Assembly: GCA_977016875.1 (NCBI GenBank)
Contig: CDRNST010000088.1
Coordinates: 2,604,001 to 2,668,000 of the forward strand
From: Pavona decussata
Taxonomy: Eukaryota
Direction: 5' to 3'
Length of the DNA stretch: 64,000 bases
Part shown: positions 1 through 64,000 of the stretch, piece after piece
Numbering within the stretch: position 1 is the stretch's first letter
How the letters are laid out: the number at the start of each line of letters is the position of its first letter
Translations under genes and position numbers: made by a program
Notes under the pieces: model-generated
The model's database searches: none
The model's input: the letters and a program-made list of their open reading frames with translations, nothing else
What the model was told of the DNA's origin: nothing

Positions 1-1
1 C

Positions 2-793
2 GTTGTCCAGGTGCTCCTGCTGGGCCGCGATGCATTCTGACTTTGCGCTCTCTGAAAGGTTTGCAGCGCGTTGAAGTGTTGTGGTGTTTTGTTGGCATGT
101 CCTACATAAATCTGTCATTGGCTTCGCTACAACAACGTCAGGGTAAAACTCGTGCCATAACTGTCTGAACTTTTTGTAGCTGACCGCGTGTTTGTTTGAA
201 TTTTCGCATGCAGAGTTGTAGACCCGCCAGACACTCATTTTCGACTCCGATGTAGACAGCATTTTTACATCGTCGCTTTTAAATCCTGGAATACGCCCCG
301 GTAGGATAATGGCATTTTCCTCTACATAGTTTTGAATAAAAGCGTGCACGTCATCAATGGTTGAATACTGTGTCGCATTGTCAGGCACTCTGTTTGAGTT
401 TCCATGTGTTCTTTGGCAAATGCCATGCTGTTCATAGTGGTCTTTGAGGCGACGAAATCGGTTGTATCCTACCCCGTAAAGATGCAAGAACATGTCTTTG
501 CATATTTGTCTCCCTTGAAAATGAAAACTGCAGCGAGGGCTCCTATTTCTTTTTTCTCCAACATAGTCGATGTGAGTGAATGCTTGAATGTTGGCTAAGA
601 TGACTAAATCGAGTTCTCCACTTGTCAGCTCAAGGCAGTTGTTGAGGTTCACAAGAACTGTCTCTATTGAAAACTGTTCCGAACATGGACCTCCCTTACA
701 GCTCAGTTGACATCGGCACCCATCTTGTAAGAACTTTGCTGTTTTTTCAAAAATGTCGTTGCTGCAGTTTTCTTCCGAATTAAGCTCCGCCAT
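2..793 (-). CDS. N-terminal part of a putative Sola-like (Sola2-type) DNA transposase; open reading frame continues past the window edge
   Basis: Manual translation from ATG at 793 gives 264 codons with no stop: MAELNSEENC...GCRCQLSCKGGPCS...ICKDMFLHLYG...THGNS...AIILPGRIPG...FRQLWHEFYPDVVVAKPMTDLCRTCQ. The HGN, LPGR and KPxxDxCxxC motifs resemble Sola-type transposase N-termini. It is absent from the ORF track because no stop falls in the window. Confidence 0.65.
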   Translation of the reverse strand, partial: MAELNSEENCSNDIFEKTAKFLQDGCRCQLSCKGGPCSEQFSIETVLVNLNNCLELTSGELDLVILANIQAFTHIDYVGEKRNRSPRCSFHFQGRQICKDMFLHLYGVGYNRFRRLKDHYEQHGICQRTHGNSNRVPDNATQYSTIDDVHAFIQNYVEENAIILPGRIPGFKSDDVKMLSTSESKMSVWRVYNSACENSNKHAVSYKKFRQLWHEFYPDVVVAKPMTDLCRTCQQNTTTLQRAANLSESAKSECIAAQQEHLDN

Positions 794-1599
794 CGTGTTA
801 GATTGAAGTGAAAGCATTTGATTATTGTTTTTGCTTCGGTTGTCATAGCTACGAACAGGGAAGACAAGACAATGCATTGGTATATGAGCACGTGCCACAC
901 GCTGGTGTCTTTGTTTTGAACTGAAAATACAGAGACGGCTTTTCGATCGCGTGCAAAAAGAATTACAGCCAAGAAATGCCTTGGCACTTTTTCACAATCT
1001 GTGCGCTCAAAAGAAGGGAATTTTGCTTGTTCAGTCATCTTAATGCGTGGAGATGACGTTTTACAAAAGTGTTAAGAGCGACATGTAAATAAAGCACGCG
1101 CCAGCCTGTGAAAGTTTTATACCAAAAAGCTGACAAATACGCTCGCAGTAACTGCAACCGACACATCGTGAAAATCGTTTCCACAAATTGTGCCTTCAAC
1201 ACGCGGGCTTCAACAGAATACTTTTTTGCTGGTTAAACCATCTTTATTCGCCTTGTAGAATCGGACATACGACTTTCTGTAAACTTGCCGCGTCATGCCG
1301 CAGACGCCATGTGCATAAAATTTAAATTGTTTACCATTAACAAAAGTGACTGATGCTCACAATAATTTATATAACCGAGAAGTTCCCGGTATATCGTGGA
1401 AATCTTTATCGTTTCCGTAAAATTCCCTATTAGAGAATCTTGAAACTTCTTTCCGCGCCTTGAGCACGAAAATGCAGATGCAACAATAATTATTGTCGGC
1501 ATAAATTGGTAATTAGTACGTTGTGTTTGCAGCTACGATATGGCTGCTTGTTTACTCTGACGACGACGGAGCTTGGTTATTTGAACGACTGGTCGAGAA

Positions 1600-1796
1600 C
1601 TAACCGTTTAACAAACGGTTTGCTTAAAACGTTGAATGGATACTAGATTCTGTTAAAAGGATAGGAAACGTTTTGTCCAAAACGTTAAACGGATAACAAA
1701 CGTTTTATCCAAAACGTTAAACAGATAACAAACGGTTTGTCCAAAATGTTAAACGGATGCCCTATTTTTTAAACGGTTTAGAAAGGCACTAAAACG
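1600..1796. repeat. AAACG(G/T)-rich short tandem repeat tract (about 32-bp units), continued at about 7820-7945 beyond the YR element
   Basis: Repeated aaacggataacaaacgttttatccaaaacgtt. Similar aaacgg/aaacgtt motifs resume after 7820, suggesting the YR element inserted into this tract. Confidence 0.6.
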
Positions 1797-2147
1797 TTTT
1801 ATGTCCTTCCCTCGGTTATATTACTAAAAACTGGGGTACTGCATTGGCTGAGCTCTGTTTACTGGGCAATAAAGACACAAATGCCATATGGGTCAAAATG
1901 GCTATGGGAAAAGCCCATAGCCGCTTTAATTGTAATAAACAGAATCACAAAACTAGTGTACAAAATAAGTTTATCAAAAATACTTTCACCACATTGGCTA
2001 CATAAAAATATTCAGCCCAGTAAAGGTGAGGGCACAAAAAGGCCAAAAGCATCATTGAAAAAGCAATGATGCAGCCCCACCCCAGGCAATGCAGTACCCA
2101 CTGAAAACAAGAACAGTACCAAATTTGGTGACTAAGGAATAAAGATA

Positions 2148-2555
2148 CTTATTGTATGCTGCCCCTGCAAGACATACACAAGTAACTGCTAAAATAAATG
2201 AGGGATTGAAACTGCTGCCCATGAAGATAACTTGAAACCTCTATAGAAATATTGCTGGTCCAGAAAAGTTCTATACATTAAAATGTTTAACATGGAAAAT
2301 TAATAACCTGAGAGTACTAATGCATGCTGCCCCTGCAAGACATACACAAGTAAGCCATAAAAGAAATGAGGGATTAAAAACTGCTGCCCCTGCAAGACAA
2401 TTCAAAAACCCTCTTTATAGAAATACTGCTGGTCAACTCAATAACGTGATTTAGTGCCAATGTATGCTGCCCACGAAAGACATATACAAGTTACCTCTAA
2501 CTTAAAAAGGGGGTGAAACTGCTGCCCCTGCAAGACAATTTGCAACCTTCTTTTA
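2148..2555 (-). repeat. Three ~150-170-bp repeats, each with two hairpins carrying the motif gctgcccctgcaagac (six copies), in the 3' UTR of the YR element
   Basis: Motif copies near 2158, 2214, 2326, 2383, 2466 and 2521, flanked alternately by gtatg/catac stems and gagg(g)/(c)cctc-type stems. Confidence 0.75.
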
Positions 2556-2629
2556 ATACCCCCATCGAACAGATAAGGATAGTAACTGTTAGAAACTCCT
2601 GATTCCAAGCCCCTTTTGCTTCTATTGAA

Positions 2630-3325
2630 TCAAATTAAGGCACAAAGAATATACAGCCTATATGTAGCTAGATATTGCCTAGTTGGGAAAGTTGGCAATG
2701 CGAAATGCTGTTGACTTCCAATGACCAATCCACTAATTTGTGCCTCAGTGAAGCCCTGTTCGGCTGCATGAGAAGCGGCACCAATTCTAAAACTGTGGCC
2801 CTTATACCTAGAAGGGTCTAAATTACAATGAACAAGGGCTCTAGAAAGGAAATTAACAAACATTTCCCTGGAAACTGCTTGACTCCTAGTAGAAACAAAT
2901 AGTGGCCCAGGCTGATGACCTCTTATGCTTAGGTACTCCAACATTACATTAACCGGACAAAAATTCCCTAAACAAGAAATTGTCAAAGAAAAGGTAGGAC
3001 GATTGTAGCTGTGTTTGTAATTACGAAAAGACAATTTAAGTGCCACAACATGTTATTTTGAATCAACAAGCTGAGTTAGCTGATCAAGCTGCAGAGGCAC
3101 GGCCGGCTTATTACTCGACACAACAGTCATTTCACCAACCCTAAGGAAGGCATAAAAAGCTAAAGAGCACATGGCCAAAAAAGAGCTGCATTTTCCCTAG
3201 AGATGGCCACCACAGCAGCAGCCTGGACTAATCTGTGCAAAATAGGTAAGGTCAGAGGTAGCCGGCTGTCTAGTCGGAAACCCACCTTCCCATAACCTTT
3301 CAACATCTGGACTATAAAGTAAAAA
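2630..3325 (-). pseudogene. Tyrosine recombinase of the DIRS/Ngaro-type element (frameshifted)
   Basis: RLPLTLPIL, AFYAFLRVGEMT (box I Arg), CPV, GPLF and YKGHSFRIGAAS (HxxR box II) across ORFs 3160-3357 and 2630-3046. Confidence 0.9.
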
Positions 3326-3490
3326 GGCCCGACCTGGAACGATAACGGAACAAGCAAAGTTGAGAAATCCGGTGAGGGACTGGACTTCCCGCAAGGTTAC
3401 CTTCTTCCTTTTAAGAAAATCTGATATAATGCCTATACACTTGTCAACTTTGTCCAGTGGTAAGCAAGCTTCCATAAAACAAGAATCGAG
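3326..3490 (-). pseudogene. RT C-terminal fragment of the YR retroelement (RT core and RNase H deleted)
   Basis: EACLPLDKVDKC...KKVTLREVQSLTGFLNFACSVIVPGRAFL is typical of the DIRS RT thumb region. Confidence 0.8.
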
Positions 3491-3852
3491 CTCAAGGCCT
3501 GAGCTACCAGTGGATGTGATGGACCAGGAGCAGAAGGTGGCCGTGAAGTTGAATGTGAAATTGGAGGCAGTAGAGGAGCAAGGTTGTTGGTGACCTCTTG
3601 CATAACAAGGGCCAAGATCTGGTTGACGATGACACTAGAAAGTACAGGCAAAACGTCCTGACCAGGGCCATTGTATCCAGCAAGAAGCTCTGGTTGACTG
3701 TGAGCAGGACTACTTCCATCTGACTGATCTCTGGTGGCACCTGCTTCTGAGCGCTGAACAACAGCAGTGGCAACGTGTTGGGTTGATTGAAACTTGGACA
3801 ACTTAAAGGTGGCCAAAGGTGCTGCCTTTTGCTTTGTTTGTTTAGGAAGCAT
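3491..3852 (-). pseudogene. N-terminal part of gag-like ORF of the YR element
   Basis: MLPKQTKQKAAPL..., Pro/Ser-rich. The ATG at 3852 is preceded by a polypyrimidine-AG tract. The frame is fused by deletion to the RT fragment. Confidence 0.55.
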
Positions 3853-3934
3853 CTGAAAGGAAAGTGAAAAAGAAAGCCAGGAGCCCTCGAAGTACAATGA
3901 AGTTGTGCCTGGTGCATACCACAGTACACAAGGA

Positions 3935-6865
3935 TGAAAACCCTCAAATAGAATGGGATTGAAGCCCGAGAAAAAACAAATGAGGATCAAAGCCCTCACC
4001 AAAATAAAAACGTTGATCGAAGCCCAAGTAAAATAAAAGTGAGGTTTGAAGCCCTCAAGGTAATTTCGACTTGAATAGAAGCCCAAGATAAAATAAAATT
4101 GAGGATAAAACCCCTTAAATAAAGATCAACTTGGATCGAAGCCTAAGAATTAATAAAAATTGAGGATCGAAGTCCTCAAACACACAAATGAGGATCAACG
4201 CCCTCACCATAATATAAACTTGCATCAAAGCCCAAGTAAAATAAAAAGTGAGGATCGAAGCCCTCAAAGTAACATTAACTTGGATCGAAGCCCAAGAATA
4301 AACAATAATGAGGATCGAAGCCCTCAAACTAAGATCAACTTGGATCGAAGCCCAAGAATTAATAAAAATTGAGGATCGAAGTCCTCAAAGACACAAATGA
4401 GGATCGAAGCCCCCACCATAATATAAACTTGATCGAAGCCCAAGTAAAACAAAAAGGGGGGATCGAAGCCCTCAGAGTAATATCAACTTGGATCGGAGCC
4501 CAAGAATAAACAAAAATGAGGATCGAAGCCCTAAAATAAGATCAACTTGGATCGAAGCCCAAGAATAAATAAAAAGTGTGGATCGAAGCCCTCAAAATAA
4601 GATCAACTTGGATCGAAGCCCAAGTAAAATTAAAAAGTGAGGATCGAAGCCCTCAAAATAAGATCAACTTGGATCAAAGCCTAAGAATAAATAAAAATTG
4701 AGGATCGAAGTCCTCAAACACACAAATGAGGATCAAAGCCCTTACCATAATATAAACTTGGATCGAAGCCCAAGTAAAACAAAAAGTGGGGATCGAAGCC
4801 CTCAAAGTAATAGCAACTTGAATTGCAGCCCAAGAATAAACTAAAATGAGGATCGAAGCCCTCAAACTAAGATCAACTTGGATCGAAGCCCAAGAATTAA
4901 TAAAAATTGAGGATCGAAGTCCTCAAACACACAAATGAGGATCAAGGCCCTCACCGTAATAAAACTTGGATCGAAGCCCAAGTAACAATAAAAAGTGAGG
5001 ATCGAAGCCCTCAAAATAAGATCAACTTGGATCGAAGCCCGAGAATAAATAAAAATTGAGGATCGAAGCCCTCAAAATAAGATCAACTTGGATCGAAGCC
5101 CAAGTAAAAATAAAAATTGAGGATCGAAGGCCTCAAAATAAGATCAACTTGGATCGAAGCCCGAGAATAAATAAAAATTGAGGATCGAAGCCCTCAAAAT
5201 AAGATCAACTTGGATCGAAGCCCAAGTAAAAATAAAAAGTGAGGATCGAAGCCCTCAAAATAAGATCAACTTGGATCGAAGCCCAAGAATAAATAAAAAG
5301 TGAGGATCGAAGCCCTCAAAATAAGATCAACTTGGATCGAAGCCCAAGTAAAAATAAAAAGTGAGGATCGAAGCCCTCAAAATAAGATCAACTTGGATCG
5401 AAGCCCAAGAATAAATAAAAATTGAGGATCGAAGCCCTCAAAATAAGATCAACTTGGATCGAAGCCCAAGTAAAAATAAAAAGTGAGGATCGAAGCCCTC
5501 AAAATAAGATCAACTTGGATCGAAGCCCAAGGATAAATAAAAATTGAGGATCGAAGCCCTCAAAATAAGATCAACTTGGATCGAAGCCCAAGTAAAAATA
5601 AAAAGTGAGGATCGAAGCCCTCAAAATAAGATCAACTTGGATCGAAGCCCAAGAATAAATAAAAATTGAGGATCGAAGCCCTCAAAATAAGATCAACTTG
5701 GATCGAAGCCCAAGTAAAAATAAAAAGTGAGGATCGAAGCCCTCAAAATAAGATCAACTTGGATCGAAGCCCAAGAATAAATAAAAATTGAGGATCGAAG
5801 CCCTCAAAATAAGATCAACTTGGATCGAAGCCCAAGTAAAAATAAAAAGTGAGGATCGAAGCCCTCAAAATAAGATCAACTTGGATCGAAGCCCAAGGAT
5901 AAATAAAAATTGAGGATCGAAGTCCTCAAAATAAGATCAACTTGGATCGAAGCCCAAGTAAAAATAAAAAGTGAGGATCGAAGCCCTCAAAATAAGATCA
6001 ACTTGGATCGAAGCCCAAGAATAAATAAAAAGTGAGGATCGAAGCCCTCAAAATAAGATCAACTTGGATCGAAGCCCAAGTAAAAATAAAACGTGAGGAT
6101 CGAAGCCCTCAAAATAAGATCAACTTGGATCGAAGCCCAAGAATAAATAAAAATTGAGGATCGAAGCCCTCAAAATAAGATCAACTTGGATCGAAGCCCA
6201 AGAATAAATAACAATTGAGGATCGAGGCCCTCAAAATAAGATCAACTTGGATCGAAGCCCAAGTAAAATTAAAAAGTGAGGATCGAAGCCCTCAAAATAA
6301 GATCAACTTGGATCAAAGCCTAAGAATAAATAAAAATTGAGGATCGAAGTCCTCAAACACACAAATGAGGATCAAAGCCCTCACCATAATATAAACTTGG
6401 ATCGAAGCCCAAGTAAAACAAAAAGTGGGGATCGAAGCCCTGAAAGTAATATCAACTTGGATCGAAACCCAAGAATAAACAAAAATGAGGATCGAAGCCC
6501 TCAAACTAAGATCAACTTGGATCGAAGCCCAAGAATTAATAAAAATCGAGGATCGAAGTCCTCAAATACACAAATGAGGATCGAAGCCCTCACCATAATA
6601 TAAACTTGGATCAAAGCCCAAGAATAAAGTCCTCAAATTAAAATTATCTTACGTCGAAACCCAAGAATTAACAACAGGTGGGGATCAAAGTCCTCAAAAT
6701 AAAATAACCTTGGATCGAAGCCCAAGAACAATAACAATTGAAGGAGCAAAGCCGTTTCCACAGCATAAACTAGGACCAAATCCTTCAACATTACATAAAC
6801 TAGTATTGAGGCCCTAGAAAAAAATAAACACTTGTTGAAGCCCAAACACTTAAAAACAAAGAGGG
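3935..6865 (-). repeat. Tandem array of about 95 ~30-bp stem-loop units (61-bp dimer; 122-bp and longer higher-order repeats)
   Basis: Unit tgaggatcgaagccctcaaaataagatcaacttggatcgaagcccaag(t/a)a(a/t)aaataaaa(ag/at). Two stem types, tgagg/cctca and cttgg/ccaag, surround the same core atcgaagc. The centre (about 4990-6310) is homogeneous and the edges are diverged. Confidence 0.95.
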
Positions 6866-6990
6866 GATCTCAAACAATAAAAGGAGTCAATCTTGGCGCC
6901 GCAGAAGCGTGACCCACATAAAATAACTTAAAACAAAGGGATAAACAGGCATTTAAATAAAAACAGGGAAGGTAATGGCTAATTAAAAGG

Positions 6991-7512
6991 TCAAACAAAA
7001 GACAAAGCCTGTAAAATGGCGGCACGATAACTACGATACAAACGATACTGTCCTAAACGATTAACGTGAACCCCATCGGCTAACAATAACTTTCCAGCCT
7101 TATTATAAAAACCCTAGTGAAACCAACAAAAAACGTAAGGAAGGGGCGCTAAAAGTGAACGAACTAATTCATTGCAGATGGCCACCTTGTCGTTGAAAGC
7201 ACATGGCGAACGACGCGGGATGACATGACAAGCAAATATCGCTTTTACCGAAAAGCGATCGTGCAGTAAACGAACCAAAACTTCGATGGAAGCACCTATA
7301 AGCGAGTGCTCCTCAGTAGAAAGATCATTGGTACCGATTTCTAGGATAACTATATCCAGGAGTAAGCGAGAAACAATAACAAGATCGTAAGACCAAAGCT
7401 TAGGGACATTGCAGCCGCCATGCCCAGACAAGCTAACGCGTGCACGGCTTGCAAGATTAAAATCAACGAAAGAGTGACCCCAAACCAAAACCCGGGGCAA
7501 GTCGGAAGACAT
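6991..7512 (-). pseudogene. SGNH/GDSL hydrolase (esterase) ORF of the YR retroelement
   Basis: VLVWGHSFV (block I), IVILEIGTNDL (block III), and LADGVHVN (DxxH, block V) after an in-frame stop at 7114-7116. Confidence 0.85.
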
Positions 7513-7966
7513 TACAGCGGAGAAAAGACAAGGAAAACAAAATATGTTACCTTTCAACGTCCTTTCGCATTAAAGTAGCGAAAAACTTTCGACGTCCTTT
7601 CACACTGAAGTAGCGAGGCAGAATGAGACATAACTCCGGGTCCCCACGCGATTTACAATGCGCTCTATAGGGGGTACAAAGGAATGCCCCCAACCACTCA
7701 ACCTGTCCTGAATCGATAATTACTCATTTTTGTCTAAAATTCATATTAATTGAATGAATAACACAACTTCTCGGGTAGGGACATAAAAACTCTATTTGTA
7801 AACAAATATTTCATTTACCAAAATCGTTAAACGGATGCGAGAGTTTAGTAAACGGATAAGAAAAGCGTTTAAACGCTTGTGCGACCCGTTTAAACGGACG
7901 TTAAACGGCTATAAACGGATTTTTCCGTTAAACGGTAAAGCGTTAGTGTCTGTTTTCGCTTTCCAG

Positions 7967-9090
7967 GTCACATATGGTTTGACCAAGCTTGAGTTCACCT
8001 TTTCCGTGTTCGAAGAAATTTACCAGAAGCAGCAGGATGAATTACGTTTGGCCATCGCTGGAATAAGCAAAGAGTACGAACTTTCGGAGTTAGTGTCTCA
8101 CCTTGAGGTCTCAACAGACACATGGTTTCGCTGGTCAACCGAAGAAAGGGAGAAGTAGGTCCCGGACATGAATAAAATGTCAGTGGAAGACGCACTGGGT
8201 AGGAAATCCATTCGTGAACCTGATGTACCAAAACAGTTACCAGCGAAAGAATTCACCGAGTTGTCCATAGATGTAGCCCAATTTCTGGAGCAAAATATGG
8301 GATACAAGTTGGTCACAGCAAGGCATGTCGCGGAAAACGCCCTACTTTTAGTAAACCACCCACTTGCCATCCAGGAGCAACCAACCTTGCAACCGGCCAA
8401 TAACAAATTTGAAGTCGCTGCAATACACGCCAAGAACGGTAGAGTACAGTGTACCGTTAACACAAATTTCGTGTCGTGCAATTGTCCCAGCTACAAATTT
8501 GACTATATTTGCAAGCATTCCATTGCTGTCGCTCAGTTAAAAGGGTGCCTAGAAATGCACTTAAAATATGTTCACAAGAAATCAAGGGCAAGGTTCCCCA
8601 AAACCGCTCTGGCAGAAGCCAATGTGGACAAGCAGCGCGCAGGGAAGAAAGGAGGCAGAAATAAATCTAAGTTTCGCCCCTTGAAACAACAAAGCGCACC
8701 AACTGAAGTTCCCCAAGGAAGCAGCAATGGTGTCTATACAGAATTACACCACAACGACAATCCTTTCATTGTCCGCATTCTTCCTGAAGAGGCAAAGAAG
8801 TGCAAAAGCTACAATGTGGACTTCTGTCACCGCCAAAGACACCTCCCGTTTGATTTGGTTCTGCAGCACAAAGAAAGGTGGTATTTTCCGTAAATGGGGA
8901 TTGGAAAAACAAAGTTCCGTCAAACAAAGAAGGATCAAGATTTTATCACGCCAACCTTCAGAAATGTCTCAAACCCAGGTTTCCGTACATCTCGTCGCAG
9001 TATATACACATTCCAGAGGAAACGCTCCCAAAGCTGCACGAATCACACAAGGGACTTCTCAGGAGGGAGTTTCAAATGGACATATCATAG
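7967..9090 (+). pseudogene. SWIM zinc-finger protein, probably the C-terminal part of a MULE-like transposase gene
   Basis: CNCPSYKFDYICKHSIAV is a SWIM motif (CxCx7CKH). There is an in-frame stop at 8156-8158, a frameshift near 8890, and a splice-acceptor-like ttttcgctttccag near 7966. Confidence 0.65.
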
Positions 9091-10799
9091 AGATTGAGAA
9101 TTGATAAACAAAGGAGTAGCAAATGAGCTCTATTACATGCCTCAACGAGATGAACACTGAGAAATTGGACAAGGCATTTCGCCAATGTAATTCATTAATT
9201 TAACTTTAGTGACAAGGCATTATGGACCCCTTGTCCTTTGGGCCTATATATGAAACATTGTTTGTATCTCACTGTTCCTCTCGTCACTGAAATTCACGAT
9301 GAATACTTTAAGGAAAACCTGAGGACTAATAGTTTTAAGTGTGTGAGCTTCATCGGCGTCTTTTTCACCATGATTTAATTAAGAGCTGTTCAAACAGTTA
9401 AAGGCGGACATTTCGCCAGATTAGACCTTCACTTTGTAGTGCTTAGAGAGTTTCATGTTCTTGTTGTGTTTGTTGTTGTTGTTTCCTAAGTTTGTCACAG
9501 TAGTGAAGAACTGTCGATTTTGTGCGAATGGTACTTTTCAAAGCCACTGTTTAAATCTACTACTTACTTTAATTGAATCTAACTATTGTATGTTGCACGT
9601 TCCAGTTTTTGGCATTCAGTGAGGCGCTTTCCATAAGTCTAGATGGATGTCATCGTCTCATTAGAAAGAGGTGAACAAAGGGTCACAACCTCCCGAATGT
9701 GTCAAATTTTTCCGTTTCAAATGGTTTGAACGGAGATCGCTGAAAGCGCCCCATTTGGAAATCATATGCATGTTAATGTTATTTTTGAAATTTAAGAGTA
9801 GTTTTGTTAGCAAAGGTTAATCATAATTTTACATTTTATACTACAGATAAAACTAAGTCTTGATTGTCAGCGATTTCGTACCTTATATTTAACGAATCTG
9901 TTTATGTTTCTAGTTTGTACACTCTTGGCTTGCCTAATTACAACTCGTGTTGTAATTATTCCAAAACTACATTGCTCGTGTATTCGACCGTGTTGGATAC
10001 AGTTGAGCTACGTGCATACCACAGCACAGACCAAATTGTTATACATTTTTGATCCTTTTTACATAAACTCAATGTTTCAGCCTGAGGTATGTTCTTAACA
10101 TGTTCTTAACTTTTAGTCCCTTTTCAGCCTCAACTTTCTTATAAAAGAAAAAGAGTGTTACTTTAATGAAGGATCAAATTTTCTTTTTAATTAGAATTTG
10201 CCTTCTGAGGTATTTTCTCAGGGATGCGCGTTTTTCACCAACAGGACACCTACCATGATGATAGCATTACGATTTCTAAGGGGGGAAAAAGTGCACTAGG
10301 AGACTTCTTTAACACAACTGTCTCAGCGGCGGGTTCCACTGGTAACTTAGAATCGGCGGTAAAAACCTCGTGAACATCGTAAAGTGACATTCTGATTTTC
10401 AAAAAAAAAAAAACAAACACCTGGCAATTTCAATGGATTCGACGTGGACATATCGAGCAGACAGGACGACATGTGCAAGAAGACAATTGGAAATTCGCAC
10501 TACTAAAATACCTGAATTAATGTGGATAACTTTCGTGAGTTCTAATTGGTCCATGGTTTCCAAGGTAATCGTTAACCAATGGAATCTCATGAAATTTACC
10601 AAACGATCCTAGAAATTTTTGTATATCGAACACGAGTATTGTCAACCCACTCCTTCCCCTCCCAGGATTTGTAATGATACCTAATTTCCCCTAAATCGCA
10701 GTTTAATACAAATGCTGTCTTGTGTATATCAATACTGACAAAGGCACTTGAAAGAATTTGTCTGTAGGTCTTCCGCTAAACTCCACTGAGCTGAGGTGA

Positions 10800-10888
10800 A
10801 AGGGTCTTCGTTTTCGACGAGGGGTCTTCATTTTCGATGAGGGGGTCTTAGGTCTTCGGTTTTGGGGTCCTCGTTTTCGAAACATCCC
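10800..10888 (-). repeat. Subterminal (ggtcttcgttttcga)n repeats, probably the end of a DNA transposon
   Basis: Four to five degenerate copies ending in cgaaacatccc. Confidence 0.5.
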
Positions 10889-11363
10889 TGGTTACCCGTA
10901 CAGTTTCGGATCGAATTCAAAATATTACTACTTGTTTTCAAAGTGTTAAATGGTATCGCTCCACGTTATATCTGTGATCTCATCAGGAAAAAGGCATCAA
11001 TCAGAAGCTCTTTGAGATCTAATGACCTCACTTTGTTAGAGGTGCCTCGAACCAAATGTAAGACTTTTGGTGATCGAGCATTCGCTTTTGCTGGTCCATC
11101 CAAGTGGAATAAGCTTCCTCTGGCAATTAGGACTGCCAAAAACTTAAATACTTTCAAGAAACACTTGAAGACATTTTTGTTTAAAAAAGCATATGACTTC
11201 TGATTATTCTTTACTTTGTTTATTTTATTTCTTACTTTTTGTTTGATTGATTATTCTTAAATTTTATATTTTATTGATTTTAACTAAATTTTTCATTTTT
11301 ATATTGTAAGCGCTTTTGAATGTTATATAAAAAGCGCTATATAAATTGATTATTATTATTATT
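10889..11363 (+). mobile_element. L2-clade LINE, 3' end (5'-truncated)
   Basis: WLPVQFRIEFKILLLVFK...LRS...GDRAFAFAGP.KWNKLP...FKKHLKTFLF, followed by an agcgcttt...aaagcgct stem-loop and an (att)n tail. Confidence 0.9.
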
Positions 11364-11437
11364 AATATCAACAATTCAGAAAGAATACAATAAACGGCAA
11401 CTTTTTAAAACTTTTACACAAAATGCAGTTGTTACAA

Positions 11438-13010
11438 TTATTCATCACCTTTCGAGGGCTCCACCTGGAGTCCCTTGGCTACAAGGGTCTCCCTGCTTCC
11501 TTTTGGGAGTAAATTCATGGTTCTGGAGGGCACGTTAATGGTGTTGAATGCAAACTTTTGGTCATATTCTTTCAAGCGATTGGTCAGGTAATGTAGGTAT
11601 ACATTTCCTGTATACTTCACTATTTTTTCTGACTTATCGGTTCTTTCACGAACCCCTACACTCTTAATCATCACTTTATCTGAAGTGTTAAATGCTACCC
11701 TGCACTGCTCAAACCTCGTAACTGATTTAGGACAGAGCTTGGTGTCATCTTTGTGTACAAGATCGTACTGTTTGCCAGACATTCTGTCCGGGTTCAGGAT
11801 ATCCCCTTCAGTCGATAAGCAACTGGGCTGGTTCACCTGTGAAAGAGAGGAGGAAATTTACAACAAAAAGATTCCTGAAATAATCCACAGAGATGCATGA
11901 TTGCCCTTGCTTGTAGAGTAAAGGCAGGTCAGCTCATAAACTTCACCTTCAGGAACGTAACATTGCGTGTACATTTTGGCTTCCTTAACTTTCACATACC
12001 ACGCACCATTTTCGTTCTTATGGGCAGTAGTGGAACCCGATACATTGTACGTAACACTGCTTTGCATTACCCTAGGAAATGTAGGCACCGTTTTAGTCAA
12101 CTGCTGCAGAGGAGATAGGGATTTCTCGCATATTTAGTGTAAAGATCTTATTCTCTCGTATTGCGAAGGGCTTGTGCTTAAGTTGCAACTCTTCTGGGTT
12201 TTGCAAGAGGATGTTGAGGATTGTCAGGTGACCAGCATCGTCTTTACCAGATGAGACAAGCTTCCCTTTTTTTCTGAAGTAAAAGAAAGAAATTGTCGTG
12301 TCAATGTCTTAAATATATTGTAGATTATAACATAATGATGTTTGAAACAAATACAATTTTAAATAGTGTTTCTTCAATTACTTTTTTTGTAATTGCTGAG
12401 ACTCTCGGGCGCTCACTGTTTAATTTTCAGTGTCAATAGGAGGACAGACACAAGGCGGCGGATGGCTTAATTCAGTTTGGGTTCAACCTGTGAAGGGATG
12501 AACGTCAAAGTTTGATATGAACTTAAGGAATGAAATCATTTTATTTTGCCGTGTTAAAAGTACTACGAGCTTACTCAAATCGTGCGTACGTGACAGCTTG
12601 GAAGATCAATTTTGCCTGTTCTAGTTGTAGCCGAGGTGTTCTTCTCAAATGTCTCCCAAGAAGTCTCAAGTGACATTTCAGAGCTGGACTGTTTTGATGT
12701 ATTGAAAGTTCACGACAATTTCTCAAGTTCTTTTAAAGTTGCCTTGCGGCCAGAACAGGTTGCGTTGATTTTATCAGCAAGGCTCTCATGGAACATTGCT
12801 CTTGACCAACAAGCACGCGAGAATCCTTTCAGTTATATGAACATTTACAATTGTCAGAGTTTAAATACTCTGTGACATCTCGTCTTATAATAATATTTTA
12901 AGGCTCATTACCTGACTTCAGCAGTTGACGATAAGTTGCTTACTCCATCAGGACATAAATTCTCATCATTCTCATCATCAATCTTCACCTGTAGTTTTAA
13001 TGGTAACATG
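11438..13010 (-). pseudogene. Spliced gene of unknown function with stops and frameshifts
   Basis: Exon-like blocks at about 12912-13008, 11900-12274 and 11438-11836 with GT/AG signals. The middle block has in-frame stops (AAVD*NGAYIS*GN). Confidence 0.45.
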
Positions 13011-13884
13011 GCCGCTTTTAATACAAATATTTTTTGGCATCTAATCCATGTTAGGCCACCAGACAGTTATTTACTAGAGTTTCCTTGCGGTTAACAGTTA
13101 TTTACTGCAGTTTGCTTCCCACTAGCATTTATATTAAAGGTGGGGGGACTTATAGAATATTTTGCCGGTTTTACTTGCAATGTAAAAAGAATTCAAAAGG
13201 CTCTTATCAAAGAACAACATTTTAATAACAGCATTTTGCATAGTGTGCGCTAATGAAAAATTAACTGATACATTACGCTCTATGCATGACAGTAGTGTCA
13301 CGCTTTCCATAACATGGACTATATGTTGGCATACCATGAAGCATTTGGTATTTTTTTAACAGTGGGACCCCAATATAACAATATGCCAAGGGAGCACTGA
13401 AATTATATTGTTATATCGAGACTCCCGTCATGACAATGTTGCCATAAAATAACCCAAAATATCGTTATATTGAGGTAAATTAACATGTACCTTTTTTTAC
13501 CACATATTGTTAAATTAAACATGTAATGAGTAAACATTTGAAATTGCGACTGTAATCCTATTTACTTTTTGCTAGTTGCGCGTTCATTGTTTTTCTTTTT
13601 TTAACAGACCCTTGTTCATTATTAAAGTGCTCTTCAAGTTTGGTTTGCCTCGTTTGTTTCATTTGCAATCTTGAAAACGCATCCTCCATTGCTGAAAGAG
13701 AGGAAAGGAATTCTCTCTCCCATTTGCCCAAATCGTTCAACGTAATAAGAAATTCTCTTATTCTTGGCTTGCATGTGACGTATCTGTATTTTCCATATTT
13801 GGGTATCCGCCATGTTGGGGTTCCACCAGGGGTAAAATTTACATGTGTTTATTATGCATATATGCCATCGCTGTGTACTATACG

Positions 13885-16614
13885 ATGAAAATGGAAAATG
13901 AACGCATCCCCTCGCTTGATGAGCTTTGTAGTAAGAAATTGTCGAAGTATTGTGCTAAACTTAACAACAGCGTAAAATGAAGATACGTGGAAAAAATCGC
14001 TGAAATTGGAGTCGATCCGGTCACCATTCCGGATGAACAGTTTGACACGGAGTGCCTTCCACCTGTCGAAGCTATGGATTTGCTTAGCTACTTAGTGTTG
14101 GAAACAAGTTTCTACACGAAAGAGCAGTTCAAACCATACAAGACTTTGGAAGCCTACAACTTTGTGGTTTCAGGATTTTTATCAGGCATTCAAGGCTGTG
14201 TTGTCGCTGGAAAGCACATTGTTGTAGGAAAAGTGAGACATTCACAAAGAATGAATGACCCTTTGATCTCTGTGTGGGTTGTTGCCGAAAAAGGCGGAAC
14301 AGTCAAATCAGCCCACTGTTTAGGGTGCAAAGCAGGGCTCTCGGAAACGTGCTCGCATGTTGCAAGTGCGTTGTTTTATATTGAGGCATGGACGAGGATT
14401 CGTGGTAAGTTGGCCTGTAACCAAGTTAAATGTACGTGGTTGTAGCCATTATTTGTAAGAGATGTCCCATATGCAAAAATGCGCGACATAAATTTGACCT
14501 CTGCCAGAAAACTTAAAGTGGATTTGGATGAAAAAATCGATAGCTTAGGAGAGGCTCAGGCAACATCCTTCACCGGCAGCAGAAGAGAATTAACAGTGCA
14601 AGTTCTGACGGAGACTGAAATGAACATCCTTTATGAAAGTCTAGACAAATCAAAAATTAAACCAGTGGCTTTGAGTCTTATCAAGCCCTACTCTGACCAG
14701 TTTGTGTCAGAAAGCAGCAGTATCCAAACAATCCCAGACCTTTGACAATGACAATTTAAACCTCACATACCCTGATTTACTAAAGAAATGCTTTAATGTA
14801 GAAATTTGCTTGTCAAGTAAAGACATTCCACAAATTGAGAGAGATACACAGAGCCAGGCAAATGGGAGTGCATTTTTTTTTTTACATAAAGCGGGTCGTA
14901 TTGGTGCGTCAATGAGAGGAGCAGTCTGCCGGACAAACCCAGCACAGCCATGACAATCACTGATCAAGACAATCTGCTATCCAAATTTATTTAAAGTAAA
15001 CACAAAAGCAGTGATTCATGGGTGCAAACAAAAGCTGATGCCATTAAAGCCTATGAAGAAGAAGTGAAAAACAGTCATGATGACTTTAAACTCTCGCAGT
15101 GTGGCTTAGTTATCAACCAAGAGTACCCTTGGATTCATGCCACTCCAGACTTCTTAGTATCTTGCTTCTGCTGTGGACTGGGGTGTGGAGAGGTCAAATG
15201 TCCTATTTGTATTGACCGATGTGGCTTAGACAGTTATGTTTTGAGGAAGAATGCTTGCCTGGAAAAGGCGGCCGGTAATTTCTAGCTGAAACGAAACCAC
15301 ACCTACTTTTTTCAAGGTCAACAACACCTTTTGACATTACCTGAACGGAAGTACAATGATTTTGTTGTTTATGCTTTTGACAGTTCTCACCGTGCAACAA
15401 TTATCAAAGAGAGATTTTACCCTGGCCATGGTCACTGGAAGGAGGTTTTGCCAAAACTTACCACTTTCTGGAGAACATGTATTTTGCCTGAAATTTTAGG
15501 CAGAGGGTACACGAGAAAGTGTGACATTTCTGATGAGATACCAAAAGCAGGTGTTGGAGTTTGTTTCTGCAGAATGCCATCATGTGGAAACCCCCACTGC
15601 CCATTTGTTGAATTTCATCCCTCGTGTTTAGCAATCTCAACCCTGCTACCAAGGGTGTGGTACTTCCCACACTGCTGCAGGCTATCACAGTTTAAGCGGT
15701 CGAAAAAAGGAAAAGAGAAATCTCCAGAAATAATGGCTAAGGCTTTATCTCTCAACAGTATTTGTATTTGCCAAGCAGTGCCACAGCAATCTGACAAATT
15801 ACTTGAGTGCCACAGCGATGATTGCCAGAGTGGAAAATTTTTTCACTTGACCTGCCTTGGTTAAAAGAAATTGCCCAACAACAGCAAGACAACTGGAAAT
15901 GCTCCCATTGCAAAACAAAACATGCAAAGCCATTTCATACCAGCATCACAGTTCCAGGGACATCTCAGGAAACCCCAGTTGCACCTGCCACTTGTTCTTC
16001 TCAATCTCATGATGATAAACCTGCGTCCTATGAACTTGACAATGCACAAAAATCTAATGACAGTGAAGAGGAAAGTGCTGATGACATCGAGGTTACTATG
16101 GTTACAACTAGTGAATCTGAACGATATCGTCCACTATGGGTGGTTTGATGGTGCAATTATCCGCAGTACACAGGTACTTTTGCAGAAAATTAACCCTTTC
16201 ATTGAAGGTTTTCAGCGTCCTACATTAGGTCCAGTGCGAAATTTTAATGTAGTTTCTGGTGAATTTGTGCAGTTATTGCATACAGGACACAATCACTGGG
16301 TTTGCGTCAGCTCAATAGGATGCCTTCCTGGAACTGTCAGACTTTTTGACAGTCTTTATCATGACATCATCTCACAAGAACTTGAAGATCAGGTCAAAGA
16401 CTTAGTATTAGCAGAGAGCTTCCAGAAACTCGAGTTTGCACCCTGCCAAGAGCAAAGAAATGGAAGTGACTGTGGGTTTTTTGCTATTGCTTTTGCGACA
16501 AGTCTTGTATTTGGATCCAATCCACAAAACCTGAATTTTGACATTACAAAAATTCGCCCACATTAAGTGGCCTGTCTTCAAGCTGGTCTGATGTCTCAGT
16601 TTCCATCGTCTTAA
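13885..16614 (+). pseudogene. SWIM - YqaJ (lambda-exonuclease-like) - PHD-like fingers - Ulp1/C48-type cysteine protease ORF of ISL2EU
   Basis: SAHCLGCKAGLSETCSHVA (SWIM). GRIGAS, PWIHATPD, GEVKCP and YFFQ (YqaJ PD-(D/E)xK). CFCR...FHPSC and CICQ...FFHLTC (PHD-like). HNHWVCV...FDSL...QEQRNGSDCGFFAIAFA (Ulp1 H-D-C triad). Multiple stops and frameshifts. Confidence 0.88.
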
Positions 16615-16846
16615 ATTTTAGTGCCTTACAAGAACCCTTGCAATAATTGCAGCATTAAATTTTTTTTAGCTACCTGGACAGCTATCTCACATTGTAAACT
16701 AAATAATTTTTGAGACACACCAAAAACCGTCAGGTGTAATTGATATTTATTTACAAAATAAACTGTTTCAACCAATTGGCCACCAGTTAGGTTTGACAAA
16801 TTAAAATACTTCCCTTTCATTGCTTTACAAATCGTAATCCCCTTAA

Positions 16847-17048
16847 CCCTTCACTTCCAATATCTGAAATTCAATTCTCCTTACTGATGACCATACAAAT
16901 CTTTGTTCTCTGTTCCTGGGAATTTGGTGTAACATAAAGACACTTCCTCATAGTTAATAATTTTCCAAATTCTCATAACCTGTCTCCTTGACAGAGTAGT
17001 AAAATCGTTAGCAGAATTTATTTGCTAGTCATTCCTGGGAGTGAAAGG
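16847..17048. mobile_element. Small TTAA-associated MITE (piggyBac-like ends), degenerate
   Basis: ttaa-cccttcacttcc ... gggagtgaaaggtt. Confidence 0.5.
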
Positions 17049-17477
17049 TTTGTTATAAGTAATAATTTTTCTAATGTAGGCATACGATAAAGAACTTCAA
17101 CCTAATGGCTTAAAAGATTGCTTATATTTTTTCCGGCCTTAGCAGTATAGGCAAAAGTTGCGAAGGTACCAAATAAATCATTTTGGATGATCGCATTTCT
17201 ATCTCATGACCTTGTTTTTTAAATAAGAAAATAATTATAATTTATTGCAACGAGAAAATTGACACTGATCGCTAATGGACCTTAGCAGCCATTAAGGGAT
17301 ATAAATCTAGTGGTAAACATTTAACTACCTTAATTCTTTTTTGTACAGTTATTAATGATCAATGATGTGGATATCTTTACAAATAAACAAACTGTTTAAC
17401 GGGTCATCTCTCATTTGTCTTTTTTTTCCCTTTTCGAAATATAATTAATTAAAACTGGCTTTTTTGGTTTTACAAGT

Positions 17478-17718
17478 TGTATTTTCAAATAAATGAATGA
17501 ACTGGGAATTACATGACAGGATGAACTTCTTATTGTTATAATGAATAAATTTCAACTTCTGGGGTTTAACATATAAAATAGCTTTACAACGACTCCTGGT
17601 CAATTTGTATTTTCAAATAAATCAACTGGGAATTACACGACAGGAGAAACCTCTCATTGTTATAATGAATAAATTTCTTTCAATTTCTTGGGTTTAACAA
17701 ATAAAATAGCTTTACAAA
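17478..17718. repeat. Local tandem duplication of about 125 bp
   Basis: tgtattttcaaataaat...actgggaattaca...aatagctttacaa occurs twice. Confidence 0.8.
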
Positions 17719-18326
17719 AGCACATTGTTACCTTTGGGAGGGGGGGGAGGGCACTCAATATATCTTTAGCTGGGGAGGTACGGCTCAGTCACTCATCTCC
17801 CAATTTTTCATAACCAGCTTTAGTCATTATACCCTGTCTCAGACAAGAATGAAACTATTCATAAAATCTGTTTACAGCAAAGAATATGGACATCCAATCT
17901 GTCCTCTGCAAGTCGGAGTTGCTTGTGGGTCAAATGTCTGGTGGTGTTTCAAAACTAATTTTCATTCTTTAATCTCCTCATTGAACCTCTTAGAATCCCA
18001 TCTAATTTCAGGCGAAAAAAAAAAACATATTCAAATTGGCCACACAACCCCATAAGGGACTTCCCCCAGGTGGTGGTACACACATTTACAACATTTTAAA
18101 ATTAAACCAAAAAATTTCGAAACAGCATGGTTTACATAAGTACCATGGAGTCCCAGTTTTGTAAATCCTCTATTTTTTAAAGCTTCTGATAACTTGGACC
18201 CGGAGTCATTTCCTCTCTTAAACTATTTTTAACCATTGATTTGAACTCTCTGATTTCTCAAACCAATTTACACCAGCCTTGGAGGTTAAAAAAATTGGGA
18301 TTCCATTGTATTTTGCACAGATTAAT

Positions 18327-19943
18327 CTAATCAAATGGGACAATAGGGCCGCATAGATTGACAAGTCCAGAGCAAACTCTGAGTATGCGGTCGATCATAG
18401 GTACCTGGATCTCAGGATTTCCAGTTAAATTACAGGTTAAAAAATCTACTGACAAGGTATTCTCAAGAATGGTGTATTTCCTGCGTAAAAGTCCTATAAC
18501 TCGTTCAACGTGGATCCTAACATGTGCGATCCCCCTTGTTCTTTCAACGTCAACAGGGTCCAGTTGTTCTTTTCCTTTAGTGAATGCTGGAATTACGAGT
18601 TTTGCTTGTTTAAGGGCAACACCATCGTGAGCAGTGAATCCCCTGTCTGCCATAACTAGATCCATAGGAAGCAAGTTGTTGAGCAGCCCACAATTTTCCG
18701 TGAGATACTTGTCTGAGGTGCGTCCCTCCCAGGCTTCTGAGACAAAGGAGATGCATCCTTGAGGGGTTATGCCGATGAAGACCTTGACTGTGTTGTGGTG
18801 TTTGTATGAGCTGAATGTTTGTGCTCTAGCCAGAAGGTTGGTCAGTTTTACACAAAAAACTTCAAAACAGTCAATAATGACGGTTGTCTTATTTCCAAAC
18901 GAAAACTTAAAACACTGGGGCATGGTCCTCCAAAGTTCCTCCCTCTCTGGCTACCTGATCAGTGGGGACAACCGCACATCCATGATGACCAGCCAGTGTG
19001 CAAATGTCCTTGATACTGTGGACATAGAGACACCAAATCGGTAGGCCAAGTCTTGGTGTGGAACATTGAGTCTCAATTTCGTCAGTACCATAACCATCTC
19101 TTGAAATAAAGAGAGGGATTGTGTTCTTCGTTTGACATGGGGTGCAACATGATTAAAACTGGCTTCCAGTACTTCATATGTTGGCAAACCAGTGTAGAAA
19201 GACACTTTCCAGTTATCCTCTTTGAAATAATTTTTGTCAAAAGGCTTGCTAGTCACTGACTCAGCAAACAAGTAATCAAACTTTTCTGTTTGAGTTAAGG
19301 CATCACTTCGTGGACAGTCCTTGATGGAAAGAGATTCCACGGAGCGATATAAATAATCGAAAGCTTCTGTTTGAGTAGAGCATGTGCTGTGTGTTACTAG
19401 CTCATTGGGATCTGATTCTTGCTGGCCTGTAGGTTGCAAGTCTAAGTTCTCCACTTGGACTTGTTCTGAACTGGTACTTGCACTTTCAATCTCAGCAGCA
19501 AAATCAGCAAGGGGAACTCCAGGCTCATTTAATTTCTGCTGCTTCATTTAACGTTCTTGTTCCTGTTGTTCCGCTTGACGTTTTCACCTTTCCTTTGACC
19601 TTTCCGCTCGAGTCTCTCGTGATTGGGCTTGATGTTGTTCACTTTGCGTCACCGTTTTGTCATGGCCTAAATTGAGAGTCGGAACCCAGTCAACATTGTA
19701 ACGATCCCACAAAGGAGCTGCAGTTCCAGAATGGAAATGTTGGTCGTAAACTTTATTGCTGTTCAAGATTTTATCCGCAAGATCAGCACGGCTTATTGCA
19801 GAGATCCACAATCGCCGTTGCTCGATACTCAATTCTTCAACTTCTGGGCCTTGATTTGTAATAATAGCAGGAACTCGATACCATCGGACTCCCTTACCTC
19901 GACCAGTCTTTTTAGAACAGCCAACCATCAGGCACATAGGCAT
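18327..19943 (-). pseudogene. THAP - HTH - DDE_Tnp_4 transposase of ISL2EU
   Basis: MPMCLMVGC...W...HF...WVPT (THAP), FYTGLP...LRLN...DLAYRFGVS (HTH), VIIDCFE, MADRGF and RIHVERVIG (DDE). Broken near 19584 and 18951. Confidence 0.92.
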
Positions 19944-21591
19944 TTTGAGGCAGCAGAATTAGAGAAAATCGCGTTTAGGTTCATGAGTTGGTGACTACGT
20001 GGTCAACACACTGGCCGCCATATTGGTTTTGGAACCCCAACATGGCGGATGAAAATGGCAAGTTGTACCGGAAGTCATGTGAGTGCAACCCAAGAATTGC
20101 TTTGACGGCTTCAGTAGCTTGCACAGGAGTCTAGGGGCGTAGGTTAAATCACTGATATATCATGAACAGAAATCCTGGCGATGTATACATTTTGTCACAC
20201 CAAGGAGTCCAAAATACTAAAACTGAAAGAACTATTAAATGACAAGGAAGATAAAGAGGCATCGCAAACTAAAAGCTGTTGACAGAAACGTTACAGATTA
20301 CTGTGCTCAATTACTGTAATGCTATTGTATTAAATTCAATGTTTTTGTTTTAATTGTAACTGTGTACTGATACTGTAATATCATTATATTGGGGACGATT
20401 TTATGCTCGGTGCACAAAAACTCATCATTATATCAGGAATATTGTTTTATCAAAGATCGTTATATTGGGGTTCTGTCCCATACATTTTACTGTAACTTTT
20501 GCCAGGATATAGCATATCAATCGTCATGTCAGGGATATCATTATGTTGAGGAACGTTATATCAGGGTTCCACTGCATATAAATAGAACAGCGAGGTTGGT
20601 AAGATCCCAGCCCCAAGGTAAGCATTACCAGTCCTCCTCTTATACTTGTGCTTTCGAATTACCTTAGATGAAGTCAGGAATTTCATTTTAGGAAGCTCTG
20701 TGTCGCTTGACTCACTTCCGTCTAAAAGTATGCTAATGACTTCTAAACATACAGCAAAGGAGAAAGGAAAGTCAAATTTGAGAAAACTCGATCTACCGGT
20801 TTAGTACAAATCAACAACATCGATAACTTTTGGAAAACAGTCAGAAGACTGGCAACATTTTCAACAAGTTTAGGAACTGTCAAAATCTCCTTTCAAAATA
20901 CTGAATACTTCAGTAGAAGCAATTACAAGCACTGAAGCAGGCAAATTAGGCTACTTATGCTAAAATGAGATCTGTTCATATCTGAAGTAAGTTTGAAGTA
21001 TATTTAAGGTCTACTCAGAACGCTAACTGGCCTGCATGCCTCTTTTTTTCCCTCAGGCACTCTTCCATACAGGCAAACCTTTGAGCTTGTAGCAATACAT
21101 GGAGTTTTCATGTATGTGTCGCAGGCATTTGTGTGTTATCACTATTATCATGCTGATAATTTCATATATGCGTGCCGGTGTTTTCGTTAATTGTGAGCGT
21201 GTGAAAAGAGAAATTTTTGGAAACAGGTATTAGCGCATGGAAACTGAGTCAGAACATCACAGGCAACGCTACGTTGTCTCTACGTTACCAGATCAAACCG
21301 CCATGAATATAAATTTCTACTTTTTCTTCTCATTTACATTGGAATAACTGTTAAGTTGTAACATAGGGACTGATACTACTTGGTAACTAAATGTAGTAAC
21401 ATACCTTTTGGATCTTGGCATTGGCGTAACATGTTGTTTTGATATAAATTTAACACAACACTGAAAACACCTGTAAAACAATGAAAAAGAAATGTAGCAC
21501 TCTAGACAGTTATTTCTTTACCAGTGTAAAGCATAGATCAACTTGCTTTATTTTTTCAAAAGAGGGCACACTAACTAATGTTGCAACCTAA

Positions 21592-21777
21592 GGGCCTGTT
21601 TACAAGGAGAGAGGGTTACCCTAGCAAGCAGGTTACCCTAGCACTAACACATTTCCTCTTTTTTTTTTTTTTCAGGGTTACCTGTGAAATTTTGCTTGTA
21701 AACCCGGGCTATCTTTTACCCTCCTGCTACAGTTAACCTGCTTGCGAGGGTAACCCTCCCTCCTTGTAAACAGGCCC
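21592..21777. mobile_element. PIF/Harbinger (Tourist-like) MITE
   Basis: About 43-bp TIRs gggcctgtttacaaggagagagggttaccct.gcaagcaggtt, flanked by TAA and TTA. Confidence 0.85.
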
Positions 21778-23669
21778 TTATTGGTTCTAAGTGGGGTCCG
21801 TTTTTTTCCTATCTCTGACCATGGTCACAGTAACGGGGGGAAACAGCGCAGGTGTAATTGTCATGTTCCTCAATTTTTGTGAGTGAACTAGCGGTAATGG
21901 TCAACCTTCGCCCTTTTTTCACTTCCATGGAGGATTAATCAACGCAAATTTGTCTCTATCACTTTTAAATGGCAAGAAAAGTAACTGTACGTCAATTCAG
22001 TTCAGTAATTTGAAGTTGTAAGAGTCTGTTTGGTTGTTTGTAGCTCGGCGCTGTAATGGCGCGTAATCATGTGTTTTTCTCACCGCACAATTTTTAGCGA
22101 AAAAAAAGTCAATTGCAGTCAAGTTTACTTTTCTGATCATTGCTGTATTTAAGAGAATTACTGCGGAATACACGTCACAGATTTCCTCGCTTACTGCTAC
22201 TCAAAAAATGGTGGAAAAGTATAATTTTGAGTGATTTGCAACAACTGACATAAATTGTTTTTGTAGGGAAATTTTGCACCGGAAAAACAATTTTGGAGAA
22301 CTTAACTGGTGAACTAGATGCAACTAACATAAAGTAATTCGAAAAAAATCTGTTCTTTTTATCTTCTATGTGTGTCTTTGTCTAGTATCTGAGTCACTCC
22401 CTCGCTCACTCGTTAGATTTTTTATGAAGGTTTGTAGACGGCACGTAAGCCCATGCGATAACAGAGTTGCGTAAACAAACCACACTAAAGCGAATTTTTT
22501 TTTGGTCGGTCCAAAAGACCCCAAAATATTGGCACTGACCAATTTTTTTTCGGGTTCGTTTTCCCGTTAAGCCATACGACAAGGCTAAATTCTTGTGTAA
22601 ACACCAATAAAACGCTTTTGTAAACAATGTAAAGGCATATTTGTGCATCAATTTCCTTAAATAAACACGCAGTCAACAAGTTAAATAAATTTTTGAATGG
22701 TACGAAGGCCGAGAAGGGACTTCGGACTTCAGACTTCAGAGTTCAGACTTAAGACTGGTGCCTAGGTTTTAGTGGTAGTCAGGTTAGGCACCAGACTCCT
22801 GAATTTCCGCTTCAATACTCAGTGATAGACTCAAAAGTATTAGACATGGATGAGGAGGTAGGAAATTAAAATGCTATTTTTATTTGCATACAGTGCTAGG
22901 AAGGAGTGTACACTTGCATTGGTGGACTTTTATGAATTCAACAAAGCGTTGAGGAGAGGTGTTGTGTTTCGTTAACACTCCATACTGCCTTTTTGAATTG
23001 ACTTAATTGTCTTATCGATCTTAGATTGTGTTTCGGAGAATTCCATGCCTTAGCAGATACATAAGCAGTAGATCTGAAACTAATTGACGCCTTTAACCAG
23101 TCTGATGTGTACTGTAGACGTTCGCCTTTGCGCAATGTGTATTGTAGATGAATGGCAGTAGGCAGTTATTCGGTTAGATTTGGTCTATAACTTTTGTGTG
23201 ACTGATTTAGACTGAATGAAGACTTGCATGACAGCAAATTTGTATAAACCGTTCTCTTACAGCTGGCTACCTTTCTTAAAGAAAACAGCTTAGCCAAGTT
23301 AAAGCCCATTTTTGAACAACACAAGGTGGGTACAATGAAACTGTGCAGCATCCCATTATTTTGCCACCTACCATTATTTAAGTTAAACATCAAACTGACA
23401 CCAAAAACAACTCGTTTTAATACTAGAGAATACTGGACGTTTTCCAGAACGAGATTTAAATGAGGGCCCCCTATACTTTTTCCGTGACGTGTGAATGGCC
23501 ATTTTTGCTTTGAGTGAAGCGTGAATGAAAATTTATTTTTTCTGTGATTCGTGAATCTATATTTTTCAATCCTCGGGAAACTGGTTTTCCATTTTTTTGT
23601 GATCCGTGAAGTATGCGTTAACTTACGCCTGATTTGTGAACCACCAGTTTTTGCGGGAATAAATTTTCC

Positions 23670-25520
23670 TGTCCTTGATCTAATGGCTGAAGCATTCATT
23701 AATGAGCTGAAAGATATCAACCTAGTTGTTCATTCATTGGTCCCCGAGAGATTCAAATTTACAGAAGACAACAAAGTGGGTGCTTATCCACACCCAGTTG
23801 ATGTTACCAATGCTGGAAATGGAGTACTGTTCATGTTAGTTTTTTACTCCTACAAGCAAACAAAGTAGGCTTGTTCAGCTGCAGCTGCATAATCCAGTGA
23901 GGAGAGAAGTTGTCACTGAAAAGCTCTTGGGTGCTCAGTCACTTTGTGCTTGCAATGGCTTTGTATTTGTGTACACTGCCGATGGCATTGTTGTTGCCGA
24001 GCACACCCAGCAAAGAGCGATCAAGGTCCAGTCACTTAAGAAACCAGAACTTATTGCTGAGCTAACAAAAAGGGGAATCAACGCTACGGGAAATGTGAAG
24101 GATCTCAGAGAAAGGTTAAATGCACAATTTCTGCAACTGAAAACGAGGTACGCTTCTGAGCAGAAATGCGACAATGTCCTTCATTTGAATAAGGATGTGG
24201 TTGTTTTTGATGTAATATGTTCTGCATCAGATGAAGTGTTGTTAGCAAACTGCAACACACAAGAACAGATTTACCAGATTTCAGTCGGGAAGGATGGTGT
24301 TGCACTAACTGGCAGTGTCACAGAGCTAGTTGCCTACCCTGAAAGGCACAGAGAAAGTGAGCGGCATGACTGTTAGCAATGGACACTTTTACTTTTCCTC
24401 AGAAGGGCCTAAAGGAGGGCTTTTCCAGTTCAGTTTTGTTCTAGTGTTACGTCGTGCCTCGTGACAGCTTCAGAACAATGTAAGGTGCACGGGGTTGTTA
24501 CATTTAATGAGGGAATAGCATTCTCTGACCCAAAAGCACACCAAATCAAGCACTACAACAAGAAGGAACGGGCAAAGGACGTGCCGAATTTGCAAACTTC
24601 ATGCAACCTACTGTAATTTGTTCCGAGTTTGATTGCATGTTGTGTGTTTGTGACTCATAACTCGGAGAGATTTCTATTGTTACTGGATTGCGAATTTCTT
24701 TCTGTTATTGGAAAGTTGTACTGTTGTTTTGGTGTCCACAAGAAACACCAAGTGGTAACACCATTGGGAGCTGACAAATATGAAGAAACACTGATGTCCG
24801 TTGCAAGTTACATCAAGCACTCAGTTGATAAAGTTAGGGAGGTCACAGAAAACCAAAAGAAAATATCATCAGAAAAGTCATCGGCATTGAAGCAAAAAAA
24901 CAACACCCCCAAACAAATATTGCCTTTCATAACACAGTATCAACTGTCAACGGCCCAACCTCATGTTTAAATGGGAAAATGGCACTTAATACAAAACCAA
25001 CCTATGAGAAATCTTCAAAGAGCCACCACTAATTTCCTTTAAGAAAGGAAAATCTCTAAATGACATGCTTGTCAGAGCAAAAAATTAAGGAGGATACACT
25101 TAAAAAATGTTTCTATTGTTAGAAGTCGTGCAGGCCTGTCACCCCTACCTATCACCTACTATTCCGTTACTGTCACCACTGCCAGCTATATAAATGAGCG
25201 ATGTGCATCAGGATTTCATGAGAGAATGAGCAAGAAATAATGGGACTGAGACTGTGCGGCAAAGAACTGTAAGACAGGTGACTACGAAATACAAATCAGG
25301 CACACTTCTGTTGAACATGTGTCAGACTGAAGAACCGGCAAATTGGAGAGAAACTACAGTTTGATGGGGCAAGTGAGAAAAGGGAAGAAGCAATTGAAGG
25401 TGACAAGTAGTGATGAAAGTGGTACTGACCCGGACAGTGATCTGAGTGATGATGAACTGACAAGACGAAGCTTGTCTTTTTTGAGAACCACTCGCTCAGG
25501 ATACAGTAGCGGATAGTCAT
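23670..25520 (+). pseudogene. Decayed SAP-domain / beta-propeller-like gene, probably transposon-associated, interrupted by a Penelope fragment
   Basis: VQSLKKPELIAELTKRGINATGNVKDLRERL (SAP). Many stops and frameshifts. A coding-like frame resumes after 25150 (VRQRTVRQVTTKYKSGTL). Confidence 0.55.
24871..25146 (+). mobile_element. Penelope-like element 3' fragment
   Basis: ILPFITQYQ...MGKWHLIQNQP...FKEPPLISFKKGKSL.DMLVRA matches the PLE post-RT linker motif. Confidence 0.75.
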
Positions 25521-25569
25521 CCTAGGCTCTACTACAAAGTTTTTTCAATTATCCAAGCCACAAAAGATC

Positions 25570-27073
25570 TAGACATCGACGAGAACAGGTGAAGCAACTA
25601 AGGACAACCATAAAGAAAGGATGGCCGGAAAAAAGATCAGACCTTCCCAAACCCCCTCTACCCCTACTACGACATGAGAGACCCCCTGACTGCACGAGCT
25701 GGTATTCAAGGGAGAATGTCTCGTGGTACCTGGCAGTCTTGCAAGGAACTCATGCGAACCACACACAGCTCACATATCCGCATCGAAGGGTGCAACGCCC
25801 GCGACGCCCTCTACCAGCCCTCTCCAGCGCGCGACGCCCTCTACTGGCCTTGCATAGCGATGGAGTTGAGGGAATACGTTTCAAAGTGTCACACTTATCA
25901 CACCGCCCGAAGCAGACCAAAGAACTGCTGCCACAACATGAGGTTACAGACCGACCCTGGTCTAAAGTCGCAGCCGACCTTTGCGAGCTGGACAACCGCA
26001 CACTGCTTTTCATCGTCGACTACTACAGTAATTTCATGGAAGTTGCTCGTCTAAGCTTGGTAACCTCTCGCAGTGTCATCAAAGAAATGAAAGCTACGTT
26101 AGTAAGATATGGCATCGTCACTGATAACTTTCCTCAGTTTGCATCCGCAGAATTCGCTGGTTTGTGAAATCGAGGATGTTCCAGCATATCACGTCCTTGT
26201 CCTACCACCTTCAGTCCAATGGGAAAGCGGAAAACGCAGTCAAAACAGTGAAGCGTCTCTTCACCAAATGCCATGAGTCAGGTCAGTAAGAATTACCACT
26301 GCTGCTCGACTGGCGAAACACGCCAACAGAAGGAGTTGGGGCAAGCCCCGCTCAGTGCCTAATAGGCTGTCGCTGTAAAACACTGCTACCTGTGGCTGAT
26401 ACGCTTTTGGAGCCACGATATTCCAACAATGGGGAGATGCGTGCTCTTGTGGGCCAGAAGGAACGATAGCGTTCTTACTATGGCAAGCACACCAAACCGC
26501 TTCAGCCCATTCACCAAGGCAACACCGTGCGTACAAGACTTGCAGGGCAGAGAACGTGGAGTCCAGGCACCTGCATAGGCCAGGTTGGTCCTCGCAGCTA
26601 CGAGGTAAAAGTTGGGAGAGTTAGTAAACGGGCAGAACTGTCGCCAACTGGTTCGTTCCAATGAACCTCCCATTCCAGACACCCCCGAGATGGTACCTTC
26701 GACATCGGAACTGGAACAAGCCGAACTGCCCACCTAATCCCCCAACAGCCCTGTGCCTCAGCAACAACCACCCCCCTCAAAGTCTTCGTAGATCACACCG
26801 TATACAGAGACCACCCGTCTGCTTAAATGACTTTGTTCCTAGCTGAACCTATGAATCTGATATTCAATGACTTTGAAATATTAGGCGTGATTCTTTTGCA
26901 TACTTCAGTACTGGTGTTGTTTCTTTTTATTTCATTTTTTCTTTGTAAGAGAGAAGATGTTATGAAACTGCTTATCTCCAAACCGCAACCGCGTGTTTGC
27001 TATAGAAAGATAATCAACCAGTGGGCGTTTCATACCAGAAATAGGTTTTTGGTTCCTTAGCGTGATCCACACA
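25570..27073 (+). mobile_element. Gypsy LTR retrotransposon remnant: integrase region, PPT and short 3' LTR
   Basis: IKKGWP, ARDALYWP, RPWSKVAADL...VDYYSNF and SNGKAENAVKT. The purine tract aagagagaaga is followed by TGTTATG at 26958. The LTR 3' end is approximate. Confidence 0.82.
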
Positions 27074-27111
27074 ATCTCAAGTTCAGTCCCTGTAATTCTT
27101 TATTGAGTTAA

Positions 27112-27520
27112 GGGGGCAATTTACCTAAATTTAAATGAAATTTAAAGAGGTTTTAAGAAGGGATAGAAGTAAGAAAATGATTTTTGGAACACCAACAGAC
27201 AGTTGATACCCACGCAAGAGCACCCCGGGTTGTTAGTGGACTAACTTGGTATCCGTCAATTAATTATTAAATACAAATTCTAATTTTAAAACTTCACTAA
27301 ATCTTCAATATTTCTTATTTCTCTTAATTTAACCAATCCTTCTAAAAAAAACTACTCCTCCCAAATACATCCAAAAATCACCCCAAAATTCACAAAATAC
27401 CCCACAACACAGATTCACGGGATAATGATAGGGTTTTTGGATTGCTTGAAACGTGAATGAGAAATTGCCATTAAAGCCATGTCAAGTGGCAGAAAAATGG
27501 CGTTTAGGTTAATTGCCCCC
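27112..27520. mobile_element. TTAA-flanked non-autonomous element, copy 1
   Basis: ttaa-gggggcaatttacctaaa ... tttaggttaattgccccc-ttaa. Confidence 0.85.
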
Positions 27521-28023
27521 TTAAGACGAACATTTTAAAGAACATCGGTGATGCAATCGACATCAACCTAAAAGATGTAAAGAAATCCATGAGTTCAAGA
27601 CTTCTGCCAGAGTTGTGAATAAAAACAATAATTTTATGACATTAAAGGACGAAAACAAGCTTCGCACCAAAACGAGGCCGTGCCTTGTGCACTTCTAAGA
27701 AAATGTGTCCCACATGGGAGAGAAAGACGCTGTGGCGTCTTATATAATGTTTTCAGCATCATCAGGTTTTCGGAGCTCCCTCGGCGGGTGGTCCGGTGAG
27801 GGTGGGACTCTGCAGAGACTGCGCCCAGTAACTCTACCCCAATGAGGGGGGTAGGGGGAGCAGAGACGGGGGAGCATTTTGCTCAAATTATTTTTCATTT
27901 TTTTTATTGTTATATTAACATGTTAAAAGGCGCGTTTTAACTCGCATCCACTTCAGATGGATGTATCTGGCACTGTAAATTCGATGTTAATGTTTAGAAA
28001 GCTATGTTCTTGTCCCCCTTTAT

Positions 28024-28432
28024 GGGGGCAATTTACCTAAATTTGAATGAAATTTAAAGAGGTTTTAAGAAGGGATAGAAGAAAGAAAATGATTTTTGGA
28101 ACACCAACAGACAGTTGATACCCATGCAAGAGCACCCCGGGTTGTTAGTGGACTAACTTGGTATCCGTCTATTAATTATTAAATACAAATTCTAATTTTA
28201 AAACTTCACTAAATCTTCAATATTTCTTATTTCTCTTAATTTAACCAATCCTTCTAAAAAAAACTACTCCTCCCAAATATATCCAAAAATCACCCCAAAA
28301 TTCACAAAATACCCTACAACACAGATTCACGGGATAATGATAGGGTTTTTGGATTGCTTGAAACGTGAATGAGAAATTGCCATTAAAGCTATGTCAAGTG
28401 GCAGAAAAATGGCGTTTAGGTAAATTGCCCCC
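28024..28432. mobile_element. TTAA-flanked non-autonomous element, copy 2 (near-identical direct copy)
   Basis: Same ~409-bp sequence with 18-bp TIRs and only a few substitutions relative to copy 1. Confidence 0.85.
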
Positions 28433-29883
28433 TTAAGACCTCAATAAATCTAATTCAATAGCAACAAGCCTACCGTCTTGTTCTTACAAGGCAAAATGGC
28501 GAACAAACACGGTGAGAAGTTACTGACACAAGGCACAAAATTGGCGTTAGTTCAGTGTACACGTAATGTCTTGTCACACTTGGCCTTTGCTCTCAGGGCA
28601 TTTGTGGTGCAATGCTTTGAATTGCACATCAAAACGTATAGTCAACAACTCTCTTACAGTGAGAATTCAGAAATTGGGCAACCCAATCACTCATTCTTTG
28701 ATCCTCAATCCTCAATATCTGATAACCGCGAATGCAAGCCAATTTTCTAACGATCTTTACACGACTGCAGTGGTTGCGCAGATCAGCCATTGTACTTCAG
28801 TTATCATCATTGAAATTTCATTTTCTCTGTACTGGACATTTGATGTACTTTTTTAAACAAACCTTGCACGTACTTGCCAAAAGATATTTCCCACAGCCTT
28901 TCTCTTATTTAAGTTTTTAATTTATTTTCCAAACATTTAAACACGATTTATTCACTGCGTTGTACTGCCAAAGGGTCATTGTGTGAAATCAGTCAGAAAA
29001 ACAAAAACGTTGATGCACAGAAAAACTTGAACAAGTTTTGAAGGAATTCAGGTTTCGATTTGGTATCGCGCTCGCTGCATTTATCTTCTATTTCAAGTTT
29101 GCCTTTTCAGCTCCTTTTATTAGACACCAATATTAGTGCTGATTCTGTACGCTGATTTTTCTTTGGATTGAATTACCCGATTGCTGAACTTTACATGTAA
29201 ACGGTAGTAGGACAATGATAGAAAGGGTGTTGCCTTTTGCTCTGGGTGCGCAAAAATTGGTATCCACATTAAACCACTCTTCCAGGGATGCGTGGTTAAT
29301 AAATTTCAATATGATCTGTGCAAAGTAGATTATTTTGGGTACACAATCCGACATTTATCCAATAGATCAGCGAACACAAACACTCAGTAATTGGGAGGCA
29401 CATAGAGGAGCGTGGACTAATGAAGTCTGCTATAGAGGAAAAACAATATTCTATTTTGAAGAAATCCAGATCGAAGGTTAAAGTCATTGCTATTTTCACT
29501 TTGACGAGAAGAGACTTTAAAACTTGTGAGAGAGTGTCCACCTCTTTGTTTTTGTTCCCACATACTGATAGCTGCCACAGTATCTGGAACAAATTTGCAG
29601 TAATACTCTTGTAGTTCAATAAAACCATGTCACTTAGCAAGAAGATGAACCTTGAAGGTGACCCGACATCAGTGGGTAGAGACGAATATCAATATCCAAA
29701 AACACAGGCAGGTTTGTGATTGGTTTTCAATAAAAATAATTTTGTTGATGGTGTGTACGGATGCCTACACGATCATAATAAGTATTCTGTTTAAAGCTAA
29801 TGCAAATGAGATCAGTCATCTTGTCATCGTGGGAAAATCACACCTTCACTTTTGCGAATCTAAACTGGAATGTGTTTTGGAAT

Positions 29884-31054
29884 AGCCTGCTATCAGGCGT
29901 TTTTTTTTGGAAAACAGGGGAAGGGAAGAAAAGCTAGGAAAGAACACCTGATACATTTACTTTGCGAGCTTTTTTGTAGTGAAAGGGGGAAGGGAGAAAA
30001 GGTAAGATGAACTAGAGATGTTTTGACTCTTTTGGAATCAATTCAAAATATCTTGCAAAATCGCGTCGGAAGTATGGCTGAGACGACTTCTTTTGTTCAG
30101 GAAATGATCCTTTGGATGCATTCCATCTGCACTTTGTTTAACCTGCGATCATACCCTCCCTCCCCTATATTTAGACATGGGGAAGGAGGGCATGATACAT
30201 TTACTTGTCGGATCATATGTTCAAAACCAGATTCTCTCATTGATCGAGAACAATACTCATGATTTGCTGTCTTCTGATTAGCTGTCATATTTCAACAATA
30301 CTTCCGGCCAGAAGCTGGTCAGAAAACGAAATGGTGCAGACAAAGCGAGTTTTTGCAAGGACGAGTTTTCTTTTGCGTTAGTTGAAGCCCTGACGAATTT
30401 CAATTGTAATTCTCTGAAGGCAGAGTGTTGTTCAGGTGAAGATGTTTTGGCTGTTCTCTCAGCAGGTTTCTTGAAAATCACAAAGGTGTTGGAATGTTTC
30501 AGAACTGTTTACAAAATGAAAATGGATATATATTTCCTTGCTCAACTCTTGGGTAGCCCTCGATCTTGTTTTTGATATAATGCTTACCCTTCTGTAGATC
30601 CACTTGGAGAATTTTCATGGAGCCGTTTAACAGCTTTTAAATTTCTTGCGCGATCTTGACTTTCACGATAATAATCTCCAGTTCATGAAAGAGTGTTGAA
30701 GTACTAACTGCAGAATAGATGGCAAGTTAATATCACAGAAATAACAGCACGGTTTTATTTTTCCCGAGCACCATCTCACCCTGCTGCCGAATGCAGCAGG
30801 GTGAGAAAAAAAACACGGTGAAGTTTTCATGCATGTATATATGTAACCCTACAAATTATATTCTGGAGACATTTTTCGCGTCTCGTGGAAATATAGTGAT
30901 TTGACTTCTTGTGAATTGTTGGCTCGTAAATGACAGTTCGGACTCACCTTAGTTTATTTAAATTAGAGGGCGTTGGCGGCTGGTGTAATAAATGTATCAG
31001 GCATTATATTTTCTTTTCTCCCTTTCCCAAAAAAACTCCGCCTGATCACAGGTA
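29884..31054. mobile_element. Non-autonomous DNA element with degenerate TIRs
   Basis: agcctgctatcaggcg ... cgcctgatcacaggt, plus internal inverted cctgatacattt / aaatgtatcagg. Confidence 0.55.
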
Positions 31055-32782
31055 ACACTTCCTTTTATGAATAAAATCTTGAAGAGCCCAAGTTATATCC
31101 GCTCACATCTATCACCAGGCTTCGTTAACAGGAAGTCAGATATCCAACACGTAGAAATGGAGACTCATTTATTTTATGACAAAAGGCCAGATTGGAGCTT
31201 TTATTTGAAGCTGGACAGTAGAATAAAGGTTTACTTGTAAAAAAATGTCTTCCGCGGAAGCTAAAATTACCTGCCCTTAAAAGTTCTCAGTGTTCCACTC
31301 TGCACTACACATGATCAACTTTCCTCAAACATTCAGGGTAACAAGGCTCGTCACATCACGAGAAATTATTTAATTTATGCTTTTTCGATAGCATTTGGGA
31401 CAGCTATGTGAAACAGGCTGGCCTGCGTAGGTCTATAACTAATTACTTTTTCTCATATATGTTTGTTACATATATGTATATTTCTTATGTACCGTATATA
31501 CTTACGTTTTGTAGAAGATCAAAGTTTGGATGATGTTTCTGGATCCTTAGGGTGTTTACCCATGAAAATTGACTCTATGAAAGGTATTAATGAATGTATC
31601 TTGAACATGATTTCGGGTGTAATTCTTCAAACAGTTGTAAAATTGCACGAGCCAGTAGGCCAAATTCATAATTAAAAAAAGAATGAGTGCCTATTAATTC
31701 CAATTTAAAGGAAAAAAATTGTGATGAAATAATATGCATACAAAAAATTAAACTCAACTTTCTGCATTCAATTTCAACACTGTTTCAGACTTTAAAATTG
31801 ACATGTTCCCTGCCAATCAGCGTAGAAATATTTTTTTGTATATCATCACAGGGCAAAAGAATAATTTAAAATTAAATTTATTCACTAAATGGAACTATTA
31901 GAAATAAGGCCTTGACAATAGAGACCCCTTAACCTTTTTCAACTTTAATTATTTTTTGCAGATCAAAATAGTTTGGATAACTCCATAAACCCACACTTGA
32001 CTCCATGAAACCTGCAACTGACATCATAAAAAGTATATACAAAAATCAATCACTTAATGTCAGAGCCGGCAAACTATCATATTTTGGACTACACTGTGCA
32101 TTGTATAAAAAGTAACTTTTTTGTGGACGTTGACTGATACTTTTCTATACTTACAGGTAGAACCAAAGGGCAATCCCCATTTGCCAAGTGGCTGGAGGGT
32201 AAAGAAAAACATTTGCCATTGTACCCAAATGCAGCATCGAGCAAAGTTAAAATTTACATAAGGACAGAAGTATCAAAGGCAAAGGGTCTTGAAAAAAGAA
32301 GGAGAAATTTCTGGAAAAGCAAAGCAGAAGAGCTCTGTCAAGACAGGGTACTAAGTAAATACGGTATTATAATAACCTAAATGACAGAGCTTTAGCAGAC
32401 TATCAAGTCAAACGTGAAGTAGGCCTTGTAATTCCGGGATGCCACAATGCAAGGACGAGCAGAAAGAAAATTGTTGGTATCCTAAGCACAGAGATCAAGA
32501 TCATTAAAGAGTGCTATCCTTACTTTGAACTGGAAATTGAGCAAGATGCAACTCGCACACCGGTGTTAATTAAGCAACAACGCAAATAAATTGATTGATT
32601 GTATTAAACATTTGTTTCTAGTTTATGTGTGGTTTTCAGGGAAGGGGGGCATATAATATATAGGGGGCATTTGTTAGAGAGGGGCGTTTAATACAAACTT
32701 GTCAGCTTAGTGGGGCGTTTATTAGATAGGAGGCGTTCATAAGAGAGGGGGCATTTTATTAGATCATTTACAGTATACATGT

Positions 32783-33238
32783 TGTTACGAGGTTCACACC
32801 TCCATTTATAAACAGTTGTTTTATTAAAGTCACGCGTATTTATGTCACACGCGTTCCTATTATGTAATTTTTGCTAATGCCCATATATAGGCATGTAGGC
32901 AGCACGTGTTCAGGGATAAATATAGAACAGCCCTGGGAATATGTAGTTCTGAAAGAGAAAAGACTTTTGCTACTTTCGTGTTGGATTTTCCTTCACTCTG
33001 CTTTCTCCATTGGATGTTCCCTCCATTGGATGTTCCTCGACCTAAAGACTATATGGACACTTAAACTAGGCAGATAAGCATTCGAACATTTATATATTTG
33101 ATTGTACTGACTTATAGTTTATGTTAAGCGCACGTTGTGTTATATTAAATAAAGTATGTGTTCTTGTTCACGAATGTCGTCTGATTTACCGTTTGTTGCA
33201 GACGTTCACTTTGTCGCTTTACAATTACGTCTGTAACA
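32783..33238 (+). repeat. 5' LTR (456 bp)
   Basis: tgttacgagg...ctgtaaca. Contains a 16-bp tandem duplication (ctccattggatgttcc) absent from the 3' LTR. Confidence 0.95.
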
Positions 33239-33240
33239 AT

Positions 33241-33258
33241 TGGGGGCCTGTCCGGGAG
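33241..33258 (+). promoter_or_regulatory. Primer-binding site complementary to the tRNA-Pro 3' end
   Basis: tgggggcctgtccgggag versus the canonical tgggggctcgtccgggat, 2 nt after the LTR. Confidence 0.85.
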
Positions 33259-34509
33259 GAACTTGTTTATGAAACTTTGCTTGTCGTACGTTTCTCGAAC
33301 GTTCCTCAAACTTTTGGTTGTTATTGCTATTTCCTCAGTGAATCCGGCGATATTGAACATAACACAGAAATTTGATCAAGGGAAATTTATGCATTCGCCT
33401 ATTCAGGAGGTTTTCGACAGTTAAGTGAAGGATGAACTTATTACTCTGGGTAAACATTTAGACTTAGAAGTAAAGAAGTCAATGAAAAAGGATCAAATTC
33501 AGGAAATTATTTTGAAACATTTGGTTGGTCTAAAACTTTTTGACATATCTGTATTGGAATCTCGCTTAATGCCTGATGTAGAATTGAGAAAATTGGAACT
33601 CCAGTTGGAGCTTAAGAAATTAGAAATGCAAAAGGAACAGGAACTTAGAGAACGAGAATTACAAGAAAAAGAAAGATATCGGTTAGAGAGGGAGAAAGAA
33701 AAAGATCGGTTAGAAAGGGAGAAAGAAAGAGAATTATGCTTAGAAAAGCAAAGATTAGATCACGAATTAGAGCTGTAGAAGTTGGAATTAGAAGAGAAAT
33801 TAGGATCAAGACCTACTGGGACCAGTTCAAGTTCTACTTTTGATATAACAAAACATATTAGGCTGGTCCCACCTTTTCAAGAAGTTGAGGTTGATAAGTA
33901 TTTTCTACATTTTGAGAAAGTTGCAGAGAATCTAACAGGGCCCAAAAATTACTGGACCATGTTATTGCAGAGCGTCATAATGGGTGAGGCTAGAGAAATT
34001 TATACTCAGTTATCAGTACAACAAGCTTCAAATTATGATTCTGTTAAACAGTTCATTCTGAAGGGTTATGAAATAGTGCCAGAGGCGTACCGACAAAGGT
34101 TTCGTAATTGTGAGAAAGAAAGTAAACAAACCTATGTGGAATTTGCTAGGACAAAAGAACAGTTATTTGATCGCTGGTGTTCCTCGCAGAAGATTAATGA
34201 TGATTATAATAAGTTAAGACAACTGATCTTAATTGAGGAGTTTAAAGGGTGTATTCATAGTGATGTTCGAACTTATATTGACGAGCAAAAGCTAGAAACT
34301 CTTGATGAAGCTGCCCGTCTTGCCGATGATTACTCTCTGACTCATAGGATTTCGTTCGCTGATAAGTCCCACCAGTCCTTTTCTTGCAGTGGTCAAAATG
34401 GTTTGCGTTCATCTGGCCCATCAAGAAACCTTGGCAAGCAAGATCCGAAGAAGCAGAATTTTTATGACGAAATACATTCAAGTCCCAAATTCATTCCACC
34501 TGCTCAGAA

Positions 34510-35140
34510 ATCTCTTCACCGTGGGTTATCACCTTGACATGGTGGTGAAGCTTGTGAGGCTCAGTGACCTTTAGAACTATGCCGGCTGGGACCTTGGTCC
34601 CTGGCAGGTTCAACCTTGCCGGATTGGTCAAGAGGTAGAGCCCAGACAGAGAATAACCCACCGTTCCTACCGGTAGTAGGTTGAGCTTGGGGCCAATCAC
34701 CCCTTCTTGTAAAAAGTAACAGATTACGGAAACCTTAAATTCTCGAATCAATGAGTGTTATCTCACGAGTAGTACAACGACTTGCCAAACTCCAGAAGAT
34801 GAATACATCAAATGGGACGACGGTGGTATGACGGGTACACGTCCAATCCGAAAGGAAGCCTGTACTCTGATCAAGTCATTTGCTAACCCCAAAAAGATGC
34901 TCCGCATAGGAAATTGGAATCGGGCATATACTAAGGATGAAGGCAAATGAGAACCCAAGAATAGCTCTAACCTGGACACCAGAAGGAAAACGTAGGAGAA
35001 GTAGACCCAGAGAGACATGGAGAAGAACAGTTGAGAAGGAAAGAGGAGAACTTGGGTTCAATGGATGGACGGAAGCAAGTAACTGTGCCAGAAACCGTGA
35101 CACTTGGAGAGAAAGAATGAATGAATTCATTTCGAAGTGA
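34510..35140 (+). mobile_element. RTE-clade LINE deletion derivative (5' UTR and endonuclease start joined to the ORF C-terminus)
   Basis: RTE-type 5' motifs, then MLRIGNWN (APE start) directly followed by ALTWTPEGKRRRSRPRETWRRTVEKE...ARNRDTWR. Confidence 0.8.
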
Positions 35141-35920
35141 GTATATCTTGATACTCGTTCATTTAGTTCTCTCTTCAAAATGTTCGTGTTTTTCAGTTTT
35201 TGCATAAGACTGTAAACTTTGCCGGTACGACAAGCCCAACCTCCCTCTTTCTCTTCCCTGTAACTGTTGCAGTAAGGAGATTGTCAGTGTTTGCTGTACT
35301 CATAAAGTAAATTAATTTCTACAATCAAAAATGTTTTGTCTTTGTGGTATGAGCCTTTTAAATAAGCACCGCCCTCGAATAGGCGCCGCCCTCGAATAAG
35401 CACCGCACAGGAGACACGAAAAATTAAATAAGGGCCGCGGCGCTTATTCGAGTAAATACGGTATTCTATGTTCCGGCCAAAGTTATAGTAAAATGTATGG
35501 AATAGAACCTCGATATAACGAATTCTTCGATATAACGAACATAATCCGGAAGCCCAAACGTAAAATCTACCTCGATAAAACGAATTACAATGTCAACACG
35601 CGATAGAAGATAAACGCTGAACAGATCAACACTCTGAAGGTGTTGTTTTTTTGTAAACAAAAGCTGCGCGTCTGCTCAAAAGTGAAAATAATTGCTACTC
35701 AAAACCACCAAAAAAGCACTTCTGTGAGACGAAAATTGCATTGAATTGCGTGACATAAGTCACCTGTGTTGAAAATCAATCATTAACTATGACCTCAATA
35801 TAACGAACATTTTGGTCGTTTCCCCTCAAGTTTGTTATATCGAGGTTTTATAACGAACCCTCAATTTAACGAACAAATTTGGCCGGTCCCCAGCGACTTC
35901 ATTAAATCGAGGTTCCACTG
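35141..35920. mobile_element. Two truncated Tc1/pogo-like MITE ends
   Basis: ...gcgcttattcgagtaaatacggta ending near 35463, and (cgatataacgaa)n ... cgaggttccactg-ta ending near 35920. Confidence 0.65.
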
Positions 35921-36149
35921 TAGTTCTATTGTTTGTAATTACTGTAAACAGGGTGGTCACTTATCAGATTGCTTCAAAATTAAAAAGAAAACAACAGGCA
36001 CAAAACGAAGCCAAGCCCACGTTTTATTACATTTAAGAATACTATACCTCAAAGTTGTGACAGTCTGGGTGACACACTTCATGAGGTGAAATCTTTTTCA
36101 GACTCTGGTGATGTGAGCAGGAATTTTAATCTCCCATCTAAACCTATTA

Positions 36150-38891
36150 TGGAGACTTTTGAGCCATTCATTCATGATGGTTTTTTCATTGACAAGTGAT
36201 TTGTCTAGTGTTTCCCCTATTAGAATTTTGAGGGATACTGGGGCCTCACAATCCCTTTTACTGGCAGATACTTTTCCATTTTCTGAACAGTCGTCTGCTG
36301 GTGCTAATGTCCTTATTAAGGGGGTAGATTCATCAGATTATACATCTGTTCCTCTTCATAATGTTTATTTGTCATCAAACATAGTTTCAGGACTTGTTAC
36401 CCTTGGCATTAGATCTTCTTTACCCTTTGAGGGAGTACACCTTCTTCTTGGCAATGACCTTGCAGGGGATAAAGTAGCTGTTAGCCCTGTTATCTATGAT
36501 AAGCCTTGTTTTGATCAGGTTCCTGATCCTATAGAAAGTGAGTATCCGGGATTATACTCGGCATGTGCCGTTACTTGAGCCATGAGTAGGAAAGAGGCTC
36601 TTGAAGAGAATACTAGTTCTGAGGTTGACTTGTCTGAAACATTCTTCAGCCAAGCTTTTAAAGTCGATGAGGGATTCAAACCCTCTGAGGGAAGTTTATT
36701 TAAAGAAAGTCTTATTAAAGAGCAACATAAAGACCCAGAAATATCATGCCTGTTTCAAAAGGCTGTTGATGAAAGTGAAATGTCTAAAAATCCTGTTTGT
36801 TACCTTGTTGAAAATGATGTGTTGATGCGAAAGTGGAGACCACCTGACGTTCCTGCTGAAGATAAGTGGACTGTCAAGTATCAGGTTGTGATTCCCAAAG
36901 CTTACCGAGCGGAGATACTCAGCACAGCCCACAAAACACCGCTTGCTGGACATCTTGGGGTAAACAAGACCTATCAGAAAATATTGAATCATTTTTATTG
37001 GCCTAACCTGAAGAAGGATGTGGCTGAATTTTGTAGGTCTTGTCATACCTGCCAAGTTGTTGGAAAACCTAACCAAGCAATACCAAAAGCCCCACTGCAG
37101 CCAGTAGTGTTACCAAGGCGACGAGCTGGCGGACATCTCAAATCATTATTTTCGCCATGGACTTTCTTGGTGATGTTAGAGTGTTTCTCGCAATACAACT
37201 CACAAAGAATTACAGGTTTGATTGTGGATTTGTACTGAAATACTATTCTAATTGATCGATTCTTCGTATTCCGAACAGTTTTCGCAAAAGTTTTGAAAAA
37301 CGTGGTCCGCGTGAGTCGATAAATTCGCTTCAAAATTGACTTGCAATTGCTTCAAATCGCTTGCGAGTCGGTAGCCTCACGGCAAAAATTATACGCGTTT
37401 TCTTCTAAGACCTATACAAAGACTTATTTGAATAAATGTTTTATTTAGGAAAGCTTTATTGCCTGTTTTTCTTTCTATTTTCATTGATGAAACGTGATGA
37501 CTGCCTAATCTTGCGTAAACAAACACGTCTCCTCGAGAGCGGATCAAATTACTGCCATGTGACGCGAGGATCAAATTTCATCAAATTTTCGAAATTTTTA
37601 CCTTCAGCTTTGTTTTTTGGGTAATCTTTAATTCGCAGCTAGGGTATTTTATTTGACAATTAGAAATTCTAGCTATTCTAGACCAAAGGAGTGCTGTTTC
37701 TTTGACCCAGTAAGTAGTCAATTTTTACTGCACATTAGGTTAATTATTAACAATATGCTAATTTGTGAAAATGTCGAAAACACGTGGGCTGCAATGGGTT
37801 AAGGAAAAGTTCCTTTCTGATAACGTAGATTCTTTAAACCTTTTACAGTATGTTTCAGATTTCCGCACTAAGCTCACAAGGGCACGTGAATTAGCTAGAG
37901 CAAATCTAGTTTCAGCTGAGAAATCTATGAAGGCTAGGTATGATCTAGACTCAGTGGAACGTAAATTTGAGCCAGGCCAGAAGGTTCTTGCTTTACTTCC
38001 AGTCCTTGGAAGTCCACTTTAAGCTAGATTTTTTGGTCCCTATGTTGTTGAAAAGAAATTAAGTGATCTTAATTATGTATTGGTAACCCCTGACAGGCGG
38101 AAACAAAGACAACTGTGCCACATACATTCAGACATTCCAAACAGAACTGACGCGATATACCATGATGTTGATGTTGGCAATGCCAATCCAGTCAAACAAC
38201 ACCCTTATAGGCTGAATCCCACAAAACAAAAGTATCTACATGAAGAAATCCAGTACCTTTTAGAGAATGACTTCATTGAACCCAGCAAGAGCAATTGGAG
38301 TTCTCTTTGTCTCCTTGTTCCAAAACCCGATGGAACCTACAGATTCTGTACTGAGTACAGAAAAGTGAACAGTGTGACAAAGTCAGACTCTTTTCCAATT
38401 CCTCGAGTGGATGACTGTATTGATAGAATTGGAAATGCCAAGTATGTGACCAAGTTTGACTTACTGAAAGGATTTTGGCAAGTTCCTCTTACTGACCATG
38501 CTAAAGAGATATCAGCTTTTGTTACTCCTGATGGTCTGTTCCAGTACAAAGTTACCCCATTTGGAATGAAGAATTCTCCAGCCACCTTTCAGCGCCTTAT
38601 AAACAGTGTCATTCCTGGTCTTAATGGCTGTGAAGCATACATTGATGATGTCATCATTTTTAGCATCAGTGGGAGGATCATTTGAGAATCATCCGCAGTT
38701 TCTTCGAGAGACAAAGTGAGGCTATGCTCACTATTAACCTTGCAAAAAGAGAGTTTGTCTTTCTTCACAAGTTGAAGAACAAGAATCAGAGATTACTTAG
38801 GTGGAGTTTGATGTTACAGGAGCATGACTTAGACATTAGACACATCAAGGGAAAGGACAATGTTATTGCTGACTGTCTTTCCAGAGTGTGA
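36150..38891 (+). pseudogene. pol of the Gmr1-like element: protease, integrase (core deleted), RT, RNase H
   Basis: ILRDTGASQS (PR). AH..AGHLG...FYWP...CHTCQ (IN HHCC). FFGPY (GPY/F). PVKQHPYR...FDLLKGFWQ...PFGMKNSPATFQ...YIDD (RT). RWSLMLQE...HIKGKDNVIADCLSR (RH end). Confidence 0.93.
37093..37796. mobile_element. Non-autonomous element with CACTG-type short TIRs replacing the integrase core
   Basis: cactgcagcc ... ggctgcaatg. The pol frame is lost between these points and there is no matching TSD. Confidence 0.55.
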
Positions 38892-40095
38892 TGTATAAGT
38901 TAAGCCACTTAATTGTTTTATCTGGACGCTAAAAGAAAGTTGTGTTTCCAAACATGAGGAACTTAGCTAAGCGAAAGAATGCGCCCCAGGAGCTCCTCTC
39001 GAAGTGCTTAATATCTGTATCATTTTCGCCAAGGTGTACAACTGAGTGACGTTTGTGGTCAAAACGTCAATTAGCACGTACGCCTGATCAGTCGTAGTAG
39101 GGAAATTAGTAATTACAGTAGAAGCTGACGGTGGAAATAACAACCCCCGGTGTGTAATAGCTTTTCGTTTCTAATTTCCCTTACTTTGTCACCACTGGTT
39201 TTCGGCGCCCTAAATTAATTCGTGACGTTGGCCGTTTTCCTTGATATTATTTATAACTTTATTGTTGTAACCGGTTGTAAGCGCTAAGCGGACCCTTTCC
39301 GCGGAGTTTAAAGAGGAGCTTAAAAAAATTACCAAATGTAAAAGAATGTTTAATATGAAAGTGATTAAAGGGATAAACATTTTCAATATAAACATTGAGT
39401 AAATATTGATGGTCACCATTACTATACTGTGCACAAAATCCACGCGCGCCCAAAATCCATATTATCACGTAACTCGTGTTCAGACCTCCCAGACATGACA
39501 ACAAACGCCTGGTTAATCATCGCCCATTTGAACTGACATCACATCACTAGAATTGTACTATATTTTTGTGCAAAGCTGGGTGACAAAATGGAATTAATGT
39601 AAAACTTTTATAAGTTACTGCACTGGTAATCTTTTACTGGAGCGGGAATTTCAATTTGAAAAGCGAGATGTTTTTCCCGTGGGCATCAATTGACGTGGTT
39701 TCGCCATGGAGGTTGAAGTTTCTGCATCGTCGATGACTTCATGGTCGTTTTCTAAGGTTACCAGCCCTTCACTGGACTCCACTAAACACTGGTACGTTCT
39801 CACGAAGAATATTTGTGGATGCAGACTGACAGACTTCGCAAAGAACGAAGTTTTTCGCCAATTTCCAGGAAAAATTCAGCTCGTGGAAACGCGGGAACTA
39901 AAGACCGCCAACAAAGGCTGTTCGCTTAACAGGCAACCCCGAAATCTTTATGTGGCTACTTGTTTGGTCTTTGCGCTTTGTTACTGAGACAGCGAGAGTT
40001 CCCACAGAACGGATTTATTAGATCAGCAGAGTTTTCCTCCGTCCAAAACGCCATTAACTGTGTCATACTGGATTCGAAAAGTTTAGGTAGGAAAA

Positions 40096-43000
40096 ATGCA
40101 GGACATTGATACACAGCTTTTAGACTGGAAAGCTCGCTTCCATGCAGCTCATCAAGAAATGCTGCAGTTGAGGAAAACGATCTCCGAATTAGAGGAAGTA
40201 ATTGTGGAGCTTCAAAGAGATTCTAGTTCTTCTGTTGATCATTGTACCCCGGGCAGGTCTTCCCCACTGTCCTCCTGCTCCTCAGAAAGCTGCAGTTCAA
40301 GGATAGTGGAAACAAAGAGGAGTCCTCTTGGATCCATTACTAAGAGAAAGGAAGTAGCTGGTCAGTGCAGAATGGTTATTTCAGATCTAAATGATGTGTG
40401 CGACAAGTACCATGAGTCACTAGCTTGTGTTCTTAGAAACAGTTTTCTTTATGGAAATGACTCTGAAAAGGAAGATGTTTCAAAAACTGTCTCAGAAATT
40501 TTAAATCAATTAGTCGATTTTCTTGTGATTTTGGACTAATAATTAGCAACAAGAAATAGCTCAGCAAACTCAGCAAACACTATGTTACTATGTGCGGCAA
40601 TGAGAGAGCTAGTTGTTGCACCTGAGATCTTTGTCTGGGTATTCCAGTATTCATTTATTTACATGTAAACAACCAACATAATGAAAAAATCCAACCCATT
40701 CACTAAGAGAAAAATGTAAAGAAGAAAATATAATTTACCTGCTTATCAAAGCTTATTTTATTTGAAGCGTTCTTGTGATACTCCAGTGTTGCTGACGAAA
40801 AATGAAATCAGGGCAGTGAAGAAATTGGTTTTCTCTGTTGTACGAAGAACCATGAAAATTCAAAAGATGAAAACCGAATTTGATGCCTGCAGCGTTGACC
40901 TGTCTTCTGTTCTTGTTTGGGCCATACGGGAGCAGCGTCTAGTTTCTTCTGACCAGGACAGAATTGAATTCAACATTAAACTTGATGGCCGCCCACTTGG
41001 AGGTATAGTAAAAAACAACATAAATGTAGTGTTTGTCTCGTGCATTGTATAATTTTTGAAACAAAATAGTATCCATCATGAGGTCAGGTGCAGGAAAAAA
41101 AACTTTGGTACAGCTAAAATTTTGTTACAAACCACTCTGTGTGTTTGTATGGGTGTGCGCATGATGTTAGCCATGCAGTGTCAAGGTGTCTTGAATTGAG
41201 TCAACATGTTGAAGCTGCTCCATCAGTTGACCTTTCTTAACGGCATGATGATATGCTAGCTGTTATGGTATGTCCATTTCCAACAACAGGCTTTTCCAGT
41301 CCCTTGTTTTTCTTTTTGCAGGCAAGAATCAGGTCGCAGTGGGGCTTGTTCCAATCAGCTTTGAAAATAAAAGTTCAGAGAGTGCTTTGTCTGTATATCC
41401 AGTTGCTATTGCAAACTGTAAAGAAAACAGGTTAGGAGACATTTGAAATAGGAGCCAGGTGACTTTGTGAGGGTGTTAAAGATGGCTTTGATTGATAATT
41501 TACAGTATAGACAAACATTGGTATTTATACGCAAACTTTGAAATACTATTGTGTGGATTGTAAAAATATTTAACTTTGTTAGCAATAGTCATTCTTTAAC
41601 AGTCAGTGTTTTTCTCAATTCCTTTAGCTGCAATTAATTTTCAAAATAATGCTGACAAGTGAAGAACGTTAATGACAGTAACATGGCAGTTTGGAGCTTA
41701 GTTGAATTTGTTAACTGTTTGTTTTTTTTCAGACGACAGCTCACCCAGTTGATCTCAACGTTAAATGAACAAAAGCGTAAAATAAAGAAAAATGGGGTTG
41801 TTGTTGATGGGAAAAAGTATCAAATCAAGTTTACAGGTATTTGATGTTTTTGCATTATATACTGGTAAATAATACACACTATATCACTACGGGTATTATC
41901 GGAACTACTTTTAGCTTGATGGTAAAAGATAATGACATAATTAATGTCACATTTTCAAAGTTGTAGATATCTGTGAGTGAGTTGCAAGAGTTCAACAACA
42001 TTTCAACATTCCTTTTCTTGTATCAATCTTGAAGCATTTTGACAGCATTGTGGTGAGATCTCTGCCCATTGATAAAGTCACCAAGCATTACAAGCAGAGT
42101 CATGGTGCAGGAAAGCAAGTTGTCCTGGGCTATGTAACATTTTTTGAAAAGCAGAAAATGGTTGGTGAATTATTAATAATCATAAATGTTCTATTGAAAA
42201 GTAAATGGTAGGCATGCCTTTGCAATACTGACGTTAGATGATGGCTGCTATGTCCATGCAGGAAGATAGGAAAGATATTAAACAAGTAGGAAAGCCTGGA
42301 GGTTATAAATTGAATCTCTGCCAATTTTGTTTTCCCTAAAATAGCCTCATTGTTTAACAAAAAAAAAAATGATTTTATTACATGATTGCAAGGAGGCTCA
42401 AATTTTGTTCACTTGACAATTCTAAAAGTTCAGTTAGCAGAAGGTTATTATTTACAATTACTGTCTACCCACGTTTAATGTCATCATCATTATTGCTAAA
42501 TGTCATAGAATTGACTGTCCACTAAAGTTTCAAATTTTTTTTAAAATGTTATGCTTTGGAGTGATGACTGGTCCTTCAACTTTCCTTTTGATATGAATTC
42601 ATTGTCAGTGATAAAAAATAAGCCAGAAGATGTAAACAAGATCTCAAACCAAAATGGTCCAATTATTCTGAATATTACCTTGACATTTGATGAGCAGCAA
42701 TGTGAAAATGTTTCTTTTTGTAGTTTGTCACTGAAATGCTAAGTTGTGGTGAGATAACACGTGATTATGGCTCAAGACAAGAAAAAGTCAAGATTGAAAA
42801 AGGTAGCAGTAAGAAATAAGCTGAAAGGAATTATTATATTATCATAGATGTTTTTAAAAGGACAGGATTGTGTTTTGATGAACCATCATTTTTGTTCTGC
42901 TGTGGAACTAAACTGCTAGAGTTGTATTGTGACCCATGTACTGATAACAAGTATTGACTCTCATTGTGTGCTATGTCTTACAGATCTTGAAACATTTCTA

Positions 43001-46000
43001 ACCAGCCACAAAGAACAGTGGGAAAAAAGAAAATGGAAGTTGAGGCAAAGTTTTTGGAGCTGAGTAGTTTAGCAGATGAGATCTCCAACAGTGTGAAGGA
43101 GCCACACCCAAAGAAGAGAAAGAGAAGTGCAAAGGCTGCTGACTCTCAAAGACAGGAAGATCCATTTGCTAGTTACGCGGCTACACTTCAAGTTGATTTT
43201 TTTAGAAAGGTAACTAACATCAGATTACCTGGAGTTGTACAAACATTGTCCTGAAAGATCCAAAAACAGAAGGGCTTAGTTATCTCACACATAGTTTTAT
43301 GTAGTTAATATATCTCATTGATTTTATCAGTTGTTTCATGATCTTGGGGAATTTTAAGTGGAAACCAGCACTCTATAAATCTTATAACTTCAATATTATT
43401 AGTCTTAAGTAAATCTTTCACTGTGCACAGATGATGTGCACACAGTATATATACAATATGCTAGGAAGTGTACATGTATATCAGGTTGTTGCCTGTGAGT
43501 CCATTTATATTTTTGAGATTTAACTTGTTGTTTATCTTAAGGTTTGTGCAGACTGGAGAGATATTGCGATTACAATTCGGGATAGGGTATTTGAGGAAGG
43601 TGATGAGCAGCTTATTGATATACAAGATGTCAAGGTCAGCACCTGTAATATTAATTTTGATATTTACGGGTATATCCAGCTCCAGCAAACTGTTTCCATT
43701 TAATACTTTTGGTTAGCCTTGTTGTTGCTGATTTTTGTAAATTATGATGACTTTCCAGAAAAGAGAACAAACTTAGTCTACTGAAAATTTGATATAGTTA
43801 TTGTAATGCTGGTGGAGAACTAGGTAATCAAGTTTTGATCTTTTTACATGTGGTTGAAATGGTGTAGGGCCTCTTACCTGTTTAGACTGTGTATGCCCTT
43901 GAAACGTCTGCTGTACATACTGCTGGTTAGAAATCCGCTTTTTTTCTTGTAAAGCATAATGGATGTGAAGGCTGAGCACAGAATACTAGGAGTTAAATTC
44001 TTTTTTACTGTGACAAGCAACTCCAATTATTGTTGCTTAAAATCTCTCTTTAAAGTCTTAAATCTGTACTTTTGATTCCTATTTTCTGACATAAACAAGG
44101 AGTGCATTGTGTTTGAATTTCAGTGTGAAGCCTGGGGTTTCCTCTTAAAGAAACTGTTTGGCATTCACCTTGGTACTGGAGACTATGGTCATCTGGTGAT
44201 TGACCACAGTGCCATGTTGCGTTGACGCTTCCAATCATTATACAAGTATTCTGGACAAGGCTTTGAGGCATCCCACAAACTGCATCGCCAACTCTACTCC
44301 AAGGCAACAAATCATGATTTTTCTGGCCCAGGGCAATCCTGTGAGTTGTAGCAATATTTATTTCAGTTGTGGCTCTGATGTCACTTCCTTATAGGTGTAC
44401 ACTAGGCATTTTTCTGGCATTGAAGAAATCTTCCACTGAAGAATGGGCTGACTACCTATGAGAAATGATAATAGATTGTGTAACATGACTTATTGCCTTT
44501 GTTGCTGGCTTCCACTGTACCTAACGTGGAAGATAGGTAGTACTCTGTCCCCTTCATATAGGCTCCACAGACAAATACCTAGAATGATGCACATTGTTTA
44601 TCCACATATAACTCTTCATATTTGAAATGGGTTATAGTTGCATGGGATTATGGTAGTGTCAGTTATAGTCACCTAACTTATTCAAATCGGAAGTGGGTGT
44701 TCATGTAAAACATGTATGTTTTCTTTATGTGACCCCACTTGAAAGTTTGGGAAACTATTCTAAAGACTGCTTATCTTATTTCAGTGGATCAAATTCTTAC
44801 TCATTGGTTTGCGACGATGTTACTTCAATTACGATACGCCTTTCGTGAAGCCAGGGATTGCATTGCCTTAGGTTAGTACATTTACTGTTGCTAATATGAA
44901 TGTCCGGTTCTAATGATAGAAAATGATCTTAAATCGGGGTATAAATTTGGCTGTATTTCTTTGAAAGCCATTTTGAGATCACAATCATTCTGCTTTTCAT
45001 TGATTCTGCATTTTAAGATGTTGGTAAAAGAAAACCTATTTGTATGAACATCATCTTACCTCACAATTTTTAACAGGAAAGCGAAAATTCAGCTTCCGTG
45101 GCTGTGGATGGAAACCCATCAACACAAGGATGTGGATAAAAGAAAAACAGGAGTGGATCTTGGCCATTGACAACCTTTTCAGCCAAATGTTCGGCAATGA
45201 CTTTTTGACATATGCTTTTGACAAAAGCAAGGGAACAAGTGTCAAGGAGCATATTCTGTCAGGCCTTGTTGAATACAACCATGACCAATTTGGAGACACT
45301 GACATCTCCCAACAAGAAGAATTTATGGACACTGGTTTAGCAATGAGTAGTGCTGCTTCTGCCAAACAGCTGGTCTTTACAGACGTGGAGGTTGAATCTG
45401 CCTAAAGCTGCCCTTCCACTGAGGTGTCAGATGGGGATTGCATTAATGTAACCAAGACTTCACAAGAGGTACTCATCATTCATGATGGAGAAGAATGTGA
45501 GCAGAGTAGCAGTTCTTGCAATGACAGTTCACAGCAACCTTGTATAAAACCTCTGCCATATGCCTTGAACACAGCTACATGTAGTATTCAAGCTGATTCT
45601 GCCAAACAGCCTGTCTTTACAGACGTGAAGGTTGTATCTTCAAAGAGCTGCTCTTCCACTGAGGTGTCAGATGGGGATTGCATTGTAACCAAGACTTCAC
45701 AAGAAGTACTCATCATTCATGATGAAGAAGGTGAGATGAGTAGCAGTTCTTGGAATGACAGTTCACAGCAACCTTGTACCCCCTCGTCATCTGCCATGAA
45801 AACAGCTAGTACTCGAGCTGAAATAGCTGCAATTAAAGATCTGATTCCACCAGTATCACCTTCCCGTAGCTCCAGTGCCTCCTTGCCTGCCAAACAGGGA
45901 GCTAATAAGCCATTTTTTACAGACCCCTTCACCCTAATCCATCGCCCCTGTGAAGCCATTATTAAAGGAGCAGAACAATTGTTGACAGATGAGAGAACAA

Positions 46001-46878
46001 AGGGAAGCAACTCATTAGGGATTACCATTCAAGGCCTGGGTCAGTTCTCTGAAAATGGTTTATCAGTTCTTGAACGATTTTCTATAATATCTGAGATAAA
46101 ACATAGAGTAGCAGCGGAGGCTCGATGGCTTTCTCTATTAAATTGTACACCACAGGAAGTTGCACTTCTGCAAACACTCCTTTGGAACAGGCCAACCAAT
46201 TCTCCATTTTTGAGACGTGACCACAAAGCCATTGATGTCACATCGTTTTGTGACCTTGCTGAAGAAAGACACATTGATAGCTTTGTTGTTGATGTGTGCA
46301 TCAGCAAATACGTTGAAGAAGTCCGCAGACTGGGAAGAAATGATACATTGTACTTTCCTACTGAATTTTACCAGTGGATGGAAATGGATGACAGAGCTTT
46401 TAAATTTGGGCAGTTAGCAGCAAGCGCTCACCAGAGATCAAAGTTTGAAGACCTGCAGCAAATCCTGGTGCCAGTGTTCATGGGGAACCATTGGGGACTT
46501 GTCTACATTGACCTTGCAAATAAGCGTTTATGTTTCGACAAAGGGTTACGTTATGTGGTTCCCTTAACGACACTTCCTTTTATAAAAGAGGCTTTGGATT
46601 TCCTTTTTCAGTTATATCCCCATCATCCATTACTCCATACAAAGTTTTGGCACTCTTGTCAAATTTTTAGTAGGTTTGGGATGCCTTCACAAGTTCCTGT
46701 TGATTCACACATGATTGGAGTCGGTAGTTGTGGAATTGGTGTCATTATGGCTGCCAGAGACTTTATCAGAAGTGGCCCTTCAACTGTGAACAATATTCAG
46801 TGTAAGTACTGCAATATGGATCAACATAGAAAAAGCCTTAGGCTACAGATCCTCAGGTGGGCTGGACATCCTGCTTAA
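40096..46878 (+). pseudogene. Multi-exon RAG1/Transib-like DDE transposase gene fused to a C-terminal Ulp1/C48-type protease
   Basis: Mostly phase-consistent GT-AG exons: ...-41002, 41322-41430, 41733-41836, 42984-43209 (frameshifted), 44124-44340, 44785-44871, 45077-46878. They give FNIKLDGRP..., VYPVAIANCKEN..L..L...KKYQIKFT, GDYGHLVIDH...YSGQGFEASHK, LDQILTHW, then NHWGLVYID..CFD...Q...GSCGIG. Stops fall in the 44124 exon and at 45403. Confidence 0.65.
43313..43772. repeat. About 460-bp dispersed repeat, copy 1 (intronic)
   Basis: Highly similar direct copy at about 47600-48056. Confidence 0.85.
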
Positions 46879-46959
46879 GATGTCATTTGTGACTTGCCAA
46901 TTTCCTACCACTTGGGGTAGCAGAATGCCTGCAGAAACTATTTTTTTCCCATTATCTTA

Positions 46960-47291
46960 ATGCTCTCATGGGTAGCATATACCCGAGGGTAACAATCACT
47001 TTTGTTGCAACCAACCCTTGTGCTCTCATGGGTAGGATATACCCGAGGGTAATAATCACTTGAATACTAACTAATCATGTTCTCTCATGGGTAGAATGTA
47101 CCCGAGGGTAATAATCACTTGAATACTAACCAATCATGTTCTCTCATGGGTAGAATATACCCGAGGGTAACAATCTAATACTAACCAATCATGTTCTCTC
47201 ATGGGTAGAATATACCCGAGGGTAATAATCACTTGAATACTAACCACTCCTGTGCTCTCTTGGGTAGGATATACCCGAGGGTAACAGTTAA
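46960..47291. repeat. Minisatellite, ~54-59-bp unit with gggta-N5-taccc hairpin
   Basis: Six copies of (tg)ctctcatgggtagaatatacccgagggtaa, ending in acagttaa. Confidence 0.9.
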
Positions 47292-47295
47292 TTTT

Positions 47296-47412
47296 TCCCT
47301 TCCGCTGAGACTGCCACCTTGTCGTGGTGGAGGGGCTTCAGTGTCTCTATGATCCTTGTACCTACTAAGGAAGGTAAGGTCAAAGGGGAGAGTCCATACT
47401 AAGAGCAGTCTC
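47296..47412 (+). mobile_element. RTE-type 5' fragment (or RTE-derived SINE head)
   Basis: ccaccttgtcgtggtggaggggctt...tctatgat...ggtcaaaggggagagtcca resembles RTE 5' leaders and the 34514 copy. Confidence 0.6.
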
Positions 47413-47599
47413 TATCACTTTTGATATAATATACTTATGGGTGGCTTTATTTTGTAGCTGTGACAACAAATAAAATCATGTCAATCAAGATAATATTTAT
47501 TTGGTCAAATACGTACATTAAAATGTCTAAACGTTTTTGGCCTCTCACCAAACAAGTTTAGGAATTATGAAAACTAAACCCTACTAACATAAAATATTA

Positions 47600-48056
47600 G
47601 CTCATTGATGTTGTCAGTTGTTTCATGATCTTGGGGAATTTTAAGTGGAAACCATCACTCTATAAATCTTATAACTTCAATGTTATTAGTCTTAGGTAAA
47701 TCTTTCACTGTGCACAGATGATGTGCACACAGTATATATACAATATGCTAGGGAGTGTACATGTATATCAGGTTGTTGCCCTTTGAGTCCATCTATATTT
47801 TTAAGATCTAACTTGTTGTTTATCTTAAGGTTTGTGCAGGCTAGAGAGATATTGCGATTACAATTCGGGATAGAGTATTTGAGGAAGGTGATGAGCAGCT
47901 TATTGATGTACATGATGTCAAGGTCAGCACCTGTAATATTAATTTTGATCTTTACGAGTATATCTAGCACCAGCAAACTGTTTCGATTTAATACTATTGG
48001 TTAGCCTTGTTGTTGCTGATTGTTTTAATGATGAATTTTAAGAAAAGAGAACAAAC
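47600..48056. repeat. About 460-bp dispersed repeat, copy 2
   Basis: Direct copy of 43313-43772. Confidence 0.85.
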
Positions 48057-48183
48057 TGCTAAAAAAGTGCATCGGAATGTTTAAACGTTTTTGGCCTCTC
48101 ACCAAACAATTTAAGCAATTAAGACAACACAACCTTACTAACATAATCTAATATCAAGAAAAGAGAACAAACTGCTAAAAACG

Positions 48184-48408
48184 TGCGAGCCATGGGAGCC
48201 ATACAAGGCAGACGTGCGAGGCATGAACAAAGCATGCGAGGCATGAACAACCTGCAACATGAATGCTAACCATTAAGCTAACCGAGGAGCTATTTAAGCT
48301 AACCTAAGTGCTATTTAGGCTACCCAGAGTGCTTTTTAGGCTAACCAGAGTGTTTTTTAGGCTAACCTGAGTGCCTCGCACGTCTGGCTTGCTGGCTCCT
48401 GGCTCGCA
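48184..48408. mobile_element. Small fold-back/MITE-like element with internal gctaacc repeats
   Basis: tgcgagcca.ggagcca...cagacgtgcgaggca is inverted with tgcctcgcacgtctg...tggctcctggctcgca. Confidence 0.65.
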
Positions 48409-48519
48409 GATTGTCAAGACCCGAATATTCTAAACACTCAAATTACCATGGAATGATAATTTTCCAATTGTCCCTGATCTAAGTCTATAAACAAGGTCTG
48501 GAGTGGGTATACAAAACAA

Positions 48520-49043
48520 ATTTAATTAACCTGCTCTGTGTTCTTATGGGTAGAATATACCCAAGGGTACATTTAATTAACCTGCTCTGTGTTGTTATGG
48601 GTAGAATATACCCAAGGGTACATTTTAATTAACCTGCTCTGCGCTCTTATGGGTAGAATATACCCAAGGGTACATTTAATTAACCTGCTCTGTGCTCTTA
48701 TGGGTAGAATATACCCAAGAGTACATTTAATTAACCTGCTCTGTGTTCTTATGGGTAGAATATACCCAAAAGTACATTATTTTAATTAACCTGCTCTGTG
48801 CTCTTATGGGTAGAAAATACCCAAGAGTACATTTAATTAACCTACTCTGTGCTCTTATGGGTAGAATATACCCAAGGGTACATTTTAATTAACCTGCTCT
48901 GTCCTCTTATGGGTAGAATATACCCAAGGGTACATTTTAATTAACCTGCCCTGTGCTCTTATGGGTAGAATATACCCAAGAGTACATTTTAATTAACCAG
49001 CCCTGTGCTCTAATGGGTAGAATATACCAAAGAGTACAGTTAA
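48520..49043. repeat. Minisatellite, 47-48-bp unit with the same hairpin core
   Basis: About 11 copies of ttaattaacctgctctgtgctcttatgggtagaatatacccaagggtaca, ending in acagttaa. Confidence 0.92.
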
Positions 49044-49398
49044 CTTACTTACCGTTGCTAACTTACTATTAAAACGTATATGCCGAATGATGCAAGCGAA
49101 TTTTCCCTCAAATGTCAGAGGTTTCAATTTTCAATGTGATTGAAAACAAAACTCTTGATTCCTTGATAGATGTATGTTTAGGGAATTATTGGATATTTTT
49201 GACATTAGCCTTTAGTTAACTGCCCAGTTTATTGAGATAAAGTTATATTAGCTCAACCCGATTTACATTTAATCTGATCCCTAATTTCCCTAATGCAACA
49301 GTGTTGTAAAGGTTTGGCCACCAGATCACGTTTAGCTCACGAGTAGCTCGACCTTCTCCAAGCGCGACCACTAAATTACTTTGGCAGGTAATTCTGTT

Positions 49399-50597
49399 TC
49401 ATGGGCCTTGTCCGTGGGCTCTGCTCTTTGCAGCTGCAATAGCTTCTCTAGGGTCAGCTGTCAGTGTATTTGCGGAAAGTTCAAAATCACCACTCAAAAG
49501 CACTTGTTCTCTAAGGGCCAAAGTGTTCTGTTTCTCTAGTGCATCCTTGAATATCTTCATGTCAAATAAACGGTATGTAATTTTCCTTGCACAAGACTTC
49601 AGAATCGGTGGACGCCAGTGGCTCACGTTCCTTACAGCATGTGGCTGTGGATCATCTAAGTCTTTTAGTAGTTGTTGGAAAAACTTAGATGGGACCATGT
49701 TGAGTTCTAACGTCTGGCAATTTCCTATAAAAGAAGATAACTTATCAAAATTTATGTTTTGATTTTGAAAACCAGTGTTTGTAGGCCTCCACACATGAAA
49801 GGTCAGGTGCAGCAAGGTCCCAACTGTATTTTAGGCTATTTTTAATTAATTTTTATCTTTTCGGGTCAGAAATGTTGCAAAATAATATTAATCAAAGAAA
49901 TGACATATGCATGCACCTAAATGAGCTGGAAATGTAAACCATACATTTTATGGTTGCTTAAAATAATAGCTGCATCCAAAATCAAGAAAACAGTTATTTT
50001 TGTTTAGGCGTTTAATATTTGCAAAACTGGCCCAACCTCCATTAAGGGAACACTTTTCCTTGCCCCGAGGGTGCCCCCTTAATGGAGGTTCCACTGTATG
50101 AGGGGCCAATATGATAATAAGGCTAGAGTAACGCAAAGGAATTTGTTTATGCCTCTACGTATAGAACAATTAGCTATTCTGACTTGCAGCTAACCAGTTA
50201 CGTAGTTTTGCCTAGGCGAACGCGCGCGTACAAGCGACAAAACTTGTTCTTTGAATGCACATCCGCAAGTCAATTCTTTGCACTAGCTTATGGTTTGTTT
50301 CCAATATTAATTATCCCTGGGAAAGGAATTACCCGTGTACTTATTGTGAACTTACTTTTATGCCTCTGGTGGTGAATTCCATTGATCCTCTCTGTCAGAC
50401 CAACCAAACATGCCTTATATTCGGCTTGCATCGCAGACGATCGTATCGCTTGGGGGGCCATCTGCTTGATCTCTTGATTTCCTTCCATAAACACTACCTG
50501 CTCTGGGAGTTGTTTGTTTGCATGTCGTTGAGTGAAGTGCTTGGAATGTTTTCAATGTTTTACCACATTCATCGCAATGCCGATAAGCAGCAGCCAT
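49399..50597 (-). pseudogene. Spliced gene of unknown function with an N-terminal CxxC motif
   Basis: MAAAYRHCDECGK... with in-frame stops. Terminal exon-like ORF at 49399-49815. Divergent from the kinase gene. Confidence 0.4.
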
Positions 50598-51100
50598 GTT
50601 TGTATTGTATTGTATTAAAATCCAAACAGATTTATCATATGGTTCTTTTGTTCCTCAGACCAAATTTGAATTTCACAGGAAGCTAAAACAATAGCGCAGT
50701 AGGTTCAGATCATGTGAAGTTCGATGTTTGAAACAGCCGGGAATGCGAAACAACCCCCTGTTTTCGTAAAAATGAATCTTCCTTTATCTTAGACTTAATG
50801 TTTCTATGTCGAAGTAATAAAGTTTTAGCGCCCTGGAGTATTGCAATAACTGGTTTCTTTTTAATGCAATTGGCCACGTGCTATGACTGTTCTCATAAAA
50901 TGACTCTCAGCTGACGTAAATCCCGCGCACTGGCTTTTAATGATTGTTTATCTGGCCAATCAAATGTCTGGGTTTATTTTTTTGGCAACTCAGGAACACA
51001 AACATTCCTGTCAGTCACCTTTCTGGTAGTGAAACAACATTTTTCTTTCTTTACGGAGGCGTTGCCGTTCTCTCGAGTTGCCAGTTCACCGTCGAGAGTA

Positions 51101-52305
51101 ATGGAATCGAACAAAAAGTGAAAAGGGTCAGCCAAAGAACCGAACGAGGAACGATGTAAATATTATAAGAAATTAAGGAGAGAGCAGAACAAAAGGAGGC
51201 AACAGAGAAAGAAAGGAAAGGAACCACAACAGGACAAGCAAGTCCTACACCTTTGGCCCGAAATCCGCCAAATAACGAGATCGTAAACGCAAACAAAGCG
51301 TAGAAGAAGAGTAACAAAAGCGAAGGATCTTTACCTAGAGGCAAAATAATGGTTTCGGCTGCATTAAAAAACGCCATGAATGCAAGAAAGATACAAAGAT
51401 CCAAGAGGAGCTCGCAGTCGCCTGCGAAACGTGCCATGACAATGCTGATTTAAAGGAAATCCAGGCAAGCAATGTGAAACAAGATGAGGGAAGAGGAGCG
51501 ATTGGAAGGGGTACCTTTGGTGCTTGCTTTTTGGCAACATTCCGTGGAATTCCTGTTGTGGTCAAGGAACTCCAACCGAGAAGCAACACAAGCGTGGAAA
51601 AGCTTAGAAAGGAGGCGGCATACGTAAGCCCGTGTGATTCAAAGATTGGGAGACCATCAAGGCATCCCTCTTCTATTCAGTGTTATGCTGCAGCAACCCA
51701 GTGTCGGAATTGTTCTGCAGTTTCATGGGGATAGTGATGAGAGCGTCACTCTCCACAAGGCAGCAAAAGAGAAGAAAGTGACAGAAGTTAAAGTGTGGAA
51801 TGAAGTGCTGTACAAGGTAACGGATGCGTTGTAACATATTCATAATTGTGGGTTCATCCACAACGATCTCAACAGTAACAATGTGTTGCTTGAAACCAGG
51901 GAGGGTCGGCCGAGTCCAGTTATCGTAGATTTCGGGAAGAATGTGCTGAAAGAGAAAGCCAAAAATCCTGCAGCCAAACTTCCCCACATCCGTGGACTAT
52001 ATCAGAACAATTTTATTGCACCGGAACTTGTTGACGGCACTGGGAAACCTTCCGTGAGCAGTGATGTTTATTCCCTGGCGTTCATGACAAGATCACTGTA
52101 CAAACTTTTGAATTTTAATGTGAACGCTACCGTGAAGAATGCTCTTGCAACTGCTTGTGAGAGTCGTCCTTCAGTCCGCGGTTTAAAAGAATCTTTGTGT
52201 TTAAAATTGTTTGTAGCAGAACACTCACTAAGAGATTTTTACGCAGTGGTGTATGTTAGAATCATACACTTTACTTCTACTTTTTGTTGCTGTTGGATTT
52301 TGTAA
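51101..52305 (+). pseudogene. Intronless Ser/Thr or TKL-like protein kinase pseudogene
   Basis: IGRGTFG, VVVKEL, FIHNDL.SNNVLL, VIVDFG, FIAPE and SDVYSL. Stops and frameshifts near 51300, 51630 and 51832. Confidence 0.88.
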
Positions 52306-53059
52306 TGATAATTTAAAGATTCTTTTTGTATTCACAGGATTTTCAAATTCATTATGAGCGATGAAATAACTACAAAAAATAAACTAATCGAGTACGTGGT
52401 GTGTGGTATACAGACGAATATTTCTCGTTAATTAACTTGTATGCTAAAATAGGCTATTAAATGGTAATAGACTTTAAATGCGTGATTTAGTCCATGCTGT
52501 TGCCAAAGTGAAATATTTCACGCAAACCCCAAGCAACCTTTCAATACTTCGGGATGACATTTCACCCGATGCGTAAACGCTTAGGTCGGATGTCATGATT
52601 CGGTCACGTTCACTGTTTATATTTTCACTCCAACAAGTTCAGTGTACATACTACAAAATGGCCGGACTTACGGCCAAATGTAGCTTGCAAGCAGGCTCTC
52701 TTGCTTGGGTTTGGCGAAAATGTCTCAGAAACATGTTCAATCGGTCTCCCGGGACAAGAAATAGTCAGCGATCAAGGATAAATCAATCTTGTCAATCTCA
52801 GACTACCAAAAGTTCAGTGAAACCGGCAAATTATGTTCACTTAATCTCCAACATTTGAGCAAGGCAGAGCATTCAGGCAAAACTAAAAACAAGCAAATTA
52901 CGGCAGTCGTTAGCTGTTGGCTATGCGCATAAGGAAAAGCGTAAACGGGGCAAATTCGCCGCAGGAATTATTTTCTTGATCTCAAACATATTGCGTGCTC
53001 CTTGTTTCAACATGATTCAATTCAATATTCAATGTATTTATTGAGTGAACGGTGCGGTT

Positions 53060-53565
53060 TTTAAAGATTCTTTTATCAAATGACAACACCGCAGCGACAA
53101 TAGCACCTAAAGTGTATTCAATATTTTTTTCGTTTATCGCGCTTTGGAAAGTTCGCAAGTGCATAATTACAAAATACAGTTTTTTCAGTAGTTGATGTTC
53201 TATGCCAAAAGACCCCGGCGACCATCTGCGGCTATTTCTGTGGCAAAGAATTTTTGTAGGCCCAAACAAGTTGTATTAGTGCCAGCCACATGCACACGTC
53301 GCCGAAATTAAGTGACCTAACAGCGTGCATTTTTTAGACTTCCTCTTTTATCAAATCACAACAGAAACAATAGCACCCATTCAATTTTGTTTTCGTTTCT
53401 CGCGCTTTGGAAAGTTCACAAGAGAATAATAACAAAGTTTTTGAGCAGTTGATTTTCTATTAAAAAAAAAAAAAACGGCGACCATCTGCGGCTATTTTAG
53501 TGGCAGACACCGTACTAAGTGCCAGCCGCGTACACACGTCGTCGAACTTAACAGCGTGCATTTTA
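53060..53565. repeat. Diverged tandem duplication (about 260-bp period)
   Basis: tcgcgctttggaaagttc..., ggcgaccatctgcggctattt and gtgccagcc..cacgtcg each occur twice. Confidence 0.75.
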
Positions 53566-53830
53566 AGGTTAATTTATTTTCTGTTATCATTTCCCAATTA
53601 TAACCTAACTGAGAACAACTTTATTAAAGAGCAGAGCTGATTAATTACATTATTTGGTCTGGTTTCTTTTAAATGTCTGTCAACATGGTTAACATTAATA
53701 TCTTCGGACGTGCCAAACCGTGGTTTTATATTACCACCATTAATTGGCTGACGGTAGATTGAATCTACCCTCAGCCTAATTTGCGTACATTCTTTTGCTT
53801 AGCTAACTTCCTCATGCTTTCTTTTTCTTC

Positions 53831-53841
53831 AAGAAGGGGAG
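53831..53841 (+). promoter_or_regulatory. Polypurine tract
   Basis: aagaaggggag immediately before the 3' LTR. Confidence 0.9.
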
Positions 53842-54281
53842 TGTTACGAGGTTCACACCTCCATTTATAAACAGTTGTTTTATTTAAGTCACACGTATTT
53901 ATGTCACGGGCGCTCCTATTATGTAATTTTTGTTAATGCCCATATATAGGCATGTAGCCAGTACATGTTCGGGGATAAATATAGAACAGCCCTGGGAATA
54001 TGTAGTTGTAAAAGAGAAAAGACTTTTGCTACTTTCATCTTCGATTTTTCTTCGCTCTGCTCTCTCCATTGGATGTTCCTCGACCTAAAGACTATATGGA
54101 CACTTAAACCAGGCAGATAAGCATTCGAACATTTATATATTTGATTGTACTGACTTATAGTTTATGTTAAGCGCACGTTGTGTTATATTAAATAAAGTAC
54201 GTGTTCTTGTTCACGAATGTCGTCTGATTCACCGTTTGTTGCAGACGTTCGCTTTGTCGCTTTACAATTGCATCTGTAACA
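53842..54281 (+). repeat. 3' LTR (440 bp)
   Basis: Direct repeat of 32783-33238 with about 24 substitutions by manual count. Confidence 0.95.
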
Positions 54282-54582
54282 ATGTATAAAGTAGCAAAGG
54301 GACAAGTGATTGTCATGTTGGCTTTGCAATATCAAGAATAAGAGCCAGACAATTACTGCTGTTGTTTCCCTGAACAAAACAGTATCATTTTGCACTCTCA
54401 AAACAAAAGAATCAATGTGATTGACAGGAAAAGGTTCCTATTTTTCCTATCACTTACAAAATAAATGGGAAAATTATATTGCATTCTTACCTAGATTAAG
54501 TTATGAGCAAGAAAGACATCTAAACCCTCTGGTATATCAATATCAGACTTGAGCACCTAGTTTGGGTTTATACAAAAACCAT

Positions 54583-57125
54583 GGTAGATAGATAGCTTTA
54601 TTAAAAATCCATTGCAGCCCAGAGGCTGGATTACGGACTGTACAATATATAATGCTAAAATACGAGAAAGGATAAAAAAAAACATCATAAATAAATAAAT
54701 AAATAACAGTATAAGTAAAACAAACAAACAAAGAAACACAGATACTACGTCATAAAATATAAAAAATAGCTGCGGATATACGATAAAAACGTTAGAAAAT
54801 GGCCGCGTTATGTATGATAAAACTATTCTTGAATCTATTTGTTCTACAAATAGGTACATTAAAAGCACGCTTTCTCCTTAAAGCTACGGTACTAAGATTA
54901 CGTGGCGGCAAAAGGCCATGAAATTTGTGGTGGCTGTTGTCCTTAATGTTATTGAATAGTCACTCCGTCAGCCATTGCCGCCGTGGATGGAAGGTGGTAA
55001 TGTTGCACTCTTTAAGAGCCTTTTGGTAGCCTAAGTCTGGGAAAATAATTCTAAGTGCACGGCGCTGAATTTTCTCTAGCTCGTCAGAGAGATACTCAGG
55101 CAGACCTTCGTGGAAACCTTGGCAAGCATATTCAGAAACGGGCCGGATACAGGTAGTATAGAAACAAAGTAGCCGCGCAGTATCTCCTTTTGCACGCTTA
55201 AGTTGCCTTAACAGATAAAGCCTAGAGGCTCCTTTTCTGATAACATTCTCTATGTGAGCATTCCACTTTAGATTGTTTGAAATTGTGAGACCAAGAAGTT
55301 TTACGCTAGTTACAACCTCTATTGATTTGTTGTTAATAGTAACTGCTTGAAAGGGATCTACAGACTTTGAGAAACTTATCTGCAACTCTTTACACTTGTT
55401 CTCATTTAATTGGAACTGATCTATTTCGGCTTGCCTAACTAGGTCGTCTACAGCAGCTTGTATTCCACTTGGTTGGCCCTTTTGGACTGTCTCGGCCACC
55501 GATGTATCATCAACGTACTTTCAAAGATTGACGCCATTGACATTGATGTCGTTTATCATGACCAGGAAGACCCAGGGCCCCAGTTTGGTCCCCTGCAGTA
55601 CACCAGCCCTGACAGGACCCCAATCCGAGTAGCAATCGCGGGCGAGTTTCACTTGTTGCTTCCTGTCAGAAAGAAAATCTGCAATCCAGTCCAGCACCCA
55701 AGGTGGGAGCTCATAATCCGTAAACTTAGCCATGAGAATGGTGTGGTCGATAAGATCGAAAGCTTTCCTAAAGTCGAAGAGCACCACGCGCACTTTCGAA
55801 CCGTTGCTGACAGTATCCTTATACCAGTTGTGGAGCATGCTGATTAGGGCATGTACAGTGCTGGAGTTCGGGACAGTCCCGTATTGGTTCAGGTCAATCT
55901 TTGCAAGGATGGCAGGCCTGATGTAGCCGTCAACAACAAACTCTTCCCCAACTTTAGAAAGAATTGGGGTCAAAGAAATGGGTCTCAGGTGTTTGTTCAC
56001 ATCGCTAACAGGTGAAGTCTTCAGGAGGGGTGTAATGTCCGCCTTCTTCCACAAAGTTGGAAGGCGACACTCCAAAAAGGAAGAATTCAAGATGTCTGCC
56101 ACTGGTGCAGCCAATAAGTCAGCGTTTTCTTTTAATACCCACGAGGGGATTCCATCAGGTCCGCATGCTTTGTTCGTATTAAGCCCCAATAGTTTCTTAA
56201 AAACTGAAAACTCAGATATAGAACAGAGAGGATCTTGTTGGCATGTATACGTGTGCGCGTGTGCGTCAGGTGTGGCTAGAGGAGTGAAGGCGGTCATTGG
56301 TGACAAAAAAGCGTCGTTAATAACATTGGCCAAATGTTTAGGATCTTCCCCTTCATCGGCAAGATGTTGAAGGTCTGCGATGGGGCTTGCGCGCTCGACA
56401 TTAGGAAAACCACTTAGCTGTTTGATTTCCTTCCACCACTGGGCAGGTTTACAAGCCTTAAGATCTTTGACTCGGGCATCATAGTACTTTGCTCAACACG
56501 CTTTCAGATCTCTGTTCACTTTATTCCGGAGCTGGTTGTACTCAACCAGATTGTTGTTGGCCAATGCCTTTTGCCGGCGGGGAATAAGGCATTTAATAGA
56601 GTTATTCATCCAAGGCACCTCGTTCGCTGATATCGATTTTACTTTTAGGGGCATGATTGCGTCCATTCCGGAAATGATAGCTTCTTCCATCAACTGTGCT
56701 TTCTCATCACGTGTATCTTTGTTTTTTACAAGGTCGGCGATGTTGACTTTTTCCAAGTATGAACTCAGAGCGAACCTGTAACTTTCTCGCTGGTCTCTTG
56801 TAATGATAGATCGTTTTGATGGTTGTGATTTACAGCGAGACAAGAGCTGGAGTTCAACAGATGCGTGATCTGACAGACCAAACGCTGGCCGTTTTATTGG
56901 CTCCTCGTAATTTTTCTTTGATGTTGGTCAAAACGAGATCTAGAGTCTGATCTCCTCGAGTATGGAACTTGACAATTTGTTTCAGCTTAAAAGCGTTCCT
57001 AAAACTCAAAGTATCGAGCCTGTTAAAACCCCCCATGATCAAAACTCCACAGTTTGAAAACCGCGATTCAATTGAAGACATTGAGTCGTGGAGATAGAGA
57101 AAGATCTCAGAGTCAGTCATTGGCA
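54583..57125 (-). mobile_element. CR1-group LINE, 5'-truncated (endonuclease end and RT), degenerate
   Basis: MGGFN...TRGDQTLDLVLTN (APE end), KACGPDGIP, LRPISLT, FDFRKAFD, GVLQGTKLGP, KYVDDT and RTNRFKNSF. Ends in aataaa plus a (tatc)n tail. Confidence 0.92.
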
Positions 57126-60100
57126 ATAATTGGTAATAATAAGATAAACAACTTTATGTGTACAAGAATTAAGCTTTCAACCTGGGAAAAACAGAATTTT
57201 TTAAAATGAGCTTTTTAATCTAATTTGTTGAATTATAATCAGCTACAAGTACAATTTTTTAAAGAAAATAGAAAAAACGACACAAAGATGACTTGAAATA
57301 TTTCTCATGTATTCAAACATCTCTAGTGTGCATCTCCCTCAAATAGAACCTAAACATCAATCACTGAATTTGACTAGAAAAAGATGAAAATTAAAATATT
57401 TTGAAAATCCCCATAATTAATGACTCGTTTTTTAATTGGACCGCAGTTTGAAACGATGTCTTAGTATTGTGCGTTATTATGTTACCGACCACATGGCCTA
57501 CTATTGTCCATATTAGCTTGCAATTTTAACATTATCTTGATTAAAGATCAAAGGTTTCTTTTAGAAAATTGCTCCCTCTAGTAGAAAGGTGTGAATCCAT
57601 ACATAAAGATTTGAAGTTATCTTACCTCAGGGTCTTAACATGGTATATGGGCTCAGGGCTCAAAGCCCAAACTATGACTGGGATCAGGGCTCAGAGGAAA
57701 GGGCTTAGAAGAATGGGATCAGGGATCACAAGGCTTTTGAGCTCGAATCAGGGATCAGAATTGTCACACCATGAACACACGGTAAAAAAATCTCTTTTCA
57801 CAACATTTTTCCGCGTAGTAAGGTTTCTGTCCATAGAATTTCCTGGCCGACGTACATTTCCTATTCCGGCTGGTGGCAATTCCTGTCATGTGAGTTGTTT
57901 GACAAAAACATGGTATCGTATTCTTAATTAATTCAATTGTTGAGCGCACTTTCCTCGCCTTGTTACGCAACTCTGCCTACGGCTCTCTGGGCTCTTCTCA
58001 ACGCACTTTGTACATATCCTGACATATCTTTTTTTGTGAGAAATGGGTAAGAGGAAAAAGGAGAAAAAGAAGTCACAGGACAAAGAAAGGTACGTAAGTA
58101 GATCTTCGACTGGTTTTACTTTGTACTCACCCCTGGCAAGTCTTCAAGCATAACAATACAGGACAATAGACAAACCGATTCATTAAAAGCGGAATTTACT
58201 GATAGGTCCCAATCGCCTCATCGCCGAGTTATCGCCTCCAAAAAGTCAAAGGGCGACCATAAATTGAGGTAAGTATTTTTTGACTAGTTAATTAACCTTT
58301 AATAGTGCTTAAATAATTAGAACGGCCGTCTAAAGTAGTATACTTGTACAATGAATTTGCGTGCTTCGTTGCAAAATAAATGTTTTCTCGCAATTCAATA
58401 ACTGCAATAAATCTGCTCTAATTGCATCAAGTTTAGGGTTATCTCGAACTGTGATGAGAAACCGAGATCGGTTCAGCTACCAGTACTAGTATTGGACCGG
58501 GAAAGTAAAGGACATATTCCGTTACTGTAAAGCTGATAAATGCTTGTATGATAAATAATCTGAAATAGCGTCGATATATACAATTAGTGAAAAATAAGTG
58601 GAACACTGGAGACTTAATTCGGTGAAAGCAAAGTAATAAAGCTTTTATTATTTATTTTCTCTAGTTTTAGTTATGAAATAAACGGTTTTATTAGTGAAAG
58701 GAATGTTGCATACGTGGTTCACGTAGCATAGTCTGCGGAATTTTATTATAAAGCACTCAGCATGGAACGCCACCAGTTGGGGGCCAACTACTTGATTTTT
58801 GAGCAGGGAATGGGTGATTTTTTTTCCTGGGCAATGTTTTCAGTCCTCATTCGTGCGTTGGCTATTTTTTTTTTGGTACAACTGATTTACAGACTTAATT
58901 GACAATATTGAACTAGAATAATTTCAGCCCTTTGGCCCTTTTGACCTCGGGAAAGTACATTTATCAAACTAAAAACGATATTTGTGAAACTCTGCAAAAG
59001 AAATGCCCATGGAATGTCCCAATCTTCCACTGAATCTAATGGCCTGTTAATGTGTAGATCAAAAGAACGTGCTTCATACCGAAGGAGAACTGCTTCACAA
59101 AGTAACTCACCTAGCTGCCACAGGAGGTGAGTGTACCAATGCAAGTTTCTGTGATAGTTTTTCCTGTCAGACTCCTTGGCAACTTGGTAACATGCATGTG
59201 ATTTTAAAGCGAGCAGAGAGCAAAAGAGTTCAGCCAAAGAATAAAACGAAATGGTGTCAGGCGTGTCCCGCGAATTCCTTCAATGTTTCTTGTTTATAGT
59301 GGACGGACATTAGACACCATCCAATTCATAAGCGCCCGACGTATTGGAAATTATTTTGGAATGGCGTAGTTAACAGAGGCAAATCAACTCTGCTGACATG
59401 GCGGAATTTTTAGGTTCTTTGTACCTACTTGCCATTGTCTTATTGACTGCTTGGCTGCGGACAGGTGTCATTTTAAGACCTCCTTTACACGCAAGACAAC
59501 TAAACTGTAAGTGTTGTAATTCATAATGAGAAGTTAACATGATATTTTTATCTTACCATCGCCAGTTGTTAACAATAACCAACTGTATCTGAAACAGGAA
59601 ATGGGAAACAGGGTCTTAGACGTCTAAGTGTGTTTATTTAGCTCAAAACCCGCCAGTAGGAGCAAAAGCAAGAAGCTGGTCATGCGTCTATACCTTTCTT
59701 CATACGATGCTATATTTGTGTTATAGGTCGCAATCAACCTCCTCTGAGTGTCATTGAAGAACATCATACATGGTATGGTCATTACAGTTTAGATGATGAT
59801 CATGTGTAATATATCATTTTTCAACCTTGACTCCCATTAAGGGACCGGACAATGTTTTTTTGTACCGACTCACGTCACTCATGTTTACTGGCACAAACGT
59901 TTATGCTTTTCTGTGACGATATCACGCTCAGCCTCACCTTCACCTTCTACCAGCTTCACTGAAGAATGGTGCACACGGTATGTTACTTGCAGTATAAAAA
60001 AGCTTTCAGTTGTCCATGGCATGAAATTTTTATATTCGTCGTTGTTTCTTTGTTTAGGAGGTTGGAAAATTCGCAAGTCCAAGCGTCGATATCTGGATTC

Positions 60101-60508
60101 TTGTCACATTCCGACAAGGGGCAAAGGAGGTAAAAGTTCAGTCTTATCAAATATGATTCAAAGGCTGTACCATAACAATAAGTAAAGTGAGGCCATTATC
60201 GCTTTGTCTAACTCTTTTGTCCTTTGTTCTTTACCTATTTAGCCAAACTATGTCCAATTTAGAGAGCATTATTGAAAACGAAGGAAAAAAGATAGTGGGG
60301 GTACCACGGAGGGATTTGGCTAAGTTATGAAGCGAATTTTAATAGAATTAGTTTTAGGGCTCTGATAATGTAGAAAAAGTCAGGGAAAGTAATCTTTATG
60401 GGTAATTGACATCTACCAGTTTTACCGACACAGTCAATTTCGGTTTGTTGCAGTGACTAAGCCAACAATACTAACACTTAGTGTTCAAATGGCTACCCAA
60501 TACAGCTG

Positions 60509-61052
60509 GAATGTTTACTGCCGATTCCAAGCGGAGATTGGAAATGGCTGTCGGAAACTTAATCATGGAAAAGTTTCAACAGGATTTGTCATCAGCATTC
60601 TGTTGCAAGGCAAACATTAAAATTTATTACTTTGATGGAGTTGATGTTATGCCGGTTGCTGGTGAACACGATCTGAAATACTTCCTAGATAGGTTTTTAG
60701 ACAACTATACTTCCGTTGACAACCATGCTGACATAAATAGGGTCTACATTGTAGTACCTGAGTACAAGGAAAACTCTGCCAATAATGTTTGCACTGATGA
60801 CAGCAGCAAGATAAAGGAAGGCACGTCTAAAAAGCCTCACTCGCCAGCCACGGCTCAAGAAGGGAAAGAAAAATTCACAGCGCACATAAAGGAGCGTTTC
60901 CCTGAGATTGAACTCATAGAAGGCAACAAATTCCGCTGTAGGAAGTGTGGGAAAATTAGAGCCTTGATGGTAACAATAGAGTCTTGAACATTATTCACCA
61001 CGTCAACACTGTATGCATGTCACGGGGCAAGCAGGGAACGCAGAGCATTGTT
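60509..61052 (+). pseudogene. Unknown ORF ending in a zinc-finger-like motif
   Basis: 168-aa ORF with FRCRKCGK. A His-containing continuation follows in a shifted frame. Confidence 0.4.
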
Positions 61053-62649
61053 AACTTTTTTCAAAAGAAATAGAAATTACCACACAATTGTCGACCTTTC
61101 ATACTTCACCAGTAACAATGGACTGTTAATGTTACCTTTATGTATAATGCAAACACCAATGTGGTCTCAATGACAACCAGAGGTGATAGACTTGAGGCAC
61201 TTACGTGATTCTATCAACGATCGTACAATTAGAATTACATGTAATCCATCACTTGATATACTGACTTCTTTTTTATTACATTTGGAAATCTACTTTGATA
61301 GTTTAGCAAGGTCGATTATTTATATGGCCAGCTTTGCCTCTGCAAAGTCTCAATTTCAATAAAGGATAATAAACTACAGTGTTGTAAGTTTCAAACTGAT
61401 AAGTTGCGAATGACATAAACTTTCAATACAGTAAAAACACGAAGTAGAATCCTAATGTTTTCCAAGTTAAGCTGACAAGGTTCTTAAAAGAGGTTTAAAG
61501 GGATATATACCGCTTCGGTTAGATTTTTACTCCCTTATCTTGGAAAATAAAATTTTTTAAGGAATCGAAATAAGCTTTTCTCATGTTTTCTGTGGAAATT
61601 ACATAACTGCTCCCACCTGCATAAAAATTACCAGTTTATTCTGTAAATTAAGAACCTGGCTAAAATTGGTTCTTATGTTAAGGGGGTGTAAAGTAAGATT
61701 TTTAGCCTAACAGGTTTTGCATTTCTAGAAAGGTTCTCATATGAGAGTTTTTTTGTGTAGAAAGACGCTTGATTTGTCATTATGAGTATGTTACACCGGC
61801 TAGTGAATTTTAGTTCCCTAGTAATAAACAACCTTCCAACATTTCTATAAAACAGCTTTACATGTAGCTTGTTAAAGTGCTACTGCGACGAAAATCGCAG
61901 TCTATCTAAACGAAATTTTTGGGCTTGAACTTAATGTTTGGACTTAAAACTTCACGAAAAATTGTAATTCAGACCAATCTGACGAAGCGGTTCTGACAAG
62001 AAAGACGTCCAAAAGTGGGAAAAATGGGTCCGCCATTACATACACAACAAATGTCTGAGTCAAAGAGGAGGGATTGGATTGAGGTCGCCTGTGACGTCAT
62101 CTTATTCCCAAAACTCACCACCATCTCGCTACAACTACTTCTAGCATGTTATTGTGGTGTCGTCTGTTCCGTGTTCTTCGTCCATTTCTTCGAAAGACAG
62201 ATCTGATTTAAAACAGTTGAACAGAAAGATATTTTGGACGGCAATGGAACTGCTTTTAACCCGTACGATGAAGATTTGGAGCCAAATGTGACCGTAGAAG
62301 CGGCCGCCGCATTTGAGGAAAGCGTGATTCTTGAAGAAGATCGTCATATCGAGCTCCAAAGACATTTTACTGGTGAAATAGGTGCATGGTAGGCATTACT
62401 CCGATTGAGTTTTTTTGCCGTTTTTTGCTTTTTTTCATTGTATTTGCTTTTAGTTATCACAAAAGAGCGGTTTACATAACGTAACATAACATATCCGGCA
62501 CAACGTTGGTTTGTTATTAGGTAAGGCTGTTCGTAATACGCGCTACTTCTTTCATCGGTAACATAGTTTGAAAGAAAATTTTAAATGCCATCCTGTAGAA
62601 TCCGGCAACCAAGAGTCTGTAGGACTTAAACTTGAGAAACACCTGTTGC

Positions 62650-64000
62650 ATGTTATATGTTCTTAGTATGTTTTCATCTGTCTTAGGGGATCCCGCTGCT
62701 GCTGATGACATCATTCTGTACAAAGTAGAATGCCGAGATGGGAGGAATATTGAATCTTCCAGCTCAGAGTTAAAAAGCGTTTTTACCTCTCAATGGCCAA
62801 TCCACCAGTCCTTTTCTTGCCCTTAAGCAAAGCATCATGGAACGTTTCTGTCTTAAGGAGCTCTCCAAATAATATTACTACGACGGCTACGATGTCATGC
62901 TCGTCAGTAACGATGCTAATCTCATTGTCTGCCTAAGATTTTTTAGAAGTTGTGCCATCGAATACAGCAACTGGCGTAGCTTAGCGCAGCTCTATGCTAT
63001 CGTCCAACTAGACAGGGACGCTCCGAAACGTACATCTAGTGATGAGGAAGTCACAATAACTATTGCAAGCTCAGAACTTGTGCATAATATTGTTTTGGGT
63101 GTGGCATCTGCGCTTTCGTTTGGAACCCTTTCACAAAGTGATGAGAAACACGTCCGCTTCACCTTTAGAGTTTGCAGTAAGTACGGGGGAAACTTTTTTT
63201 GTAGTGTCCCCAAAGAAAGTTTTCTGCAAGTCTTGCGGCGTTACATTGAAGTTAAACAAGACGTACCAAATGTGTAACTTGACTGACCATGTGCTGAAAG
63301 CCCGATGCTGTAGAGTGAATAGCTTTCTGGGAACCCATTTCTTACTCAAGGGCTGTGATGTCTTCAAGATTAAGAAAGAGATACTGCAGATTACAAGTTT
63401 AGTAGCAGATACCAAGAACTCAGAAGTTCTGGGATTGATTTCCGGGCTGTCGTCACTTCCTCTAAACATACTAGTCATCCTTGAAGAATTGAAGAATCTT
63501 CTGCAAGAGTCCTATCCTGCTGTTTACCACAAATGCACTGATAGAATGAAGACGCTGAAGGGTCTTTTGCAACTGTGGAACAGCTATTAAGAAATAGTAG
63601 ATTCATCTGTTGCTGACAAGATTGTGAAGTGTAGCGTCAACATTGACAGTTTTGATGAAGCATCTGCACTTCTCTTCTTTAATACTTCGTCGCAAGTCCT
63701 TGATAAAGAGCACGTCTTTTATCAACAAACACATGCTTTTCTTTGGGAATGTCTTAACAACGGCCGGCTAACAAACTGTTCGGACAAGTACCAGACACTT
63801 AGTAGATTCCAAGAGCGACTGCAGTTTAAGTTTGGAAAATCGTGCAGTTACTTTTTAAGAGGTTTCGCCGGAGGTGGCAAGGGCAAAAAAACAGGCTCTC
63901 TTACGTTTAGGGAGTACGTCACAAGTCACAATTTCAGCCTGATGCACCCAACTCTGTATCAAGAAACAGTCCCTCTTCTGACCTGAAGAGCCAGATTTAC
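62650..64000 (+). pseudogene. Decayed zinc-finger ORF, possibly the N-terminal half of a DNA transposase
   Basis: Chain of overlapping ORFs: VFCKSCG...NLTDHV...C, then KFGKSCSYFLRGFAGGG...HNF. No catalytic motif is reached inside the window. Confidence 0.4.

Follow-up and report, generated by a model that had tools for sequence, protein, structure and literature searches.

Target locus and true ends of the insert

The window, i.e. the whole stretch of 64,000 nucleotides analysed here, contains a Gypsy retrotransposon in which a foreign DNA fragment separates the last coding stop (TGA, 38889–38891) from the PPT. A domain search revealed the order SCAN, integrase and RT characteristic of Gmr1-type elements, and the two LTRs are identical in 418 of 442 aligned columns. 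An insertion of about 15 kb at this position had already been recognised in a preliminary description of the sequence. Its cargo was found as described there, namely RAG1-like exons, a Ulp1-like protease, a kinase and a gene of unknown function (Table 1).

Table 1. Features of the Gypsy element and of its insert (positions refer to the window).
Feature	Position	Strand	Evidence and remarks
Host Gmr1-type Gypsy element	32783–54281	+	LTRs 32783–33238 and 53842–54281; TSD ATGT
Gypsy 3' UTR (host sequence)	38892–38952	+	other genomic Gypsy copies
Whole insert, 14,864 bp: defective copy of a CATG-ended TIR transposon with predicted RAG1 fold	38953–53816	+	TIRs, empty Gypsy paralogs, contig joints
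Left TIR, starts CATGAGG	38953–38981	+	identity with right TIR
Transposase N-terminal exon, without known domain	39706–40540	+	tblastn with homolog P0004, reading frames; stop and frameshift
Transposase exons 40775–41004 (first catalytic Asp, IKLDGRP), 41324–41431, 41731–41838	40775–41838	+	approximate limits
Insertion-domain and C-terminal catalytic exons	42026–44873	+	tblastn with P0015, P0016, P0022; approximate limits
Exons therein	42026–42166, 42724–42807, 42980–43210, 43542–43634	+	splice-type flanks by eye
Exon with H-x4-H and catalytic Glu	44122–44338	+	in-frame stop; approximate limits
Exon	44790–44873	+	approximate limits
Last exon: transposase C-terminal tail, linker, Ulp1/C48 protease	45076–46878	+	stop 45403–45405
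Tandem arrays 46961–47310 (~59-bp unit), 48520–49052 (~52-bp unit)	46961–49052	.	
Two-exon gene: C2H2 zinc finger and conserved ~160-aa domain, function unknown; broken here	49251–50654	-	homologs in relatives
Single-exon protein kinase, broken (stops, frameshift, HNDLK to HNDLN)	51156–52200	+	Pfam Pkinase, alignment, homologs
Subterminal hairpin	53746–53776	.	13/14 stem pairs; 40 bases inside right end
Right TIR	53788–53816	-	partner of left TIR

The insert is bounded by terminal inverted repeats (TIRs) of 29 bp, CATG...CATG, which are identical at 27 of 29 positions. The second-best match to this TIR inside the window reaches 20/29, and at two or fewer mismatches the TIR pattern occurs at two places genome-wide, both of them ends of the insert. 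These limits are confirmed by Gypsy paralogs without insert, which represent empty sites. In addition, contigs of the runs X2, X5 and X6 skip the insert by joining 38952 to 53817, with 14,864 bases absent and ends CA..TG.

The ends proposed previously, 38900 and 53781, are therefore incorrect on both sides, the true ones being 38953 and 53816. Residues 38900–38952 form part of the Gypsy 3' UTR in 4 of 4 other copies. The genome search with the first 300 bp yielded four further matches, all uninterrupted Gypsy copies covering only the first 53–54 bases; in three of these four, the stretch leads directly to the PPT and the fourth has a deletion into the LTR. As other Gypsy copies carry the left stretch, the left repeat arm belongs to the Gypsy 3' UTR, and the predicted empty site gtataagt/ttgcgtac does not exist, because uninterrupted copies keep those bases as 3' UTR. 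Gmr1 copies owning the left-end sequence in this way is the very observation that the preliminary description had named as speaking against its proposal. A genome search with the right-end 222 bases proposed there matched the window alone. The reported 11/13 inverted match exists (38901–38913 versus 53739–53751) but is not a repeat of the element: the 13-mer from 38900 has 15 opposite-strand matches of at least 10/13 within the window, which identifies it as a chance match. Similarly, the T/T junction had been misplaced, since the real junction lies elsewhere and reads AAA/CTT in the window. The reported hairpin is present in the sequence but does not form the tip of the element. A hairpin near the right end is also predicted in several relatives (folding of the terminal 130 bases as DNA in six family members, and alignment of ends).

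These results bear on the former assignment of the insert to a non-autonomous Helentron or HINE that had either captured its cargo or been invaded by it. The insert indeed resembles Helentron, HINE and Helitron2 elements as described (PMC4067079) in its subterminal hairpin at the 3' end, its tandem repeats, the cysteine protease among its cargo and the lack of a target site duplication (TSD). However, the left arm lies in the Gypsy UTR, the hairpin is located within the true end, and 29-bp terminal repeats are found instead of a 12–15-bp subterminal repeat near the 5' end. Furthermore, the flanks of 27 paired copies showed mixed bases at -1 and +1 and no TT preference, and the junction differs from the one assumed. 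In accordance with the preliminary description, a Pfam scan that covered 58 of the 60 open reading frames with 100 aa or more in four complete relatives, 33 of the 77 open reading frames of the window and part of the short exons detected no Rep or helicase family. A Helentron or HINE origin is refuted by the empty Gypsy copies. Neither captured nor nested cargo describes the locus; the RAG1-like gene represents the element's own transposase.

Transposase with predicted RAG1 fold and probable terminal protease

The three exons which should follow position 41838 and which encode the second Asp (TLDYK), the CxxC motif and a His are absent from the window copy; they were found in the stretches of 8 of 14 relatives. 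Judged from its sequence, the window copy is defective, as the exon with the second catalytic Asp is missing. Structural comparison was performed with P0022, a homolog gene model which is 32–59% identical to the window exons and 14–17% identical to RAG1. Superposition of its AlphaFold model (pLDDT 74.8) with RAG1 revealed a Z value of 16.4 and an rmsd of 4.7 over 390 residues, followed by Transib (Z 15.0), ProtoRAG (14.9) and then the P element (10.0). Residues D84, D163, CxxC191-194, H248, H508/H513 and E533 are present. For P0022, sequence search in the PDB gave RAG1 at no better than E=0.36, while P0009 gave no match and the ragged profile A1 no relevant match. P0022 has no Pfam family and belongs to unnamed Atlas clusters, and its structure neighbours in the Atlas include Transposase_21 clusters with TM 0.50–0.56. 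On the basis of this model, the transposase is predicted to adopt a RAG1/Transib fold.

Compared with Transib, RAGL (ProtoRAG) and RAG1, the family shares the predicted RNase H and insertion-domain fold (Z about 15–16.4), the D-D-E residues, the CxxC and H-x4-H zinc ligands and TIRs starting with CA. In contrast, the ends read CATG and do not resemble CAC or an RSS-like heptamer, and the 5-bp TSD reported for these systems (PMC1131882, PMC7204232) is missing. The genes are multi-exonic with a Ulp1 tail and are accompanied by kinase and zinc-finger genes in elements of 15–25 kb rather than 3–4 kb. Identity to RAG1 is 14–17% for the homolog of the insert family as opposed to about 30% reported for RAG1L_NV. 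With regard to the convergent RAG2-like gene of RAGL/ProtoRAG, the convergent gene of the present family encodes a C2H2 finger and a domain of unknown function, and no kelch, PHD or RAG2 family match was obtained for it.

The transposase likely carries a fused Ulp1 protease, as suggested by open frames and by the predicted proteins P0024, P0025, P0027, P0029 and P0030. Alignment revealed that the catalytic His-Asp-Cys residues and the Gln of Ulp1 are retained in the window copy. Its Pfam C48 match (E=0.002) fell short of the cut-off, which was passed by the relative C327; in C64, C142 and C475, the Ulp1 exon consists of a single open frame of 529–589 aa. Comparison of the Ulp1 sequence with that of C104 gave dN 0.25 and dS 1.41, i.e. 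purifying selection. For one transposase exon compared with C104, dN (0.25) and dS (0.21) were about equal, which is probably caused by a frameshift in the comparison.

Accessory genes and family organisation

The tandem arrays are located directly downstream of Ulp1 in relatives as well, and in the window a segment from 43307 to 43773 is duplicated at 47593–48057. The gene on the minus strand matched Pfam zf-C2H2_6 with E=7e-4; Pfam and PDB sequence searches otherwise gave no match, and the gene is absent from the Atlas. Its low-confidence model (pLDDT 58, 9 sequences) shows a small alpha/beta domain without clear fold match (best Z 5.2, no Foldseek match with E<=0.001). The kinase is open and contains its catalytic motifs in C64 and C475, and its dS is saturated. 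Kinase homologs in coral genomes are annotated as host genes, e.g. as 'aurora kinase-like'.

The insert belongs to a family of 15–25-kb elements with a fixed layout, in which a spliced DDE transposase with terminal Ulp1 exon is accompanied by tandem arrays, by a zinc-finger gene on the opposite strand and by a kinase. Six members are bounded by TIRs and span 14.9–25.3 kb. Among 14 loci with a Ulp1 match, DDE exons were found upstream at 11, the kinase downstream at nine and the minus-strand gene at nine. Homology between copies falls off at CATG (C64/C287, C45/C43/C327 and C67/C142); one end only was defined for C43 and C287, and none for C104, C157, C273, C282, C352 and C486. The earlier suggestion that a module of DDE recombinase, protease and kinase is mobile was confirmed, as numerous loci carry this combination between CATG TIRs. 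A non-coding, non-autonomous family of 2.15 kb resembles the window element at both ends (0 of 1000 shuffles reached the score, CATG excluded) and has tandem units in common with C64. Reading by eye revealed CATG at both ends in 23 of 27 paired copies; ends are intact in most copies, and a few show altered first bases (L078, L084, L091 and L157).

Public gene sets of anthozoans frequently contain homologs. This is consistent with the lineage being catalogued already, e.g. as a coral family in Repbase that is unclassified or labelled Transib, Chapaev or EnSpm, perhaps with its lack of a TSD noted. Such an entry would be compatible with the mechanism proposed below. We consider this rather unlikely, as no paper in the literature searched by title and beginning of the abstract describes the family (Repbase Reports lay outside this scope), and P0022 has neither a Pfam family nor a named Atlas cluster. 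Moreover, a 2025 survey based on Repbase gives TSDs of 2–5 bp for all lineages of the CMCT clade (PMC12730594).

Loss of target bases upon insertion

According to textbooks, DDE transposases leave target site duplications as their footprint, and superfamilies are defined by means of them. Among 43 distinct paired copies, none showed a TSD of at least 4 bp; flank matches of 1, 2 and 3 bp were found in 15, 4 and 2 copies, respectively. For the majority of paired copies, the loci compared contained no empty paralog, and a flank search for C148 gave no paralog. Outside the window, comparison with empty sites, which are paralogs and not true pre-insertion alleles, revealed that host bases were lost at all eight insertions for which a paralogous empty site exists. 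The 2.15-kb family lost 2, 2, 2, 2 and 3 bp, i.e. GT at L063 and L066, AT at L077 (tandem neighbours) and L067 (seven paralogs), and TTC at L071 (one paralog, 87–93% identity). Larger members lost 1 bp each, i.e. C at C327 (two paralogs) and C102, and T at C75 (seven paralogs). In the same flank alignments, covering seven of the eight sites, background losses amount to 3 in 2,002 bases. CATG was considered as a 4-bp duplicated target and rejected, as the empty-site junctions contain no CATG.

For the window insertion, one A is missing in comparison with 3 of 3 Gypsy paralogs and the X5 contig. The X2 contig joins the window flanks with nothing between them, and the A/C run at the junction is polymorphic. 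The alignments are therefore ambiguous, and the window copy appears to have lost 1 bp, possibly none. As the C lost at C327 and C102 equals the first base of the TIR, insertion at these two sites could be interpreted as precise, which does not hold for C75 (T) and the 2-bp cases. The loss differs in length between families and has no single fixed value.

Precise integration by a DDE transposase has a precedent in Spy of the PHIS group, which inserts at AAA/TTT 'without deletion and duplication' (PMC4122938). Spy resembles the present family as a TIR transposon of the DDE type without TSD, but differs by its AAA/TTT site, by the absence of the 1–3-bp loss and by an enzyme of the IS5 rather than the RAG1 type. 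A RAG1-fold transposon might integrate by blunt strand transfer, as proposed for Spy, or by capture of the excised element at breaks, with host end-joining removing 1–3 target bases. Variation of the loss between 1, 2 and 3 bp and the possibly lossless window site agree with such nibbling. From end-joining, a broad spread of losses is expected. Yet no precise site was found among the eight outside the window, the loss follows the family, all four 2-bp cores are purine-T, and most copies have intact ends. Nibbling is thus an improbable explanation.

Still less probable is a positive stagger of 1–2 bp, in which a 5' overhang of the element (C or CA) closes the gap and, at both ends, replaces the duplication that would otherwise arise. 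It predicts the same final sequence, CMCT relatives have 2-bp TSDs (PMC12730594), and the altered first bases mentioned above would fit. Nevertheless, it requires ligation of mismatched ends and element-biased repair at both ends, and many copies should retain target bases at one end, which contrasts with the predominance of copies with CATG at both ends.

Proposed mechanism and implications

From these data, we infer a cut-and-paste lineage with negative target stagger: probably, a CATG-TIR family of 15–25 kb with a RAG1-fold transposase loses 1–3 host bases upon insertion by this route. By analogy with RAG and Transib, the transposase would bind the TIRs, cut at the CATG ends and move the element by cut-and-paste. 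The two 3'-OH ends would attack the target strands at an offset of -1 or -2, which would create 3' host flaps of 1–2 nt instead of 5' gaps. Trimming of these flaps and ligation by host repair would leave the element ends whole and remove the central host bases. The offset may be family-specific, namely -2 at an RY core for the 2.15-kb family and -1 for larger members. Protease, kinase and zinc-finger protein may be long-held accessory genes with a putative role in tuning SUMO silencing by the host, signalling or repair. The window copy, which is unable to make a working enzyme, may have been moved in trans or may have decayed after insertion.

The CMCT clade comprises EnSpm/CACTA, Mirage, Chapaev, Transib, Plavaka, ESTA as well as Lanisha (PMC12730594). 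The insert family shares with it CA..TG termini (CATG...CATG in the window and in relatives), and the C(2)C and H(3-4)H motifs and RAG1-like fold in P0022, the window copy lacking the exons for the second Asp and C2C. The lack of a TSD and the loss of host bases distinguish the family from the clade as described, with TSDs of 2–5 bp (PMC12730594). We give about even chances to the wider proposal that it represents an undescribed superfamily of large transposons with RAG1 fold, widespread among corals and sea anemones, characterised by a fixed 1- or 2-base deletion and its own Ulp1 fusion, kinase and zinc-finger partner, and the first eukaryotic DDE lineage with negative stagger.

A paper from 2014 presented Spy as the only eukaryotic cut-and-paste group without TSD (PMC4122938). 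If true, a close structural relative of RAG1 and Transib with base-removing insertion would widen the span of target staggers to values below zero and would offer a natural comparison for target bending and attack by RAG-type enzymes. It would further account for the failure of TSD-dependent pipelines to find such elements and for the annotation of their kinases and proteases as host genes in coral genomes.

Ends of the insertion and its Gypsy host

The insertion lies in a Gmr1-type Gypsy element with the domain order SCAN, integrase and RT, and related copies were sought in the whole assembly (602 Mb, animal); named homologs came from corals and sea anemones. The preliminary description had located the insertion and its cargo correctly, but had placed its ends at 38900 and 53781 and assigned it to the Helentron or HINE type, neither of which held. 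A query with 38900-39200 matched, besides the window, four other places, each over its first 53-54 bases only. All four are Gypsy copies, of which three continue straight into the polypurine tract and the fourth into a deleted LTR start; therefore, 38900-38952 is Gypsy 3' UTR. The 13-bp inverted repeat proposed as the border is present at 11/13, but one of its arms is host DNA, and in the window the 13-mer can be placed 15 times at a match of at least 10/13; the hairpin proposed with it is real. The true ends are terminal inverted repeats (TIRs), and their pattern occurs at these two places only in the whole assembly.

Contigs from three of four sequencing runs (X2, X5 and X6) contain the joint 38952-53817, skipping 14,864 bases with CA..TG ends; X2, possibly the assembly's own sample, was not counted as independent. 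Parts of the element were found at about 95% identity in X5, X6 and X7. In two X7 contigs the match ends at 38951 and 53816 and is followed by 348 and 923 unmatched bases, which we read as other insertion sites.

Features of the element, its host and the surrounding window
Feature	Position	Strand	Details
Tandem array	3956-6800		long; 60/61-bp units, higher-order variants
Frames for a SWIM zinc finger and for a SAP domain	8159-8893; 23840-24376		probably derived from other DNA transposons
DDE_Tnp_4 and HTH_Tnp_4 frames	18327-19547	-	stop between; PIF/Harbinger- or ISL2EU-type transposase
MITE-like sequence	21589-21780		inverted arms 47 bp, 96% complementary, spacing 98 bases
Gmr1-type Gypsy LTRs	32783-33238; 53842-54281		TSD ATGT; identity 418/442 aligned columns
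Short nested high-copy repeats	~37104-37700 (Gypsy); ~40505-40575, ~48184-48408 (element)		very high contig depth
40-bp inverted pair	48184/48408		within a nested short high-copy repeat
TIRs, 29 bp	38953-38981; 53788-53816		identity 27/29; starts CATG
Hairpin	53746-53776
Non-LTR reverse transcriptase	54960-56927	-	ALKBH8_N-type C-terminal piece; a short way to the right of the Gypsy

The element family

With the Ulp1 region as query, 52 matches were obtained from 60 scored candidates, and 14 of these, picked for high scores or open frames, were examined further. Upstream DDE exons were found in 11 and the downstream kinase in nine of the 14, in the same order and orientation, and the opposite-strand gene likewise in nine. 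Pairwise homology between copies falls off at CATG, and both TIRs were identified in six members including that of the window (14.9, 15.9, 16.4, 18.0, 20.9 and 25.3 kb). Searches with the TIR pattern gave a further 23 and 43 ends, against 0 and 2 in reversed controls. A 2.15-kb family without coding capacity, with at least 79 matches in the 40 candidates that were scored out of 108, has both end structures in common with the window element, neither score being reached in 1000 shuffles with CATG excluded, and tandem units in common with C64, a relative's stretch.

Among the loci L096 and L103 (C78), L101 and L105, there are right ends that recur 9 kb apart with identical orientation and flank, as well as two ends that start with GATG and resemble each other in their flanks; these cases are possibly segmental duplications or one-ended events. 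A related Ulp1 domain (G000:C352:63618-64448, L062) lies in an open frame of 1,684 aa; the 10 kb examined there gave no match to DDE exons, and the domain may belong to another element type.

Transposase and cargo

Homologs mapped at least 11 transposase exons onto the window, the last of which starts with the conserved transposase tail FRGCGW and ends with an Ulp1-like domain. A transposase-Ulp1 fusion is likely, because this exon is a single open frame of 529-589 aa in relatives C64, C142 and C475 and the predicted proteins P0024, P0025, P0027, P0029 and P0030 join the region of the catalytic Glu to a protease-like C-terminus. The predicted protein P0022 covers the core (D84, D163, CxxC 191-194, H248, H508-x4-H513 and E533). 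Its AlphaFold model (pLDDT 74.8; alignment of 66 rows) matched RAG1 with a Foldseek E=2e-7 and a VIA Z of 16.4 (rmsd 4.7, 390 residues), followed by Transib (15.0), ProtoRAG (14.9) and then the P element (10.0). Its Atlas neighbours were unnamed clusters from Cnidaria, Arthropoda, Rotifera and Mucoromycota, along with RAG1 in the comparison of features and CACTA Transposase_21 in that of structures. When cluster representatives were searched without a profile, the homolog P0009 yielded 736 relatives at E<=0.001.

The window copy is without the exons for the second Asp, the CxxC and the first His, which are present in eight of 14 relatives' stretches, and its transposase, its kinase and its minus-strand gene are interrupted by stops or frameshifts. 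The kinase motifs GxGxFG, HNDLK, DFG and APE are conserved in C64, C142 and C475; in the protease, the residues His, Asp, Gln and Cys are conserved. Between the window and the relative C104, Ulp1 showed dN 0.25 and dS 1.41 and the kinase dS was saturated; these substitution rates therefore indicate that the cargo had been under selection for a long time and was not recently captured. In one transposase exon dN was near dS in the same comparison, probably a frameshift artefact. Any role assigned to the protease, the kinase or the zinc-finger gene is speculative. Four complete relatives contain 60 ORFs of 100 aa or more, two of which lie mostly outside the TIRs and were dropped; no Rep, helicase or RAG2 family was hit in the other 58, nor in the 33 scanned of 77 window ORFs. 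Related transposases (P0020, P0023, P0024 and P0025) are predicted to have other domains attached (deaminase, Fic, and an Ulp1 of a different, SENP-like kind), which suggests that cargo has turned over in the lineage.

Target footprint and proposed mechanism

Both ends of the small family were found in 27 of 30 loci, and a duplication of at least 4 bp in none of the 27. Among 43 distinct paired copies, flank matches of 1, 2, 3 and 4-10 bp occurred in 15, 4, 2 and 0, which by our own estimate is near the expectation from base composition. CATG itself was rejected as a duplicated target because it is absent from empty sites.

Empty paralogs were obtained for eight insertions outside the window, and in all eight cases host bases absent from the occupied site are found at the junction of the empty one; for L067 and C75, one paralog each had to be read by eye because it was not matched automatically. 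The small family lost GT, GT, AT, AT and TTC; for one AT, four of five neighbouring tandem units have AT and one AA, the other is documented by seven paralogs, and TTC by a single 87-93% paralog. Larger members lost C (two paralogs), C (a 97-99% paralog) and T (seven paralogs), both Cs being identical to the first base of the TIR. In the flanks of seven of the eight sites, events of the same kind numbered 3 in 2,002 aligned bases. At the window site one A is lost relative to three Gypsy copies and an X5 contig; the loss is 1 or 0 bases, because an X2 contig joins without a letter between.

Four 2.15-kb copies (L157, L158, L078 and L084) end in bases other than CATG (ACTG, GATG, CAGG) and may record alternative repair outcomes; two of these copies have flanks in common. 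The insertions L063, L066 and C102 sit in other family members (L048, L046 of C142), the source of their empty sites; a self-insertion preference is possible, or simply a sampling effect.

It is established for DDE enzymes that, when the stagger is positive, 5' gaps arise whose filling produces a target site duplication (TSD), and that zero stagger gives precise insertion. The latter was proposed for Spy (PMC4122938). If the stagger were negative, the element ends would stay whole and be flanked by short 3' flaps of host DNA, and trimming of these flaps would remove the central target bases. We consider strand transfer with such a stagger the probable explanation of the target-base loss; intact CATG ends, a family-specific loss and a purine-T core at all four sites that lost 2 bp are consistent with it. 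For the same lost bases, blunt insertion followed by nibbling of the ends appears unlikely, and a short gap overwritten by an element overhang very improbable.

Relation to known transposons

The element resembles the CMCT clade (EnSpm/CACTA, Mirage, Chapaev, Transib and kin) as a TIR transposon that has CA..TG termini together with the motifs C(2)C and H(3-4)H. However, 2-5-bp TSDs are described there (excerpt of PMC12730594), whereas this family has no TSD and loses host bases. For Transib and RAGL elements, TSDs of 5 bp and ends resembling RSSs are described (excerpts of PMC1131882, PMC7204232 and PMC9435367). Helentron features and TSD ranges were taken from excerpts of PMC4067079 and PMC10045372, respectively, and a term search of PMC6431247 found no mention of RAG1, Transib, Ulp1 or kinase. 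In the full-text literature, with Repbase and most subscription journals outside, we found neither a description of the family nor a target-site deletion by a DDE transposase. Lanisha, named in excerpts of PMC8245031 and a preprint, was compared by name only and may bear on novelty.

We file the element as a CMCT/RAG1-fold TIR transposon that lacks the TSD of every named member checked. That it represents an undescribed superfamily with negative stagger is a reading to which we give about even weight.
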